A DNA stretch of 64,000 nt, from contig OZ360232.1 of assembly GCA_977017645.1 (NCBI GenBank), forward strand, positions 101,122,001-101,186,000, in the 5' to 3' direction. Below the pieces are notes generated by a model, which ran no database searches, was not told the DNA's origin, and was given only the letters and a program-made list of their open reading frames with translations. Of the stretch, positions 1-64,000 are shown one piece after another. This DNA is from Torpedo marmorata. Taxonomy: Eukaryota. Position numbers and translations under genes: made by a program. Position 1 is the first letter of the stretch. The number at the start of each line of letters is the position of its first letter.

Positions 1-326
1 CATTCGGGAATCTTCTAGAAAATAGGAAAGGAATGAGATGTTAGGAGGGTGAGTGAGGTCTCCACATCTTTATTGACCGTTTTATAATGTTTTAGATAGT
101 TTTACATCGTTTTAGATAGTTTTACATCGTTTTAGATCGTTTTACAGCGTTTTACATCATTTCAAGAGCTGTTTGTATTGGAATCATTGAAGATTACTGC
201 AAGTCAAATGTAAATAAAGGTTTTTGAACGTTTTGGACTTTGTTAGTAAATTAGTTAAAACGCGTCAAAGACAAGGACCACACTTAGCCTCCAGGTGACT
301 ATTGGTGGATCGAAGTCATCGTAATA
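1..326 (+). mobile_element. 3' part of a BEL/Pao-family LTR (plus orientation), inserted into the 3' LTR of the minus-strand BEL element
   Basis: Colinear with the solo LTR 53218-53819 (AGGAGGGTGAGTGAG...AAACGCGTCAAAGACAAG...CTTAGCCTCCAGGTGACTATTG...GAAGTCA..TAATA). Ends at the same TAATA terminus and abuts reverse-oriented LTR sequence at 327. Confidence 0.75.
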
Positions 327-886
327 ACGCGTTTCAATTAATTTACTAACAAAGTCCAATATGTTCAAAATGTTTATTAACACATGATGACTTGTAGCAA
401 TCTTCAATAACTTAAATATCTTCTTCAACGAAATATAAACAATTCTTGATAACGATGCTTAATAACAATTCTTCAAAACGTCTATAAACTTCATTTAAAC
501 AATTCCTTTAATACTCATTTAAACGTGGCTTTAAACGTTACTTTAAATGTCCTTTAAAAGGTCAATGAAAGATATGGCGATCTCACTCACCCTCCTCCGT
601 CGCCATCTTTTTCGATTCTTACTTCCCTGATTTGCGCATGCTCAATGCGCATATTCCACCGCACATACTCCACCGCGCATACTCCACCACGCATACTGCC
701 GTCACTTCCCAACTGCGCATGCTCCAGCCACTTCCCCACTGCGCATGCGCCCGTCGGCACTCCTGTGCATGCGCAGAGTACTAAATAGGCCCAGCACGGC
801 CTACTAACCTCCGCGTCTCCTCCGAAACCCGCCGAGACATCGGAGCGCCGCGACCAAGGTAAGTAATTAAGCTTACGGCTCTTACA
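327..886 (-). repeat. 3' LTR of BEL/Pao element (last ~60 bp displaced by the insertion at 1-326)
   Basis: Near-identical to 11427-11973, with several substitutions and a ~15 bp indel; preceded on the minus strand by the PPT. Confidence 0.88.
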
Positions 887-1093
887 CCGGCCCCTAATTA
901 TTATAATTAGACGCAATGTCTTAAATAATAATTACACAATCAATTATAAATAACAATAACCATATAACATTCAAACAATATACGAATCTTCTTTCTTCTT
1001 TCTTCATAAGACCAGAGTTTACCATAACTCTGAATCAACAAAAGTCTGTAACCTGTGAAGTATACAACAACAAATAAAGTCAGTTTGTATTTA

Positions 1094-1276
1094 TCAAAGT
1101 TCCTCCGTCTCCAACAGAAGGCAGACTTTGTTAATAGGTCTATTTAGAAAGCCGGTCTTAGTTTTAATTCGAACTTAACGCACAAGACCCCTTTTGTCCT
1201 GAATGGTGTCAATAATTTTTTCAAGTAACCAGGAGTTTATTGGAGTTGAATCGTTCACAATAATTACAATGTCTCC
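1094..1276 (-). pseudogene. C-terminal tail of BEL/Pao integrase (DUF5641-like)
   Basis: Minus-strand translation GDIVIIVNDSTPINSWLLEKIIDTIQDKRGLVR*VRIKTKTGFLNRPINKVCLLLETEEL* matches the typical BEL pol end (GD.V.....P...W.LGRI.....D..G.VR.V.IKT....L.RPI.K.CLL); one internal stop. Confidence 0.8.
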
Positions 1277-1663
1277 TCAAAGTTCTTTTATTTCCAGAAT
1301 CTTTGAGTTAAAATGTCGACCAGTAAACCTCAAATCTTCCTCAGACAAAATAGATACAGTTTTTCTTTTGAATTTTGCACGAGGCACTTCTTCAGCATGT
1401 CGTTTCACTTTAATCCTTTCTTCAGCATTCCACTTCTCATGTGAAGAATTTAAACTCTTAGAACTAGAATTTGAATATTTATCTGATCCTCTCGATTTTA
1501 ATAAACGAGTCTCTTTAACCACTCTGGTTTCTATTGCCTTTTCCTGCAATTCCAAATCCAATTTTGCAACTTTTAATTCAGTCTCAGTTCTTTCTGAAAA
1601 ATTAATAACTTGATCTGAAGTCAAAATATCATGTGATACATTGATATTTCTGTTGTGAACCCT

Positions 1664-1962
1664 GCTGAGGTAAACTTGAATTTTTTGAATTTCTTCATCT
1701 TGCTTGTTACATTTCTGCAATGCAATATCACTTTCTTTCTGCATTGTTAATAGCTGAACATTCAATTTACATTCTTGATTTTTTTTGTAATCAACAGTTT
1801 TGTGTTATGAACCAATAACTTGTTCTCTTTCAAAATATTAATCTCTTCCTCCAACCTTTTACATTTTGAAAATGCTGAATCTCTTTCCTCAATAACTGTA
1901 TTCATTTCTTCAGCAGTTATTCTTTTCTTCCACTTTCTGACTTTGCGAATTTTACTTACAAT
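1664..1962 (-). pseudogene. MIPOL1: Captured MIPOL1-like coiled-coil fragment inside the BEL element
   Basis: IVSKIRKVRKWKKRITAEEMNTVIEERDSAFSKCKRLEEEI...(one A restored at the T8 run 1779-1786)...NQECKLNVQLLTMQKESDIALQKCNKQDEEIQKIQVY resembles vertebrate MIPOL1 as I recall it (RITAEEM..LIEERD.ALSKCKRLEQEL...NQERALKAKLLSMQQ...KKLEEEIQTLRVY). Recognition from memory, not a search. Confidence 0.65.
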
Positions 1963-2441
1963 TAAATCTTTCTGTTTACTGTTTTCATGATTATCTAATA
2001 TTTCCAATTCCCCTTTCAACATTTTGTTCTCTGAATTCAATTGCATTAAATTATTATTCACATTCTTCTTTATTCCATCAGCATAATTTCCTGTGTTCTC
2101 CAGTTTTACATCACATTGCAACATTTCTTCATTGACTTTGTCTGCTGTAAACTCTGAACTACAAAATCTACTTTCAGATTTGGTTCTCAGTCACTTGTTT
2201 TATTCCTGTATCTGATTCAATTACACATGAATAATCACTAGTATTATTCCAACATCTTCTAATACTTCATTCTTATCCATTTCTGATGAAAATAATTCCT
2301 TCAATGTTGTTTTAAATTCCTTTGATTTATTTTCACATTGATCTATTTTCTTTTCTTCAAAAGTGATTTTCTTATTCACAGTCTTTCGCTCTTCCCTTAA
2401 CTCATCAACTTTCACAACCGAAATCCTGTTAATATTTATCA

Positions 2442-3374
2442 CTAACTGTTCCAATGGTCCATTAATTGTCCAACCAAGCTTGGTCCATTGCCTCTACTCC
2501 GTATTATTTTTAGTGGCTCCAAAACCTTTGGTACATCTGAACCAATCAGCATTTCTATCTCAAAGTTAACTTCAGGTAAATAAACCTTCCACAGATAAGA
2601 CAAATGATGGAAATCATTTTGATGCAGAATGTTTCCTTCGTGCACAGGCATAGTCTTCTGAGTGTATAAACTTGGAAGATCACAACATTTTTTGTCATCC
2701 AATCCAGCAACCTCTAAGCCTGAAACAATGCTGGTTTCAACGACCTTTTCTTGTCCCATGGTTTTCAACATAATTTTTGACCTTCTTCCTTGAATATTAA
2801 GTTTGTTCATTAGTCCTTCCGTGCAAAAAGATGCAGTGCTGCCTGGGTCTAGAAATGCATATGTATGTACTATTGCATCCCCTTTCTTGGTCTTGACTTG
2901 TGCAGGCACTATTGAAAGTTTGCAGTTACCGGCCCCAGTAAGGCCACTTGTCTGAACCAAGGTTATAACATTGTTTTCTGTTGTTTCCTTTGTTTCTGTT
3001 TGCTCCTTTTCCAATTCCTTGTTTCTTTGATGGATATGCAACATTCTAGGATGTTTCAACTTACATATGTTACAATTAATTCGCTTCTCACAGTTTTTAC
3101 TGATGTGTCCTTTACACAAACAGCTAAACCATACTCCATATTCCTTTAAGAATGCAATCTTCTCATTATGTTCCTTCTTTTCCAACCGTAAACACATTTC
3201 CAAAGCATGTCCAGCTTTACAGAACAAACAACTCTTCTCATGAGTCAAACTTTCCTTTTCCTTATTTACTTTATCTTTTTCTTTATTTATAACCGACACA
3301 TTAGTAGCAAAAGTACTCCTTTTCAATTTTGAACTAGGCTGTGAGTTAGACCTCCTTATATCTTTGCTCCCCAT
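2442..3374 (-). pseudogene. BEL/Pao Gag Cys/His region and aspartic protease
   Basis: Triple Cys/His cluster (CLFCKAGHALEMC; degenerate WFSCLCKGHISKNC; CNICKLKHPRMLH) and protease motif YAFLDPGSTASF. After a frameshift it continues LGWTINGPL...NRISV, typical of BEL just before RT. Confidence 0.85.
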
Positions 3375-3511
3375 TGAATTGTTCTGGTATTTCCATATAT
3401 TGGATCTGTTTCAATGTACACCTGTCATTCAAGAAAATTTACCAAGTCCTTTAAATTAGCTCTTCGACCGTAATTTTCTTGTTTATCACAAGCAAAATTT
3501 CTCCATCTATC

Positions 3512-3973
3512 TCACAACTTGTAAGGTAATTTTTCTAAGATAATTCGCATATTACCAGGCACTTCAAGCTCACGAATATTATCGATATCTTCCATGGCAT
3601 TACAACATCCTCTTAAAAATAGAGTATATGCTTGTAGAGCCTTTACATCATTCTGATTTATTGATGTCCATTTAAGAGCTTTATCCATATAAGCTGAAGA
3701 AATTTGATGTTTGTTGCCAAAATGTTGTTCAAGTAAAGACTTAGCTCTGTCTAATCCTCTTTCTGAAGACATATGTTGACATCTCTTTACAAGTTCTCTT
3801 GGATGACCTTTTGTGAACATTTCCAAATAATAAAGACATTCATCAGGGTCTTGGCATTTATTTTCAATATTGCGTTTGAAAGATCTCATGAACGCTTGGT
3901 ACTGAAGTGGATCACCATCAAAAGTTTGTTTATCTTTCTTTGGCAAAGAAGAGAGAGACTGTAACTGAATCAA
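3512..3973 (-). pseudogene. BEL/Pao Gag capsid-like domain (DUF1759-like)
   Basis: FDGDPLQYQAFMRSF...CLYYLEMFTKGHPRELV...AKSLLEQHFG...ILEKLPYKL. Confidence 0.85.
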
Positions 3974-4237
3974 TGATGCAGCAATTTCATTTTGTGTTCC
4001 ATTGGATGATAATTAATTGCTCTGTTCACCACCTCTTGTTACAGGTAATGTATCTGGAAACCTCACTGGTGTAGTTTCTCCTATATTTCTGATGCTTGAC
4101 TCAAATGACAACGAAGCTGCATCATTCGACCGAACACAAGCCGCAGCTTTGTCTTTAGATGTTACCACTGGTACATGTGACTTGATACCAATATGCTCTT
4201 GAAGGATTTCTCCTTGTATTTGCAAGTCTTGTACCCC

Positions 4238-5038
4238 TCATATTAAAATATCTTCCCTTTTGGTTGGTTTCTTTTCCTGTGACTCTTTTTTAAAATATGA
4301 CCTTTTATTATCATATACTTTAGATAATTTACTTCGAGCACCAGATACCATTGAACCTTCTAGTACATCTTTTTTTGCCTTGGCAATAATAATGTTTGCT
4401 ACCAGCTCCTGCTGCTCCTTTCTCTGCCTTAGCTGCTCCTTCTCTTGCCTTATCTGCTGTTTTAGCTGCTCCTCCTTTTGCCTTAGCTGCTCCTCCTGTC
4501 CTTCTAAAATATGTTTATCCTTAAGCGTTTTTTTGTCATGCAGGAAGAGCGGTGAAGTTAACTTCAATCTTTGTATGTGACGATGCAGAACTTGAAGTAC
4601 TAGAAACTCTGGAACTCGAACCAGAACTTCGTTTGCTTCTCCTGCTTTCAGCATTTGAGACACTGTCACTTGCTTGCATTTCGTCCTGCAGGTCATATGT
4701 TGTCTTCTTACCTCTTTCTCCAATTCGAATTGTACATCCTTTGCATCTTCATCCTCTTCATTTTCTTCATCCTCTTCATTTGGTGACACATTTTCAGTCA
4801 TTTCCTGGCTATCTTCTTGTACATCTAACAAAGCCACCTCTTCTTCCTTTGCCAGCTTCAATCTTGTGATGAGAACCTTTTTCTTTCCACTTATATCTGG
4901 TTTCATTCGCTTCAATTCTTCTTTAATATCCGCAACCTTCATGTCTTTAATACGTTGGTCCTTAACAGCAACATCAGCGGTTGTTGCGTCAGCTACCGGT
5001 ACATCAGTGGCTGCTGCATCAGAGGCTGCTGCGGCCAT
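4238..5038 (-). pseudogene. BEL/Pao Gag N-terminus with SAP-like motif, acidic tract and coiled coil (frameshifted)
   Basis: ATG at 5038 (AAAATGG context). IKDMKVADIKEELKRMKPDISGKKKVLITRL fits the SAP consensus; EQL(R/K)Q repeats follow. Confidence 0.65.
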
Positions 5039-5444
5039 TTTACTCGTCTTGTTCCACCGTCCTTCTAGCATACACAACACTAGCCAAATCAACAGTCCCC
5101 AATGGACCATCGGCAGCAAATCCAATCTGTGTTCTAACTTCCCAAAGATACACAGAAGGTGTCCACAGACTTATTCCTACTACTTCAGATGACTGTAATG
5201 TGCTGCTATTCACAAACAAGTTTCCACCACAGCATCCGTCAATATTATCGCAGATTTTACAGAAATGGTTTCTCCAACGTATTTATAGGACACTTTACTA
5301 TAAGTTTTGAAGCTGTAAATCCCTCTGTGGCTGTTATTCATGGCAGATGGATGTGGATTACAAACTGCCCATAACTCGAGGCATCTCCAAGATGGCCGCA
5401 TTTTATTTTAAATATCAGTCCAAAACAAAGAGAGATTATTCTAT

Positions 5445-6308
5445 TGTTATGGACCATGACTGACCATTTGGACTGTGGACGGTCAGCAGGAAGGATGAAT
5501 TCTTTTGGAGTATACACTGGGGCCAGGTACTGAAAAAGTTAACTTCCCCAGGACTTGGTGTACCCAGAGAGAGAGAGAGAGAGAGACAGACAGACTGTGG
5601 AATAGATACATTGTTGCACTTTTGCAAAAAGCAGGGGCAGATCTCTGCAAAGCAGACAGTTGTGAGTTGCAAGGCTACAGAACAGCCAGATCCAGTTTTG
5701 TGTGCAAAGGTCAGAGAAAGACTGACAAAATAGCACATGGCCTCCTGTCTCAGAGAAAAATTCTGAGAAAAGCAACTTCTGTGGAGAACAGGCGTGAGAT
5801 CAGCGAGACTAGCTGTGAGATTCAAGCATACGCCTAAATCAGAGATATACTGATCTGGAACTTGCAATCCTTATGAACCTACAAGAAGGGGACGTCATCA
5901 GAGAAGAAAACAAGTATTTGTAAGCATAATCAGTCATTTGTCTCTCTCCAACGTTCATTCAGAAGTACTTCTTCCAGACCCAGAGCTGAAGTGAAGCCTG
6001 AACTTAGAGAGTGGATTTTTTTTGGACTGTATCTTTTGTTTTTTTGACTGACTTGTTGTTTTATGACTGACCTGGGGTTTTTGGGGAAAGTTTTTCCATT
6101 TTTACATAAGGGTTGGGCACAGACTGTAATGGTCTGGGCTTTACACACACACACATTCACCTTTTAGATAAGAATAGAGTTTATAGACGTTTATAGTGGG
6201 GTTAATTGGTGTGAAATTATATGTTTACTTGTGTTTAATAAATAATAATTTCAATTTTTACCCCTTTTGCATTGCGTCTTCTGTCGTTGCTGGTTTGATT
6301 CTGTAACA
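5445..6308 (+). repeat. 5' LTR of Gmr1-like copy 1
   Basis: TG...CA direct repeat of 10449-11312; contains (GA)n, (CA)n and AATAAA. Confidence 0.95.
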
Positions 6309-6311
6309 AAT

Positions 6312-6335
6312 TGGGGGCTCGTTGCGGGATTTGAA
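6312..6335 (+). promoter_or_regulatory. Primer-binding site complementary to tRNA-Pro 3' end
   Basis: TGGGGGCTCGTTGCGGGATTTGAA, 3 nt after the LTR, versus the tRNA-Pro complement TGGGGGCTCGTCCGGGATTTGAA. Confidence 0.85.
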
Positions 6336-6441
6336 TCAAAATCCATCTTGGTAATTGAAGGAATCCCAGTTTGGTTTAAGGCATTCCTTTTTGGTAAAGC
6401 TAATTAAAAGCTAGTGGGTGTGTAACAAAAAACCAGCAACA

Positions 6442-9400
6442 ATGGATGTGGAACATTTTTTGGAATCACCTGAACCTGATACTTTAAAAAAGGCGAAAAA
6501 GGAACAGTTAGTGGCTATAGCAACAGAGTTGGGCATTGCTTCTGTAAAACCATCTATGAAAAAGGCAGAGATTGGGAGAAAAATTGTCAAGTACTATATA
6601 AAAGAAAAAAAATTGGAGGAGATTGCGTGTTAGAGCAGTTTCCCAAGGGTAAACCTTCTGAAAACATACAGTTGGAATTAAAGAAATTGGAATTGGAGGC
6701 AGCCAGAGAACAAAAGAAATTAGAATTGGAGGCAGACAGGGAACAAAAGAATAGGGAATTGGAACAGAGGAAATTAGAATTGGAGATAGCCAGGGAACAG
6801 AAGAGATTAGACTTAGAGAATGAGGAGAAAAATAGGATATATATGCTGGAAAAGATAAAGTTGGAAAATGAGAGGAGACAAGAAGAGCGCCAAGATCAAA
6901 TTCGTCATCCTGCTGAGGGGTTTTTGGCTAGTAGAGAAGTTAGGTTGGTTCCTCCATTTGAGGAGGCAGAAATAGATAAGTACTTCCAACATTTTGAGAA
7001 AGTGGCTGTGAAATTAAAATGGCCACAAGACCAATGGTCTCTTATGTTACAAAGTGTAATAAAAGGAAAAGCTCAGCAAGCTTATTCTACTCTCACCACG
7101 GAACAAGCTGCTGATTATGAAACGGTGAAGAAGGCTATACTCCAGGCTTATGAGTTAGTTCCAGAGGCTTATAGACAGAAGTTTAGAAATCTAAAAAGAT
7201 CAGCAACCCAATCTTATACAGAGTTTGCCTATGAAAAAGTTGTGTGTTTTGACAGGTGGTGCACATCTAAGGAAGTAAACAATGATTACAATCAATTGAG
7301 AGAATTGATAATAATCGAGGAGATTAAAAGGTGTGTTCCTGAGGATATTAAGGTATACTTAGATGAAAAGGAGGTGAAAACTTGGCGAGATTCAGCTAAG
7401 TTGGCAGATGGATATGCTTTAACCCACAAGCCTAAGTGGACGTCAGGTAGAATTTTCCAAAAGGTCACGGTGGATAATCAGAAGCAAGTGGAAAGTAAAT
7501 TTGGAAGTGGTGTTAAGGAAAGGGATGAAGGAAAGTGGAAAAGGGAAAACAATTCGGGTCCCATTTGCCACTACTGTAGAAAGGCTGGTCATATGCTAGC
7601 AAGCTGTCCAGTGTTGAAAAAGAAGAGAGAAAAGGATGCAACACCTAATGCTTGTATTCAGAGTGAGAAGATGCATAACACCCAGGAAGGAGATAAATTT
7701 ACTGACCAAGTTAAAGACGTATTTAAACCTTTTGTGACTGATGGTTTTGTTTCAGTTAAGGCAGGATCAAAACAAGTGCCAGTGAAAATCTTGAGAGATA
7801 CTGGAGCTGCTCAGTCACTTGTGTTAGATAGTGTCTTGGAATTTTGTGAAGCTACTGACACCGGTGACATAAATTTAATAAAAGGAATTGGTGGTGAAGT
7901 TGAGTCCATTCCTTTGCACAAAATAGTATTGAACTCAGACTTGGTGGAAGGACCAGTTATAATAGGAGTGAGATCAGAATTGCCAGTAGATGGAGTCTCA
8001 CTGTTGTTAGGCAATGACTTGGCCAAGGGTAAAGTCGTTCCTGCAGTGCGAATGACCACTAAGCCAGTCATTGATAAGTCAGAGAAAGACTCTGATATTT
8101 ATCCGGCATGTGCCATAACCAGGGCCATGTCTAAGAAAAATGTCACTGTAGAGAAGGCAGTGGAAAATAACTTGGTAAAAGAAAAAGAAACTGATAATCA
8201 AGAAAACCTGGAAAAGGTTGAGCAATCTCCTATGTTACACCCATCCACTGATAAGACACCTAAAGGCACAGATTTGTCACTATCCCGACAGGAGTTAATA
8301 GCAAGGCAAAAGGACGATCCGGATCTTGCTGAGGTGAGGGATAAGGTTTTCTCTGAAGAAGAGATTAAAAAGGTGCCAGTAGGTTATTATGAAAAAGATG
8401 GGGTGTTGATGAGACAGTGGAGACCACGTGATGTTCCTGCCAATGAAGAATGGGCAGTAGTGCAGCAGGTTGTGATCCCTAAAGTATATAGGGATGAAAT
8501 AATAACTTTGGCTCATAGTACACCCTTAGGTGGTCATCTTGGGGTGAAGAAAACTATAAGTAAGATAATGAAACAGTTTTATTGGCCCAGTTTAAGAAGG
8601 GAGGTTGTAAGCTTTTGCCGGGCCTGTCACACTTGTCAGGTGGTGGGTAAACCTAATCAGGGTCCCCCGGTGGCACCCTTGCAACCTATCCCTGCTTTCA
8701 GTGAGCCTTTCTCGAGAGTAATTGTGGACTGTGTTGGCCCATTGCCCAAAACCAAGGCGGGGAATGAATATTTGTTAACAATTATGTGTGCAGCCACCAG
8801 ATTTCCAGAGGCCATTCCTCTGAGAAACATAAAAGCAAAGTCAATTGTAAAGGCTATGGTAAAGTTTTTCACCTTGGTAGGTTTGCCAAGGGAAATTCAA
8901 TCAGATCAGGGCAGTAATTTCATGTCAGGCGTTTTCCAACAAGTGGTTGATGGACTAGGAGTTAAACAGATTGTATCCTCTGCGTACCATCCAGAAAGTC
9001 AAGGGGCCTTGGAGAGATTCCATTCAACTTTGAAAACCATGATTAGAACCTATTGTTGTGAGAAGGAAAAGGATTGGGATGAGGGGGTTCATTTGTTGTT
9101 ATTTGCAGCGAGGGAGTCTGTCCAAGATTCGCTTGGTTTTAGTCCATTTGAGTTAGTTTTCGGACATGAGGTGAGAGGTCCTTTAAGATTATTAAAAGAA
9201 CAGTGGATTAATCGTGATGTGCATTTAAATCTGTTAGATTATGTTTCCAAATTTAAGGATCGATTACATAGGGCTTGTGAGATGGCAAAGGAGAATTTGA
9301 AGGCTACTCAACAGAAAATGAAGGTTTGGTATGATCGAAAGGCGAAGATGAGAACTTTTAAACCTGGTGAGAATGTATTAGTTCTGTTTCCCATCCATTC

Positions 9401-10316
9401 AAATCCTCTTAGGGCTAGATTTTCAGGACCCTATAGAGTTAAGTCAAAAATTAATGATGTCACCTATGTCATAGAAACACCAAATCGCAGACGAGACACA
9501 CAGGTCTGTCATGTGAATATGATTAAGCCATATTTTGAACAGGTGCCTCACAAAGGGACTGAAAATTTACCAGAGGTACTGGTTATTGACAGGGGTAAGG
9601 AGGAGACAGATAAAACCAGTTTCAGAGAGGGTAATGGAAATGTTAATTCTCGGAGTTATGTTGTAGGACAGGGGAAGTTGGCGCCAGTAGAGGCAAAGGT
9701 TGTCGCTATTTCCGAGTTCCCTGTTCCAACTGGTAAGAAAACTCTGAGGAGGTTCCTGGGAATGATTGGCTACTACCGCAAGTTCTGTAAAAACTTTGCT
9801 GATCTTGTGCTCCCTCTCACAAATTTGCTTAGAAAGAAAGAGAAATTTGTATGGTCTACAGGTTGTCAGGAAGCATTTGTCAAATTGAAAGCCATGTTAT
9901 GCCACCAACCTGTGCTTAAGTCACCTAATTTAGAACAGTCGTTTTCTTTAGCCGTGGATGCGAGCGATGAAGCTGTGGGTGCGGTGCTGTTACAGAAGAA
10001 GAACGAAGAGGACATTGAACATCCGGTATCCTACTTCTCAAAGAAGTTCAATGATCATCAAAGGAATTATTCAACTATAGAGAAAGAGTTGTTGGCTCTT
10101 GTATTGGCTCTACAACATTTTGATGTGTATATCTGTACAGCTCAAAAACCACTCATAGTGTATACTGACCATAATCCATTGGTTTTTCTTTGTAAAATGA
10201 AAAATAAGAATCGACGGTTGTTGAATTGGAGTCTAATTTTGCAAGAATATAATTTGGTAATCACTCATATAAAAGGGAGAGATAATGTAATTGCTGATTG
10301 TCTTTCTAGATGTTAA
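6442..10316 (+). CDS. Gag-protease-integrase-(RT thumb)-RNase H polyprotein; one 2-bp insertion near 6623 separates the ATG from the 1229-codon frame
   Basis: Zn knuckle CHYCRKAGHMLASC; protease LRDTGAAQS; integrase HHCC (AHSTPLGGH..CRACHTC), D-D-E (VDCVGP, SDQGSNF, LERFH) and GPY; then only YVVGQG...RRFLGMIGYYRKF and RNase H (VDASD, EKELLA, TDH, ADCLSR). No YxDD motif. Confidence 0.9.
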
Positions 10317-10436
10317 ACTTTATTAATGAAAATAGTTCATATTTTGTATTTGTGGATAAACATTGTAGATTTTGTTTATATTCTGACACCTCACTTACTT
10401 TCCTAAATTTTGTTCTTGCAGACCAAAATTTCCTTT

Positions 10437-10448
10437 GAGGGAGGGAAG
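10437..10448 (+). promoter_or_regulatory. Polypurine tract
   Basis: GAGGGAGGGAAG immediately before the 3' LTR. Confidence 0.85.
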
Positions 10449-11312
10449 TGTTATGGACGATGACTGACCATTTGGACTGTGGACGGTCAGCAGGAAGGAT
10501 GAATTCTTTTGGAGTATACACTGGGGCCAGGTACTGAAAAAGTTAACTTCCCCAGGACTTGGTGTACCCAGAGAGAGAGAGAGAGAGAGACAGACAGACT
10601 GTGGAATAGATACATTGTTGCACTTTTGCAAAAAGCAGGGGCAGATCTCTGCAAAGCAGACAGTTGTGAGTTGCAAGGCTACAGAACAGCCAGATCCAGT
10701 TTTGTGTGCAAAAGTCAGAGAAAGACTGACAAAATAGCACATGACCTCCTGTCTCAGAGAAAAATTCTGAGAAAAGCAACTTCTGTGGAGAACAGGCGTG
10801 AGATCAGCGAGACTAGCTGTGAGATTCAAGCATACGCCTAAATCAGAGATATACTGATCTGGAACTTGCAATCCTTATGAACCTACAAGAAGGGGACGTC
10901 ATCAGAGAAGAAAACAAGTATTTGTAAGCATAATCAGTCATTTGTCTCTCTCCAACGTTCATTCAGAAGTACTTCTTCCAGACCCAGAGCTGAAGTGAAG
11001 CCTGAACTTAGAGAGTGGATTTTTTTTGGACTGTATCTTTTGTTTTTTTGACTGACTTGTTGTTTTATGACTGACCTGGGGTTTTTGGGGAAAGTTTTTC
11101 CATTTTTACATAAGGGTTGGGCACAGACTGTAATGGTCTGGGCTTTACACACACACACATACACCTTTTAGATAAGAATAGAGTTTATAGACGTTTATAG
11201 TGGGGTTAATTGGTGTGAAATTATATGTTTACTTGTGTTTAATAAATAATAATTTCAATTTTTACCCCTTTTGCATTGCGTCTTCTGTCGTTGCTGGTTT
11301 GATTCTGTAACA
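10449..11312 (+). repeat. 3' LTR of Gmr1-like copy 1
   Basis: Direct repeat of 5445-6308, followed by TSD CTAT. Confidence 0.95.
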
Positions 11313-11367
11313 CTATCTTCTTTCCTTCAATTTTCTGTTCCAAACAACCACTTTCATTGACTAACCA

Positions 11368-11973
11368 TATAGTGACTTCAATCCAACAAATAATCACTTG
11401 GAGGCTAGGTGAGACACTTGTTCTTGACGCGTTTCAATTACTTTACTAACAAAGTCCAATATGTTCAAAATGTTTATTAACACATGATGACTTGTAGCAA
11501 TCTTCAATAACTTAAATATCTTCTTCAACGAAATATAAACAATTCTTGATAACAATGCTTAATAACGATTCTTCAAAACGTCTATAAACTTCATTTAAAC
11601 GATTCCTTTAACATTCATTTAAACGTGGCTTTAAACGTTACTTTAAATGTCCTTTAAAAGGTCAATGAAAGATATGGCAATCTCACTCACACTCCTCCGT
11701 CGCCATCTTTTTCGATTCTTACTTCCCTGATTCGCGCATGCTCAATGCGAATACTCCACCACACATACTCCACCGCGCATACTGCCGTCACTTCCCAACT
11801 GCGCATGCTCCAGCCACTTCCCCACTGCGCATGCGCCCGTCGGCACTCCCGCGCATGCGCAGAGTACTAAATAGGCCCAGCACGGCCTACTAACCTCCGT
11901 GTCTCTTCCGAAACCCGCCGAGACCATCGGAGCACCGCAACCAAGGTAAGTAATTAAGCTTAAGGCTCTTACA
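11368..11973 (-). repeat. 5' LTR of BEL/Pao element
   Basis: Starts TGTAAGAGCC on the minus strand, matches 327-886, and is followed by TGG (possible PBS start). Inner boundary is approximate. Confidence 0.85.
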
Positions 11974-12410
11974 GGACCTTTCGAAGCATTAAATTTGATG
12001 AGCGCACCATCAAAGAAAGGAAACAACAGCACAAGTGTGACAAGTAAAAAAGAAAAATTGTTAAAACAAGAAAACTGCAGATGCTGGGGTCGTTTATCCA
12101 GCTACTTCTCATTTCTGCCATGCCATCTTATTTCTGCTTTCAGAATGTATTTTTTTTCTGCAGAAATGACTAAATGCAGACCCATGGATAATTAAAGGCA
12201 AAGATGCCAAAATTATATTAACATCATGGATGATTTAACTATTTGGTTCTCCGTAAGTACTGTCAGAAAAGTCAGGCAGCACTGCCTATTGAGCTGTTTA
12301 ATGTTTGAATTATGATGGAAACTTGAGTTATGATATGACCGTGCACTGGGCTTGCTCATTTATTGTTCCCAGGCCTGTAATTTAAAAAAAAAAATTCCTC
12401 CAAAATAATT

Positions 12411-13607
12411 ACACCCTGTCCCCTGCAAGGACTACACATCCTCACACCCTGTCCCCTGCAAGGACTCCATCCCCTTCTCTCAATTTCTCCGCTTCCGCCA
12501 CATCTGTTCCCAAGATGAGGTGTTCCACTCCAGATCTTCTGAAATGTCTGCCTTTTTCCACAAACGTGGCTTCCCCTCCACCACCATCAACTCAGCCCTC
12601 ACCCGCATCTCCTCCATTTCCCGCTCATCTGCCCTGGCCCCCTCTGCCCCCAGACGCAACAAACATAGAATACCCCTCATCCTCACCTACCACCCCACCA
12701 GCCTCCGCATCCAACACATTATCCGTCGGAATTTCCGGCACTTGCTGAAGGATCCCACCACCAGACACATTTTTCCTTCTCCTCCCCTCTCGGCCTTCCG
12801 TAGGGACCGCTCCCTCCGCTATTCACTCGTGCACTCGTCCCTCCCCACCCATCGCACCCCCGGAACCTTCCCCTGTGCCCACAGGAGGTGCAACACCTGC
12901 GCCCACACCTCCCCCCTCACCACGGTCCAGGGCCCCAAACAGGCCTTTCAAGTGAAACTACACTTCACTTGTACATCCAGAGGACTTATTTACTGCATCT
13001 GGTGCTCCCTTTGTGGCTTTCTATACATTGGAGAGACCGGTCGTAGATTGGGAGACCGCTTTGCTGAGCACCTCCTCTCCGTCCGCAACAACAGCGACCT
13101 CCCAGTAGCCAACCATTTCAATTCTGGGTCACACTCCCACACTCACATGTCTGTCCATGGCCTCATGTACTATCCCACCCAGACTACCCGCAAATTGGAG
13201 GAACAACATCTCATATTCCGTCTCGGCACTCTCCAGCCAGATGGAATTAACATTGACTTTTCTGCTTTCCACTAAACCTGCTTGTTGTTCCCTTCCCCTC
13301 CCCCTCACCTGTCCTTCCTGTTTTTTTCCACCCAACCAGCCATCCCTCCTCCCCCTCTTTGCTGCTCTCCCCTCCCTCCTTTCTCCACCTATCATCTCCT
13401 GCCTTTCCCACCCCCCTTCCCCCCTCACTCCTTTGTTCGGACGTCTGCCGGCATTTTCTCATACTTTGATGAAGGGCTCAAGCCCGAAACGTCGGTTATG
13501 TATTTCTACCTTTGCTACATAAAAGACACTGTTTGACCTGCTGAGTTCTCCAGCTTTTGTGTTTTTTACTTCAACCACGGTGTCTACAGATTTTCGTGTT
13601 TACTTTT
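12411..13607 (+). mobile_element. 5'-truncated Penelope-like element (GIY-YIG endonuclease + 3' pLTR)
   Basis: ORF 12520-13275 with CxxxRCNTC linker and LIYCI.C..C..LYIGETGRRL.DRF.EH ... VANHFN ... EQHLIFRLGTLQPDGIN. Possible TSD TAATTACA (12406-12413/13608-13615). Confidence 0.92.
13460..13500 (+). ncRNA. Minimal type I hammerhead ribozyme-like motif in Penelope pLTR
   Basis: CATACT-TTGATGA-AGGGC TCAA GCCC-GAAACGTC-GGTTATG: core boxes (C3U variant), stem II, palindromic ACGT, GUC site and short stem I. Confidence 0.65.
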
Positions 13608-15599
13608 TAATTACAAGAGGGTACTGGGTCAAAATACAAAGAGTTGTTAATTTAATTTCAGAATGTACCATGTAATATGCAAAGAGAGAAGTGTGAGGTA
13701 TTACATTTTGGTAGGGAAGCTAAGGGCCTAATAATATATTGGTACTCACTGAGGCACAGAAATGAGTCACTGCACAGTCCACCACTGACTGTTTTGGATA
13801 TGGCTTGCAACTTGCAAACACATTGTGGTTAAAAAATATATAGTACTAATGAGGAACATTGGATGAATAAAGATACAAGGGGAAGAAAATTGAACCAAGG
13901 AAAGAGACTTTTTATTCATTTACAGAATGTCAGCATCAGTGCAAAGCCATTGTTAATTGTTCTTGAGGCGGTCAAGATGTCCAAACATCTGCAGTTTATC
14001 AGTTTTGTATCCAGAAATATTTTGCAACCAATTCTGTCTTTTTTTTCAGTCAAGACTGTTACGGTCATAACATTATTGTCTTACATGGCTATCTGTTCCT
14101 GCAGCTCTCCAAACTTGAGAGGTACCATGGAGCATTAGGGAGTCTGAAAATTTCCAGCATTGTTCATTATAATCCATTTTGTGCCCAAAAGAGTTTGTGA
14201 CCACAAGTGAGTGGTCATCTGGGAAGAACAGGAACCTTTGAAGTAGAAACAAATTTTAAAGTTTGTGTTCAGGTCTGCATTAGAAATTGGTGAAGAACAT
14301 GGCACCATGGAAGGAATGTATATGGGAGCAGCAAAATGTGTTAATGCATTTATCACGGGGGATACCTGGTAGGGCGATGTACAGATATTTTTGCAATTGC
14401 TAATATAAACCTGGCTTGATGTGATTCTTCCCAGGTGTCAGGGTACCCTAAGAGAGGAAGTGGGTGAACCAGTTGTGGTATATGACTACCATTGAGATAG
14501 GTAGAATAAAAGTTTGGTCTGCAGACAGATATTTTGGAAAAAGGAAAAGGTTTATGAAGCAGGATTTCAAAGGTTACAATCTCTACATTATATCCGGTGC
14601 CACATATTAATGACTACTGAAGTAGAATAAGAAAGCTGAATGTGCAACTATAAAAAAATGTAGGAAAAAATGTTTTAGATTCCTTCTGTTTTGGGATCAG
14701 TTCTGAGGGTGGTGAGACCTGTTCAAGCCAATTAGATGCACCTCAATAGAACTGGGAAAAGATTGTCACAGGGAGGCGCACGACTGCTGTGATGCAAGAT
14801 GGTGGGGCAGATGGAGTCAGCTTAGCTAATTTGGTAGAGGAGTGAACATTAGGATGTAGCATTGAAAAGGAAAAAAAAAACAAGTATGAAATGAATTGGG
14901 AGAACATCCAAGAACACAAAATAGTTGAGTTATAGACAGGACTAAACTAAAAGAAAATTCATAAGGTCAAAAGTAAATGTACAGAGCTGATATATCAATG
15001 AATGAAACTCATTAAACAAGTTGAAGGGGCAAATAACCATGTGGGATATGATGTTGTCACAATAACAGTGACTTGACTTAAGAAAAGGCAGGATATGGTA
15101 CAGCATTTCTGGATTCCAAGCTGATAAATGGCAGATGCTGGAATTCTAAAATAAAAGCAGAAATTACTGTGTGCCTACATGGGGAGATCAGGCTTCTGGA
15201 TTCCCTTTCATGTTTGCCGTCAATCGTTTCTCATATTCTCTACCTATACCTTAGTCAAACCCTCAATTCTCATTATGGGAGGAAGAATGCGAAGAAAAAA
15301 AGTAAATTAGAAGGCAAAATTCAAAAAAATGTATTGGAACAGAAAGACCAATGCATTAACATGGATAAATGGTAGAAAGTGCAGGGTAGGTTAAAAAGCA
15401 AAACAGGTCCTTGGCCATATAGAGTGCAGAACGTGAAAAAGCAAAGAAGTCAAAATGAACGATTAGATGATGTCTTTGCTGTTGTATTGTGTCTAATTCT
15501 AAACAGCGCACTTTAGGAACCATGTCTAGGTCTTGGTACAGAAGAGATTTGCAGCAATAATTCCATGGATGAATTTGGGAACACTAGTTCAGGGATGGG

Positions 15600-17002
15600 C
15601 TCACTTATCCTCACCTACCACCCCACCAGACTCCACAATTTCTGAAACCTACAACATAATCTTACCACCTGACACATCTTCCCCTCTCCTCCTCTCTCCA
15701 CCTTCTGCAGGGACTGCTCTCTCCATGACACCCTCGTCCACTCATCCCTTCCCACTAATTGTCCCCTCAGTACCTAACCCTGTAACAGAAGAAATGCTAC
15801 ACATGTGCCCACACCTCATCCCTCACCACCATTTGGAGCTCCAAACAGTTCTTCCAAGTGAAGCAACACTTCACTTGTGAATCTGCGGGTTTCATCCATT
15901 GCATCCGCTGCTCCCATTGTGGCCTTCTCTACGTTGGACAGACTAGATGCAAACTCGGAGATTGCTTCACTCTGTCTGCAGTAATGGCGGGGATCTCCCA
16001 GTGGCTAACCATTTCAATTCTAGGCCACACTCCCACGCTGACATGTCTGTCTATGGTCTCATGCCCTGCCAAACTAAGGCCACCCATAAATTGGAGAAGC
16101 AACACCTAATATTCCATCTGGGCACTCTCCAAACCGGATGGCATTAACATTGACTTCTCGAGTTTCCGTTCAGCCACTCGCCTGTCTCCCTCTTCCCCAT
16201 CCCTCTGTCTCCTTTTCTCCAGCTATCCACCCCTTCTCTCTCCATTCAGAGAGCTATTCCCTCTGTTATGGACCATGACTGACCATTTGGACTGCGGACG
16301 GTCAGCAGGAAGGATGAAGTCTTTTGGAGTATACACTGGGGCCAGGTACTGAAAGAGTTAACTTCCCCAGCTACTTGGTGTACCCAGACAAGATACATTG
16401 TTGCACTCTTGGTGTACCCAGACAGAGAGAGACCAGAGAGAGAGAGAGAGAGACAGACTGGACAAGATACATTTGTTTCACTTTTGCAAAAAGCAGGTGC
16501 AGATTTCTGCAGGAAAAGCAGACAGTTGTGAGTTGCAAAGGCTACAGAACACAGCCAAATCCAGGTTTGTGCATAGTCAGAGAAAAGACTGACAGGATAG
16601 CACATGGCCTCCTGTCTCAGAGAAATTCTGAGAAAAAGCAACTTCTGTGGAGAACAGGCGTGAGATCAACGAGACTAGCTGTGAGATTCAAGCATACACC
16701 TAAATCAGTGGTATACTGATCTGAACTTGCAATCCTTATGAACATACCAGAAGGGGACGTCATCAGAAAATAAAACAAGTATTTGTAAGCATAAACAATC
16801 ATTGTCTCTCTCCAACGTTCATTCAGAAGTACTTCTACCAGACACAGAGCTGAATTGAAGCCTGAACTTAGAGAGTGAATCTTGTGGACTGTATTATTCT
16901 CTTTTTTTTGACTGACTTGTTTTTTATGACTGACCTGGGGTTTTTGGGGAAAGTTTTTCCATTTTTACATAAGGGTTGGGCACAGACTGTAATGGTCTGG
17001 GC

Positions 17003-17046
<44 letters not shown>

Positions 17047-17385
17047 TTAGATAAGAATAGTGTTTATAGATGTTTATAGTGGGGTTAATTGTTGTGAAAT
17101 TATATGTTTAATTGTCGTTAATAAATAGTAATTTCAATTTTACCCCTTTTGCATTGCGTCTTCTGTCGTTGCTGGTTTGAATTTGTAACACCTCCCTCTC
17201 TCACTTCTTAGCTTTTTTGTTTTGTTTGATCCTGTCCCTCCCCCACCATTTTATTCAGGGTCCTGCCTCCTTTTTGCTCATACCTTGATGAAGGGCTCAT
17301 ACCCGAAATGTTGGCTATGTATCTTTATCTTTACTTACTAAATAAGGAATGCTGCTGACTTGCTGAGTTTCTCCTGAATTTTTGT
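15600..17385 (+). mobile_element. Old degenerate Penelope-like 3' fragment, interrupted by a solo LTR
   Basis: Frameshifted GIY-YIG remnants (FIHCIRCSHCGLLYVGQT; PVANHFN; KLEKQHLIFHLGTLQ). The pLTR tail resumes at 17191 with a decayed hammerhead motif (~17279-17319). Confidence 0.8.
16264..17190 (+). mobile_element. Solo LTR of the Gmr1-like family
   Basis: TGTTATGGACC...TGTAACA with 4-bp TSD CCTC; internal short duplication (CTTGGTGTACCCAGACA twice) and expanded (CA)n at ~17006-17043. Confidence 0.93.
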
Positions 17386-17525
17386 GTACAGCATGTTTAA
17401 ATTTGGCTTATTGGAGTGGTCTAATTTCACCAAACGCAATTAGGTACCTTCCATTCAGACAGTAACTCCATCTTACATCATTTAAATCTAATATTAATGC
17501 ATTAATCATTGTTTATTTTTATGTT

Positions 17526-17691
17526 NNNNNNNNNNNNNNNNNNNNNNNNNNNNNNNNNNNNNNNNNNNNNNNNNNNNNNNNNNNNNNNNNNNNNNNNNNN
17601 NNNNNNNNNNNNNNNNNNNNNNNNNNNNNNNNNNNNNNNNNNNNNNNNNNNNNNNNNNNNNNNNNNNNNNNNNNNNNNNNNNNNNNNNNNN
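17526..17691. other. Assembly gap (166 N)
   Basis: Run of N. Confidence 1.
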
Positions 17692-18339
17692 ATTTATTGG
17701 CATTAGTATTGCAAACTTAATTTGGACTGGAAGAAAATTATACCTAATGTTGTTTGCTGCAGCATTTTAATCATGTTGCAAGACGCATCAAATATGAATA
17801 ATAGATCATGCACAATTTATTCCAGCCTCCACTCTAATTAAACAATATGGATGGCAGATGCAGAATAGTGGACAACTAAGCTTGTAACCATTATTAAATC
17901 AAAGAGTCAAGTAGCTTACACAGAATAATCAATACCAGGAATGAACTTAAGGAGGCAATCAAGTGTAAGTTTGGACACATCACATGTAGAATGCTTTTCT
18001 ATTGGAAATCATGCCTTCTCTAAGAAAGCACATAGATTTTTTGCTTGTAAAAACAGAAATTATGAAACAAGAGAGTGAAGCTCCACTACAAATTAGAAAT
18101 AAATATTCCTCCTGTTATGCACCTGGCAGGCTCTCCCTTGTATTGATAAATGGAAAGAAACATGAGCATGGCAGATAAGGAAAGGGTGATCAATTTAGCA
18201 TCTTATCTCTTCATGTTGTGAAGTTGATTTCCAGAGAAACAATTCAAAATCAGTAACCCGTCAAATCCCTTCAGACTTTTAAGCACTGGAAAAAAAGCAA
18301 ATATTTTTTTGAATGGTTCCAGATCTGAGCAGCTAGAGA

Positions 18340-18720
18340 ATCATAGAAAATTAATAGCACAGGAAGAGGTCATTCAGCCCATTGTGTCTGAGCCAGTCAA
18401 AAAAAAGAGATACCTAGCTTAACCCATCCCTCTGACATTTGATCCATAGTCACGCAGGTCATAGGTCTTCAAGTACACATCAACTACTTTTTGATGTTAT
18501 GAATGTTTTTGCTTCTACCACCCTTTCAGGCAATGTGTTCCAGATATCTATCACCCTTTGGGTTTTCTTTTCATTACCTCCAAATCTGATGAATTTATAT
18601 CTACACTTCCTTCGTTTTATAACATCTATGCTGACGGAATCGGTCCTTTCTATTTGCTTGACCCACGTTTCTAATAATTTTATACACCTCACCTGCTGTG
18701 CAAAAGGAAACTGCTCTAGC
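18340..18720 (-). mobile_element. Old CR1 LINE 3' fragment
   Basis: Minus ORF remnant TQRVIDIWNTLPERVVEAKT and a CR1-type 3' UTR/tail (CATAGAA). Confidence 0.65.
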
Positions 18721-18854
18721 TTAACCAATTATAGTTATCCTAGAAAGTGGAAGACTTAAGAGAGGTCTGTTTGGGGATGTTAAAAATTATGAAGTGATGA
18801 GATTAGATTGATGTAAAAATGTTTCAATGTTAGGAAATCCAAAAGTAAATATTA

Positions 18855-19110
18855 AATTTTAAAGTTAGACAGACAGCACAGTAACAGGCACTTTCAGCCC
18901 ACGAGCCCGTGCCGCCCAATTACACCCAATTGACCTACAACCCCTGATACATTTTGACGGTGGGAGGAAACCGGAGTCTCCGGGAAAAACCCACGCAGAC
19001 ACAGGGAGAACGTACAAACTCCTTACAGACAGCGTGGGATTCGAACCCCGGTACCGATCGCTGGCGCCGTAACTGCATTGCGCTAACCGCTATGCCAACC
19101 GTGCCGCCCC
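18855..19110 (-). mobile_element. tRNA-derived V-SINE (HE1-like)
   Basis: Minus strand: GGGGCGGCACGGTTGGCATAGCGG (A box)...GGTTCGAATCC (B box)...V domain GTTTGTACGTTCTCCCTGTGTCTGCGTGGGTTT...CR1-like tail. Homologous to 50536-50790. Confidence 0.85.
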
Positions 19111-19972
19111 TATATAAATTTAAGGACAAACTAATCAGAAAGTTCTTTAAACAGGAATGGAAATAAAGTCAGACTTGCTACCGCATGGAGTAGTTCAGGT
19201 GATTAGCACATTCGTATTTAAGGAAATCCTAGATAAGTATATATAAAATGAAAGAACAGTTGATAGAGTAAGATGAATTAATAATGGAGAAGGCTCATCA
19301 GGTAAAGCATGAACACTGACATATTGCCCATTATTGTGGTGTTGGATAATGTGTCATTCTATCTATGTTCTATGAACTGTTTTTCATTTTATCCATCCTG
19401 AACTATCTTTGTTATTTATTTGCCCATTCTCCAGAATCAGCTAAATATTTAATTTTTCTCTATAATGATTTAAAGTCATCAAAGGAATTTACACAGACAG
19501 GGAATATGGAGAAAGGCGCAATGGTAAGATATGAAATAGAAAGCAATATTCTGAATTAAATTTAACTTTCAATGACAAATGCCTTTGTAAAATGTACAAT
19601 AAGCGATTTACAACTAGTCAGCAAATAAATAAAGGTAATCACATGATCTGAGATTAAATGTGCATTTTGGGTCCAGCAAAATAAATGTTTGGGGCAGAAA
19701 AGGGATTAAATACACTTTAAGACCTGACAGTCTTTTTTAACTTGTACATGTCAGGTTGTGAGAAATAAACTCTCTCAGTTTAATGTGGATTTCAATGTAA
19801 GAAAGAAAATCACTCACCAAAAGATTTTGGGATTAACTGCATATGCATCTTTTTCTCATGTTTCTTTGAAATTACCAGTGAAACGAAGGCAAGAGCTCAA
19901 TTGTATTGACAAAAGTCAGCACATGAACTCAGCAGGTCAAACAGTGTCTTTTATGTAGCAACGGTAGAAATA

Positions 19973-20013
19973 CATAACCGACGTTTCGGGCTTGAGCCCT
20001 TCATCAAAGTATG
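19973..20013 (-). ncRNA. Minimal hammerhead ribozyme-like motif
   Basis: Reverse complement of the 13460-13500 motif. Confidence 0.62.
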
Positions 20014-21507
20014 AGAAAATGCCGGCAGGCGTCCGAACAAAGGAGTGAGGGGGGAAGGGGGGTGGCAAAGGCAGGAGATGATAGGGGGAGAAAGGAGGGA
20101 GGGGACAGCAGCAAAGAGGGGGAGGAGGGATGGCTGGGTGGGTGGGTGGAAAAAAACAGGAAGGACAGGTGAGGGGGGAGGGGGGAAGGGAACAACAAGC
20201 AGGTTTAGTGGAAAGCAGAAAAGTCAATGTTAATACCATCTGGCTGGAGAGTTCCGAGACGGAATATGAGATGTTGTTCCTCCAATTTGCGGGTAGTCTG
20301 GGTGGGATAGTACATGAGGCCATGGACAGACATGTGAGTGTGGGAGTGTGACCCAGAATTGAAATGGTTGGCTACTGGGAGGTCGCTGTTGTTGCGGACG
20401 GAGAGGAGGTGCTCAGCAAAGCGGTCTCCCAATCTACGACCGGTCTCTCCAATGTATAGAAAGCCACAAAGGGAGCACCGGATGCAGTAAATAAGTCCTC
20501 TGGATGTACAAGTGAAGTGTAGTTTCACTTGGAAGGCCTGTTTGGGGCCCTGGACCGTGGTGAGGGGGGAGGTGTGGGCGCAGGTGTTGCACCTCCTGCG
20601 GGCACAGGGAAAGGTTCCGGGAGTGCGATGGGTGGGAAGGGACGAGTGCACGAGTGAATCGCGGAGGGAGCGGTCCCTACGGAAGGCCGAGAGGGAAGGA
20701 GAAGGAAAAATGTGTCTGGTGGTGGGATCCTGCAGCAAGTGCCGGAAATTCCGGCGGATAATGTGTTGGAATTTCTGGCACTTGCTGCAGGATCCTACCA
20801 CCGGACACATTTTTCCTTCTCCTCCCCTCTCGGCCTTCCGTAGGGACCGCTCCCTCCGCGATTCACTCGTGCACTCGTCCCTCCCCACCCATCGCACCCC
20901 CGGAACCTTCCCCTGTGCCCGCAGGAGGTGCAACACCTGCGCCCACACCTCCCCCCTCACCACGGTCCAGGGTCCCAAACAGGCCTTCCAAGTGAAACTA
21001 CACTTCACTTGTACAGCCAGAGGACTTATTTACTGCATCCGGTGCTCCCTTTGTGGCTTTCTATACATTGGAGAGACCGGTCGTAGATTGGGAGACCGCT
21101 TTGCTGAGCACCTCCTCTCCATCCGCAACAACAGCGACCTCCCAGTAGCCAACCATTTCAATTCTGGGTCACACTCCCACACTCACATGTCTGTCCATGG
21201 CCTCATGTACTATCCCACCCAGACTACCCGCAAATTGGAGGAACAACATCTCATATTCCGTCTCGGCACTCTCCAGCCAGATGGCATTAACATTGACTTT
21301 TCTGCTTTCCACTAAACCTGCTTGTTGTTCCCTTCCCCCCCTCCCCCCTCACCTGTCCTTCCTGTTTTTTTCCACCCACCCACCCAGCCATCCCTCCTCC
21401 CCCTCTTTGCTGCTGTCCCCTCCCTCCTTTCTCCACCTATCATCTCCTGCCTTTGCCACCCCCCTTCCCCCCTCACTCCTTTGTTCGGACGCCTGCCGGC
21501 ATTTTCT

Positions 21508-21548
21508 CATACTTTGATGAAGGGCTCAAGCCCGAAACGTCGGTTATG
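21508..21548 (+). ncRNA. Minimal hammerhead ribozyme-like motif
   Basis: Identical to 13460-13500. Confidence 0.62.
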
Positions 21549-22289
21549 TATTTCTACCTTTGCTACATAAAAGACACTGTTTGACCTGCTGAGTTCTCCA
21601 GCTTTTGTGTTTTTTACTTCAACCACAGTGTCTACAGATTTTCGTGTTTACTTCAGCACATGAACTGTTAGTTACAGATTTTGCAGCAGCATCACCATGG
21701 ATACTATGGTTCCAAGAGGATTACCATGATCAATAACGGTGCCCATCTTCACCATGCCAGCTAACCTTCATCAATTTGAAAATCCAGAAATAAAATGGGT
21801 CCGAAATTTATGGAAAAGAAAACTGGTCCTCAACAGATATGCCAGTTCAATATCATTAAACTTGAGTCCTGTGCATAAATGTGGAAATCCAGAAGCACCT
21901 TCTTGAACCTCACTGGTTTGGCTACACTTTGCCACAGAGATCCAGCTGTGGACTATAAACCTGTTGATTTACCCAAAGGTAAATCTGCCACTTCCAGGGC
22001 AACGTAGTCTAAATTACCATGCAGATCCAACAAGCAATGAAGAGGGCAAATGGCATCTTCGCCTTTATTACAAGAAATTTTGAGTACAAGTGTGAGGGCA
22101 TCTTTCTGCAGTTACATGGGCCTTGAGGAGACTGAATATCTAGATTGTATATAATTTGGTCAATTTGTATAAAAAATGGATAGACTTTCCTTAGAGGCAG
22201 TCCAACAAAGATTGCAGATCACTAAATAGTTTCCTTGGATGGCTGGAGCGCCATATGAACAGAGATTGCCAACAGCAAACTGGACAGTT

Positions 22290-22995
22290 CCTCCAGACTC
22301 CTGTTGGAGACGGTTAAGGACGCACAGCCATGCGAGGCCTTCTACAACCATGCAGGTGGAGCACAGCCACAGCCCACCTGGTCGAGATCAGACTGCTCAA
22401 CCCGGTCTCGGATAGACTTCCTCCTCATGTCAAAGGCGATCACTATCAGAACCACTGACATCACGCCGGTTTTCTTCTCTGACCACTGCCTCCTTCATGC
22501 CTCCTGTCACCTACAGGAGGACGAGAAGGCAGGCAGGGGAAAGTGGAAGCTGAACGTGATGTTACTGACCACAGAGAACGTAGAGGAACTAAAGAGGGAG
22601 TATGCTGGTTGCAGAACCTTGAAACCCCTCTTTGATTCCCCAGTGAACTGGTGGGAAGCGACCAAGAAGAACATTAAGAGGTTCTTTATCCTCAGAGGTT
22701 TTCAGAGAGCAAGACAAGAGGCAGAGAGAACTGAACCAACTCCAGAATGACCTCCAGCAACTCTTCCTTCTGCAGTCTCGAGGCGTGGATTCAAGCCGCA
22801 CTATTCACCTCGGAGTTCTCCCAAGATTATCTTCTGATCCAGAGTCTGCACAGTGGAGCAGGATGAGATGTGCTCACGCTTCTTCTTCCAAAAGGTTCAC
22901 AGAGGGAACTCTGTGATCCACAGCCTTAAGGAAGAGGACGGCTCAGTCACATCCTCGCAGACGGGCATTCAGAGGCTCAGCAGATTCTTTTCTGT
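22290..22995 (+). mobile_element. Tx1/L1-clade ORF2 fragment (endonuclease end), within old CR1 remnants
   Basis: TW...SRIDFLL...FFSDHCLL...GRGKWKLN...WWE and EQDEMCSRFFF motifs; frameshifted. Confidence 0.75.
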
Positions 22996-24420
22996 CGAAC
23001 TGTACGTGGTCAGCAAGAGAATTTGTAAACTCCAGACATCATGAGAGATCAGGATTGAAACTGGGTCGCAGTAGCTATTATGCTGCAAATCATAGTACAG
23101 TAGAAGTCCAAAAATCCGGATGCCCGAGAATCCGGACTTTTCGAAAACTCTCAAACTTTTAAAATTTAGCGGGCTTTTATGTGCATGCGTAAGTGCCACA
23201 GATGCACAGCGGCAACAAGTGAAAAATTTTATGTTTACATTCTTGTCAAGTGTTGTCTTTATTTTTCTCTTTTTTAAAAAAATATTTTTATTGAGTTTCA
23301 ACAAATAAACATGTATACAGAATAACAAGTTAAGAAAAATTTTTGAAAAATCATCTGGTGTTTATATATGTATTAAAAAAAACCAAATAAGTCATATTAA
23401 CCAAGTTCTAAATTCAAGTTAAAACTCTTATTCCATGTAAATATTCTAAAAAAAAGAATAATCCAAAATAAAATAAAAAGAAAAAAAAACAAGAACAAAA
23501 AAAAAAGGAAGAACCGCTAATGACTATTCTAATCTAACCCCTCCTCTAAACAAGGTTACCTTTATATTGAAAAAAAAGGGAAGAAATATGGATCTTGTAG
23601 TGACCTCCAGGCATCGGACAAAGACTCCTCAGGATAATCAGCTTTATTAATTCTTCCAATCATGATAATATTCTATGAATGGCCCCCATATCTTTAAAAA
23701 TTGAAACTTTCTATCTTTAATATTATATCTAATTTTTTCCAAACTCAAATAAGACATTACATCCTGTAACCACTGTCTATGTGTCAGTGGTGAATCATCT
23801 TTCCATTTCAATAAAATTGCTCGTCTGTTTATCAATGTGGAAAAAGCTAAAACTTTCTCCTGAGATGCGGACAAAGGTATATTTGGTTCACGTGAAAATC
23901 CAAACAGGGCAATTACAGGACATGGTTCTATTTTAATCTTAAAAATCAATGTTAAAGTTTTAAAAATCTCTCCAAATTGGGGCATTCCCAAAACATATGT
24001 ATCAGTGAAGCTTCAAAAATTTTACACCTCTTACACAATGGATCAATATCGGTGTAAAAACATGATAGTTTAAGTTTAGACATGAATTCTATGTACCAAT
24101 TTAAATTGTAATAAACAGTGTCTTGCACAAAATGATGAGGCATTAATTAGATTAAGAGTATGATACCAGTCTTCATCTGAAAATGTAACATTCAAATCAC
24201 ATTCCCATTCATTCTTGATCCCCCATCATAAGTCTCTTTCACATTGGCTAACCAGTAGATTGGCCGTTCAGTGTCCCGGTTAAAGAAGCCGTTTTTGCTG
24301 TTCACACTGAGCCACTGTTAACCGGGACACTGCAACCTTTCACATTCACCACAAGGCATCCCCGGGGATAGGAGAGTCTACCTTCTACCGGAAAAAAGTG
24401 ACATCATCTCCTTCTCTACA

Positions 24421-26170
24421 ATGGCGAACATCAGAACTGTCGCTTTGGACGTCCTGAAAATGTGTGAGTCTATCACCAAACAGTCAGGTCTTATCAGCAT
24501 TCTTATTTGCAAGTTGGTTCAAACAATAATGGAGCCTAGTCGAGACCGTTTCGGTGCTCTTAGGTGGAATAATTTTATTGATATATTACGGATAACCACG
24601 GAGGGATTTGCGGAGAAGAGTAGGACTGAGCTGAGAAGCCGCCGGAGAAAACGCCTGGTTATATTGCAGTATGTTGAACGGTACCAGAATAAAAGAAGAA
24701 TGTGGAAGAGGGAGAGACCTCTCGGAGCCGTGTTCTGGACTGAAGTCCTGGATAAATACGATGATGAACAGTGGCGTTGGAATCTTAAAATGTCTCGTAG
24801 TACTTTTGATTTAATTGCGGGGATGCTCGAGCCACAACTGAGGCGCAAGATCACCAACTGCCGAAAGCCTCTGGAGCATCGGATCAGACTTGCAATAGCT
24901 TTGTGGTGGTATGCCACTCCTTGTGAGTATCGTTCCATCAGTGCTCTGTTTGGTGTGGGTATCTCCACTGTATGCACGGTTGTGAGGCAAGTGACAGTCA
25001 TGGTGAATAAGACCCTCATGAAACGTTTCATTGAGCTGCCGAGTGGAGATCGCCTTCAGGAGACAATGGATGCATTTGCAAAAAGGGGTGGTTATCCAAC
25101 GTGTGCTGGTGCCATCGATGGCACACATATTCCCATCATTACCCCACATGATGACGCAGCAGCCTACTACAATCGAAAGGGGTGGCACTCCATTATTCTG
25201 CAAGCTGTTGTTGACCACAACTGCTGGTAAGGATGATGCTTGCATTACTATTAGTTGTCCTCACTTATTATTGTTGACCTTATGTCACACCATGCATTGT
25301 CCTTTTGTGTTTCCAGCTTCACAGATGTGTATGTGGGTTGGCCTGGTCGCACCCATGATGCTCGAGTTTTTCTCAACTCTCCCATTTACAGAAAGGCTGA
25401 GGACGCAGGCGGTTATCTATTCCCCCGTGACGTAAGTGAATATGACACAATCTACGATGAGGCTTGAAACATGTACACGGAATCATCTGAAGCATGATAG
25501 AAAGGCCACAAGTAAATTTTTTGGTGCAAATCAGTATGTAGACATCTGCATATATATATTTATAAGTTATTAAGTGTTATGTTTGTGCATATGTATCTAT
25601 GTACAGGCATAAGGTTAGGGCGACTGGTGGTCAAGTCAGACCCTTGCTTAGTACCACGGCGCATGATGTATTGACTGTTTGTGATCCCTTGTTCTATGAT
25701 AAACCTATACCTTCTCATTGCTTTGCCCACAGATATCGAAAATTGTCGATGGAGTGGAAATCCCTGCACATTTGATCGGGGACCCAGCCTACCCACTCAA
25801 AAATTGGCTGATGAAGGGGTTCACTCAACACCATATTATCAATCAACGTAAGCGCAAATTCAACTATGAGCTGAGCTCCGCAAGAATGGTTGTGGAAAAT
25901 GCGTTTGGACGTCTCAAAGGTCGCTGGAGGTGCTTGGCCAAAAGACTGGATATTAGTACTGCTTTTGCACCTGAGGTTGTCGTTGCCTGTTGTATCTTGC
26001 ACAACATATGTGAGGTTAACAATGATCACTTCCTGGAAGAGTGGATGACCGAAGATTCAGATCTCCCTCTGCCAGATAGGGTCCCTTACAAGGGTCCTAC
26101 AGGCCGGGGTCACCAGGCTATACGTGAGGCTATAATGTCCGTTCTGAGTGGACGTGATGTAGACAACTGA
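24421..26170 (+). CDS. Harbinger DDE transposase (HARBI1-like), 3 exons: 24421-25226, 25317-25431, 25733-26170 (~452 aa)
   Basis: GT-AG introns restore an uninterrupted frame; motifs GAIDGTH, YNRKGWHS..LQAVVD, GWPGRTHDARV, GDPAYP, VVENAFGRLKGRW; AATAAA at 26190. Confidence 0.9.
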
Positions 26171-26775
26171 GGCATCTCACTTAAATTTCAATAAAAGTTT
26201 ATTGTGCATCTTAGAAAGTAGTGCAACCGTTACCTATTAAAGTTTTGGACTAAAGTTTTTCATTTAACATTGGAAAGTCATGTATAACAATAAGTAAGAT
26301 TTGACATAAGATGTCATTGAAAGTATTTGGCACATCGTAGAAAGCAGTGCATCCTTATGGTCTTAACGTTTTGGAACGACCATTTCACAGTTACATATAA
26401 CTTTATTTATACTTTGACACATAAGATGAGGCATCTCACTAAAGTGTCACTGAAAGTTTTCAGCACATCGGCAGCAGTAGTGCATCTTTAATTTCTTGAA
26501 CTTTTGAAATGAGCATTTAACAGTCATGAACACAAAGTAGTGGATCTTTAAATTCCTAAAGTTTGGAATGAACATTTAAAGGTCGTGAACACGAACTTGG
26601 GTTTCTTTAAATTCTTAATGTTTGGAGCGAACATTTGAAAATCATGAATAAGAATATATGACCTTTTAAACTGTTAACCAATAATTAAAACTATATATAA
26701 ATGTAAACATTCTAACTTTTGAAATAAACCTCTGATTATCTGGCAAAATATGTGCAATGTTTTGACCTGCCATTC

Positions 26776-28210
26776 TCAGACCTCCTCCTTTTCCTCCAAT
26801 AACTGGACGTAAGAGGAGGTGTAAGGGGAAGTGAGGGAGCCATCTGCGGAACACTCGTCACTACCCTGAAACGAGTGTACCAATCTAGAGGGGGTTATGG
26901 CGGTAGGCATGTTGGTGTGGTTGGGCATAGGGGCCAGAAGATGGCGGCGGGAGGAGGAAGGATGCTGGAAAGGGGATGGCTGTGGTAGGTGGTAGGAAGG
27001 AGGAGAATGGAATGGGGACGACTGATGGTGGAGGGAGGAGGAAGGGCAATGGAAGGAGGCATGTGGCTGCAGGGAGGAGGAAGGTGGTTGGAGGGTGGAG
27101 GCAGGAGGCTGATCAATGGAGGAAGGAGACTGCATGGTGGAGGGCCAAGGCTGAGCGCGTGCAATCACATCAATTGATGAGGCGAGGTCCCTCATCACGC
27201 CCGTCTGGGCCTGCATCTCCTGTCGTATCTCAGTGATTAGCCTTTCAAATCTAAATGTATTTGCCTGGCGCTCCTGCCTATCAGCATCACGTTCTTGTCT
27301 CTCCGTCTGCCGGTGCACTTGCATCAGCGCCTCCACCATCTCCGCCTGCCTCTCGTGATGCTGGCGGTCTCGATCCTGGTCCTTCTGGTCGATCTCATGC
27401 AGCAACACGCGGATCTCTGATGTCACCTCCTGTTTTTTCCATAGGCTTCCTCCGCTTGTTCCTCCCTTTGGTTCCTGGATAGCAGTGCAACACATGGGAG
27501 ATTTAACGATGGCGCATCATGGGCATGAATTCATAAACAAAGTAGAGAAATTGAACAGATGAGATACAGTTCTTACCAGTCTCTGGTGCAGCAGCAGAAG
27601 AGGTGCTGGGGCCACTTCCTCTTTTCTGGGTATTTGAGGTATGCTGGGCGGCTGAGGTACTGGTAGTGGATGAGGTAGTGGGAGTGGTTGGGGTAGAGGG
27701 GGGGGATACGGCACATGGGGCAGATGAGGGACCAGGGATGGATGAGGGGTCTGGGGCAGATGAGGTACAGGGGGCGTCCGTTTCCTCTACCTCCTCCTCC
27801 TCCTCCTCCTCCTCCTCCTCCTCCTCCTCCTCTTCCATCGTTTGCAAACTGGTTTCAGGTGATTGTGCAGCAACTCCCTCACTAGGCTCCAGGTTGGCTA
27901 TCAGGAAGAGGGGGTCAGCAGACTTGCTGGTGCCCCAAATATTATAGGCCTGGTTAAAGTATGGCCAATCCAAACGCTCCCTCCCACTCCTCCCATTGTG
28001 ATCCAAGACCTGATGGAACTTCCTCCGAAGCGTCTTCAGCTTATTTATAACTTGGGACGTCCCTGGAAAACCCCTTCCCCTGAGCTTGGATGCTATCCGC
28101 TCATAAAATGGGCCATCTTTAATGGTTCCCGTTAATTCATAGCCTTCAGCTTCCTCCAACCTCAGTGAGAGGAGCTCCTGCACCTCCCTATCCCCCCAGT
28201 TGCCAACCAT
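26776..28210 (-). CDS. Harbinger Myb/SANT-like (trihelix) DNA-binding protein, 2 exons (28210-27577, 27474-26776), with probable 1-nt frameshift in an A6 run at ~27433-27438
   Basis: W...EVQELL..R...YERIASKL...QVINKLKTLRRKF...WPYF trihelix pattern, poly-E, G|GTAAGA donor and CCAG acceptor, basic RNKRRK, then coiled coil and P/S/H-rich tail. Confidence 0.8.
27790..27832. repeat. (CCT)n microsatellite encoding poly-Glu
   Basis: About 14 CCT units inside the Myb-like gene. Confidence 0.95.
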
Positions 28211-29152
28211 AATTTACAGTTAAATTTTAAAATTAACTTTTTTAACTACACAACAAATTGAGGAGAGGTTGACACTCCCTGTAACTTACCTGAGGACTCC
28301 TGCAGACTGCTTCACCATGCGGTTGAACGCACTCATGCAAAAATGTCATCAACGCGTCACTATTTGGTCCCAGGATACCAATTGTCCCTTTCACACTGGG
28401 CTAATCGGCACACAGGCATCAGATGATGCCGGGGATGAGAGTAGGGGTCGAGGCCGTCCATCCCCAGTGTGATTTGATGCCGGCGTGCCGATTAAATTGC
28501 TTTCACACTGGACTCTTAAACAGTAAATCGGCCGTCAATTACTAGGACAAGGTGCCAGTGTGAAAGGGGCTATAGAAGCTACTCTGATTTCCAATAAATC
28601 ATTATGTATACATGATGTTAATCCACGTTGGAAAAAGAACCGTAAATTAAAAAGTGAATCGAGAAAATTAGTACTTGGAATTCGAGGAAAATCTGAAAGC
28701 TTGGACTGAACAAAATGTCTAATTTGTAAATATCTAAAAAAATGTCTATTAGTAAGATTAAATTTATTTACCAATTGTTCAAAAGAGGCGAAGCTATCTC
28801 GAATAAAAAGATCATTATAACTATGAATTCCCAATCTATACCATTCCCTAAATCCTACATGCATCACAGACGGCTGAAAAAGGTGATTATCTATAATAGG
28901 ACTAGCCAGAGGAAAACTATTGAATCCAAAAATTTTCTGAACTGTGCCCATATTCTCAACCTATATCTCAATAACGGGTTATGAGTTCATTTAGAAAATG
29001 AAAATGGTAAAAAGGATCCTAAAATTGCCAACATAGAAGTTTTTTTTGAAAACTTCAATTCCATTTCCACCCAATAGGGGCAATTCTCTAGCTTATCAAA
29101 ATACAATAACAAAAGCAAATTATGAATATTAATCACCCAGTAATAAAATCTA

Positions 29153-29490
29153 AAGTAAAAACACAAATGCTGGAGAAGCTCAGCAGGTCAAACAGTGTAT
29201 TTTATGTAGCAAAGGTAGAAATACATAACTGACGTTTCAGGCTTGAGCCCTTCATCAAAGTATGAGAAAATGCTGGCAAGCATCCAAACAAAAGAGTGGG
29301 GGGGGGGGAAGGGGGGTGGCAAAGGCAGGAGATGATAGGTGGAGAAAGGAGGGAGGGGACAGCAGCAATGAGGGGGAGGAGGGATGGCTGGGTGGGTGGA
29401 AGGATAGGGACGGGGGGAAGGGAAGGAAAAGGTGAGCAGGTTTAGTGGAAAGCAGAAAAGTCAATGTTAATGCCATCTGGCTGGAGAGAG
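29153..29490 (-). mobile_element. Short Penelope-like 3' fragment (pLTR with decayed hammerhead motif)
   Basis: Reverse complement of ~13230-13570. Confidence 0.88.
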
Positions 29491-32275
29491 CCCTTCCACT
29501 CATTAAATTAATTACCCAATACCACACTCAGGTGAGGTACAAGCTGTTTAGAGAAAGATTTATAGAATTCTACAGGAAATCCGTCTGGCCCTGGAGATTT
29601 ACCAGACTGTAATGAGGAAATAGCTACAGCTATATCCTCCTGAGAAATAGGTTTCACAAGCTTGCACATTCATCCCGAGAAAATACCAGAAGATCCAATC
29701 GATCCAAAAATTTCGACATTAAGTCATGATTATTACCAAATTCTGATTTATAAAGGTTAGAGTAAAATTCCTTAAAGGACTCATTTATTTTATATAATCT
29801 GTTGTAATTTTTCCATCTTTCATCCTAATTTTATTTATTTGTTTTTTAGCAGAAATTACTTTTAATTGTCCAGCTAGTAACTTACTAGTTTTTTCTCCAT
29901 GAATATAAAAGAGATTTCTACTTCTTAACAATTGTTGTTCAATTGGATAGGTAGAAAGAAGATCAAATTTTGCTTTGAGCTCTACTCTTCTCTTATATAA
30001 ATCTGGATTTTTATTTTGAGCAAATTGAATAGTTTTCTTTAAAACTGTTCGTTTTGCAATGCGCCGGTTGTAGCTGATTTTATCTTTTTTGATTCAAAGG
30101 AAGCATTTCATTTGCAATTCTAAACAGGAGTTGCTGCTTTACATAACAGGTCACTGAAGGTGACAGTTATTTTTGTATTTTTTTCCTGAAGCGTTGTACT
30201 ATTTTTTTAATAGCTATCATTCACTTTATTGCCCTGTGGTAATCAATAAAGAAATGAAGTTGCATTCAGCAATATGGTTTGGCACAGTAGTAGTTCACAG
30301 TTAGTTAATCACTGAAGAATTGTCTTTTGCATACTCAGCAACATCTATGGATTTTGTGTGAACTATGTAGCCAGCAGAATAGCAGACTGAGGTATTTCAA
30401 CTCTGTACCCCAGTCCGACTGACCTGGACAAGCAACAGCCGAAACAATTATTTTGTTAGATCATTTTAAAATATAATTGAGCACTAGCGAACAGTGTAAA
30501 TGCCCCACCAAATTGGTCTCTGCATACCTCGACTCTGTTCTGTCCCCCCTGGTCCAGTCCCTCCCCACCTACATCTGGGACACTTCACACGCCCTCCATC
30601 ACTTCAACAACTTCCAGTTCCCTGAACTTGATCGCCTTATGTTTACCATGGACATCCAATCCCTATACACCTCCATCCCCCATACTGAAGGCCTCAAAGC
30701 CCTTTGTTTCTTTCTGGAAAATAGAACCACCAGTCCCCCTCCACCACCACCCTCCTCCGGCTGGCAAAACCTGTTCTCACCCTCAATAATTTCTCCTTTT
30801 ACTCATCCCACTTTCTCCAAGTCAAAGGGGTAGCCATGGGTACCCGCATGGGCCCCAGCTATGCCTGCCATTTTGTTGGTTATGTGGAGCAATCCATGCT
30901 ACAAGCCGACACAGGCAAGGCCCCTCAACTCTTCCTCTGCTGCACCAATGACTACTTTGGTGATATAAAGGCATTTTACAAGAAATTAACCCTTTCCCTC
31001 CTATCTCCCTATCCACTTTATTCCATACTTCTAACAAATGTTTTAAAATAGGAGAATTTTTACCTCCCCTTAATAATAATTTAGAATTCCATTTATAAAT
31101 AACTTCTTCTTTCGAATCCTCTCCTATATTATTTAATTCTATTCTAATCCAAGCAGAAGATTTTTCTGAATCAAACATTTCATTAATGAATTTTAATTGA
31201 GCTGCCTTATAATAATTTTGAAAATTGGGAAGTTGTAAACCTCCCATTTCATAATTCCCAGTTAATTTCTCCATACATACTCTAGCCAACTTTCCCTTCC
31301 ACAAAAATTTCCTAATAATTAAATTTAAATCTTGGAAGAATTTTTGAGGAATTTCATAAGGAATTGATTGAAAAAGGTATTGAATTCTTGGAAAAACATT
31401 CATTTTGATACAATTTACCCTTCCTATTAAAGTTATAGGTAGATCTTTCCAACTCTCTAAATCCTTTTTAATATTAGTAAATAATGGTAAGTAATTTAAT
31501 TTATATAAATTACCTAATTTTGTATCTATTTTTATTCCCAAATATTTAATTCCATTATTTGACCATTTAAATCATGTAATTTCTTTACATTTATTATAAT
31601 CTCCTTGTGTCAATGGCATAATTTCACTTTTATCAGAATTAATCTTATAACCAGATATTTCCCCATATTCTCTCAATAAAACAGTCAATTGTGTTAAAGA
31701 ATTAATAGGTTTTGTGATGTAAATCAATACATCATCTGCAAATAAACTAATTTTATGTTCTTCTTTTCCAACTTTGATACCTACAATCTTAATATCTTAT
31801 CTAATTAATTCTGCTAAAGTTTCTATTGCTAAAATAAACAATGCTGGCGACAAAGGGCATCCTTTGTTGACCTAGTCAACAAAATGTTTTAGAAATTTGT
31901 CCATTTGTCACCACCCTGGCAGAGGGTTTGTTATATATAGTTTTAATCCAATTAATAAATGTAGTTCCAAAACCAATTTTTTTTAGCATTTGTTAGAAAT
32001 ATGGAATAAAGCGGATCGGGAGATAGGAGGGAAAGGGTTAATTTCTTGTAAAATGCCTTTATACCAAAATAAACTTATCCCATTTACTATTGATAATCAA
32101 TTGTTTAAAATTTGGTTTCAAAAAGGGATTAAAAAAGTAAATGATTGTTTTGAAGCTAGTAAATTTATTACTTTTCAAAGAATGAAAGAGAAGTTTAATG
32201 TATTAAATAATACACTTTTTGCCTATTATCAAATAAGAACATTTTTAGTTGAAAAGTTAGGTCATAGTTTAATTC

Positions 32276-33043
32276 CAGCCTCCCAGTCGACTGCCGTCGG
32301 TTCCGCACGGGCTTTGAACAGCCCGTTAAAGGAGCCGATGGTGGTTTTATTTAAGATCCCGTGACCACGGGGTCTGTGCCCAAGATGGCAGCGCCTTTTA
32401 ACTGGCAGCAGCCACGAGGGGCTGCAGATTCCGGGGAAGCGGAGGACTGGAGCAGGGCACCAGAGGACGGGAAGATCACCCCCCCATCTGAGAAGGAGAA
32501 GCAGAGGAGACGACCCATGCGATGGTGACCACGGCGGCAGACCGGTGAGGGTCTCTGAGGCTGAAGGACCAGTGCATGCGGTGGGCTGCTGGCGACTCGA
32601 GGCGAGGAACCCGTGGAGGCTGTGTGCTGCTGGAGACTGCTGTCGGTGGATTCACGCCGGGCTGCGGACTGCTGGAGGCTGGCTCGAGCTCTCTGGAGGA
32701 GTACCAGGTATCGGAACCGGGATGCGAGGGGGTGCCGAGGGCGACCTGACCATGTTGGAGGTTCAGATCTGGAGCTCGGGATACTGATGGTTTGGACTGG
32801 ACTCTGTGTGGCTGCGGAGGCTGCGGAAGCGCTGGAGATGAATCTATGGATACTCGATGACTCTGGGGGGACTCTCTTTTGCTTCTCTTTCTCTGACTGT
32901 AAGGAATGTTAGAGGCGCTTAGGCAATTTCTGTCGGTGGCGAATCTGTCTGCCTTGCAGCAGGCAAAAAGAAATTTCATGGAATATGACACTGTCTTATT
33001 ACTATGACAATAAATTGAATGTTGAATGTTGAATCTTGAATCT
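32276..33043 (+). mobile_element. GC-rich non-autonomous retroposon (SINE-like) with (TTGAATC/G)n tail
   Basis: Non-coding; ends AATAAA-TTGAATG-TTGAATG-TTGAATC-TTGAATC; second copy at 48862-49350 (minus); imperfect TSD AATTCCAGC/AATTTTAGC. Confidence 0.7.
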
Positions 33044-33361
33044 GGAATTTTAGCAAGACAAAGTGAATTGGAATTATTAGTTACTAATGGGGGTATAAAT
33101 AAATTTATTTCTCAAATGTATAGATTGTTACAGAAAAAAAATGCCTAAACCAGGAATTCATAAATCAAGATTAAAATGGAAATCAGATTTGAATGTAATA
33201 ATATATGAAGAACATTGGAAAGGGGGGACGTCACGTGATGCCGTAGAGTTAGGATGCAGTAACCCGACCCTCCTGGGATTGTTAAAAAAAGTTTGATTAA
33301 AAAACGTTTTTTAAAAGTTTTAACTTTCTTAAAAAAGTATTTAAGTACTAGGGAGAAAGTA

Positions 33362-34486
33362 ATGATGCCTCAAAAAAAAGATAAAACAGCCAAAGCCTTA
33401 CCTAAAGCTCAACGGAAGGAGAAGATCTTGACTGCAAAAAGGCCTCGACGCCTGGGAGCTGAAGTTCAAACGGAGCCCCAGGAGGAGGCACCGCTGGTGG
33501 GGACATCTGCTGGCACTGCTCATCCTCGACGGCAAGAACATGGCGTCAGGGAGGAAGTCGGGCCGGCACTGCGCATGCGCGAAACTCCGCAGCTCTCAGC
33601 AGACTCTGCGACGTCGGGACAGGAAGACACAAACAGCTCCGATTCGGATGACGAAGGGGGCCAGCTGGAGGCTGAAGAATTACAACAACAACCGCGGGAA
33701 GAATGAATACTATCATTTAAAGGCAAATCACCAGACTATGCAGCTTTGTTAACAATATTGAATGAGTTAAAGGCTGATATGAAAGATGTTAAAGAAGTGA
33801 TAAAAGATATGAGAGGCTTAAAGTTAAAAGTGAATATGATTGAGAATAAAGTTAAGAAAATACAAACTGACATGGAAACTACTGAAGAGAGAATGGAGGG
33901 GGTGGAAAACAATGTTACTGCTTTTGTAATGGAAAATAAGAAGCTTCAACAAAAAGTGGATATACTGGAGAATTTTAGCAGAAAAAATAATATAAAAATA
34001 GTTGGTCTTAAAGAAGAAGAAGAAGGACAAGACATGATTGCTTTTATGAAGACTTGGATACCTGAGGTGCTGGGTGCAGATAAGTTTGACCACGTAATTG
34101 AAATTGAAAGAGCACACAGGGCTCTAAGAGCGAAGCCGTCACAAGACCAGAATCCGCGCTTGATCTTAGTTACATTTCTACGTTATCAAGTCAGAGAGAG
34201 AGTTTTACAACTAGCAATGGAACAAGCAAGAGATAGACGTGGCCCTTTGATATATAAGGAGGCCAGAATTCTTTTTTATCCTGATATAAGCGCTGACTTA
34301 ATGAAGAGAAGGAAGGAATTCAACCCAGCTAAAAAAACTCTTTGGGAGAAGGGCTACAGATTTGTGTTGTGACATCCTGCGACCTTGAAGATCTTCTTAC
34401 CAGATCAACAAAATAAATTTTTTACAAACTATACTTTGGCAGAGGAATTTGCCAATGAACTTCCGCAGGTTTCGGATGAGCGTTAG
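33362..34486 (+). pseudogene. L1 ORF1 (coiled coil + RRM/CTD), frameshift ~33700 and stop at 34370
   Basis: LENFSRKNNIKIVGLKE...IERAHR...PR..LV.FL...FYPDIS. Confidence 0.85.
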
Positions 34487-34941
34487 AAAGAGAATGTTTT
34501 ATAATTGTTGATGGAATGATATATATCAGTTTGTAACTTTGGTAAAACTGATGATTGATTATTTAGTGTTTGCATTTTAAAAAAAAGAATATGTATATAT
34601 AAAAAATGTTATACCAGGGGGGTTGGGGGGAGGAGAATGAGGTCCTGACTTCTACTGTAATCATGTGTACTTTTGCGACTTCGGTCATGGCCTGTAAAAT
34701 AGAGGGGGGTAGCGCTGTATATTTTAAAAGCGCTAGAGGGGATGTAGTCAGATTATTTTTTCATTTTTGTGGAAGGGGGGGATTGTATTCTTTAATTGTA
34801 TATCTTTTCTTTTTTGTCTGTATGGATTGCTGGGGGGGACATATGCTGGCGCAATGGAGATTGAAGAATGAAGTAAAAGGGAGAGAGTTAGGGGTCTGGG
34901 CTGGAAGAGGTAACATTAAAAGGAATGAAATATAATCTAAA

Positions 34942-37900
34942 ATGAGTAATATAGTAAGATTTTTGAATTTTAATATTAATGGGATAAATGGACCAATTAA
35001 GAGGAAAAGGATATTAGCGTATATTAAAAAATTGGGTGTTGATGTGGCTTTTTTACAAGAGACGCATTTAATAGAGAAAGAACATTTGAAATTAAAAAGG
35101 GACTGGGTGGGGTATGTAGCAGCTTCTTCATTTAATTCCAAGGCAAGGGGTGTGGCAATTTTAATAAAAAAGAATCTTCCAATTATAATTCAGAATGTTG
35201 TGACAGATCCTGCAGGGAGATATGTAATGATTCACTGTCAGATATATTCAGAATTTTGGACTTTTTTGAATATATATGCTCCCAATACGGATGATGATAA
35301 GTTTATTCAAGAGACCTTTCTCAATACAGCGGAAGCGCATGAGAATATTATAATAGGGGGAGATTTCAACTTTTGTTTAGATCCGGTTTTAGATAAGTCT
35401 ACAAGAGGAGTGAAGAGAACTAAGGCAGCGAAAGCTACGTTGGTATTAATGAATGATTTAAATTTGATTGATGCTTGGAGAAGAATTCATCCTAGGGATA
35501 AAGATTTTTCATTTTACTCTAGCAGACATGACTCTTATTCCAGAATTGATTTATTTTTAGTTTCAGCTCAATTGCAAGATAGAATTTCAGAAGCAGAGTA
35601 TAAAGCAAGAATCTTGTCTGACCATTCACCTTTATTGATGACAGTTGTTGTACCTGATAAAGAAAAGTCGATATATAGATGGAGATTAAACCCTTTATTA
35701 TTAAAAAGAATAGACTTTTGCGATTTTATAAGGAGGAAAATTCAGATATTTTGTGAAACAAATCTAAACTCCGTGCCTGATAAATTTGTAATATGGGAAA
35801 CTTTGAAAGTATATTTAAGAGGTCAAATCATAAGTTACTCTTCAAAAATTAAAAAGGATTATATGAGAGAAATAGACCAATTAGAAAAATAAATAACGAT
35901 TTTAGAAAAGGATTTACAAAAGAGGAGCTCTGTAGATAAACGTAGACAATTAACTAATAAAAAACTTCAATATAATATGTTACAGACTTATAGAACGGAG
36001 AAGACTATTACAAGAACTAAGCAAAGATATTACGAGTTAGGTGAACGCTCACATAAAGTATTAGCAAATCAGAATCTCTGCAAGATGATAGTAAAATTGA
36101 TGGATATTTATCACAGATAAATTTACCAAGATTAAATACGCAAGAGTGATTAGAATTAAGTACCCAGTTTACGCAGAAGGAAGTGAAAGATGCAATGAGT
36201 TCATTACAAAGTAATAAAGCACCGGGAGAGGATGGTTTTCCACCAGAGTTTTATAAAGAATTTAAGGAATTATTAATTCCTATTTTTATGGATATGTTAC
36301 AACAAGCGTCTGTGACTCATACACTTCCAGAATCTTTTTCTACTGCAATAATTACAGTAATACCAAAAAAAGATAGAGACCCTCTGAAACCTTCATCATA
36401 TAGACCAATTTCATTATTGAATGCAGATTATAAGATTGTGGTGAAAATCTTGGCAAATAGGATAACAAAATTTTTGCCAAAATTAGTAAATATGGATCAA
36501 ACAGGCTTTATAAAAAAAAGACAAGCAGCTGACAATGTAGCAAGGTTACTTAGTATTATTCATTTAGCTCAAAAAAGAAAAGTACCAACTGTAGCAGTGG
36601 CACTAGACGCAGAGAAAGCTTTTGATAGACTGGAGTGGGACTTTTTGTTTAAAGTATTGGAGAAATTTGGATTTGGGAAGATTTATATAGATTAGATTAA
36701 AGCATTATATAATGCTCCAAAAGCTAAAGTAGTGACTAATGGACAAATATCAACTTCGTTTTGCTTAACAAGATCTAGCCGACAAGGATGTCCGTTGTCA
36801 CCAGCTTTATTTATATTAGCTATAGAACCATTAGCAGAGGCAATTAGAAGTGATTTGGCAATTAAGGGATTTACAGTTGGTCAAGAGCAACATAAAATTA
36901 GTTTATTTGCAGATGATGTTTTAATATATTTGACGGAGCCTGAGACTTCTTTGCAAAGATTGCATTTTAAATTGGAGGAATATGGGAAAGTCTCTGGTTA
37001 TAAGATAAATTGGGATAAAAGTGAAATTATGCCCCTTACAGAGGGAGATTATACTTTATGTAAAAGAAGTACTCAGTTCAAATGACCACATAAGGGAATA
37101 AAATATCTTGGGGTTCGAACAGATAATAAATTAAAAAATTTATATAAATGGAATTATCTACCATTGCTTAAAAAGATTAAAGAAGACTTGGAGAAATGGA
37201 TTAATTTACCTATTACATTGATTGGAAGAGTTAACTGTATTAAAATGAATATATTTCCAAGGATACAGTACTTGTATCAAACTATACCTATTTTATTACC
37301 ACAGGTTTTTTTTCAGGATTTAAACAAACAAGTGCGAACATTTCTTTGGAAAGGTAAAATGTCAAGAGTCTCTATGGAACGTCTAACATGGAAATATGAA
37401 CTGGGAGGTCTACAACTCCCTAATTTTAAGAATTATTATCGAGCGGCACAAATGAGATTTGTTACTTCCTTTTTTGAAAGTGAAGGAAGACCTGCATGGA
37501 TTGGAATAGAGCTTGGAGAAATAGGAGAAAAGGTACCAGAAGAATTTATATACAAATGGAATTCAAAATTATTGATAGGTGCTAAAGAAACGCCGTTGTT
37601 AAAACATTTGATTAATGCTTGGAACAAGATTAATGATGAGATAGGGATGAAAGGAAACATATCACCCAAAATGTCTTTGATACAGAATAATCTTATACCA
37701 TTTACAAAAGATAATCAATTTTTAAACATATGGTCACAGAAAGGAATAAAGAAGATAGAAGATTGTTATGAAGGGAACCAGTTGATGTCGTTTATACAAT
37801 TACGGAATAAATATGGAATACCCAATAACACTCTTTTTTGTTATTTTCAATTAAGAGGTTATCTAAGAGAAAAACTAGGTCCAGATATGTTGTTACAAGA

Positions 37901-38597
37901 TTGTAGTGAGGTAGAAACTCTTATTAGGAAAGGAAATATTAAAAAAAATACTTCTATAATGTATTCTTTGCTACAAAGGGGAACTTTAAAACGAGGACTT
38001 CATAAATCTAGACAAAGATAGGAGCAAGATCTTAATGTTACAATTGATGAAAAAAGATGGTCGGATTTATGTCAAGATAGTATGATTAATACTGTTAATG
38101 TAAGATAAAGATTAATACAGTATAATTTTTTACATCAATTATACCTTACACCACAAAAACTGAATAAGATAAAATCTACGTTATCAAATAGATGTTTTAG
38201 ATGTGGCGAAGTGGAGGGAACTTTTCTACATTCAACATGGTTATGTTCTCAAGTCAAATGTTTTTGGATAGAGTTAGGGAACCGGTTAAAACAAATTACA
38301 GGTGTTACATTTCCACAGAATCCTGATTTATTTTTATTAGGAAATGTGGAAGGAACTAGACCAAAGTTGAAGTTATCTACATGTCAATTGAAATTTGTAA
38401 AAATTGCTTTAGCAGTAGCAAGGAAGTGTATAGCAGTAACTTGGAAATCAGATACAAATTTAAGCATGGATAGATGGAATTCAGAGATGCGGAGCTGTAT
38501 TCCTTTGGAAAGAATAACATATAATATGAGAAACAAATATGGGATATTTTTGCAAATTTGGCGTCCATATATCCAATCATTAGGTATGAATATTTAA
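34942..38597 (+). pseudogene. L1 ORF2 (APE endonuclease, RT, Cys-rich), with several stops and an internal deletion near 36065
   Basis: NINGI, FLQETH, GGDFN, SRIDLF, SDHSP; YRPISLLN, LDAEKAFD, RQGCPLSP, LFADD; CFRC...HSTWLC. Confidence 0.92.
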
Positions 38598-41042
38598 ATG
38601 TGTTGCTCTACATCCTGGACCCTATTGACTCTCTCAAACTTAAAGAATAAATATTGTTGAATACCACGCGTCGAGCCGTGGACCCAGCAGCGATCCGTTC
38701 AGTTGTTTTTGATAAGAAATATCAATGCCTTCTTTTCTATTTTTCTTTTAGTTTTTAGTAAGGGGAGGGAATTAAAGGGAGGGGAAGGGTGGAGGGTGGG
38801 TAATTTTATAGAGGGTGGGTTAAGACTGGGGTTAGATACACTGTAATACAAATTATGTCTTTTATTTACCGGAATTAATAATGTATACTACGTATGTTGT
38901 ATTACTGTGAGAAAATTTAAAATTTAAAATAAAATAATAAAAAAAAACATTGGAAAGAAATATGTAAACAAAGTATGACAAAAATTATTAATGTTAGATA
39001 TAGGATAGTGCAATACAACTTTTTGCATCAATTATATTTAACGCCTAAGAAACTAAAGAAATTTAATTCGAGACTATCAGATTTATGTTTTAGATGTAAT
39101 AGAAAGGAAGACTCTTTTGTACATTCTACGTGGCTTTGTCCAAGGATACATGCTTTTTGGCTGAAAGTTAAAAAGTTTTTAAACAAAGTATTAAGAATTA
39201 CACTCCCAATGAATCCTATGATATTTTTGTTTGGAGATATTAAAAGAATTAGTATTAAAATGAGATTAAATATGTATCAAATAGAATTTTTTACAAATTG
39301 CTTCAGCTGTTTCAAAGAAATGCATGGCTGTTACATAGAAGTCTGATGTAGATTTAGGGTTAGAAAGATGGCATGCAGAACTTCGTTCATGTATACCACT
39401 TGAAAAAAATTACTTATAATTTACGTAACAAATATAATTTCTTTTTGAAAATATGGAGCCCATATATAAAGACTGTGGGTTTAAGGATTTGAGGATCTCT
39501 CGATATCAGGTCTGACTGGCGAACCTGTGTTCCACAATAAAATTAATGTATAGTTCTTTTTTTTTTAGATTGACATTCTCCAAATTCTATTCTTTATTTT
39601 TCTTTCTTTCTATATTATTAGAGTAGTAGGGGTGGGTGGGTTAGGGAGGGGGAAGGGAGGGAGGGGAGGGTGAAAATATATCACATGTATTCTGATAATT
39701 TTGTATTTTATAAACATGTGATTACATCGTGTGATTTAAAATTTTAAATAAAATATTTTTTTTAAAAAATAACTACTTTGGTGCTGCCTCATGGACCCAT
39801 GATGAGCTCGTTGACTTCATCCACTTTGCTGCCAACTTCCACCCTGACCTCAAATTCACTTGGTCCATCTCTAGAAAAACTCTCCCCTTCCTCGATCTCT
39901 CTGTCTCCATCTCAGGAGACAAACTCTGAACAGACATCTTCTACAAACCCACCAACTCCCATAGCTACCTCGATTGCACCACTTCCCACCCTGTCCCCTG
40001 TAAGAATTCCATTCCATTCCCTCAATTCTTCCGTTTCCGTCGCATCTGCACCCAAGACGAGGACTTCCATGCCAGATCGCCAGAGATGTCCTCCTTCTTC
40101 AAACAATGTGGCTTTCCCTCTACCACCATCAACTCGACGCTCACCCGCATATCCTCTATAACCCGCACATCTGCCCTGGCCCCCTCTGCCCCCACGCGCA
40201 ACAAGGACAGGATTCCTCTTGTCCTCACCCACCACCCCACCAGCCTCCGCATCCAACACATCCTCCTCCGCATCCAACACATGCTCCTCAGCCACCTACT
40301 ATGTGATCCCACCACTAGGCACATATTCCCCTTGCCTCCCCTCTATTCCTTCCGCAGGGACCACTCCCTCTGTGACTCCCTTGTCCATTCCTCCCTCTCC
40401 ACCAATCGTCCCCTTGGGACCTACCCCTGTGACCACAGGAGATGCTCCACTTGCGCACACACCTCCTCCCTCACCACCATTAGGGGCCCCAAACAGTCCT
40501 TCCAAATGAAGCAACATTTCACTTCTGAATCTGCAGGGGTCATCTACTGCATCCGGTGCTCCTGTTGTGGTCTGCTCTACATCGGAGAGACTGGGCGCAG
40601 ACTGGGAGATCACTTTGTTGAGCACCTCGGCTCTGATCGCAGCAATAGCGTAGATCTCCGAGTGGCCACCCATTTAAATTCCCTATCGCATTCCTTTACT
40701 GACATGTCTGTCCATGGTCCCATGCACTGCCAGCCTGAGACCACCCGCAAATTGGAGGAACAGCACCTCACCTTCCGACTGGGCACCCTCCAACCAGATG
40801 GCGTTAACCGACTTCTCTGGCTCTCGTTAAACCCCCCCCCCCACACCCACTACTTCCCCCGTCGCCTTCCCCCAGCACTGTTTCTCCCTTCCCTGTCTCC
40901 TTTCGCTCAGACATAATAAATTCTCACCTTCTCCCCTTATCATATTCAATTAACACCTTTTGTTGGTCTGGAATTCTCCCCCAGCCAGCACTGTCTGAAT
41001 TCTGAGATTTTCTGAGATTTCCTGCTTCTGGTTCATTCTGCT

Positions 41043-41083
41043 TATTCCTTGAAGAAGGGCTCCGGCCCGAAACGTCGGCAATA
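41043..41083 (+). ncRNA. Minimal hammerhead ribozyme-like motif (second Penelope subfamily)
   Basis: TATTCC-TTGAAGA-AGGGC TCCG GCCC-GAAACGTC-GG(C)AATA: different loop and stem I sequence, same pairing pattern. Confidence 0.62.
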
Positions 41084-41499
41084 TATCTTTGAATTTTATG
41101 GCTGCTGAAAAGACCGGCTGAGCTCCTCCAGCATTTTGATGTGTTTTTAGTATACATGGCAAGTTTTGCAATGAAACTACTGAAAGATTTGGTACTAAAA
41201 TTCCTCACACATGCATGTAATTGAACTTCATATTTGGCAGCAAGCTTTGTTTTTATGTACTTAATTAAAATAAGACCAATTTTGAAATGGATGCCAAAGT
41301 TAAAACCACCAGTGGACAGAACATTTAAGCAGAAGTAATGCTGTATTTGCTAATGAATAAACTATCAAAATTTACCTTTCTTTATTCCTCCTTAAAATTG
41401 AATTTTAAAAGTATTGCCCAAGAATCGGAAAAATCCGAAAATTCGGACCGACCCAATCCCCGAGCAGTCTAGATTTTCGGACTTCTGCTGTATTAATTA

Positions 41500-42110
41500 T
41501 AAGGCTCTCTTGTACACTTCAGACTACCCATAGAGGACACCTCAGAGCACTGGAGAAACCAATGTTGTCCTACCAAAATCCTGCAAATCCACTTGCAGAA
41601 TAAGTGAACCAATGTGAGCTTTCTTTCCCAGAACAATATCTGCTGCATGGAGGCTTGAATTAGACAAAATCAGCTTCAATAGATAGACCACATAATTTGC
41701 ATGCCTGACACAAGGCCCCTGAAACAGGCATTCTGCTTTGAGCTCCATCACAGCAGGACATTAACAGGTGGACAAAGGAAACAATTCAGCCATATTCTCA
41801 AAAGTTCCTTGAAAAATGTAATATCCTCACTGATTGTGGGACTCTTGCCCATGACTCTGAAAATTAAGGAACATCTGTGATGAAATCAGAACGTTGAGTC
41901 TACTCCTTGTGAGTACACAGAACCCCCATTAAAAAAAAAGGCAAAAGGAGTACACTACTTTCCAAACTACTGACCTGCCAGCTCTATCAAGCACTTCCTG
42001 CCCAACCTGTGGTTCTCAGTAAATCCCATTTTGACCTCTTCAGGCACCTCAGAACCTACAGATGTGGAGTAGATGGACATCATCCCTGGCCCTGAAGGAC
42101 TGCCTAAGTA
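41500..42110 (+). mobile_element. Highly decayed RTE-like LINE 3' fragment
   Basis: Scattered resemblance to RTE C-terminal coding sequence (ILQI.W, MPD.R.PKQ, GGQRKRF.D.LK.SL..C.I); no open frame. Confidence 0.45.
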
Positions 42111-42577
42111 GAAGCAGATGAAAAGATTTATTACCGGTTTGAATGATGTAAATGTTTAACTTTTTCCAAATATCACAAGTTGCTAAATTAATGAAGAATA
42201 AGTAAATGTTATTGGTTCATAAAGGAATTACATTTGCCACAATTATCCCTGTTAATCAATATAAAACAGACGAATGACCCTAACAGATATGACAATTCCC
42301 TTGCAATAATCGTCTAATATTAAATGAGGTTGTTCCAAACTCTATCATGATAGGCAACAATAGCCTTTTTCTTCTCTTTTTCTTCCTTTATCTTTTCAAG
42401 GAGTCAAGGCCAGCATTAGTTCCACCTCAAAGAGTTCTTTGTTTGCTCCCTTTGTACATGAACTTAAGTATTCTATTTCAAGGGGTTGGCAAATATTCCG
42501 TCCACCACTATCTAATTGCCTCAGCCCATTTGTGAACCAATTAGGGGATGAATTTAGAGCATGAATCAGTACGTGGA

Positions 42578-45340
42578 ATTACGATGTTGTGACCATTACT
42601 GAAATTTGGCTGGAGGGAGGGCAAGATTGGCTGATGCAGGTACCAGGGTTTAGATGTTTTAAAAAGAATAGGATGGGAGGTAGAAAATGGGAGGGGGGTG
42701 GAAGCATTACTGGTCAGGGATAGTCCACTGAGTCGGTGTGGGTGGAAGTCAGAAATAGGAAGGGAGCTATCACTGTGCTGAGAGTAGTCTATAGGCCCTC
42801 AAATAGCCCTCGGGACACCGAGGAGCAGATAAGCAGGCATATTTTGGAATGGTGCGGGAAACACAGGGTTGTAGTTGTGGGTGATTTCAACTTCCCTAAT
42901 ATTGACTGGCACCTACCAACTGCAAGAGGGATAGATGGGGCTGAATTTGTCAGGTGTGTACAAGAAGGATTCCTGACACAGTATGTGGACTGGCTGACTA
43001 GAGGAGAGGTCATACTGGATCTGGTTCTGGGGAATGAACCTGGCCAGGTGGTGGACCTCTTGGTGGGGGAGCATTTTGGTGAGAGTGACCACAACTCCCT
43101 TAGCTTCAACATAGCTATGGAAAAGGATAAAAACAGTCAAACTGGGAAAGTGTTTAACTGGGGAAGGGCTAATTATGAAGGGATGAGGCAGGAACTAGTG
43201 AGAATAAATTGGAAACAGATGTTTAAGGGTGAAAGCACAGAAGTATTGTGGAAGAAGATTAGGGACCACTTGTGCACAGTTCAAGATAGGTTTGTCCCAC
43301 TGGGACAAGGAAAAGATGGTAGGAAAAGGGAACCGTGGCTGACGAAACAGCTCAGGCAACTAGTCAAGAGGAAGAAGGAAGCATACATTAGATATAGGAA
43401 GCAGGAAACAGGAAGGGCTCATGAGAAGTATATGGTAGCCAGGAAGGAGCTTAAGAAAGGACTTAGGAGAGCTCGAAGGGGGCATGAGAAGGCCTTGGCA
43501 TGTAGAATTAAGGAGATCCCCAAGGTATTCTATGCATATGTGAAGAACAGAAGGATAACGAGAATGAAGGTGGGGCCGCTAAAGGATAAAAGAGGCAGCA
43601 GGTGCCTGGAGGTAGATGAGGTTGGGGAGGTACTAAATGAATACTTTACTTCAGTATTCACAAGAGAAAAGGACCTTGATATCGGTGAGGTCGAAATTGA
43701 ACAGGCCTGTGTGCTGGACAATGTGGAGATTAAGGAAGTGGAAGTGTTGGATCTTCTTAAAAACATCAAGATTGATAAGTCCCCGGGGCTGGACATGATG
43801 TACCCCAGGCTGCTGTGGGAAGTGAGAGAAGAGATAGCTGGGGCAGTAGCTATGATCTTTGAATCCTCTTTGGCCGCAGGGGAGGTGCCGGAGGTTTGGA
43901 GAATGGCAAATGTAGTCCCCTTGTTTAAAAAAAGGTAATAGGGAGAATCCTGGGAATTATAGACCGATGAGTGTTATGTTAGTGGAGTGCAAACTAATGG
44001 AGAGGATTCTTAAGGATAGGATCTATGAGCATTTGGAGAAGCACAGTCTGCTCAAGGATAGTCAGCATGGCTTTGTGAAGGGAAGATTGTGCCTCACGAG
44101 TCTAATTGAGTTTTATGAGGAGGTAACAAAATAAATTGATGAGGGTAGAGTGGTAGATGTGGTCTACATGGATTTTAGCAAGGTATTTGACAAGGTCCCC
44201 CACGAGAGACTCATCCAGAAAGTCATGAGGCACGGGATCAGTGGAACCTTGGCTGTGTGGATAAAAAATTGGCTTGCAGGAAGAAAGAAGAGAGTAGTAG
44301 TGGAAGGAAAGTATTCTGCCTGGAGGTCAGTGACTAGTGGAGTGCCGCAAGGATCTGTTCTGGGACCCCTGCTCTATGTGATTATTATAAATGACCTGGA
44401 TGAAGAGGCGGAAGGATGGGTCACTAAGTTTGCGGATGACACAAAGGTTTCAGGAGTTGTGGATGGAGCTGAAGGTTGTCGAAGGTTACGAGAGGATATA
44501 GGCAGGATGCAGAGTTGGGCAGAAAAGTGGCAGATGGATTTCAATCCGGATAAGTGTGAGGTGATGCATTTTGGAAAGACAAACCAGAAGGCTGAGTATA
44601 GGGTTAATGGTCGGTTAATTAAGAGTGTGGATGAACAGAGGGACCTTGGGGTTCAAATCCATACATCCCTCAAGGTCACCACACAGGTTGATAGGATAGT
44701 TACGAAGGCCTATGGGATGTTGGGATTCATTAATAGGGGGATTGAGTTCAGGAATAGAGAGGTCATGTTGCAACTCTACCAATCTCTGGTAAGACCACAC
44801 TTAGAGTATTGTGTTCAGTTCTGGTCACCTCATTATAGGAAGGATGTGGAAGCTATGGAGAGGGTGCAGAGGAGATTTACCAGGATGTTGCCTGGATTGG
44901 GATACAAGTCTTATGAGGCAAGGTTATGGAACCTTTCTCTTTGTAGCATAGAAGGATGAGAGGAGACTTGATAGAGGTCTACAAGATTATGAGAGGCATA
45001 GATAGGGTAGACAGCCAGCAACTGTTTCCCAGGGCAGGATCAGCAAACACCAGAGAACATGTACAAACTTAAGGGAGGGAAGTTTAGGGGAGACGTCAGG
45101 GGTATGTTTTTTACACAGAGAGTTGTGGGTGCCTGGAATGCCTTGCCGGGGATGGTGGTGGAGGCTGAAACATTGGGGGTATTTAAGAGACTCTTAGACA
45201 GACACATGGATGAAAGAAAAATAGAGGGTTACAGGGTAGGGAGGGTTTAGTATTTTTTTTAGGAAGGAATATATGGGTCGGCACAACATCGAAGGCCGAA
45301 GGGCCTGTACTGTGCTGTATTGTTCTATGTTCTATGTTCA
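42578..45340 (+). mobile_element. 5'-truncated CR1 LINE (endonuclease + RT, frameshifted)
   Basis: VGDFNFPNIDW, SDHN, KSPG.D, YMDFSK.FDKVPH, GVPQGSVLGP, KFADDTK, RPHLEYCVQFW; 3' tail (TTCTATG)n; possible TSD AATTAC. Confidence 0.93.
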
Positions 45341-45873
45341 ATTACAAGTAAACAAATATCACCAACCAGTTCCTCCTTGATGAAGTAATGTGGTTGTAAT
45401 CTTTCCTCAACTCTGATTTTAATAATGTCTTTATCATTTGCGCTGTTTAGACAGCTTTTACTGTAAAGTCCATTCTGATGTCATCATCTTAACTGGTTTG
45501 TCTGTTAAAAGTATTCACTCCATGATATCTCTTTCCCTGACCTGCTTCTCTACTTGCATATTCGCTTATTTTATTTCTCTTGAGAATAATTGGTATCGAG
45601 ACACAAACTGTTGCCTGTAGATCTGTGCTCAAAACCCATCCCTTCAAACTTTTAAAGAATGCTGTCTCAACATTCTTCTCTTCTTCCTATCCATGTAATT
45701 TCTTCACTTCCTTTTTGACCATAATATCTTCATTGTATTCATTGCATTGTGCATTTTATATTTCCACTCAATGAAAGCCACAACCTTTTGAAATATGCCC
45801 CAACCAACTAATCCATAAATTAATTCTCAACATCTTAATGATGGTCCAAAACAATATAATTATACTATATATC

Positions 45874-46221
45874 TGTAGCGTGAGCTACACAGAATTCTGA
45901 AGAACAACACACAGTCAGTGGGTTGCAAGCAAGACTGTTTAATCGGGTCTCGCAGCCCTGGCTTTTAAGCAGGGCTGCGAGCTTAATTGCTGTTGTTTAC
46001 ATGACCATTGCTGCTTAATCGCTGTCGTCTACATGACAAGGGGAGCTGTACATTACAATGGGAACTTTCCCGGGTCCCCTGTCCTTCTTCTCCTGGTTGA
46101 AGAAGAAGGTGGGGGAGGGGGGTCGGTGCCATCTTTGTGCCGGACCCTGCTGTTGCCACGTGTACTTGCGCGGCCGCCATTGTGGGCACCGGTTCGCTTT
46201 CCCAGAGCGGGTACCACTACA
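45874..46221 (-). mobile_element. Solo LTR (348 bp, probably gypsy-type)
   Basis: TGTAG...CTACA termini and 4-bp TSD TATC; TTAAAAG and ATTAAA on the minus strand give the orientation. Confidence 0.75.
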
Positions 46222-46621
46222 TATCTATAATTTCCAGAGGGATAATGATGGGCAGTATTGATTAAGGCCTCACTGGAAGAATAAAATTACTTAGCTGATA
46301 TAAATGGGGGAATTACTTAGCTGAAGTAAATGGGGGAATTGTGTGGCAAATGTATGGCAAGTCTAAAAATGTCCTTTAGAAATGTTGAAAAGTTGGAGGC
46401 AGAGGATATTCAGGGTCCAAATGGGTCCTATGATAAGATACCACAAATATTCAAATTAACTGATGGAATAACAAAGATCTTCTAACATAGCCTTTTACAA
46501 TAAACATACCCAATTCCCCTGGAAAAACATAGAGCACTTCCCAAATCATGGAAGACATCCTACAATAAAGGCAGGCATGCATGATGCAAATTTAGCATCG
46601 CCATCAATGCACAATCTCAGC

Positions 46622-46815
46622 AAGGTGGCATGGTTCGTGGAGCAGTTAGCGCAATCCTATTACAGCTCCAGTGACTGGGTTTGATCTGGGTACTCCTGTT
46701 TCCTCCCACCCTTCAAAACTTGTGGGGGTTTCAAGTGAATTGGGGTATTGAGCGGCACGGGCTTGAGGGCCAGAAGGGCCTGTTACCATGCTGTATGTAT
46801 GTATATATGTCTAAA
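46622..46815 (+). mobile_element. Degenerate, internally deleted V-SINE
   Basis: GGTGGCATGGTT..AGCAGTTAGCGC...TTTCCTCCCACCCT...GGGCCAGAAGGGCCTGTTACCATGCTGTATGT, similar to 50536-50790. Confidence 0.65.
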
Positions 46816-47199
46816 TATTGGTCTTGATGTTTAGAAGACAGAAAGGCATAACATGCCAGAATATGAGCATATGAATTAGGAGCAGTAATGGGCCCATCAA
46901 GCCCTCAAACCTGCACTGCTGTTTAATAAGATTGCACCTATCGGTAATTTAATTGCAACATTCCTGACTACCCACTCTAATCTTTCATCCTCCCTCAATT
47001 AATCAAATATCTTTCTACCTCTGCCTTCAATATATGCAAAGAATCTGTTTCTATTCCCATTTTAAAGAAAATAATTCCAAACAATTACAATCATGTGAGA
47101 GAAAAAAATTGCCTCATCTCTGCGTTAAATGGGCAACTCTTATTTTTAACCTTGGCATAAGGGTGGATGAGTCAGTAAAAGTGGGAGGGAAGAATGAGG

Positions 47200-47845
47200 A
47201 AGAGCATACAACGTTCTGGTCTTCACCAATAAAAACATTGAAAAGAAGCAGGAAAGTCATGCTGACCCTTTGTGCAACACTGGTTCTGCATTTACCTTGT
47301 AATAGAAGGATGTGAAGCATTGGAGAATCAAAGGAAAACAAATTTTGTGCATTTTGTGTACATGACAATAAAGGATCTTTGAAGACAGCCCAGAAAAGAT
47401 TTATGAGAATGGTTGCTGGTACTCGAGTTACAAGGAAAGAATAGAGAGACTAGCATGGTTTTTTTAAGAGATGGTTGAGGAAGAGCTGATAAATATACAG
47501 TATAAAATGACGAGGGGTTAGTACCAGGCTATTCCCTTTTGTGGAGTGGTCAAAAATTAGAGAACAAAGGTATAAAATAAAAGGGAAGAATATTCAGAAC
47601 GAAGTGAGGAAAACATTTTTTTGTGTATTATGTGGTTGGAATCTGGAACACTCTGCTTGACCAGCAAGGGGAAACAGGTTCATGTTGGCCTTCAAGAAAT
47701 AATTAGATAAATATATAGTGAAGAAAAAATTGCCAGGCCGCAGAGATAGGGCGGAGGCCTTGAACTGATCATTTGCTCTTCCAGTGAACCAGTGAGTCGG
47801 ATGGGCTGAATGGCCTCTTTGCTGTAACTTTTCTATCATTCTCTG
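47200..47845 (+). mobile_element. Old CR1 3' remnant
   Basis: Decayed QRRF.RM, RK.FF, WN.L coding remnants and CR1 3' UTR (GGGCTGAATGGCCT...TTCTAT). Confidence 0.55.
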
Positions 47846-48861
47846 ATTTTTATGTCATAGCAGGAAAAGCAAGAATTGGGGCAGGAAAGGAGGGCATTGG
47901 AATAAGTGAATCATTGGTAACCATATATTGATTGATTTGTCATATATTTCAAGACTCTTCATTTCAATACTGTTAATTTTTGATAACTTGCTGAACAAAA
48001 TAATTATTTTTCAATAAAGTCTTGCAGTTCTATGACAGTGCACAGCATGTAGTTTTATTCTGAAGGAAGGGATGTATTAAACATGATTATCAAATGTATC
48101 ATTTGACTCTTGGAAAATCTATTGCTTCATCAGAATAAACATAATCAGTCAGCTCCCAAGTTCCATCTGGCAGCAGCAGCAAATTTTAAAAATCAAATTA
48201 ATTTTCTGAGTTTCAGTTTTATGCCTCCTTTGTTTTGATTGACTGAGTTGAGGATGCAGCAGTTATAAGTTAATTGTTTTATTATCTTTAATTTATAGAA
48301 GTACTGATCCAGTACATCCTCAAACAAAAAAACTATTCCTGAATTAGTTATAATTTTATTATGCAGCTTGGATTTTGTTTCATATAAAAAAATGGATTAT
48401 TATAAATAATGTTTGTTGTAAGCTCCCATGTTAAATCAGGCAGCGAATGCATCAATTTAATATTTCATTTAAAAAAAATGATACTTTTGATCCACATGTG
48501 GATACTATTTGCATCAATTTTAGGCACTCATTCATGGATCATAGCATGGGATGGAGGCTATCTGTGGCATAATAGAGATAATCTGAATAGATCTCAGCCA
48601 ACCCTGGGAACCCTGCACACAGAGGTCTTCTCTAAGGTCCATATTGATCTGGCTTTTATTCAAGCCACTACCCCATTACCTTCCTATCCAGAATGCTTAT
48701 CTCCCTCATCTGTCATGTTCTTACCCACATATCAGGAGACCAGTCTTGCACCGGCTTCAATACCATCAACAGCATGCCTGCAAACAACAATCACACCATT
48801 GGGCACTTACTATATCCTCACTACCAACCCTACCTCCCACAATCCTGGAAGATAATCTTTA

Positions 48862-49350
48862 CTCAAGATTCAAGATTCAAGATTCAAGATTCAAGATTCA
48901 ATTTATTGTCATGTAATAAAACAGTGTCATATTACACAAAATTGATTTTTCCTGCTGTCAGGCAGACAGATTCACCATCGGCCGAAATTGCCTGAAGCGC
49001 CTCTTACAGTCAGAGAAAAATAAGCAAAAAAGAATCCCCCCAGAGTCACCCAGTGTCCATAGATTCGCCTCCAGCGCTTCCACAGCCTCCGCAGCCACAC
49101 AGATTCCAGTCCAAACCATCGGCAACCCGAGCTCCAGATCCGAACCTCCGACACGATCAGGAACCCTTCAGCGCCTTCGGCACCCCCTCGCATCCCGGTT
49201 CCGATACCTGATGCCCCTTCAGCCAGTTTCGAGCCAGTCTCCAGCAGTCCACAGCCCGGCGGGCGCGAGTCCCCCGACAGCCTTCTCCAGCAGCCCACAG
49301 CCTCTGTGGGTTCATCGCCTCGAGTCGCCAGCAGCCCGCCGCATGCGTGG
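48862..49350 (-). mobile_element. 5'-truncated copy of the GC-rich SINE-like retroposon
   Basis: (TCAAGAT)5 followed by TTTATT; reverse complement of ~32570-33043. Confidence 0.8.
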
Positions 49351-49467
49351 GTCTATCCCTTTTATCCATTTATTGGCAGATACCCCATTTAAATCTCCCA
49401 AGCTCTTACCCACTCATAGGCCTCTATCCCAAGAATCTCAACCCCTCCTCCACATTCAGATCTAGCC

Positions 49468-50127
49468 AGAATCAGAATCAGAATTTATTATCATGAACAA
49501 GTCATGAAATTCGATGTTTTGCGGCAGCATCATAGTGCAATTAACATTCATATTAACCATCTTACGACATTACTAAAAAAATTATAAACAATAGTGCACG
49601 AAAAGTAAGGCAGTGTCTTTGGTTCATTGATTATTCAGGAATCTGATGGCAGCGGGGAAGTAGCTGTCCTTGTGCCGTTGAGTGCTCAACTTTAGGCTCC
49701 TGTACCTTTTTCCCGATGGAAGCAGAGTGAAGAGGGCATGGCGTGGGTGGTGGGGGTCTTTGAGGATAGAGGCTGCTTTTTTAAGACACCGCCTCATGTA
49801 GATGTCCTCGATGGAGTGAAGTTTGGTGCCTGTGATGTCACAGGCCGAGTTAACAACCCTCTGGAGTTTACTCTTGTCCTGGGAGTTGGCGCCTCCATAC
49901 CAGGCAGTGATGCAACCAGCCAGAATGCTCTCCAAGGTACACCTGTAGAAGTTTACGAGAGTCTTCGGTGACATACCGAATCTCCGCAGACACCTCACAA
50001 AGTATAGCCGCTGATGAACCTTCTTTGTGATTGCATCAACATGGATGCTCCAGGACAGATCCTCGGAGATGTTGACACCCAGGAATTTGAAGTTCTTGAC
50101 CCTCTCCACTACAGAGCCCTCGATGAG
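49468..50127 (-). mobile_element. Rex1/Babar-like (L2/CR1 group) LINE 3' fragment
   Basis: VERVKNFKFLGV.I..DLSW...QRLYF.R.LRRFG...FYRCT.ESIL..CITAWYG...HP...LF.LLPSGKRYRS; tail (TCTGAT)n. Confidence 0.85.
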
Positions 50128-50139
50128 GCCATGTCCTAG

Positions 50140-50380
50140 ATTTAGAAAAACACAACGAATGCAGATGCTGGAATCTTGAGTAAACAAATAATTGGTAGAG
50201 GAACTCAGCAGGTCAGACAGCATGCATGGGTAGAAATGGGCAGTCAATGTTTGGGGTCTGGACCATAATCAAAACCTTTATCAACCCTTTATCAAGACCA
50301 AGTCCTGACAAGGAATACAGACCCAAATCATTGACTGACCATTTCTACCCATAGATGATGTCTGACCTGCTGAGTTTCTT
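50140..50380. mobile_element. Old inverted pair of Penelope pLTR ends
   Basis: GAACTCAGCAGGTCAGACAGCATGCATGGGTAGAAATGG versus CCATTTCTACCCATAGATGATGTCTGACCTGCTGAGTTTC (inverted repeat). Confidence 0.65.
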
Positions 50381-50535
50381 ATTTATATCATAGATTTATT
50401 TGATTTCCTTCATACTCTGCATTGACAGAGTGAAGGTAGCAAAGGCTTTGAGTGTACACAATCAGTGCAGCCCTTTAAGCCTTACTTTCCAACATCATGG
50501 ACGATTTAATTAATGCTCCTTTAATATTTTTTATG

Positions 50536-50790
50536 GATGGCACGATAAGCATAGCGGATAGCGCAGTGCTGTTATAGCGCAAGCGACCCAGGTTCGAATC
50601 CAGCGCTATCTGTAAGGAGTTTGCATGTTCTCCCCTTGTCTGCATGGGTTTCCTCCGGGTGCTTCGGTTTCCTCCCACCCTCCAAATCGTACGGTGGTTG
50701 TAGGTCAATTGGGTGTGATTGGGCAGCACAGGCTCGTGGGCCGGAAGGACCTGTTACTGTGCTGTATGTCTAAATTTAAATTTAAAATTT
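50536..50790 (+). mobile_element. tRNA-derived V-SINE (HE1-like)
   Basis: A/B boxes (GGTTCGAATCC), V domain GTTTGCATGTTCTCCCC...GGGTTTCCTCCGGGTGCT.CGGTTTCCTCCCAC, and (TAAATT)n tail. Confidence 0.85.
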
Positions 50791-51338
50791 GCAAAATTAT
50801 ATGCAACATTATTTTGAAGCAAATAATTTTAAAATATCTTTGAAGTTTTTTGATCAAAGCACATTTTTGGTGGAGAAGTTTTTTCTCTACATAAACATAT
50901 GAACAGAGATATAAAAACATCCGGTTTCCGAGGACAGATGCCATTCAAATAGCATACATATTTGCAACAACTAAAGCTCTTTTTTGGATTCATAGGTTTA
51001 AAAAAAAGTAATTTCTAACTGTTGAAATTGTTCATTAAAAGACCTAATTATAACCTTTAAGACAACAGCATTGGTACTTTCACTGAACAGCACCATCATG
51101 AAATGGATCATTTTGTTCACATTTATTTGAATAAAATTTCATATTTTTCAACTGTTCTTCAGGATACTAAGCCCAGATCCAATATATATATATTTAAAAA
51201 AAATATTTTGTCAAATTGTTTTTTATTGGGAAGTATCAGCAGGTGCTGCAGCCAACTAAGTTTTAAAATGCCTTTTGTGTTTTTATGGCAGGTCCTGGTG
51301 GTAAAAAATATTAAGGCAGTAGTCACTGCTCCTGTCAC

Positions 51339-51878
51339 TGAGTGAAACATGATAGGCTGCAGACGTTGTGATTGTAGTAAACACACCGAAAAGCTGGAGG
51401 AACTGGTGGATCTCCCAGTGGCCACCCATTTCAATTCTCCATCCCATTCCCTTGCTGACATGTCTGTCCATGGTCTCATGCACTGCCAGACTGAGACCAC
51501 CCGTAAATTGGAGGAACGACACCTCATCTTCTGACTGGGCACCCTCCAACCGGATGGCATTAATATCGACTTCTCTGGCTTTCGTTAAAAAAAACCCCAC
51601 CCCCTTCTTCCCCCTGTCATCTCTCCATTCCCTGTCTCCTTTTGCACAGACATGATGAATTCTACCTAGTCCCTTATCACACCCAATTAACACCTTTTGT
51701 TGGTCTGGATTCCTCCCCCATTGTTTGAATTCTGAGACTTTCTGATATATCATCCTTTTGCCTTTTCTGATTTTTCCTCAAAGAAGGGCTCAGACCTGAA
51801 ACGTCGGCAATAAATCTTTGTCTCCTATAGATGCTGAAAAGACCAGCTGAGTTCCTCCAGCATTTCGGTGTGTTTACT
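51339..51878 (+). mobile_element. Short Penelope-like insertion with inverted 3'-end piece at its 5' side
   Basis: PVATHFN...KLEERHLIF remnant plus pLTR; 51339-51403 is a reverse-complement pLTR end; TSD ACTGCTCCTGTCAC (51325-51338/51876-51889). Confidence 0.85.
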
Positions 51879-51990
51879 GCTCCTGTCACAATCGTGTTCT
51901 ATTGATGTTTATTGAAGAGTCAGCATCATTTCCCAATAACCTCAGATTGTGGATTTGCTGTGTAAGGAGAGGCTTGTTTTCACGAGTATT

Positions 51991-54075
51991 TAGACAATAG
52001 ACAATAGGAGCTGGAGTAGGCCCTTCGGCCCATCGAGCCAGCACCGCCATTTTACAGATCATGGCTGATCACTACTATCAGTACCCCTTTCCAGCCTTAT
52101 CCCCATAACCCTTAACTCCTCTGCCCACTAGAGTCTTATCTAACTCTCTTTTGAACATAATCAGCGAATCTGCCTCTACCACCCTCTGTGGCAGAGCATT
52201 CCACAGATTCACACTTCTCTGGGTAAAAAAAAATTTCCTCATCTCCGACCTAAAGCGCCTTCCCTGTATTCTTAAACTATGCCCTCTCGTCCTTGTCTCT
52301 CCCATCATTGGGAACAAGTAATCTGACTTCACCCTGTCTATCCCCTTGATAATCTTGTATACCTCAATCATGTCCCCCTCATCCTTCTAAACTCCATTGG
52401 ATATAAGTCCAGTTTATCTAACCTTTCAGCATATGTCAACCCTGCCATCCCTGGAACTAACCTTGTAAATCTGCGCTGCACACCCTCTATAGCTAGTATG
52501 TCCTTCCTCAAATTTGGAGACCGGAACTGGACGCAATACTCCAGGTGGGGTCTCACCAGGACACCCAGATCCATTTGCACTTCCCCACTCCCTAGCTTGT
52601 CTCCATTTAAATAATACTCAGCTTTCCTATTACTGCCCCCAAAATGGATAACCTCACATTTGCTCACATTGAACCTCATCTTCCATTCCTCAGCCCACTC
52701 CCCCAACCTGTCCAAGTCCCTCTGCATTTTCCTGACATTCTCCTCACACTTTACACCGCCACCCAGTTTAGTGTCATCTGCAAATTTGCTCATGTTATTA
52801 ATAATCCCTTCATCCAAATCATTTACATAAATGACAAACAACTGAGGACCCAACACCGATCCCTGCGGCACTCCACTTATCACATCCTGCCATCCTGAAA
52901 ATGACCCGCTTACCCCAACCCTTTGTTTCCTATTTCTTAACCAATTTCCTATCCATGTCAGCACCTTACTGCCAATACCATGCTCCCTGATCTTGCCCAC
53001 TAGTCTTCCGTGCAGGACCTTATCAAAGGCCTTCTGGAAGTCCAAATACACTAAATCCACTGGCTCTCCCAAGTCCACCCTCTTTGTCACATCTTCTAAA
53101 AATTCCAGAAGGTTAGTCAAGCATGACTTACCCTTAAGGAATCCATGCTGACTAGCCCTTATACTATTATTTCTTCCTAAGTGTTCTGCTATTACTCCTT
53201 TTATGATAGATTGCAATTGTAAGAGCCGTAGGCTTAATAACTTACCTTGGTCGCGGTGCTCCGATGCCTCGACGTGTTATGGAGGAGTCGCTGTGTCTTT
53301 AGGCCGTCCTCGGCCTGTTTAGTGCTCTGCGCATGCGCTGGAGTGCCGACGGGTGCATGCGCAGTCTGGAATTGACGTCATTGTGCGCGGTGTAGTGTGG
53401 GAGATGTAGTATGCGCAGTGGAGCGTGCGCAGTGGAATAGGAACATGGAGCATGCTCGAATCGGAAGGAATAGGAAAAAGATGGCGACGTAGGAGGGTGA
53501 GTGAGATCGCCATATCTTTTATTGAACGTTTCATTGACGTTTCATACATCGTTTTATCGAGCTTTTAAACTATTTTCTTTGTGGTTTAAAGTCGTTTAAT
53601 TGAGCATCTAAATACAGTCTAAGGAATCATTTAAAGGAACTCATACATCGTTATCAAGAACTGTTTATATTAAAGTCATTGAAGATTACTGCAAGTCACG
53701 TGTGTAAATAAAGTTTTTGAACATATTGGACTTTGTTGGTAAATTAATTGAAACGCGTCAAAGACAAGTATCTCACTTAGCCTCCAGGTGACTATTGTTG
53801 GATAGAAGTCACCATAATAGCAATATCTTCCCCACTACTGACGTCAGGCTGACCGGTCTATAATTTCCCGTTTTCTCCCTCCCTCCCTTCTTAAAAAGCG
53901 GCACCACATCAGCCACTCTCCAATCCACAGGGACCTCCCCCGAATCTATGGAACTTTGGAAAATGTCGACCAGTGCCTCCACAATTTCCAGAGCAACCTC
54001 TTTAAGCACCCTGGGATGCAGCCCATCAGGCACTGAGGATTTATCAGCGCTCAGTCCCAACAATTTACACACTAC
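51991..54075 (-). mobile_element. 5'-truncated CR1 LINE, interrupted by a BEL solo LTR
   Basis: GNYRPVSLTSVVGK | SQHGFLKGKSCLTNL, DFQKAFDKV, GVPQGSVLGP, KFADDTK; tail (CTATTGT)n. Confidence 0.9.
53218..53819 (+). mobile_element. Solo LTR of the BEL/Pao family
   Basis: Starts TGTAAGAGCC; diverged reverse complement of 11368-11973; 5-bp TSD GCAAT; CR1 sequence is continuous across it. Confidence 0.88.
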
Positions 54076-54670
54076 CTCCTGCTTCTGGATCCGGATACCC
54101 TTTAGATGAAAGAGAGGGGCACTTATTAAACTGTACCATTTTCTGACATGATTAGACAGACTGGGTTCTAGATCCAAAGGTCACAATCTCAGGATGTGGA
54201 TAAAACATAGAATGGAAATGAGGTAAAATGTTTTCACTCAGTGTTAAATCTATGAAATTCTTTAAGATACATCATTGAATTTATTTAAAATGGCAGTAGA
54301 TAGATTTCTAAACAAAAGGCATGAAGGTGTATGGGAAGCAAGAGAATATGTGGTATTGAGATCAAGGATCAGCCATGATCATATTGAATGACAGAGGTGG
54401 GTCAAAGAGCCTAATGGCCTTCTCCTGATTCAGTTTTAAATGTTTCCATGTTTACTCTTGGAATTCTCAAGCAGTGAATTGGGTGCCTGGATTTGTTTGA
54501 GCTGTCCAAGAGTATGGCTCAGAGATGTATGTCATAATATCCTGTATTCTCAAAATGGCTGTAATGTAGGCACAGCCCCTGCCCACTTCCATGCAGCAGT
54601 CATGTGAGAAGGTGCAAAGGTGGGGAAAGAACAAGACAAGTGACAATAATGAAAGGTTCTCAATGTATAT

Positions 54671-57600
54671 TGTTATGGACCATGGCTGACCATTTGGACT
54701 GCGGACGGTCAGCAGGAAGGATGACGTCTTTTGGAGTACACACTGGGGCCAGGTACTGAAAAAGTTAATTTCCCCAGGACTTTGTGTACCCAGAGAGAGA
54801 GAGAGAGAGAGAGCAGAGAGAGACAGACTGTGGAAAAGATACATTGTTGCACTTTTGCAAAAAGCAGGGGCAGATCTCTGCAAAGCAAACAGTTGTGAGT
54901 TGCAAAGGCTACAGGACACAGCCAAATCCAGGCGTGTGCAAAGTCAGAGAAAAGACTGACAGGATAGCACATGGCCTCCTGTCTCAGAGAAATTCTGAGA
55001 AAAAGCAACTTCTGTGGAGAACAGACGTGAGATCAGCGAGACTAGCTGTGAGATCCAAGCACACCCCTAAATCAGTGGTATACTGTTCTGAACAGACAAT
55101 CCTTATGAACACCCAAGAAGGGGACGTCATCAGAGAAGAAAACAAGTATTTGTAAGCATAAACAGTCATTGTCTCTCTCCAACGTTCATTCAGAAGTACT
55201 TCTACCAGACACAGCTGAATTTGAAACCTGAACTTAGAGAGTGAATCTTGTGGACGGTATTATTCTCTTTTTTTGACTGACTTGTTTTTTTATGACTGAC
55301 CTGGGGTTTTTGGGGAAAGTTTTACCATTTTTACATAGGGGTTGGGCACAGACTGTAGTGGTCTGGGCTTTACACACACACACACCTTTTAGATAAGAAT
55401 AGAGTTTATAGACGTTTATAGTGGGGTTAATTGTTGTGAAATTATATGTTTACTTGTGTTTAATAAATAATAATTTCAATTTTACCCCTTTTGCATTGCG
55501 TCTTCTGTCGTTGCTGGTTTGATTTTGTAACAAATTGGGGGCTTGTCTGGGATTTGAATTAAAAATCCATCTTAGTAATTGAAGGAATCCCAGTTTGGTT
55601 TAAGGCATTCCTTTTGTAAAGCTAATTAAAAGCTAGTGTGTGTGTAACAAAAAACCAGCAACAATGGATGTAGAACATTTTTTGGAATCACCTGAACCTG
55701 ATACTTTAAAAAAGGCGAAAAATGAACAGTTAGTGGCTATAGCAACAGAGTTGGGCATTGCTTCTGTAAAATCATCTATGAAAAAGGCAGAGATTGGGAG
55801 AAAAATTGTCAAATACTATATAAAAGAAAAAAAATTGGAGGAGAGCGTGTTAGAGCAGTTTCCCAAGGGTAAACCTTCTGAAAACATACAGTTGGAATTA
55901 AAGAAATTGGAATTGGAGGCAGCCAGAGAACAAAAGAAATTAGAATTGGAGGCAGACAGGGAACAAAAGAAATTAGAATTGGAATTGGAACAAAAGAAAT
56001 TAGACATGGAATTGGAAATAAAGAGACACGAGAACGATGAGAGAAATAGGAGATATATGCTGGAAAAGATAAAGTTGGAAAATGAGAGGAGAAAAGAAGA
56101 GCGCCAAGATCAAATTCATCATCCTGCTGAGGGGTTTTTGGCTAGTAGAGAAGTTAGGTTGGTTCCTCCATTTGAGGAGGCAGAAATAGATAAGTACTTC
56201 CAACATTTTGAGAAAGTGGCTGTGAAATTAAAATGGCCACAAGACCAATGGTCTCTTATGTTACAAAGTGTAATAAAAGGAAAAGCTCAGCAAGCTTATT
56301 GTACTCTTACCACGGAACAAGCTGCTGATTATGAAACGGTGAAAAAGGCTATACTCCAGGCTTATGAGTTAGTTCCAGAGGCTTATAGACAGAAGTTTAG
56401 AAATTTAAAAAGATCAGCAACCCAATCTTACACAGAGTTTGCCTATGAAAAAGTTGTGTGTTTTGACAGGTGGTGCACATCTAAGGAAGTAAACAATGAT
56501 TACAATCAATTGAGAGAATTGATAATAATCGAGGAGATAAAAAGGTGTGTTCCTGAGGATATTAAGGCATACTTAGATGAAAAGGAGGTGAAAACCTGTC
56601 AAAATTCAGCTAAGTTAGCAGATGAATATGCTTTAACCCACAAGCCTAAGTGGACGTCAGGTAGAATTTTCCAAAAGGTCTCTGTAGATAATCAGAAGCA
56701 AGTGGAAAGTAAATTTGGAAGTGGTGTTAAGGAAAGGGATGAAGGAAAGTGGAAAAGGGAAAACAATTCCAGTCCCATTTGCCACTACTGTAGGAAGGCT
56801 GGTCATATGCTAGCAAGCTGTCCAGTGTTGAAAAAGAAGAGAGAAAAGGATGCAACACCTAATGCTTGTATTCAGAGTGAGAAGATGCATAACACCCAGG
56901 AATGAGATAAATTTACTGACAAAGTTAAAGATGTATTTAAACCTTTTGTGACTGATGGTTTTGTTTCAGTTAAGGCAGGATCAAAACAAGTTCCAGTGAA
57001 AATCCAGCGAGATACTGGAGCTGCTCAGTCACTTGTGTTAGATAGTGTCTTGGAATTTTGTGAAGCTACTGACACCGGTGACATAAATTTAATTAAAGGA
57101 ATTGGTGGTGAGGTAGAGTCCATTCCTTTGCACAAAATAGTATTGGACTCAGACTTGGTGGAAGGACCAGTTATAATAGGAGTGAGATCAGAGTTGCCAG
57201 TAGAAGGAGTCTCACTGTTGTTAGGCAATGACTTGGCCAAGGGTAAAGTAGTTCCTGCAGTGCGAATGACCACTAAGCCAGTCATTGATAAGTCAGAGAA
57301 AGACTCTGATATTTATCCGGCATGTGCCATAACCAGGGCCATGTCTAAGAAAAATGTCACTGTAGAGAAGGCAGTGGAAAATAACTTGGTAAAAGGAAAA
57401 GAAACTGATAATCAAGAAAACCTGTAAACAGTTGAGCTATCTCCTATGGTACACCCAACCACTGATAAGACACCTAAAGACACAGATTCGTCACTATCCC
57501 GACAGGAGTTAATAGCAAGGCAAAAGGACGATCCTGATCTTGTTGAGGTGAGGGATAAGGTTCTCTCTGAAGAGGAGATTAAAAAGGTGCCAGTAGGTTA

Positions 57601-60477
57601 TTATGAAAAAGATGGGGTGTTGATGAGAAAGTGGAGACCACGTGATGTTCCTGCCAATGAAGAATGGGCAGTAGTGCAGCAGGTTGTGATCCCTAAAGTA
57701 TATAGGGATGAAATAATAACTTTGGCTCATAGTACACCCTTAGGTGGACACCTTGGGTTGAAGAAAACTATAAGGAAGATAATGAAACAATTTTATTGGC
57801 CCAGTTTGAGAAGGGAGGTTGTAAGCTTTTGCCGGGCCTGTCACACTTGTCAGGTGGTGGGTAAACCTAATCAGGGTCCCCCGGTGGCACCCTTGCAACC
57901 TATCCCTGCTTTCAGTGAGCCTTTCTCGAGAGTAATTGTGGACTGTGTTGGCCCATTGCCTAAAACCAAAGCGGGGAATAAGTATTTGTTAACAATTATG
58001 TGTGCAGCCACCAGATTTCCAGAGGCCATTCCTCTGAGAAACATAAAAGCAAAGTCAATTGTAAAGGCTATGGGAAAGTTTTTCACCTTGGTAGGTTTGC
58101 CAAGGGAAATTCAATCAGATCAGGGCAGTAATTTCACGTCAGGCGTTTTCCAACAAGTGGTTGATGGACTAGGAGTTAAACAGATTGTATCCTCTGCGTA
58201 CCATCCAGAAAGTCAAGGGGCCTTGGAGAGGTTCCATTCGACTTTGAAAAACATGATTTGAACCTATTGTTGTGAGAAGGAAAAGGATTGGGATGAGGGG
58301 GTTCATTTGTTGTTATTTGCAGCGAGGGAGTCTGTCCAAGACTCACTTGGTTTTAGTCCATTTGAGTTAGTTTTCGGACATGAGGTGAGAGGTCCTTTAA
58401 GATTATTAAAAGAACAGTGGATTAATCGTGATGTGCATTTAAATCTGTTAGATTATGTTTCCAAATTTAAGGATCGATTACATAGGGCTTGTGAGATGGC
58501 AAAGGAGAATTTAAAGGCCACTCAACGGAGAATGAAGGTTTGGTATTATCGAAAGGCGAAGATGAGAACTTTTAAACCTGGTGAGAACGTATTAGTTCTG
58601 TTTCCCATCCATTCAAATCCTCTTAGGGCTAGATTTTCAGGACCTTATAGAGTTAAGTCAAAAATTAATGATGTCACCTATGTCATAGAAACACCTAATC
58701 GCAGACTGTCATGTGAATATGATTAAGCCATATTTTGAACAGGTGCCACACAAAGGGACAGGGGTAAGGAGGAGACAGATAAAACCAGTTTCAGAGAGGG
58801 TCATAGGACTGTTAATTCTCTGAGTTATGTAGTAGGACAGGGGAAGTTGGTGCCAGTAGAGGAAAAGTTTGTGACTATTTCCGAGTTCCCTGTTCCAACT
58901 GGTAAGAAAACTCTGAGGAGGTTCCTGGGAATGATTGGCTACTACCGCAAGTTCTGTAAAAACTTTGCTGATCTTGCGCTCCCTCTCACAAATTTGCTTA
59001 GAAAGAAAGAAAAATTTGTATGGTCAACAGGTTGTCAGGAAGCATTTGTCAAATTGAAAGCCATGTTATGCCACCAACCTGTGCTTAAGTCACCTAATTT
59101 AGAACAGTCGTTTTCTTTAGCCGTGGATGCGAGCGATGAAGCTGTGGGTGCGGTGCTGTTACAGAAGAAGAACGAAGAGGACATTGAACTTCCGGTATCC
59201 TACTTCTCGAAGAAGTTCAATGATCATCAAAGGAATTATTCAACCATAGAAAAAGAGTTGTTGGCTCTTGTGTTGGCTCTACAACACTTTGATGTGTATA
59301 TCTGTACAGCTCAAAAACCACTCATAGTGTATACTGACCATAATTCATTGGTTTTTCTTTGTAAAATGAAAAATAAGAATCGACGGTTGTTGAATTGGAG
59401 TCTAATTTTGCAAGAATATAATTTGGTAATCACTCATATAAAAGGGAAAGATAATGTAATTGCTGATTGTCTTTCGAGATGTTAAACTTTATCAATGAAA
59501 ATAGTTCATATTTTGTATTTGTGGATGAACATTGTAGATTTTGTTTATATTCTGACACCTCAGTTACTTTCCTAAATTTTGTTCTTGCAGACCAAAATTT
59601 CCTTTGTGGGTGGGAGGTGTTATGGACCATGACTGACCATTTGGACTGCGGACGGTCAGCAGGAAGGATGAAGTCTTTTGGAGTACACACTGGGGCCAGG
59701 TACTGAAAAAGTTAATTTCCCCAGGACTTTGTGTACCCAGAGAGAGAGAGAGAGAGAGCAGAGAGAGACAGACTGTGGAAAAGATACATTGTTGCACTTT
59801 TGCAAAAAGCAGGGGCAGATCTCTGCAAAGCAAACAGTTGTGTGTTGCAAAGGCTACAGGACACAGCCAAATCCAGGCGTGTGCAAAGTCAGAGAAAAGA
59901 CTGACAGGATAGCACATGGCCTCCTGTCTCAGAGAAATTCTGAGAAAATGCAACTTCTGTGGAGAACAGGCGTGAGATCAGCGAGACTACCTGTGAGATC
60001 CAAGCACAAGCCTAAATCAGTGGTATACTGATCTGAACAGACAATCCTTATGAACACCCAAGAAGGGGACGTCATCAGAGAAGAAAACAAGTATTTGTAA
60101 GCATAAACAGTCATTGTCTCTCTCCAACGTTCATTCAGAAGTACTTCTACCAGACACAGCTGAATTTGAGTCCTGAACTTAGAGAGTGAATCTTGTGGAC
60201 TGTATTATTCTCTTTTTTTGACTGACTTGTTTTTTTATGAATGTCCTGGGGTTTTTGGGGAAAGTTTTACCATTTTTACATAGGGGTTGGGCACAGACTG
60301 TAGTGGTCTGGGCTTTACACACACACACACCTTTTAGATAAGAATAGAGTTTATAGACGTTTATAGTGGGGTTAATTGTTGTGAAATTATATGTTTACTT
60401 GTGTTTAATAAATAATAATTTCAATTTTACCCCTTTTGCATTGCGTCTTCTGTCGTTGCTGGTTTGATTTTGTAACA
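54671..60477 (+). mobile_element. Gmr1-like LTR retrotransposon lacking the RT core (copy 2, more decayed)
   Basis: LTRs 54671-55532 and 59618-60477, TSD ATAT, PBS TGGGGGCTTGTCTGGGATTTGAA (tRNA-Pro, CpG-decayed) at 55536; colinear with copy 1. Confidence 0.95.
55664..59485 (+). pseudogene. Gag-PR-IN-(RT thumb)-RNase H of copy 2, with stops (56903, 57425, 58259) and small deletions (~58705, ~58760)
   Basis: ORF pieces are nearly identical to 6442-10316; the Gag N-terminus is in frame in this copy. Confidence 0.92.
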
Positions 60478-60559
60478 ATATTTTTTGAAATCACTTCCAT
60501 TTTCTGACCCTTGATCTTGGTGGTGTTCCTTGAGCTATTGATCTTGGTTTTGAGTTAGA

Positions 60560-60830
60560 CCATAAGACCATAAGATATAGAAGTAGGCCATTCAGCACAT
60601 TGAGTCCACTCTGCCATTCCATCATGAGCTGATACATTCTCCCACTCAGCCCCTCTCCCCTGCCTTCTCCCCATAATCTTTGATACCCTGACTATTCTGA
60701 TACCTATCAATCTCTGCCTTAAATGCACCCAACGACCTGGCCTCCATAGCTGCCCATGGCAGCAAATTCCAGAGGTTCGCCTCTCTCTGGCTAAAGAAAT
60801 TTCTCAGCATCTCTGTTTTAAATGGACGCA
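60560..60830 (-). mobile_element. Old CR1 3' end
   Basis: CATAAGACCATAAGATATAG..GTAGGCCATTCAGC tail and FF.QR..NLWNLLP remnant. Confidence 0.65.
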
Positions 60831-62126
60831 GTTGCTTGGTATTCTGTTCCTCCTGCTTTTCATTTTTATTCTGGGTGACCTCCTCTGCTTCTGATCATGG
60901 AGGGGTCATTTCCTCCTCTCCACTTCTTCAACCAAGATGTCAAATGTTGAGTCTGAGGATAAGGTGCCTGTCCCCATGCATTGATTGCCATGTGATCATT
61001 AACATTTTTAGAATGCATCCAGTACTAGTTGCATGCAGTGAGCACCACCCCTCTCCAACTTGGCTACATCTTCTTTAAACTCACTTTACCCCTCACTCTT
61101 AGGTCCAACAAGATCCACTTCTCCCAGTTTGAAGCCTGTTTCTCACCATTTGTATCCCCTCTCCCCACCACCACACCATCCCCACCCTTGCAACTCCTGA
61201 TTGGAAGCTAAATATCTATCCCATATTTGTCATCTCCCAATCGCCACCATTTCCACTCATCCCAATTGCTAATCGAACCCCAAGTTATGACGTTTTGGCA
61301 AAGCCCAACTGAATCTCATTCAATTATATTTTGCAACTGCAGGTTCTCAATAAAATCTGTGCACTGCAAGATTAGCACACCTTTCTAGCCAACAAGAACA
61401 TCTAATCATCCTCTTTCCATCGGTTAGTCAATCCAATTTGCTCTAATGTCATTGCCAGATTTCTTGGACAAACATTTTCAACGTCTAAAATCCCTTGTGA
61501 GATTTGATTCCATTAGAAACAATAGATAATTTCCTATTTGCTGTTCAAATTATTATTTCTGTTCCAACAACACCTACTGCTTTGCCTAAGTCCATCTGTC
61601 ATTTTATTCTATGCCTCATTTAAAGATAATTGATTTTTAATTTACCTAACTTTTTCCATTATTTTAATATTTGTTCAGTTTGCCTGCACATGTCAGCACA
61701 AGCAATAACCTGAAATTAGTAAGGCAGCATGATTTTTCAACAGCATGCTTTCATGCAGGTGGTAAGAGTTGATTACCATTACTGAATCTAGAACATCACT
61801 GTAAGGAATAATTTCAGACCATATGACCTGCGGCTGCATTTAGAGGGCTTGTAGGAAGACAGTTTTCTGAAGAATAACAACATTTTGAAAGGTATTCCAC
61901 ATTTATTAAACATGTAGAGTTAAAAGATTTTTTTAGCATGTTGCTGGTTAACATGTTTTACATCATCATCCTACACATTCTACTCGTGCTGCAGACACAG
62001 TAGCAGAGCGGGTAGAGCTGCTGCCTCATAGTTCTAGCACTGGGTTCAACTTGGAGCTGTCTGCGTGGAGCTTGTGTGTTCTCCGTGTGATGACATAGCT
62101 TTTGTCTGAAATTCTGATTTGCACCT

Positions 62127-64000
62127 TGATGAGCCCATCAATAACTTCAAAAGACTAGAAGTTGTATTTGAACTGAAAGGCTTTTATTAGCAAAAGAATG
62201 GAGTTACATCCATGCTGGTAATCTGTCCCGGACTGGGGGAGGAGTGGTGGCACAATCGCCTTTATTCAGGGTGTCTGTGGGAGGAGCCACCGGGACAGTC
62301 AGCAGAGGGCATGTCCAGACATATCATCCAGCCACAACCTATACACAGTGTTTACCACATTCACCCCTCCGTTTAAAAGAGTCCCACAGGGTGAAGGGTG
62401 TAACAATATTTACAAAATAAATTACAAATTAGTATATTTACAGGTCGAGTCAATCAGTCGATTGAGTCCGCCGCTGTGATCGGCGTGGTACTTGTGGTGA
62501 TGGGGCAGTCAGCGGTGCTGCCTCCTGCCTGATTGGAGGTACCAGCACGTCTGGTGTCAGCAAAACCTCGTGCGTATACGCCGCGGCCGGTACGGGGGTC
62601 TCGTTTGGTGTCTGTTTTGAATTGGGTGGTGTCTCCTGTGTGTCTCTAATGGTAGGTGCGGGGTTGACAGTAACCATGGAGTGTTTGGCGCAGGCACCAG
62701 CGCTCCTGCGGGCGTCAAGTCCCGGATGGAGACCGTGTCTTCCCGCCAATCAGGAAAAACCATGTAGGCGTACTGGAGGTTCGCATGTAGTAGTTGAACC
62801 CTCTCGATCATCGGGGCATATTTATTGCTCCTGACATGTTTCCGGAGCAGCACTGGCCCTGAGGACATCAGCCATGCTGGTAGGGTAGTCCCAGTGGTCG
62901 ACTTCCTGGGGAAGAAAGAGTCTCTCATGAGGGGTGGCATTGGTGGATGTGCATAGCAGGGAGCGGATGGAGTGGAGTGCCTCGGGAATGAATTCTTGCC
63001 AGCGGGAGACTAGTAATCTCTTAGACCTGAGGGCTAAGAGTGTGGCCTCCCAGACCGTGGCACTCTCCCTCTCCACGTCCATTCTCCCGGGGGTTATAGC
63101 TCGTGGTCCTGCTAGTCACGATACCCCTGGCCAGCAGGTATTGGCGCAGCTCCTCACTCATAAACGAGGACCCTCGGTCACTATGGATATCCAAACAATG
63201 TGAAGAATTTGAATAGGGCTTTTATGACCGAGGTGGTCGTGGTATCGGTGCAGGGAATGGCAAAAGGGAACCGCGAGTACTCGTCAATGACATTGAGAAA
63301 GTACACATTGTTGTCAGTGGAGGGGAGGCGGCCCTTAAAGTCGACGCCCAGTCGCTCAAATGGGCGGGTTGCTTTTATCCATTGTGCCTTGTCAGGTCGG
63401 TAGAAATACGGTTTGCACTGCGCGCAGACTTGGCAGTTCCCAGTCATCGTCCTGACCACTTCAAGGGAGTACGGCAGGTTTCGGGCTTTCACAAAGTGGA
63501 AAAGCCGGGTGACTCTTGGGTGGCAGAGGTCGCAGTGGAAGGCGTATAACCGGTCGATCTGTGCGCTGGCGCACGTCCCCCGGGATAGGGCATCGGAGGG
63601 CTCGTCGAGCTTCCCGGGCCGGTACATGATATCATAGTTGTAGGTGGAGAGTTCGATTCTTCACCTCAGGGTTTTATCGTTTTTGATTTTATCCCGCTGA
63701 TGGTTGCTGAACATAATGGTAACTGAGCGCTGGTCAGTCAGCAGGGTAAACCTTTTGCCAGCAAGACAGTGCCTGCAGTGCCTGATAGCTTCCACTATGG
63801 CCTGGGCCTCTTTTTCCACCGCTGAGTGCCGAATTTCTGGGCCTTGAAGGGTACGGGAGAAAAATGCCACCAGTCTTCCCGCATGGTTAAGGGTAGCAGC
63901 CAGTGCGAAGTCGGACGCGTCGCTCTCTACTTGGAAAGGAGTGGACTCGTCCACCGCGTGCATTGCTGCTTTGGCAATGTCCCCTTTGATGAGGCTGAAG
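62127..64000 (-). mobile_element. Degenerate Ty3/gypsy element: RNase H-integrase and 3' LTR (62127-62359); continues beyond the window
   Basis: FQVESDASD, EKEAQAI, LTDQRS, DALSR; H...CHP...CQVC, VDFKG, IDEYSRFPFA; PPT GGAGGGGTGAA before the minus-strand TGTGGTAAA...CATCA LTR containing AATAAA. Confidence 0.88.

Follow-up and report, generated by a model that had tools for sequence, protein, structure and literature searches.

The window, i.e. the whole 64-kb stretch of DNA analysed here, contains two copies of a Gmr1-like Ty3/Gypsy retrotransposon in which the polymerase core of the reverse transcriptase (RT) is missing through an in-frame deletion, while the remaining enzyme domains are retained. 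We consider it somewhat more probable than otherwise that these copies represent an RT-minus subfamily which spreads on RT from full-length relatives, and whose own protein, comprising Gag, protease, integrase, RT thumb and RNase H, is likely to be made and used.

Layout of the element and the missing RT core

Copy 1 is a 5,868-bp LTR retrotransposon at 5445-11312 on the plus strand, with TG...CA LTRs of 864 bp each. Its features are as follows:

5441..5444, repeated at 11313-11316, +, 4-bp target site duplication (TSD) CTAT, from flank comparison
5445..6308, +, 5' LTR, 864 bp, TG...CA, 4 differences from the 3' LTR
6309..6330, +, putative primer-binding site directly 3' of the LTR, assigned by position alone
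6442..6633, +, start of gag (ATG 6442), the frame ending at 6631-6633 after a copy-1 frameshift near 6620-6625
7161..7430, +, SCAN-like capsid domain, PF02023 (Pfam, E 2.6e-11)
7566..7607, +, CCHC zinc knuckle (Pfam and motif reading)
7710..8114, +, aspartic protease region with DTG at 7797 (homology; dN/dS 0.10)
8475..9533, +, integrase with HHCC finger, D-D-E core (8727, 8904, 9012) and SH3-like C-terminus (Pfam; dN/dS 0.17)
9543..9629, +, 29-codon linker with the in-frame deletion join, about 250 RT fingers/palm codons missing (tblastn)
9630..9656, +, decayed remnant of the end of the RT palm (column conservation against homologs)
9657..9899, +, RT thumb (homology and match to the Ty3 structure)
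9900..10316, +, RNase H with four acidic active-site motifs, then a natural stop (Pfam; dN/dS 0.13)
10431..10448, +, polypurine tract (sequence reading)
10449..11312, +, 3' LTR (LTR pair)

The Pfam matches in copy 1 run in the order SCAN-like capsid, zinc knuckle, integrase finger, core and C-terminus, and RNase H, with rve at residues 743-838 and an RNase H-like match at residues 1125-1257. The open frame measures 1278 codons (stop to stop). This long frame is without the gag start, as ATG 6442 lies in a different frame, and because the frame of that ATG is closed by the frameshift, copy 1 is not an intact gag-pol. The N-terminal region of gag (6675-6850 in copy 1, 55895-56030 in copy 2) contains 33-bp coiled-coil repeats, which differ between the copies far more than the remaining gag.

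The first-pass annotation had described an in-frame join of integrase to thumb and RNase H with no YxDD motif, and this join is real. In a tblastn comparison with P0004, an RT-plus protein from Pristis pectinata, residues 1-916 matched 6855-9542 and residues 1197-1424 matched 9630-10313, i.e. 280 residues of P0004 are replaced by 29 codons in copy 1, a net loss of about 250, in frame, that takes all of the RT fingers and nearly all of the palm including YxDD (a motif found in 119/120 homologs). Pfam gave no RVT_1 match in copy 1, and there was no match to a Gmr1 RT core anywhere within the 64-kb window. In copy 1, 71 aa separate the end motif of the integrase from the thumb motif, compared with about 320 aa in homologs (the 16 of 120 in which both motifs were readable, all in the 300-339 bins). 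RT had been thought to resume at YVVGQG; its homology in fact begins nine codons earlier, at about 9630, in the decayed remnant, which we take to be the primer-grip region of the RT palm, whereas the reading of a thumb and of an RNase H with its acidic residues kept was right. The retained piece aligns with Ty3 RT residues 260-475 (PDB 4OL8), i.e. thumb plus RNase H, and both the integrase D-D-E and the RNase H acidic motifs are present. With the RT fingers and the palm with YxDD absent, copy 1 is not an autonomous Gmr1 element.

By every feature that could be assessed the element is Gmr1-like Ty3/Gypsy. The Gmr1 clade is reported to have its integrase upstream of the RT region (PMC8220671) and one gag-pol frame (PMC11117352), and a SCAN-like capsid has been linked with it (PMC8321522). 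Copy 1 is alike in all three, with integrase upstream of RNase H (the order from which the Gmr1 placement had originally been made), a single frame from capsid to RNase H and a SCAN-like capsid domain; it differs from the clade in lacking the RT fingers/palm and YxDD, in being non-autonomous, and in its dimensions (5.8-5.9 kb with 860-bp LTRs). A tree of 19 rows without outside clades placed its pol closest to other integrase-first elements. The nearest named relatives are from rays and a sawfish, P0004 being the nearest, which makes a cartilaginous fish the likely host. The best protein match was 59% identical over gag-integrase and 80% over thumb-RNase H, and thumb-RNase H is 77-80% identical to RT-plus integrase-first proteins; protein searches and an HMMER scan returned no close RT-plus or RT-minus relative above 72% identity. 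Two Gmr1-like animal retrotransposon proteins, P0124 and P0554, stand under bacterial names at NCBI (a clam symbiont MAG and Campylobacter sp.), which is probably host contamination.

RT deletions were also seen elsewhere. In BLAST probes, 35 of 345 other integrase-first proteins had a shortened integrase-thumb distance and 11 of the 345 had integrase joined to thumb or RNase H without any RT core, some of these being gene models and possibly false splices; all seven of the 11 that were looked up were singletons. The type of deletion is therefore common in Gmr1 copies, and it is the amplification under selection that is unusual. The RT deletions in P0144, P0193, P0428 and P0440 end nearly alike, just before VG.G at the thumb start, a position that is a possible deletion hotspot. 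Large Gag-integrase clusters without RT (P0477, P0476, P0532, P0487, P0573) were considered as RT-less families and rejected, since their member lengths are mixed, three of them have members of 1520-1640 aa, and they look like stop-truncated copies.

The window holds several other elements. Copy 1 sits inside a minus-strand BEL/Pao-like element (window 327-11973), which has long direct repeats at 327-886 and 11427-11973 that are 94% alike, a SAP and DUF1759 gag and a protease motif; three-frame translation revealed a coiled-coil-like stretch and no recognisable RT, RNase H or integrase core, and another stretch presumably resembles an integrase tail. This is possibly a second non-autonomous LTR family, and a related repeat lies at 53218-53816. 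Penelope-like GIY-YIG 3' ends occur at 12409-13275 and 20173-21347 and include two inverted arms of 580 bp, 98% complementary and separated by 15 bases. A Harbinger/PIF-like transposon at 24322-28213 has a DDE_Tnp_4 transposase (+) facing a Myb/SANT protein (-). A near full-length L1-like LINE (33707-38597) has several frames (ORF1-like, endonuclease, RT-like) and an inverted partial match at 30822-31864, and an unrelated Gypsy-like element on the minus strand (62557-64000) has the usual RNase H-then-integrase order.

Separate insertions, constraint and decay at the join

The window contains a second copy and a solo LTR of the same family:

54671..60477, +, copy 2, TSD ATAT, LTRs 54671-55532 and 59618-60477, RT deletion as in copy 1
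56903, 57425 and 58259, +, stop codons of copy 2
near 58705 and 58756, +, frameshifting deletions of 14 and 31 bases in copy 2, just 5' of the join
58739..58825, +, join region of copy 2, with the palm remnant from 58799
16264..17190, +, solo LTR of the same family as copies 1 and 2, with its own TSD, CCTC

As the first-pass annotation had claimed, copy 2 has the same join (its thumb HSP from P0004 starts at 58799 in tblastn) together with its own LTRs and TSD, ATAT as against CTAT in copy 1. The three insertions thus have three different 4-bp TSDs, and their LTRs are of the TG...CA type, with a polypurine tract seen. LTR divergence (K) is 0.0046 within copy 1 and 0.0165 within copy 2, and is about 0.085 between the copies; the coding regions of the two differ by 3.5%. 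Their 2-kb flanks have only unrelated repeats in common, with no collinear match. Given the differing TSDs, the unrelated flanks and the LTR distances, copies 1 and 2 are separate insertions that came from different source elements at different times, and segmental duplication, which had been named as a possible refutation, is ruled out. The breaks in the reading frame are specific to each copy, and because both copies are broken neither demonstrates a working polyprotein.

We compared substitutions between copy 1 and copy 2; the resulting dN/dS figures describe one pair of sequences with small counts. dN/dS was 0.20 for the capsid (P=0.005), 0.10 for the protease (P=0.0002), 0.17 for the integrase (P=4e-6), 0.13 for RNase H (6 synonymous and 3 replacement changes; P=0.003), 0.21 for thumb plus RNase H (P=0.001) and 0.30 overall (P=2e-10). 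For the thumb alone it was 0.35, which is not significant (P=0.12), and four of the five thumb replacements cluster beside the join, a pattern that also fits hitchhiking. Neither the protease-integrase linker (1 synonymous, 7 replacement) nor the join (0.48) is constrained. The three RNase H replacements compare with 3.4 predicted from post-insertion decay by the LTR clock and 22.9 under neutrality. In the table of contig differences (38 of the 40 rows listed, from a total of 148) the integrase had 15 synonymous and 4 replacement changes and RNase H had 8 and 3, counts that overlap the differences between copies 1 and 2, are not independent of them, and leave out two rows past the stop. Judged from these substitutions, purifying selection between the copies is shown in every retained enzyme domain, and the range of 0.10-0.20 for capsid, protease and integrase, with the RNase H value, disposes of neutral evolution, the other refutation foreseen. 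Selection had been read earlier from the length of the open frame, given as 1229 codons; selection stands through dN/dS, but the frame itself (1278 codons) is weak evidence, copy 1 being young and frameshifted. When the two LTRs of a copy differ by only 0.5%, an open frame carries little information, and the case for selection must come from substitutions.

Within the retained RT, the palm remnant alone has decayed, thumb and RNase H being spared. Using columns conserved among 133 non-redundant RT-plus homologs, we found that in its nine codons 3 of 4 conserved columns were off in copy 1 and 2 of 4 in copy 2, compared with 1/117 and 4/117 elsewhere in thumb-RNase H (P=6e-5 and 0.012). By region, the next 20 codons had 1 and 3 of 9 columns off in copies 1 and 2 and the thumb 0/33. 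Two of the off columns (9648 and 9654) are common to both copies, so the palm was already dead in the common ancestor of the two. The stem branch of thumb-RNase H was 0.15, similar to the branch of RT-plus P0004 at 0.13. The palm decay common to both copies, with the TSDs, flanks and LTR distances, bears out the view that the deletion came before at least two independent insertions.

Contigs from 4 of 19 listed sequencing runs (X1, X2, X3 and X6) were aligned to 8400-10448; the list contained no RNA run, and runs with a small share were left aside. The coded run organisms B, C and E are possibly relatives of the host species, or samples into which host DNA was mixed; the alignments therefore carry no claim of species range, and contig depth (Logan) was not taken as copy number. 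The join was bridged without a gap in two of the four runs, which come from separate studies: record 28 of X6 covers 9375-9693 with 5 differences, at a depth of 7.5 compared with 6-11 beside it, and record 12 of X2 covers 9568-9703, also with 5 differences, total X2 depth at 9654 being 25 compared with 33-40 beside it. No piece bridging the join was listed for X3, and a loose end of this run at 9637 (2 contigs, agreement 0.62) was set aside as uninterpretable.

X1 gave 96,866 contigs on the 2,049 bases, a number which points to a very diverse, high-copy family. Its summed depth fell from 1-2 million to 72,000 at 9654 (about 5% of the level elsewhere); dense mismatches to copy 1 may be the cause, and a large RT-plus share is also possible. 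In this run 84 contigs had a variant at 9654 away from contig ends, and 29 extended beyond 9655 in the 5' direction by a few bases that would suit an intact palm end. These 29 loose ends (median length 12) are a hint of an RT-plus relative, being too short for proof, and could derive from less decayed RT-minus copies. Contigs about 87-90% alike (record 29 of X6, record 5 of X1) are the only hints of relatives, and no RT-plus partner sequence was recovered in the protein searches or the aligned contigs.

A model for movement and its alternatives

An LTR element without a polymerase needs RT in trans. Borrowing of RT must accordingly be inferred for this one, with a full-length relative as the simplest donor. 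On the model we favour, the deletion of about 250 RT codons would have come first and the separate insertions afterwards. Intact source copies would be translated as one polyprotein, which would co-assemble with the helper polyprotein and favour its own RNA, as reported for the IAP 1-delta-1 element (PMC6466679); the helper RT would then copy the RNA of the RT-minus element, and the element's own integrase would insert the copy. That Gag, protease and integrase are under selection implies that copying of the element is raised by the proteins it encodes. Inside the particle, RNase H activity is likely supplemented by the thumb-RNase H piece, the step of which we are least sure.

Dimerisation of Ty3 RT takes place on nucleic acid. 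The enzyme is described as an asymmetric homodimer with polymerase activity in one subunit and RNase H activity in the other, subunit B, whose RNase H and thumb must move together (PMC5371799); this division of labour makes a role for thumb-RNase H plausible. Subunit B of Ty3 is a full-length chain, whereas the window element retains only the piece matching 260-475 of 4OL8, and the literature searched described no natural RNase H donor without fingers and palm. By analogy with Ty3, a naturally split RT, in which the polymerase-less thumb-RNase H module would be the RNase H-donating partner of the borrowed RT, is a speculative proposal that we think rather unlikely.

The main rival, less probable than our model but a real contender, is that a full-length helper mobilises the element while thumb-RNase H lies idle and seems conserved because template switching in mixed particles refreshes it with helper sequence that selection maintains, so that only DNA tightly linked to the join decays, and that Gag, protease and integrase may be partly borrowed likewise. 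Consistent with this, decay peaks at the join and weakens in the 3' direction through the next 20 codons into the thumb, and competent cattle ERVs are reported to recombine with defective ones, exchange being hampered near the boundary between them (PMC10924933). The gradient is, however, no less expected on the view that the palm remnant alone has lost its function. Such refreshing also needs a close and often co-packaged helper, and none was seen in contigs or protein searches; the relatives hinted at (about 87-90% alike) are further away than the copies are from each other (3.5%).

The first-pass annotation had suggested that RT might be borrowed from a complementary partner lacking gag or integrase. 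No such partner was seen, and an ordinary full-length helper is simpler. In the strict form of this idea the RT donor would itself be defective (without integrase or gag) and the two could move only jointly, which would explain the selection on Gag, protease and integrase. A mirror Gmr1 family does exist in another genome (an ENA assembly; P0016-P0120), where 101 of 102 listed members are without the integrase finger/core and keep gag and/or RT-RNase H. Their join is mostly similar, near residues 776-1026 of the full-length relative P0021; the representatives checked are 92-99% identical to P0021, many with long open frames, and clusters have up to 299 members. P0144, of the same family as P0021, is a one-off RT-less copy. 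The mirror family is just 50-59% identical to the window element, has its own full-length member in P0021 and is not known to be present in this host or to be the partner of this element. Moreover, no integrase-minus relative was seen, and X1 depth over the integrase is similar to that over RNase H. We regard an obligate pair as improbable.

Very improbable is a series of repeated retrocopies of spliced RNA from full-length masters, with selection inherited from the masters; it would account both for the sameness of the join in copies that have diverged and for dN/dS being low throughout, but the palm-end changes at 9648 and 9654, common to both copies, are unlikely in a master with a working RT. 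A single dead deletion, evolving neutrally and spread by segmental duplication, or else an artefact of assembly, can practically be dismissed even though one-off in-frame RT deletions are common in Gmr1, given the different TSDs and flanks, the LTR distance of 8.5% between copies compared with 0.5-1.7% within them, the overall dN/dS, and the bridging of the join by contigs of two other studies.

Known non-autonomous elements and implications

Our preferred model, mobilisation by a full-length relative's RT with the element's own proteins in use, has partial parallels. Mouse IAP 1-delta-1 is also reported as a non-autonomous yet successful element, whose fusion protein helps in cis (PMC6466679), and like the window element it has an in-frame internal deletion making a fusion. 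It is an ERV whose 1.9-kb deletion takes part of gag and pol, whereas the window element has lost the polymerase core alone and keeps gag, protease, integrase and RNase H entire. The wheat elements RLG_Sabrina_SA, RLG_WHAM and RLG_Quinta, and TR-GAG, are reported to keep a coding frame without RT, the proposal being that they supply protein and are cross-mobilised (PMC9744471, PMC11302176, bioRxiv 10.64898/2026.03.01.708851). These wheat and TR-GAG elements keep Gag or Gag-protease and have neither RT nor integrase, whereas here integrase D-D-E and RNase H are present and under selection. By analogy, the window element would work like the semi-autonomous wheat elements, but it falls outside their definition because integrase and RNase H are kept. 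The features given for semi-autonomous partners are a shared primer-binding site, shared LTR ends and overlapping ages (PMC9744471).

Sugar-beet families with pol remnants are described as partly decayed, whereas here integrase and RNase H are under purifying selection. In the cattle ERVK[2-1-LTR] C/D system the defective form is reported to outnumber the competent elements that mobilise it, with recombination between the two (PMC10924933); the D-type elements are described as having no intact ORFs, and the ratio of defective to competent elements was measured in cattle. In the openly accessible papers searched we found no report of an RT-less Gmr1 family keeping integrase and RNase H.

The survey of full-length elements in PMC11117352 requires an RT domain. 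Surveys with this requirement would miss an RT-minus family or score it as debris, although it is apparently abundant. The non-autonomous LTR elements in the literature searched keep nothing, or Gag and protease only. An element that has lost the polymerase core alone, with integrase and RNase H still under selection, offers a natural experiment on which of the proteins of a retrotransposon work in cis, and on whether RNase H can function without its polymerase. If the split RT were true, then, together with the mirror integrase-less family, it would mean that Gmr1 elements repeatedly divide pol functions among co-packaged subfamilies that help one another.
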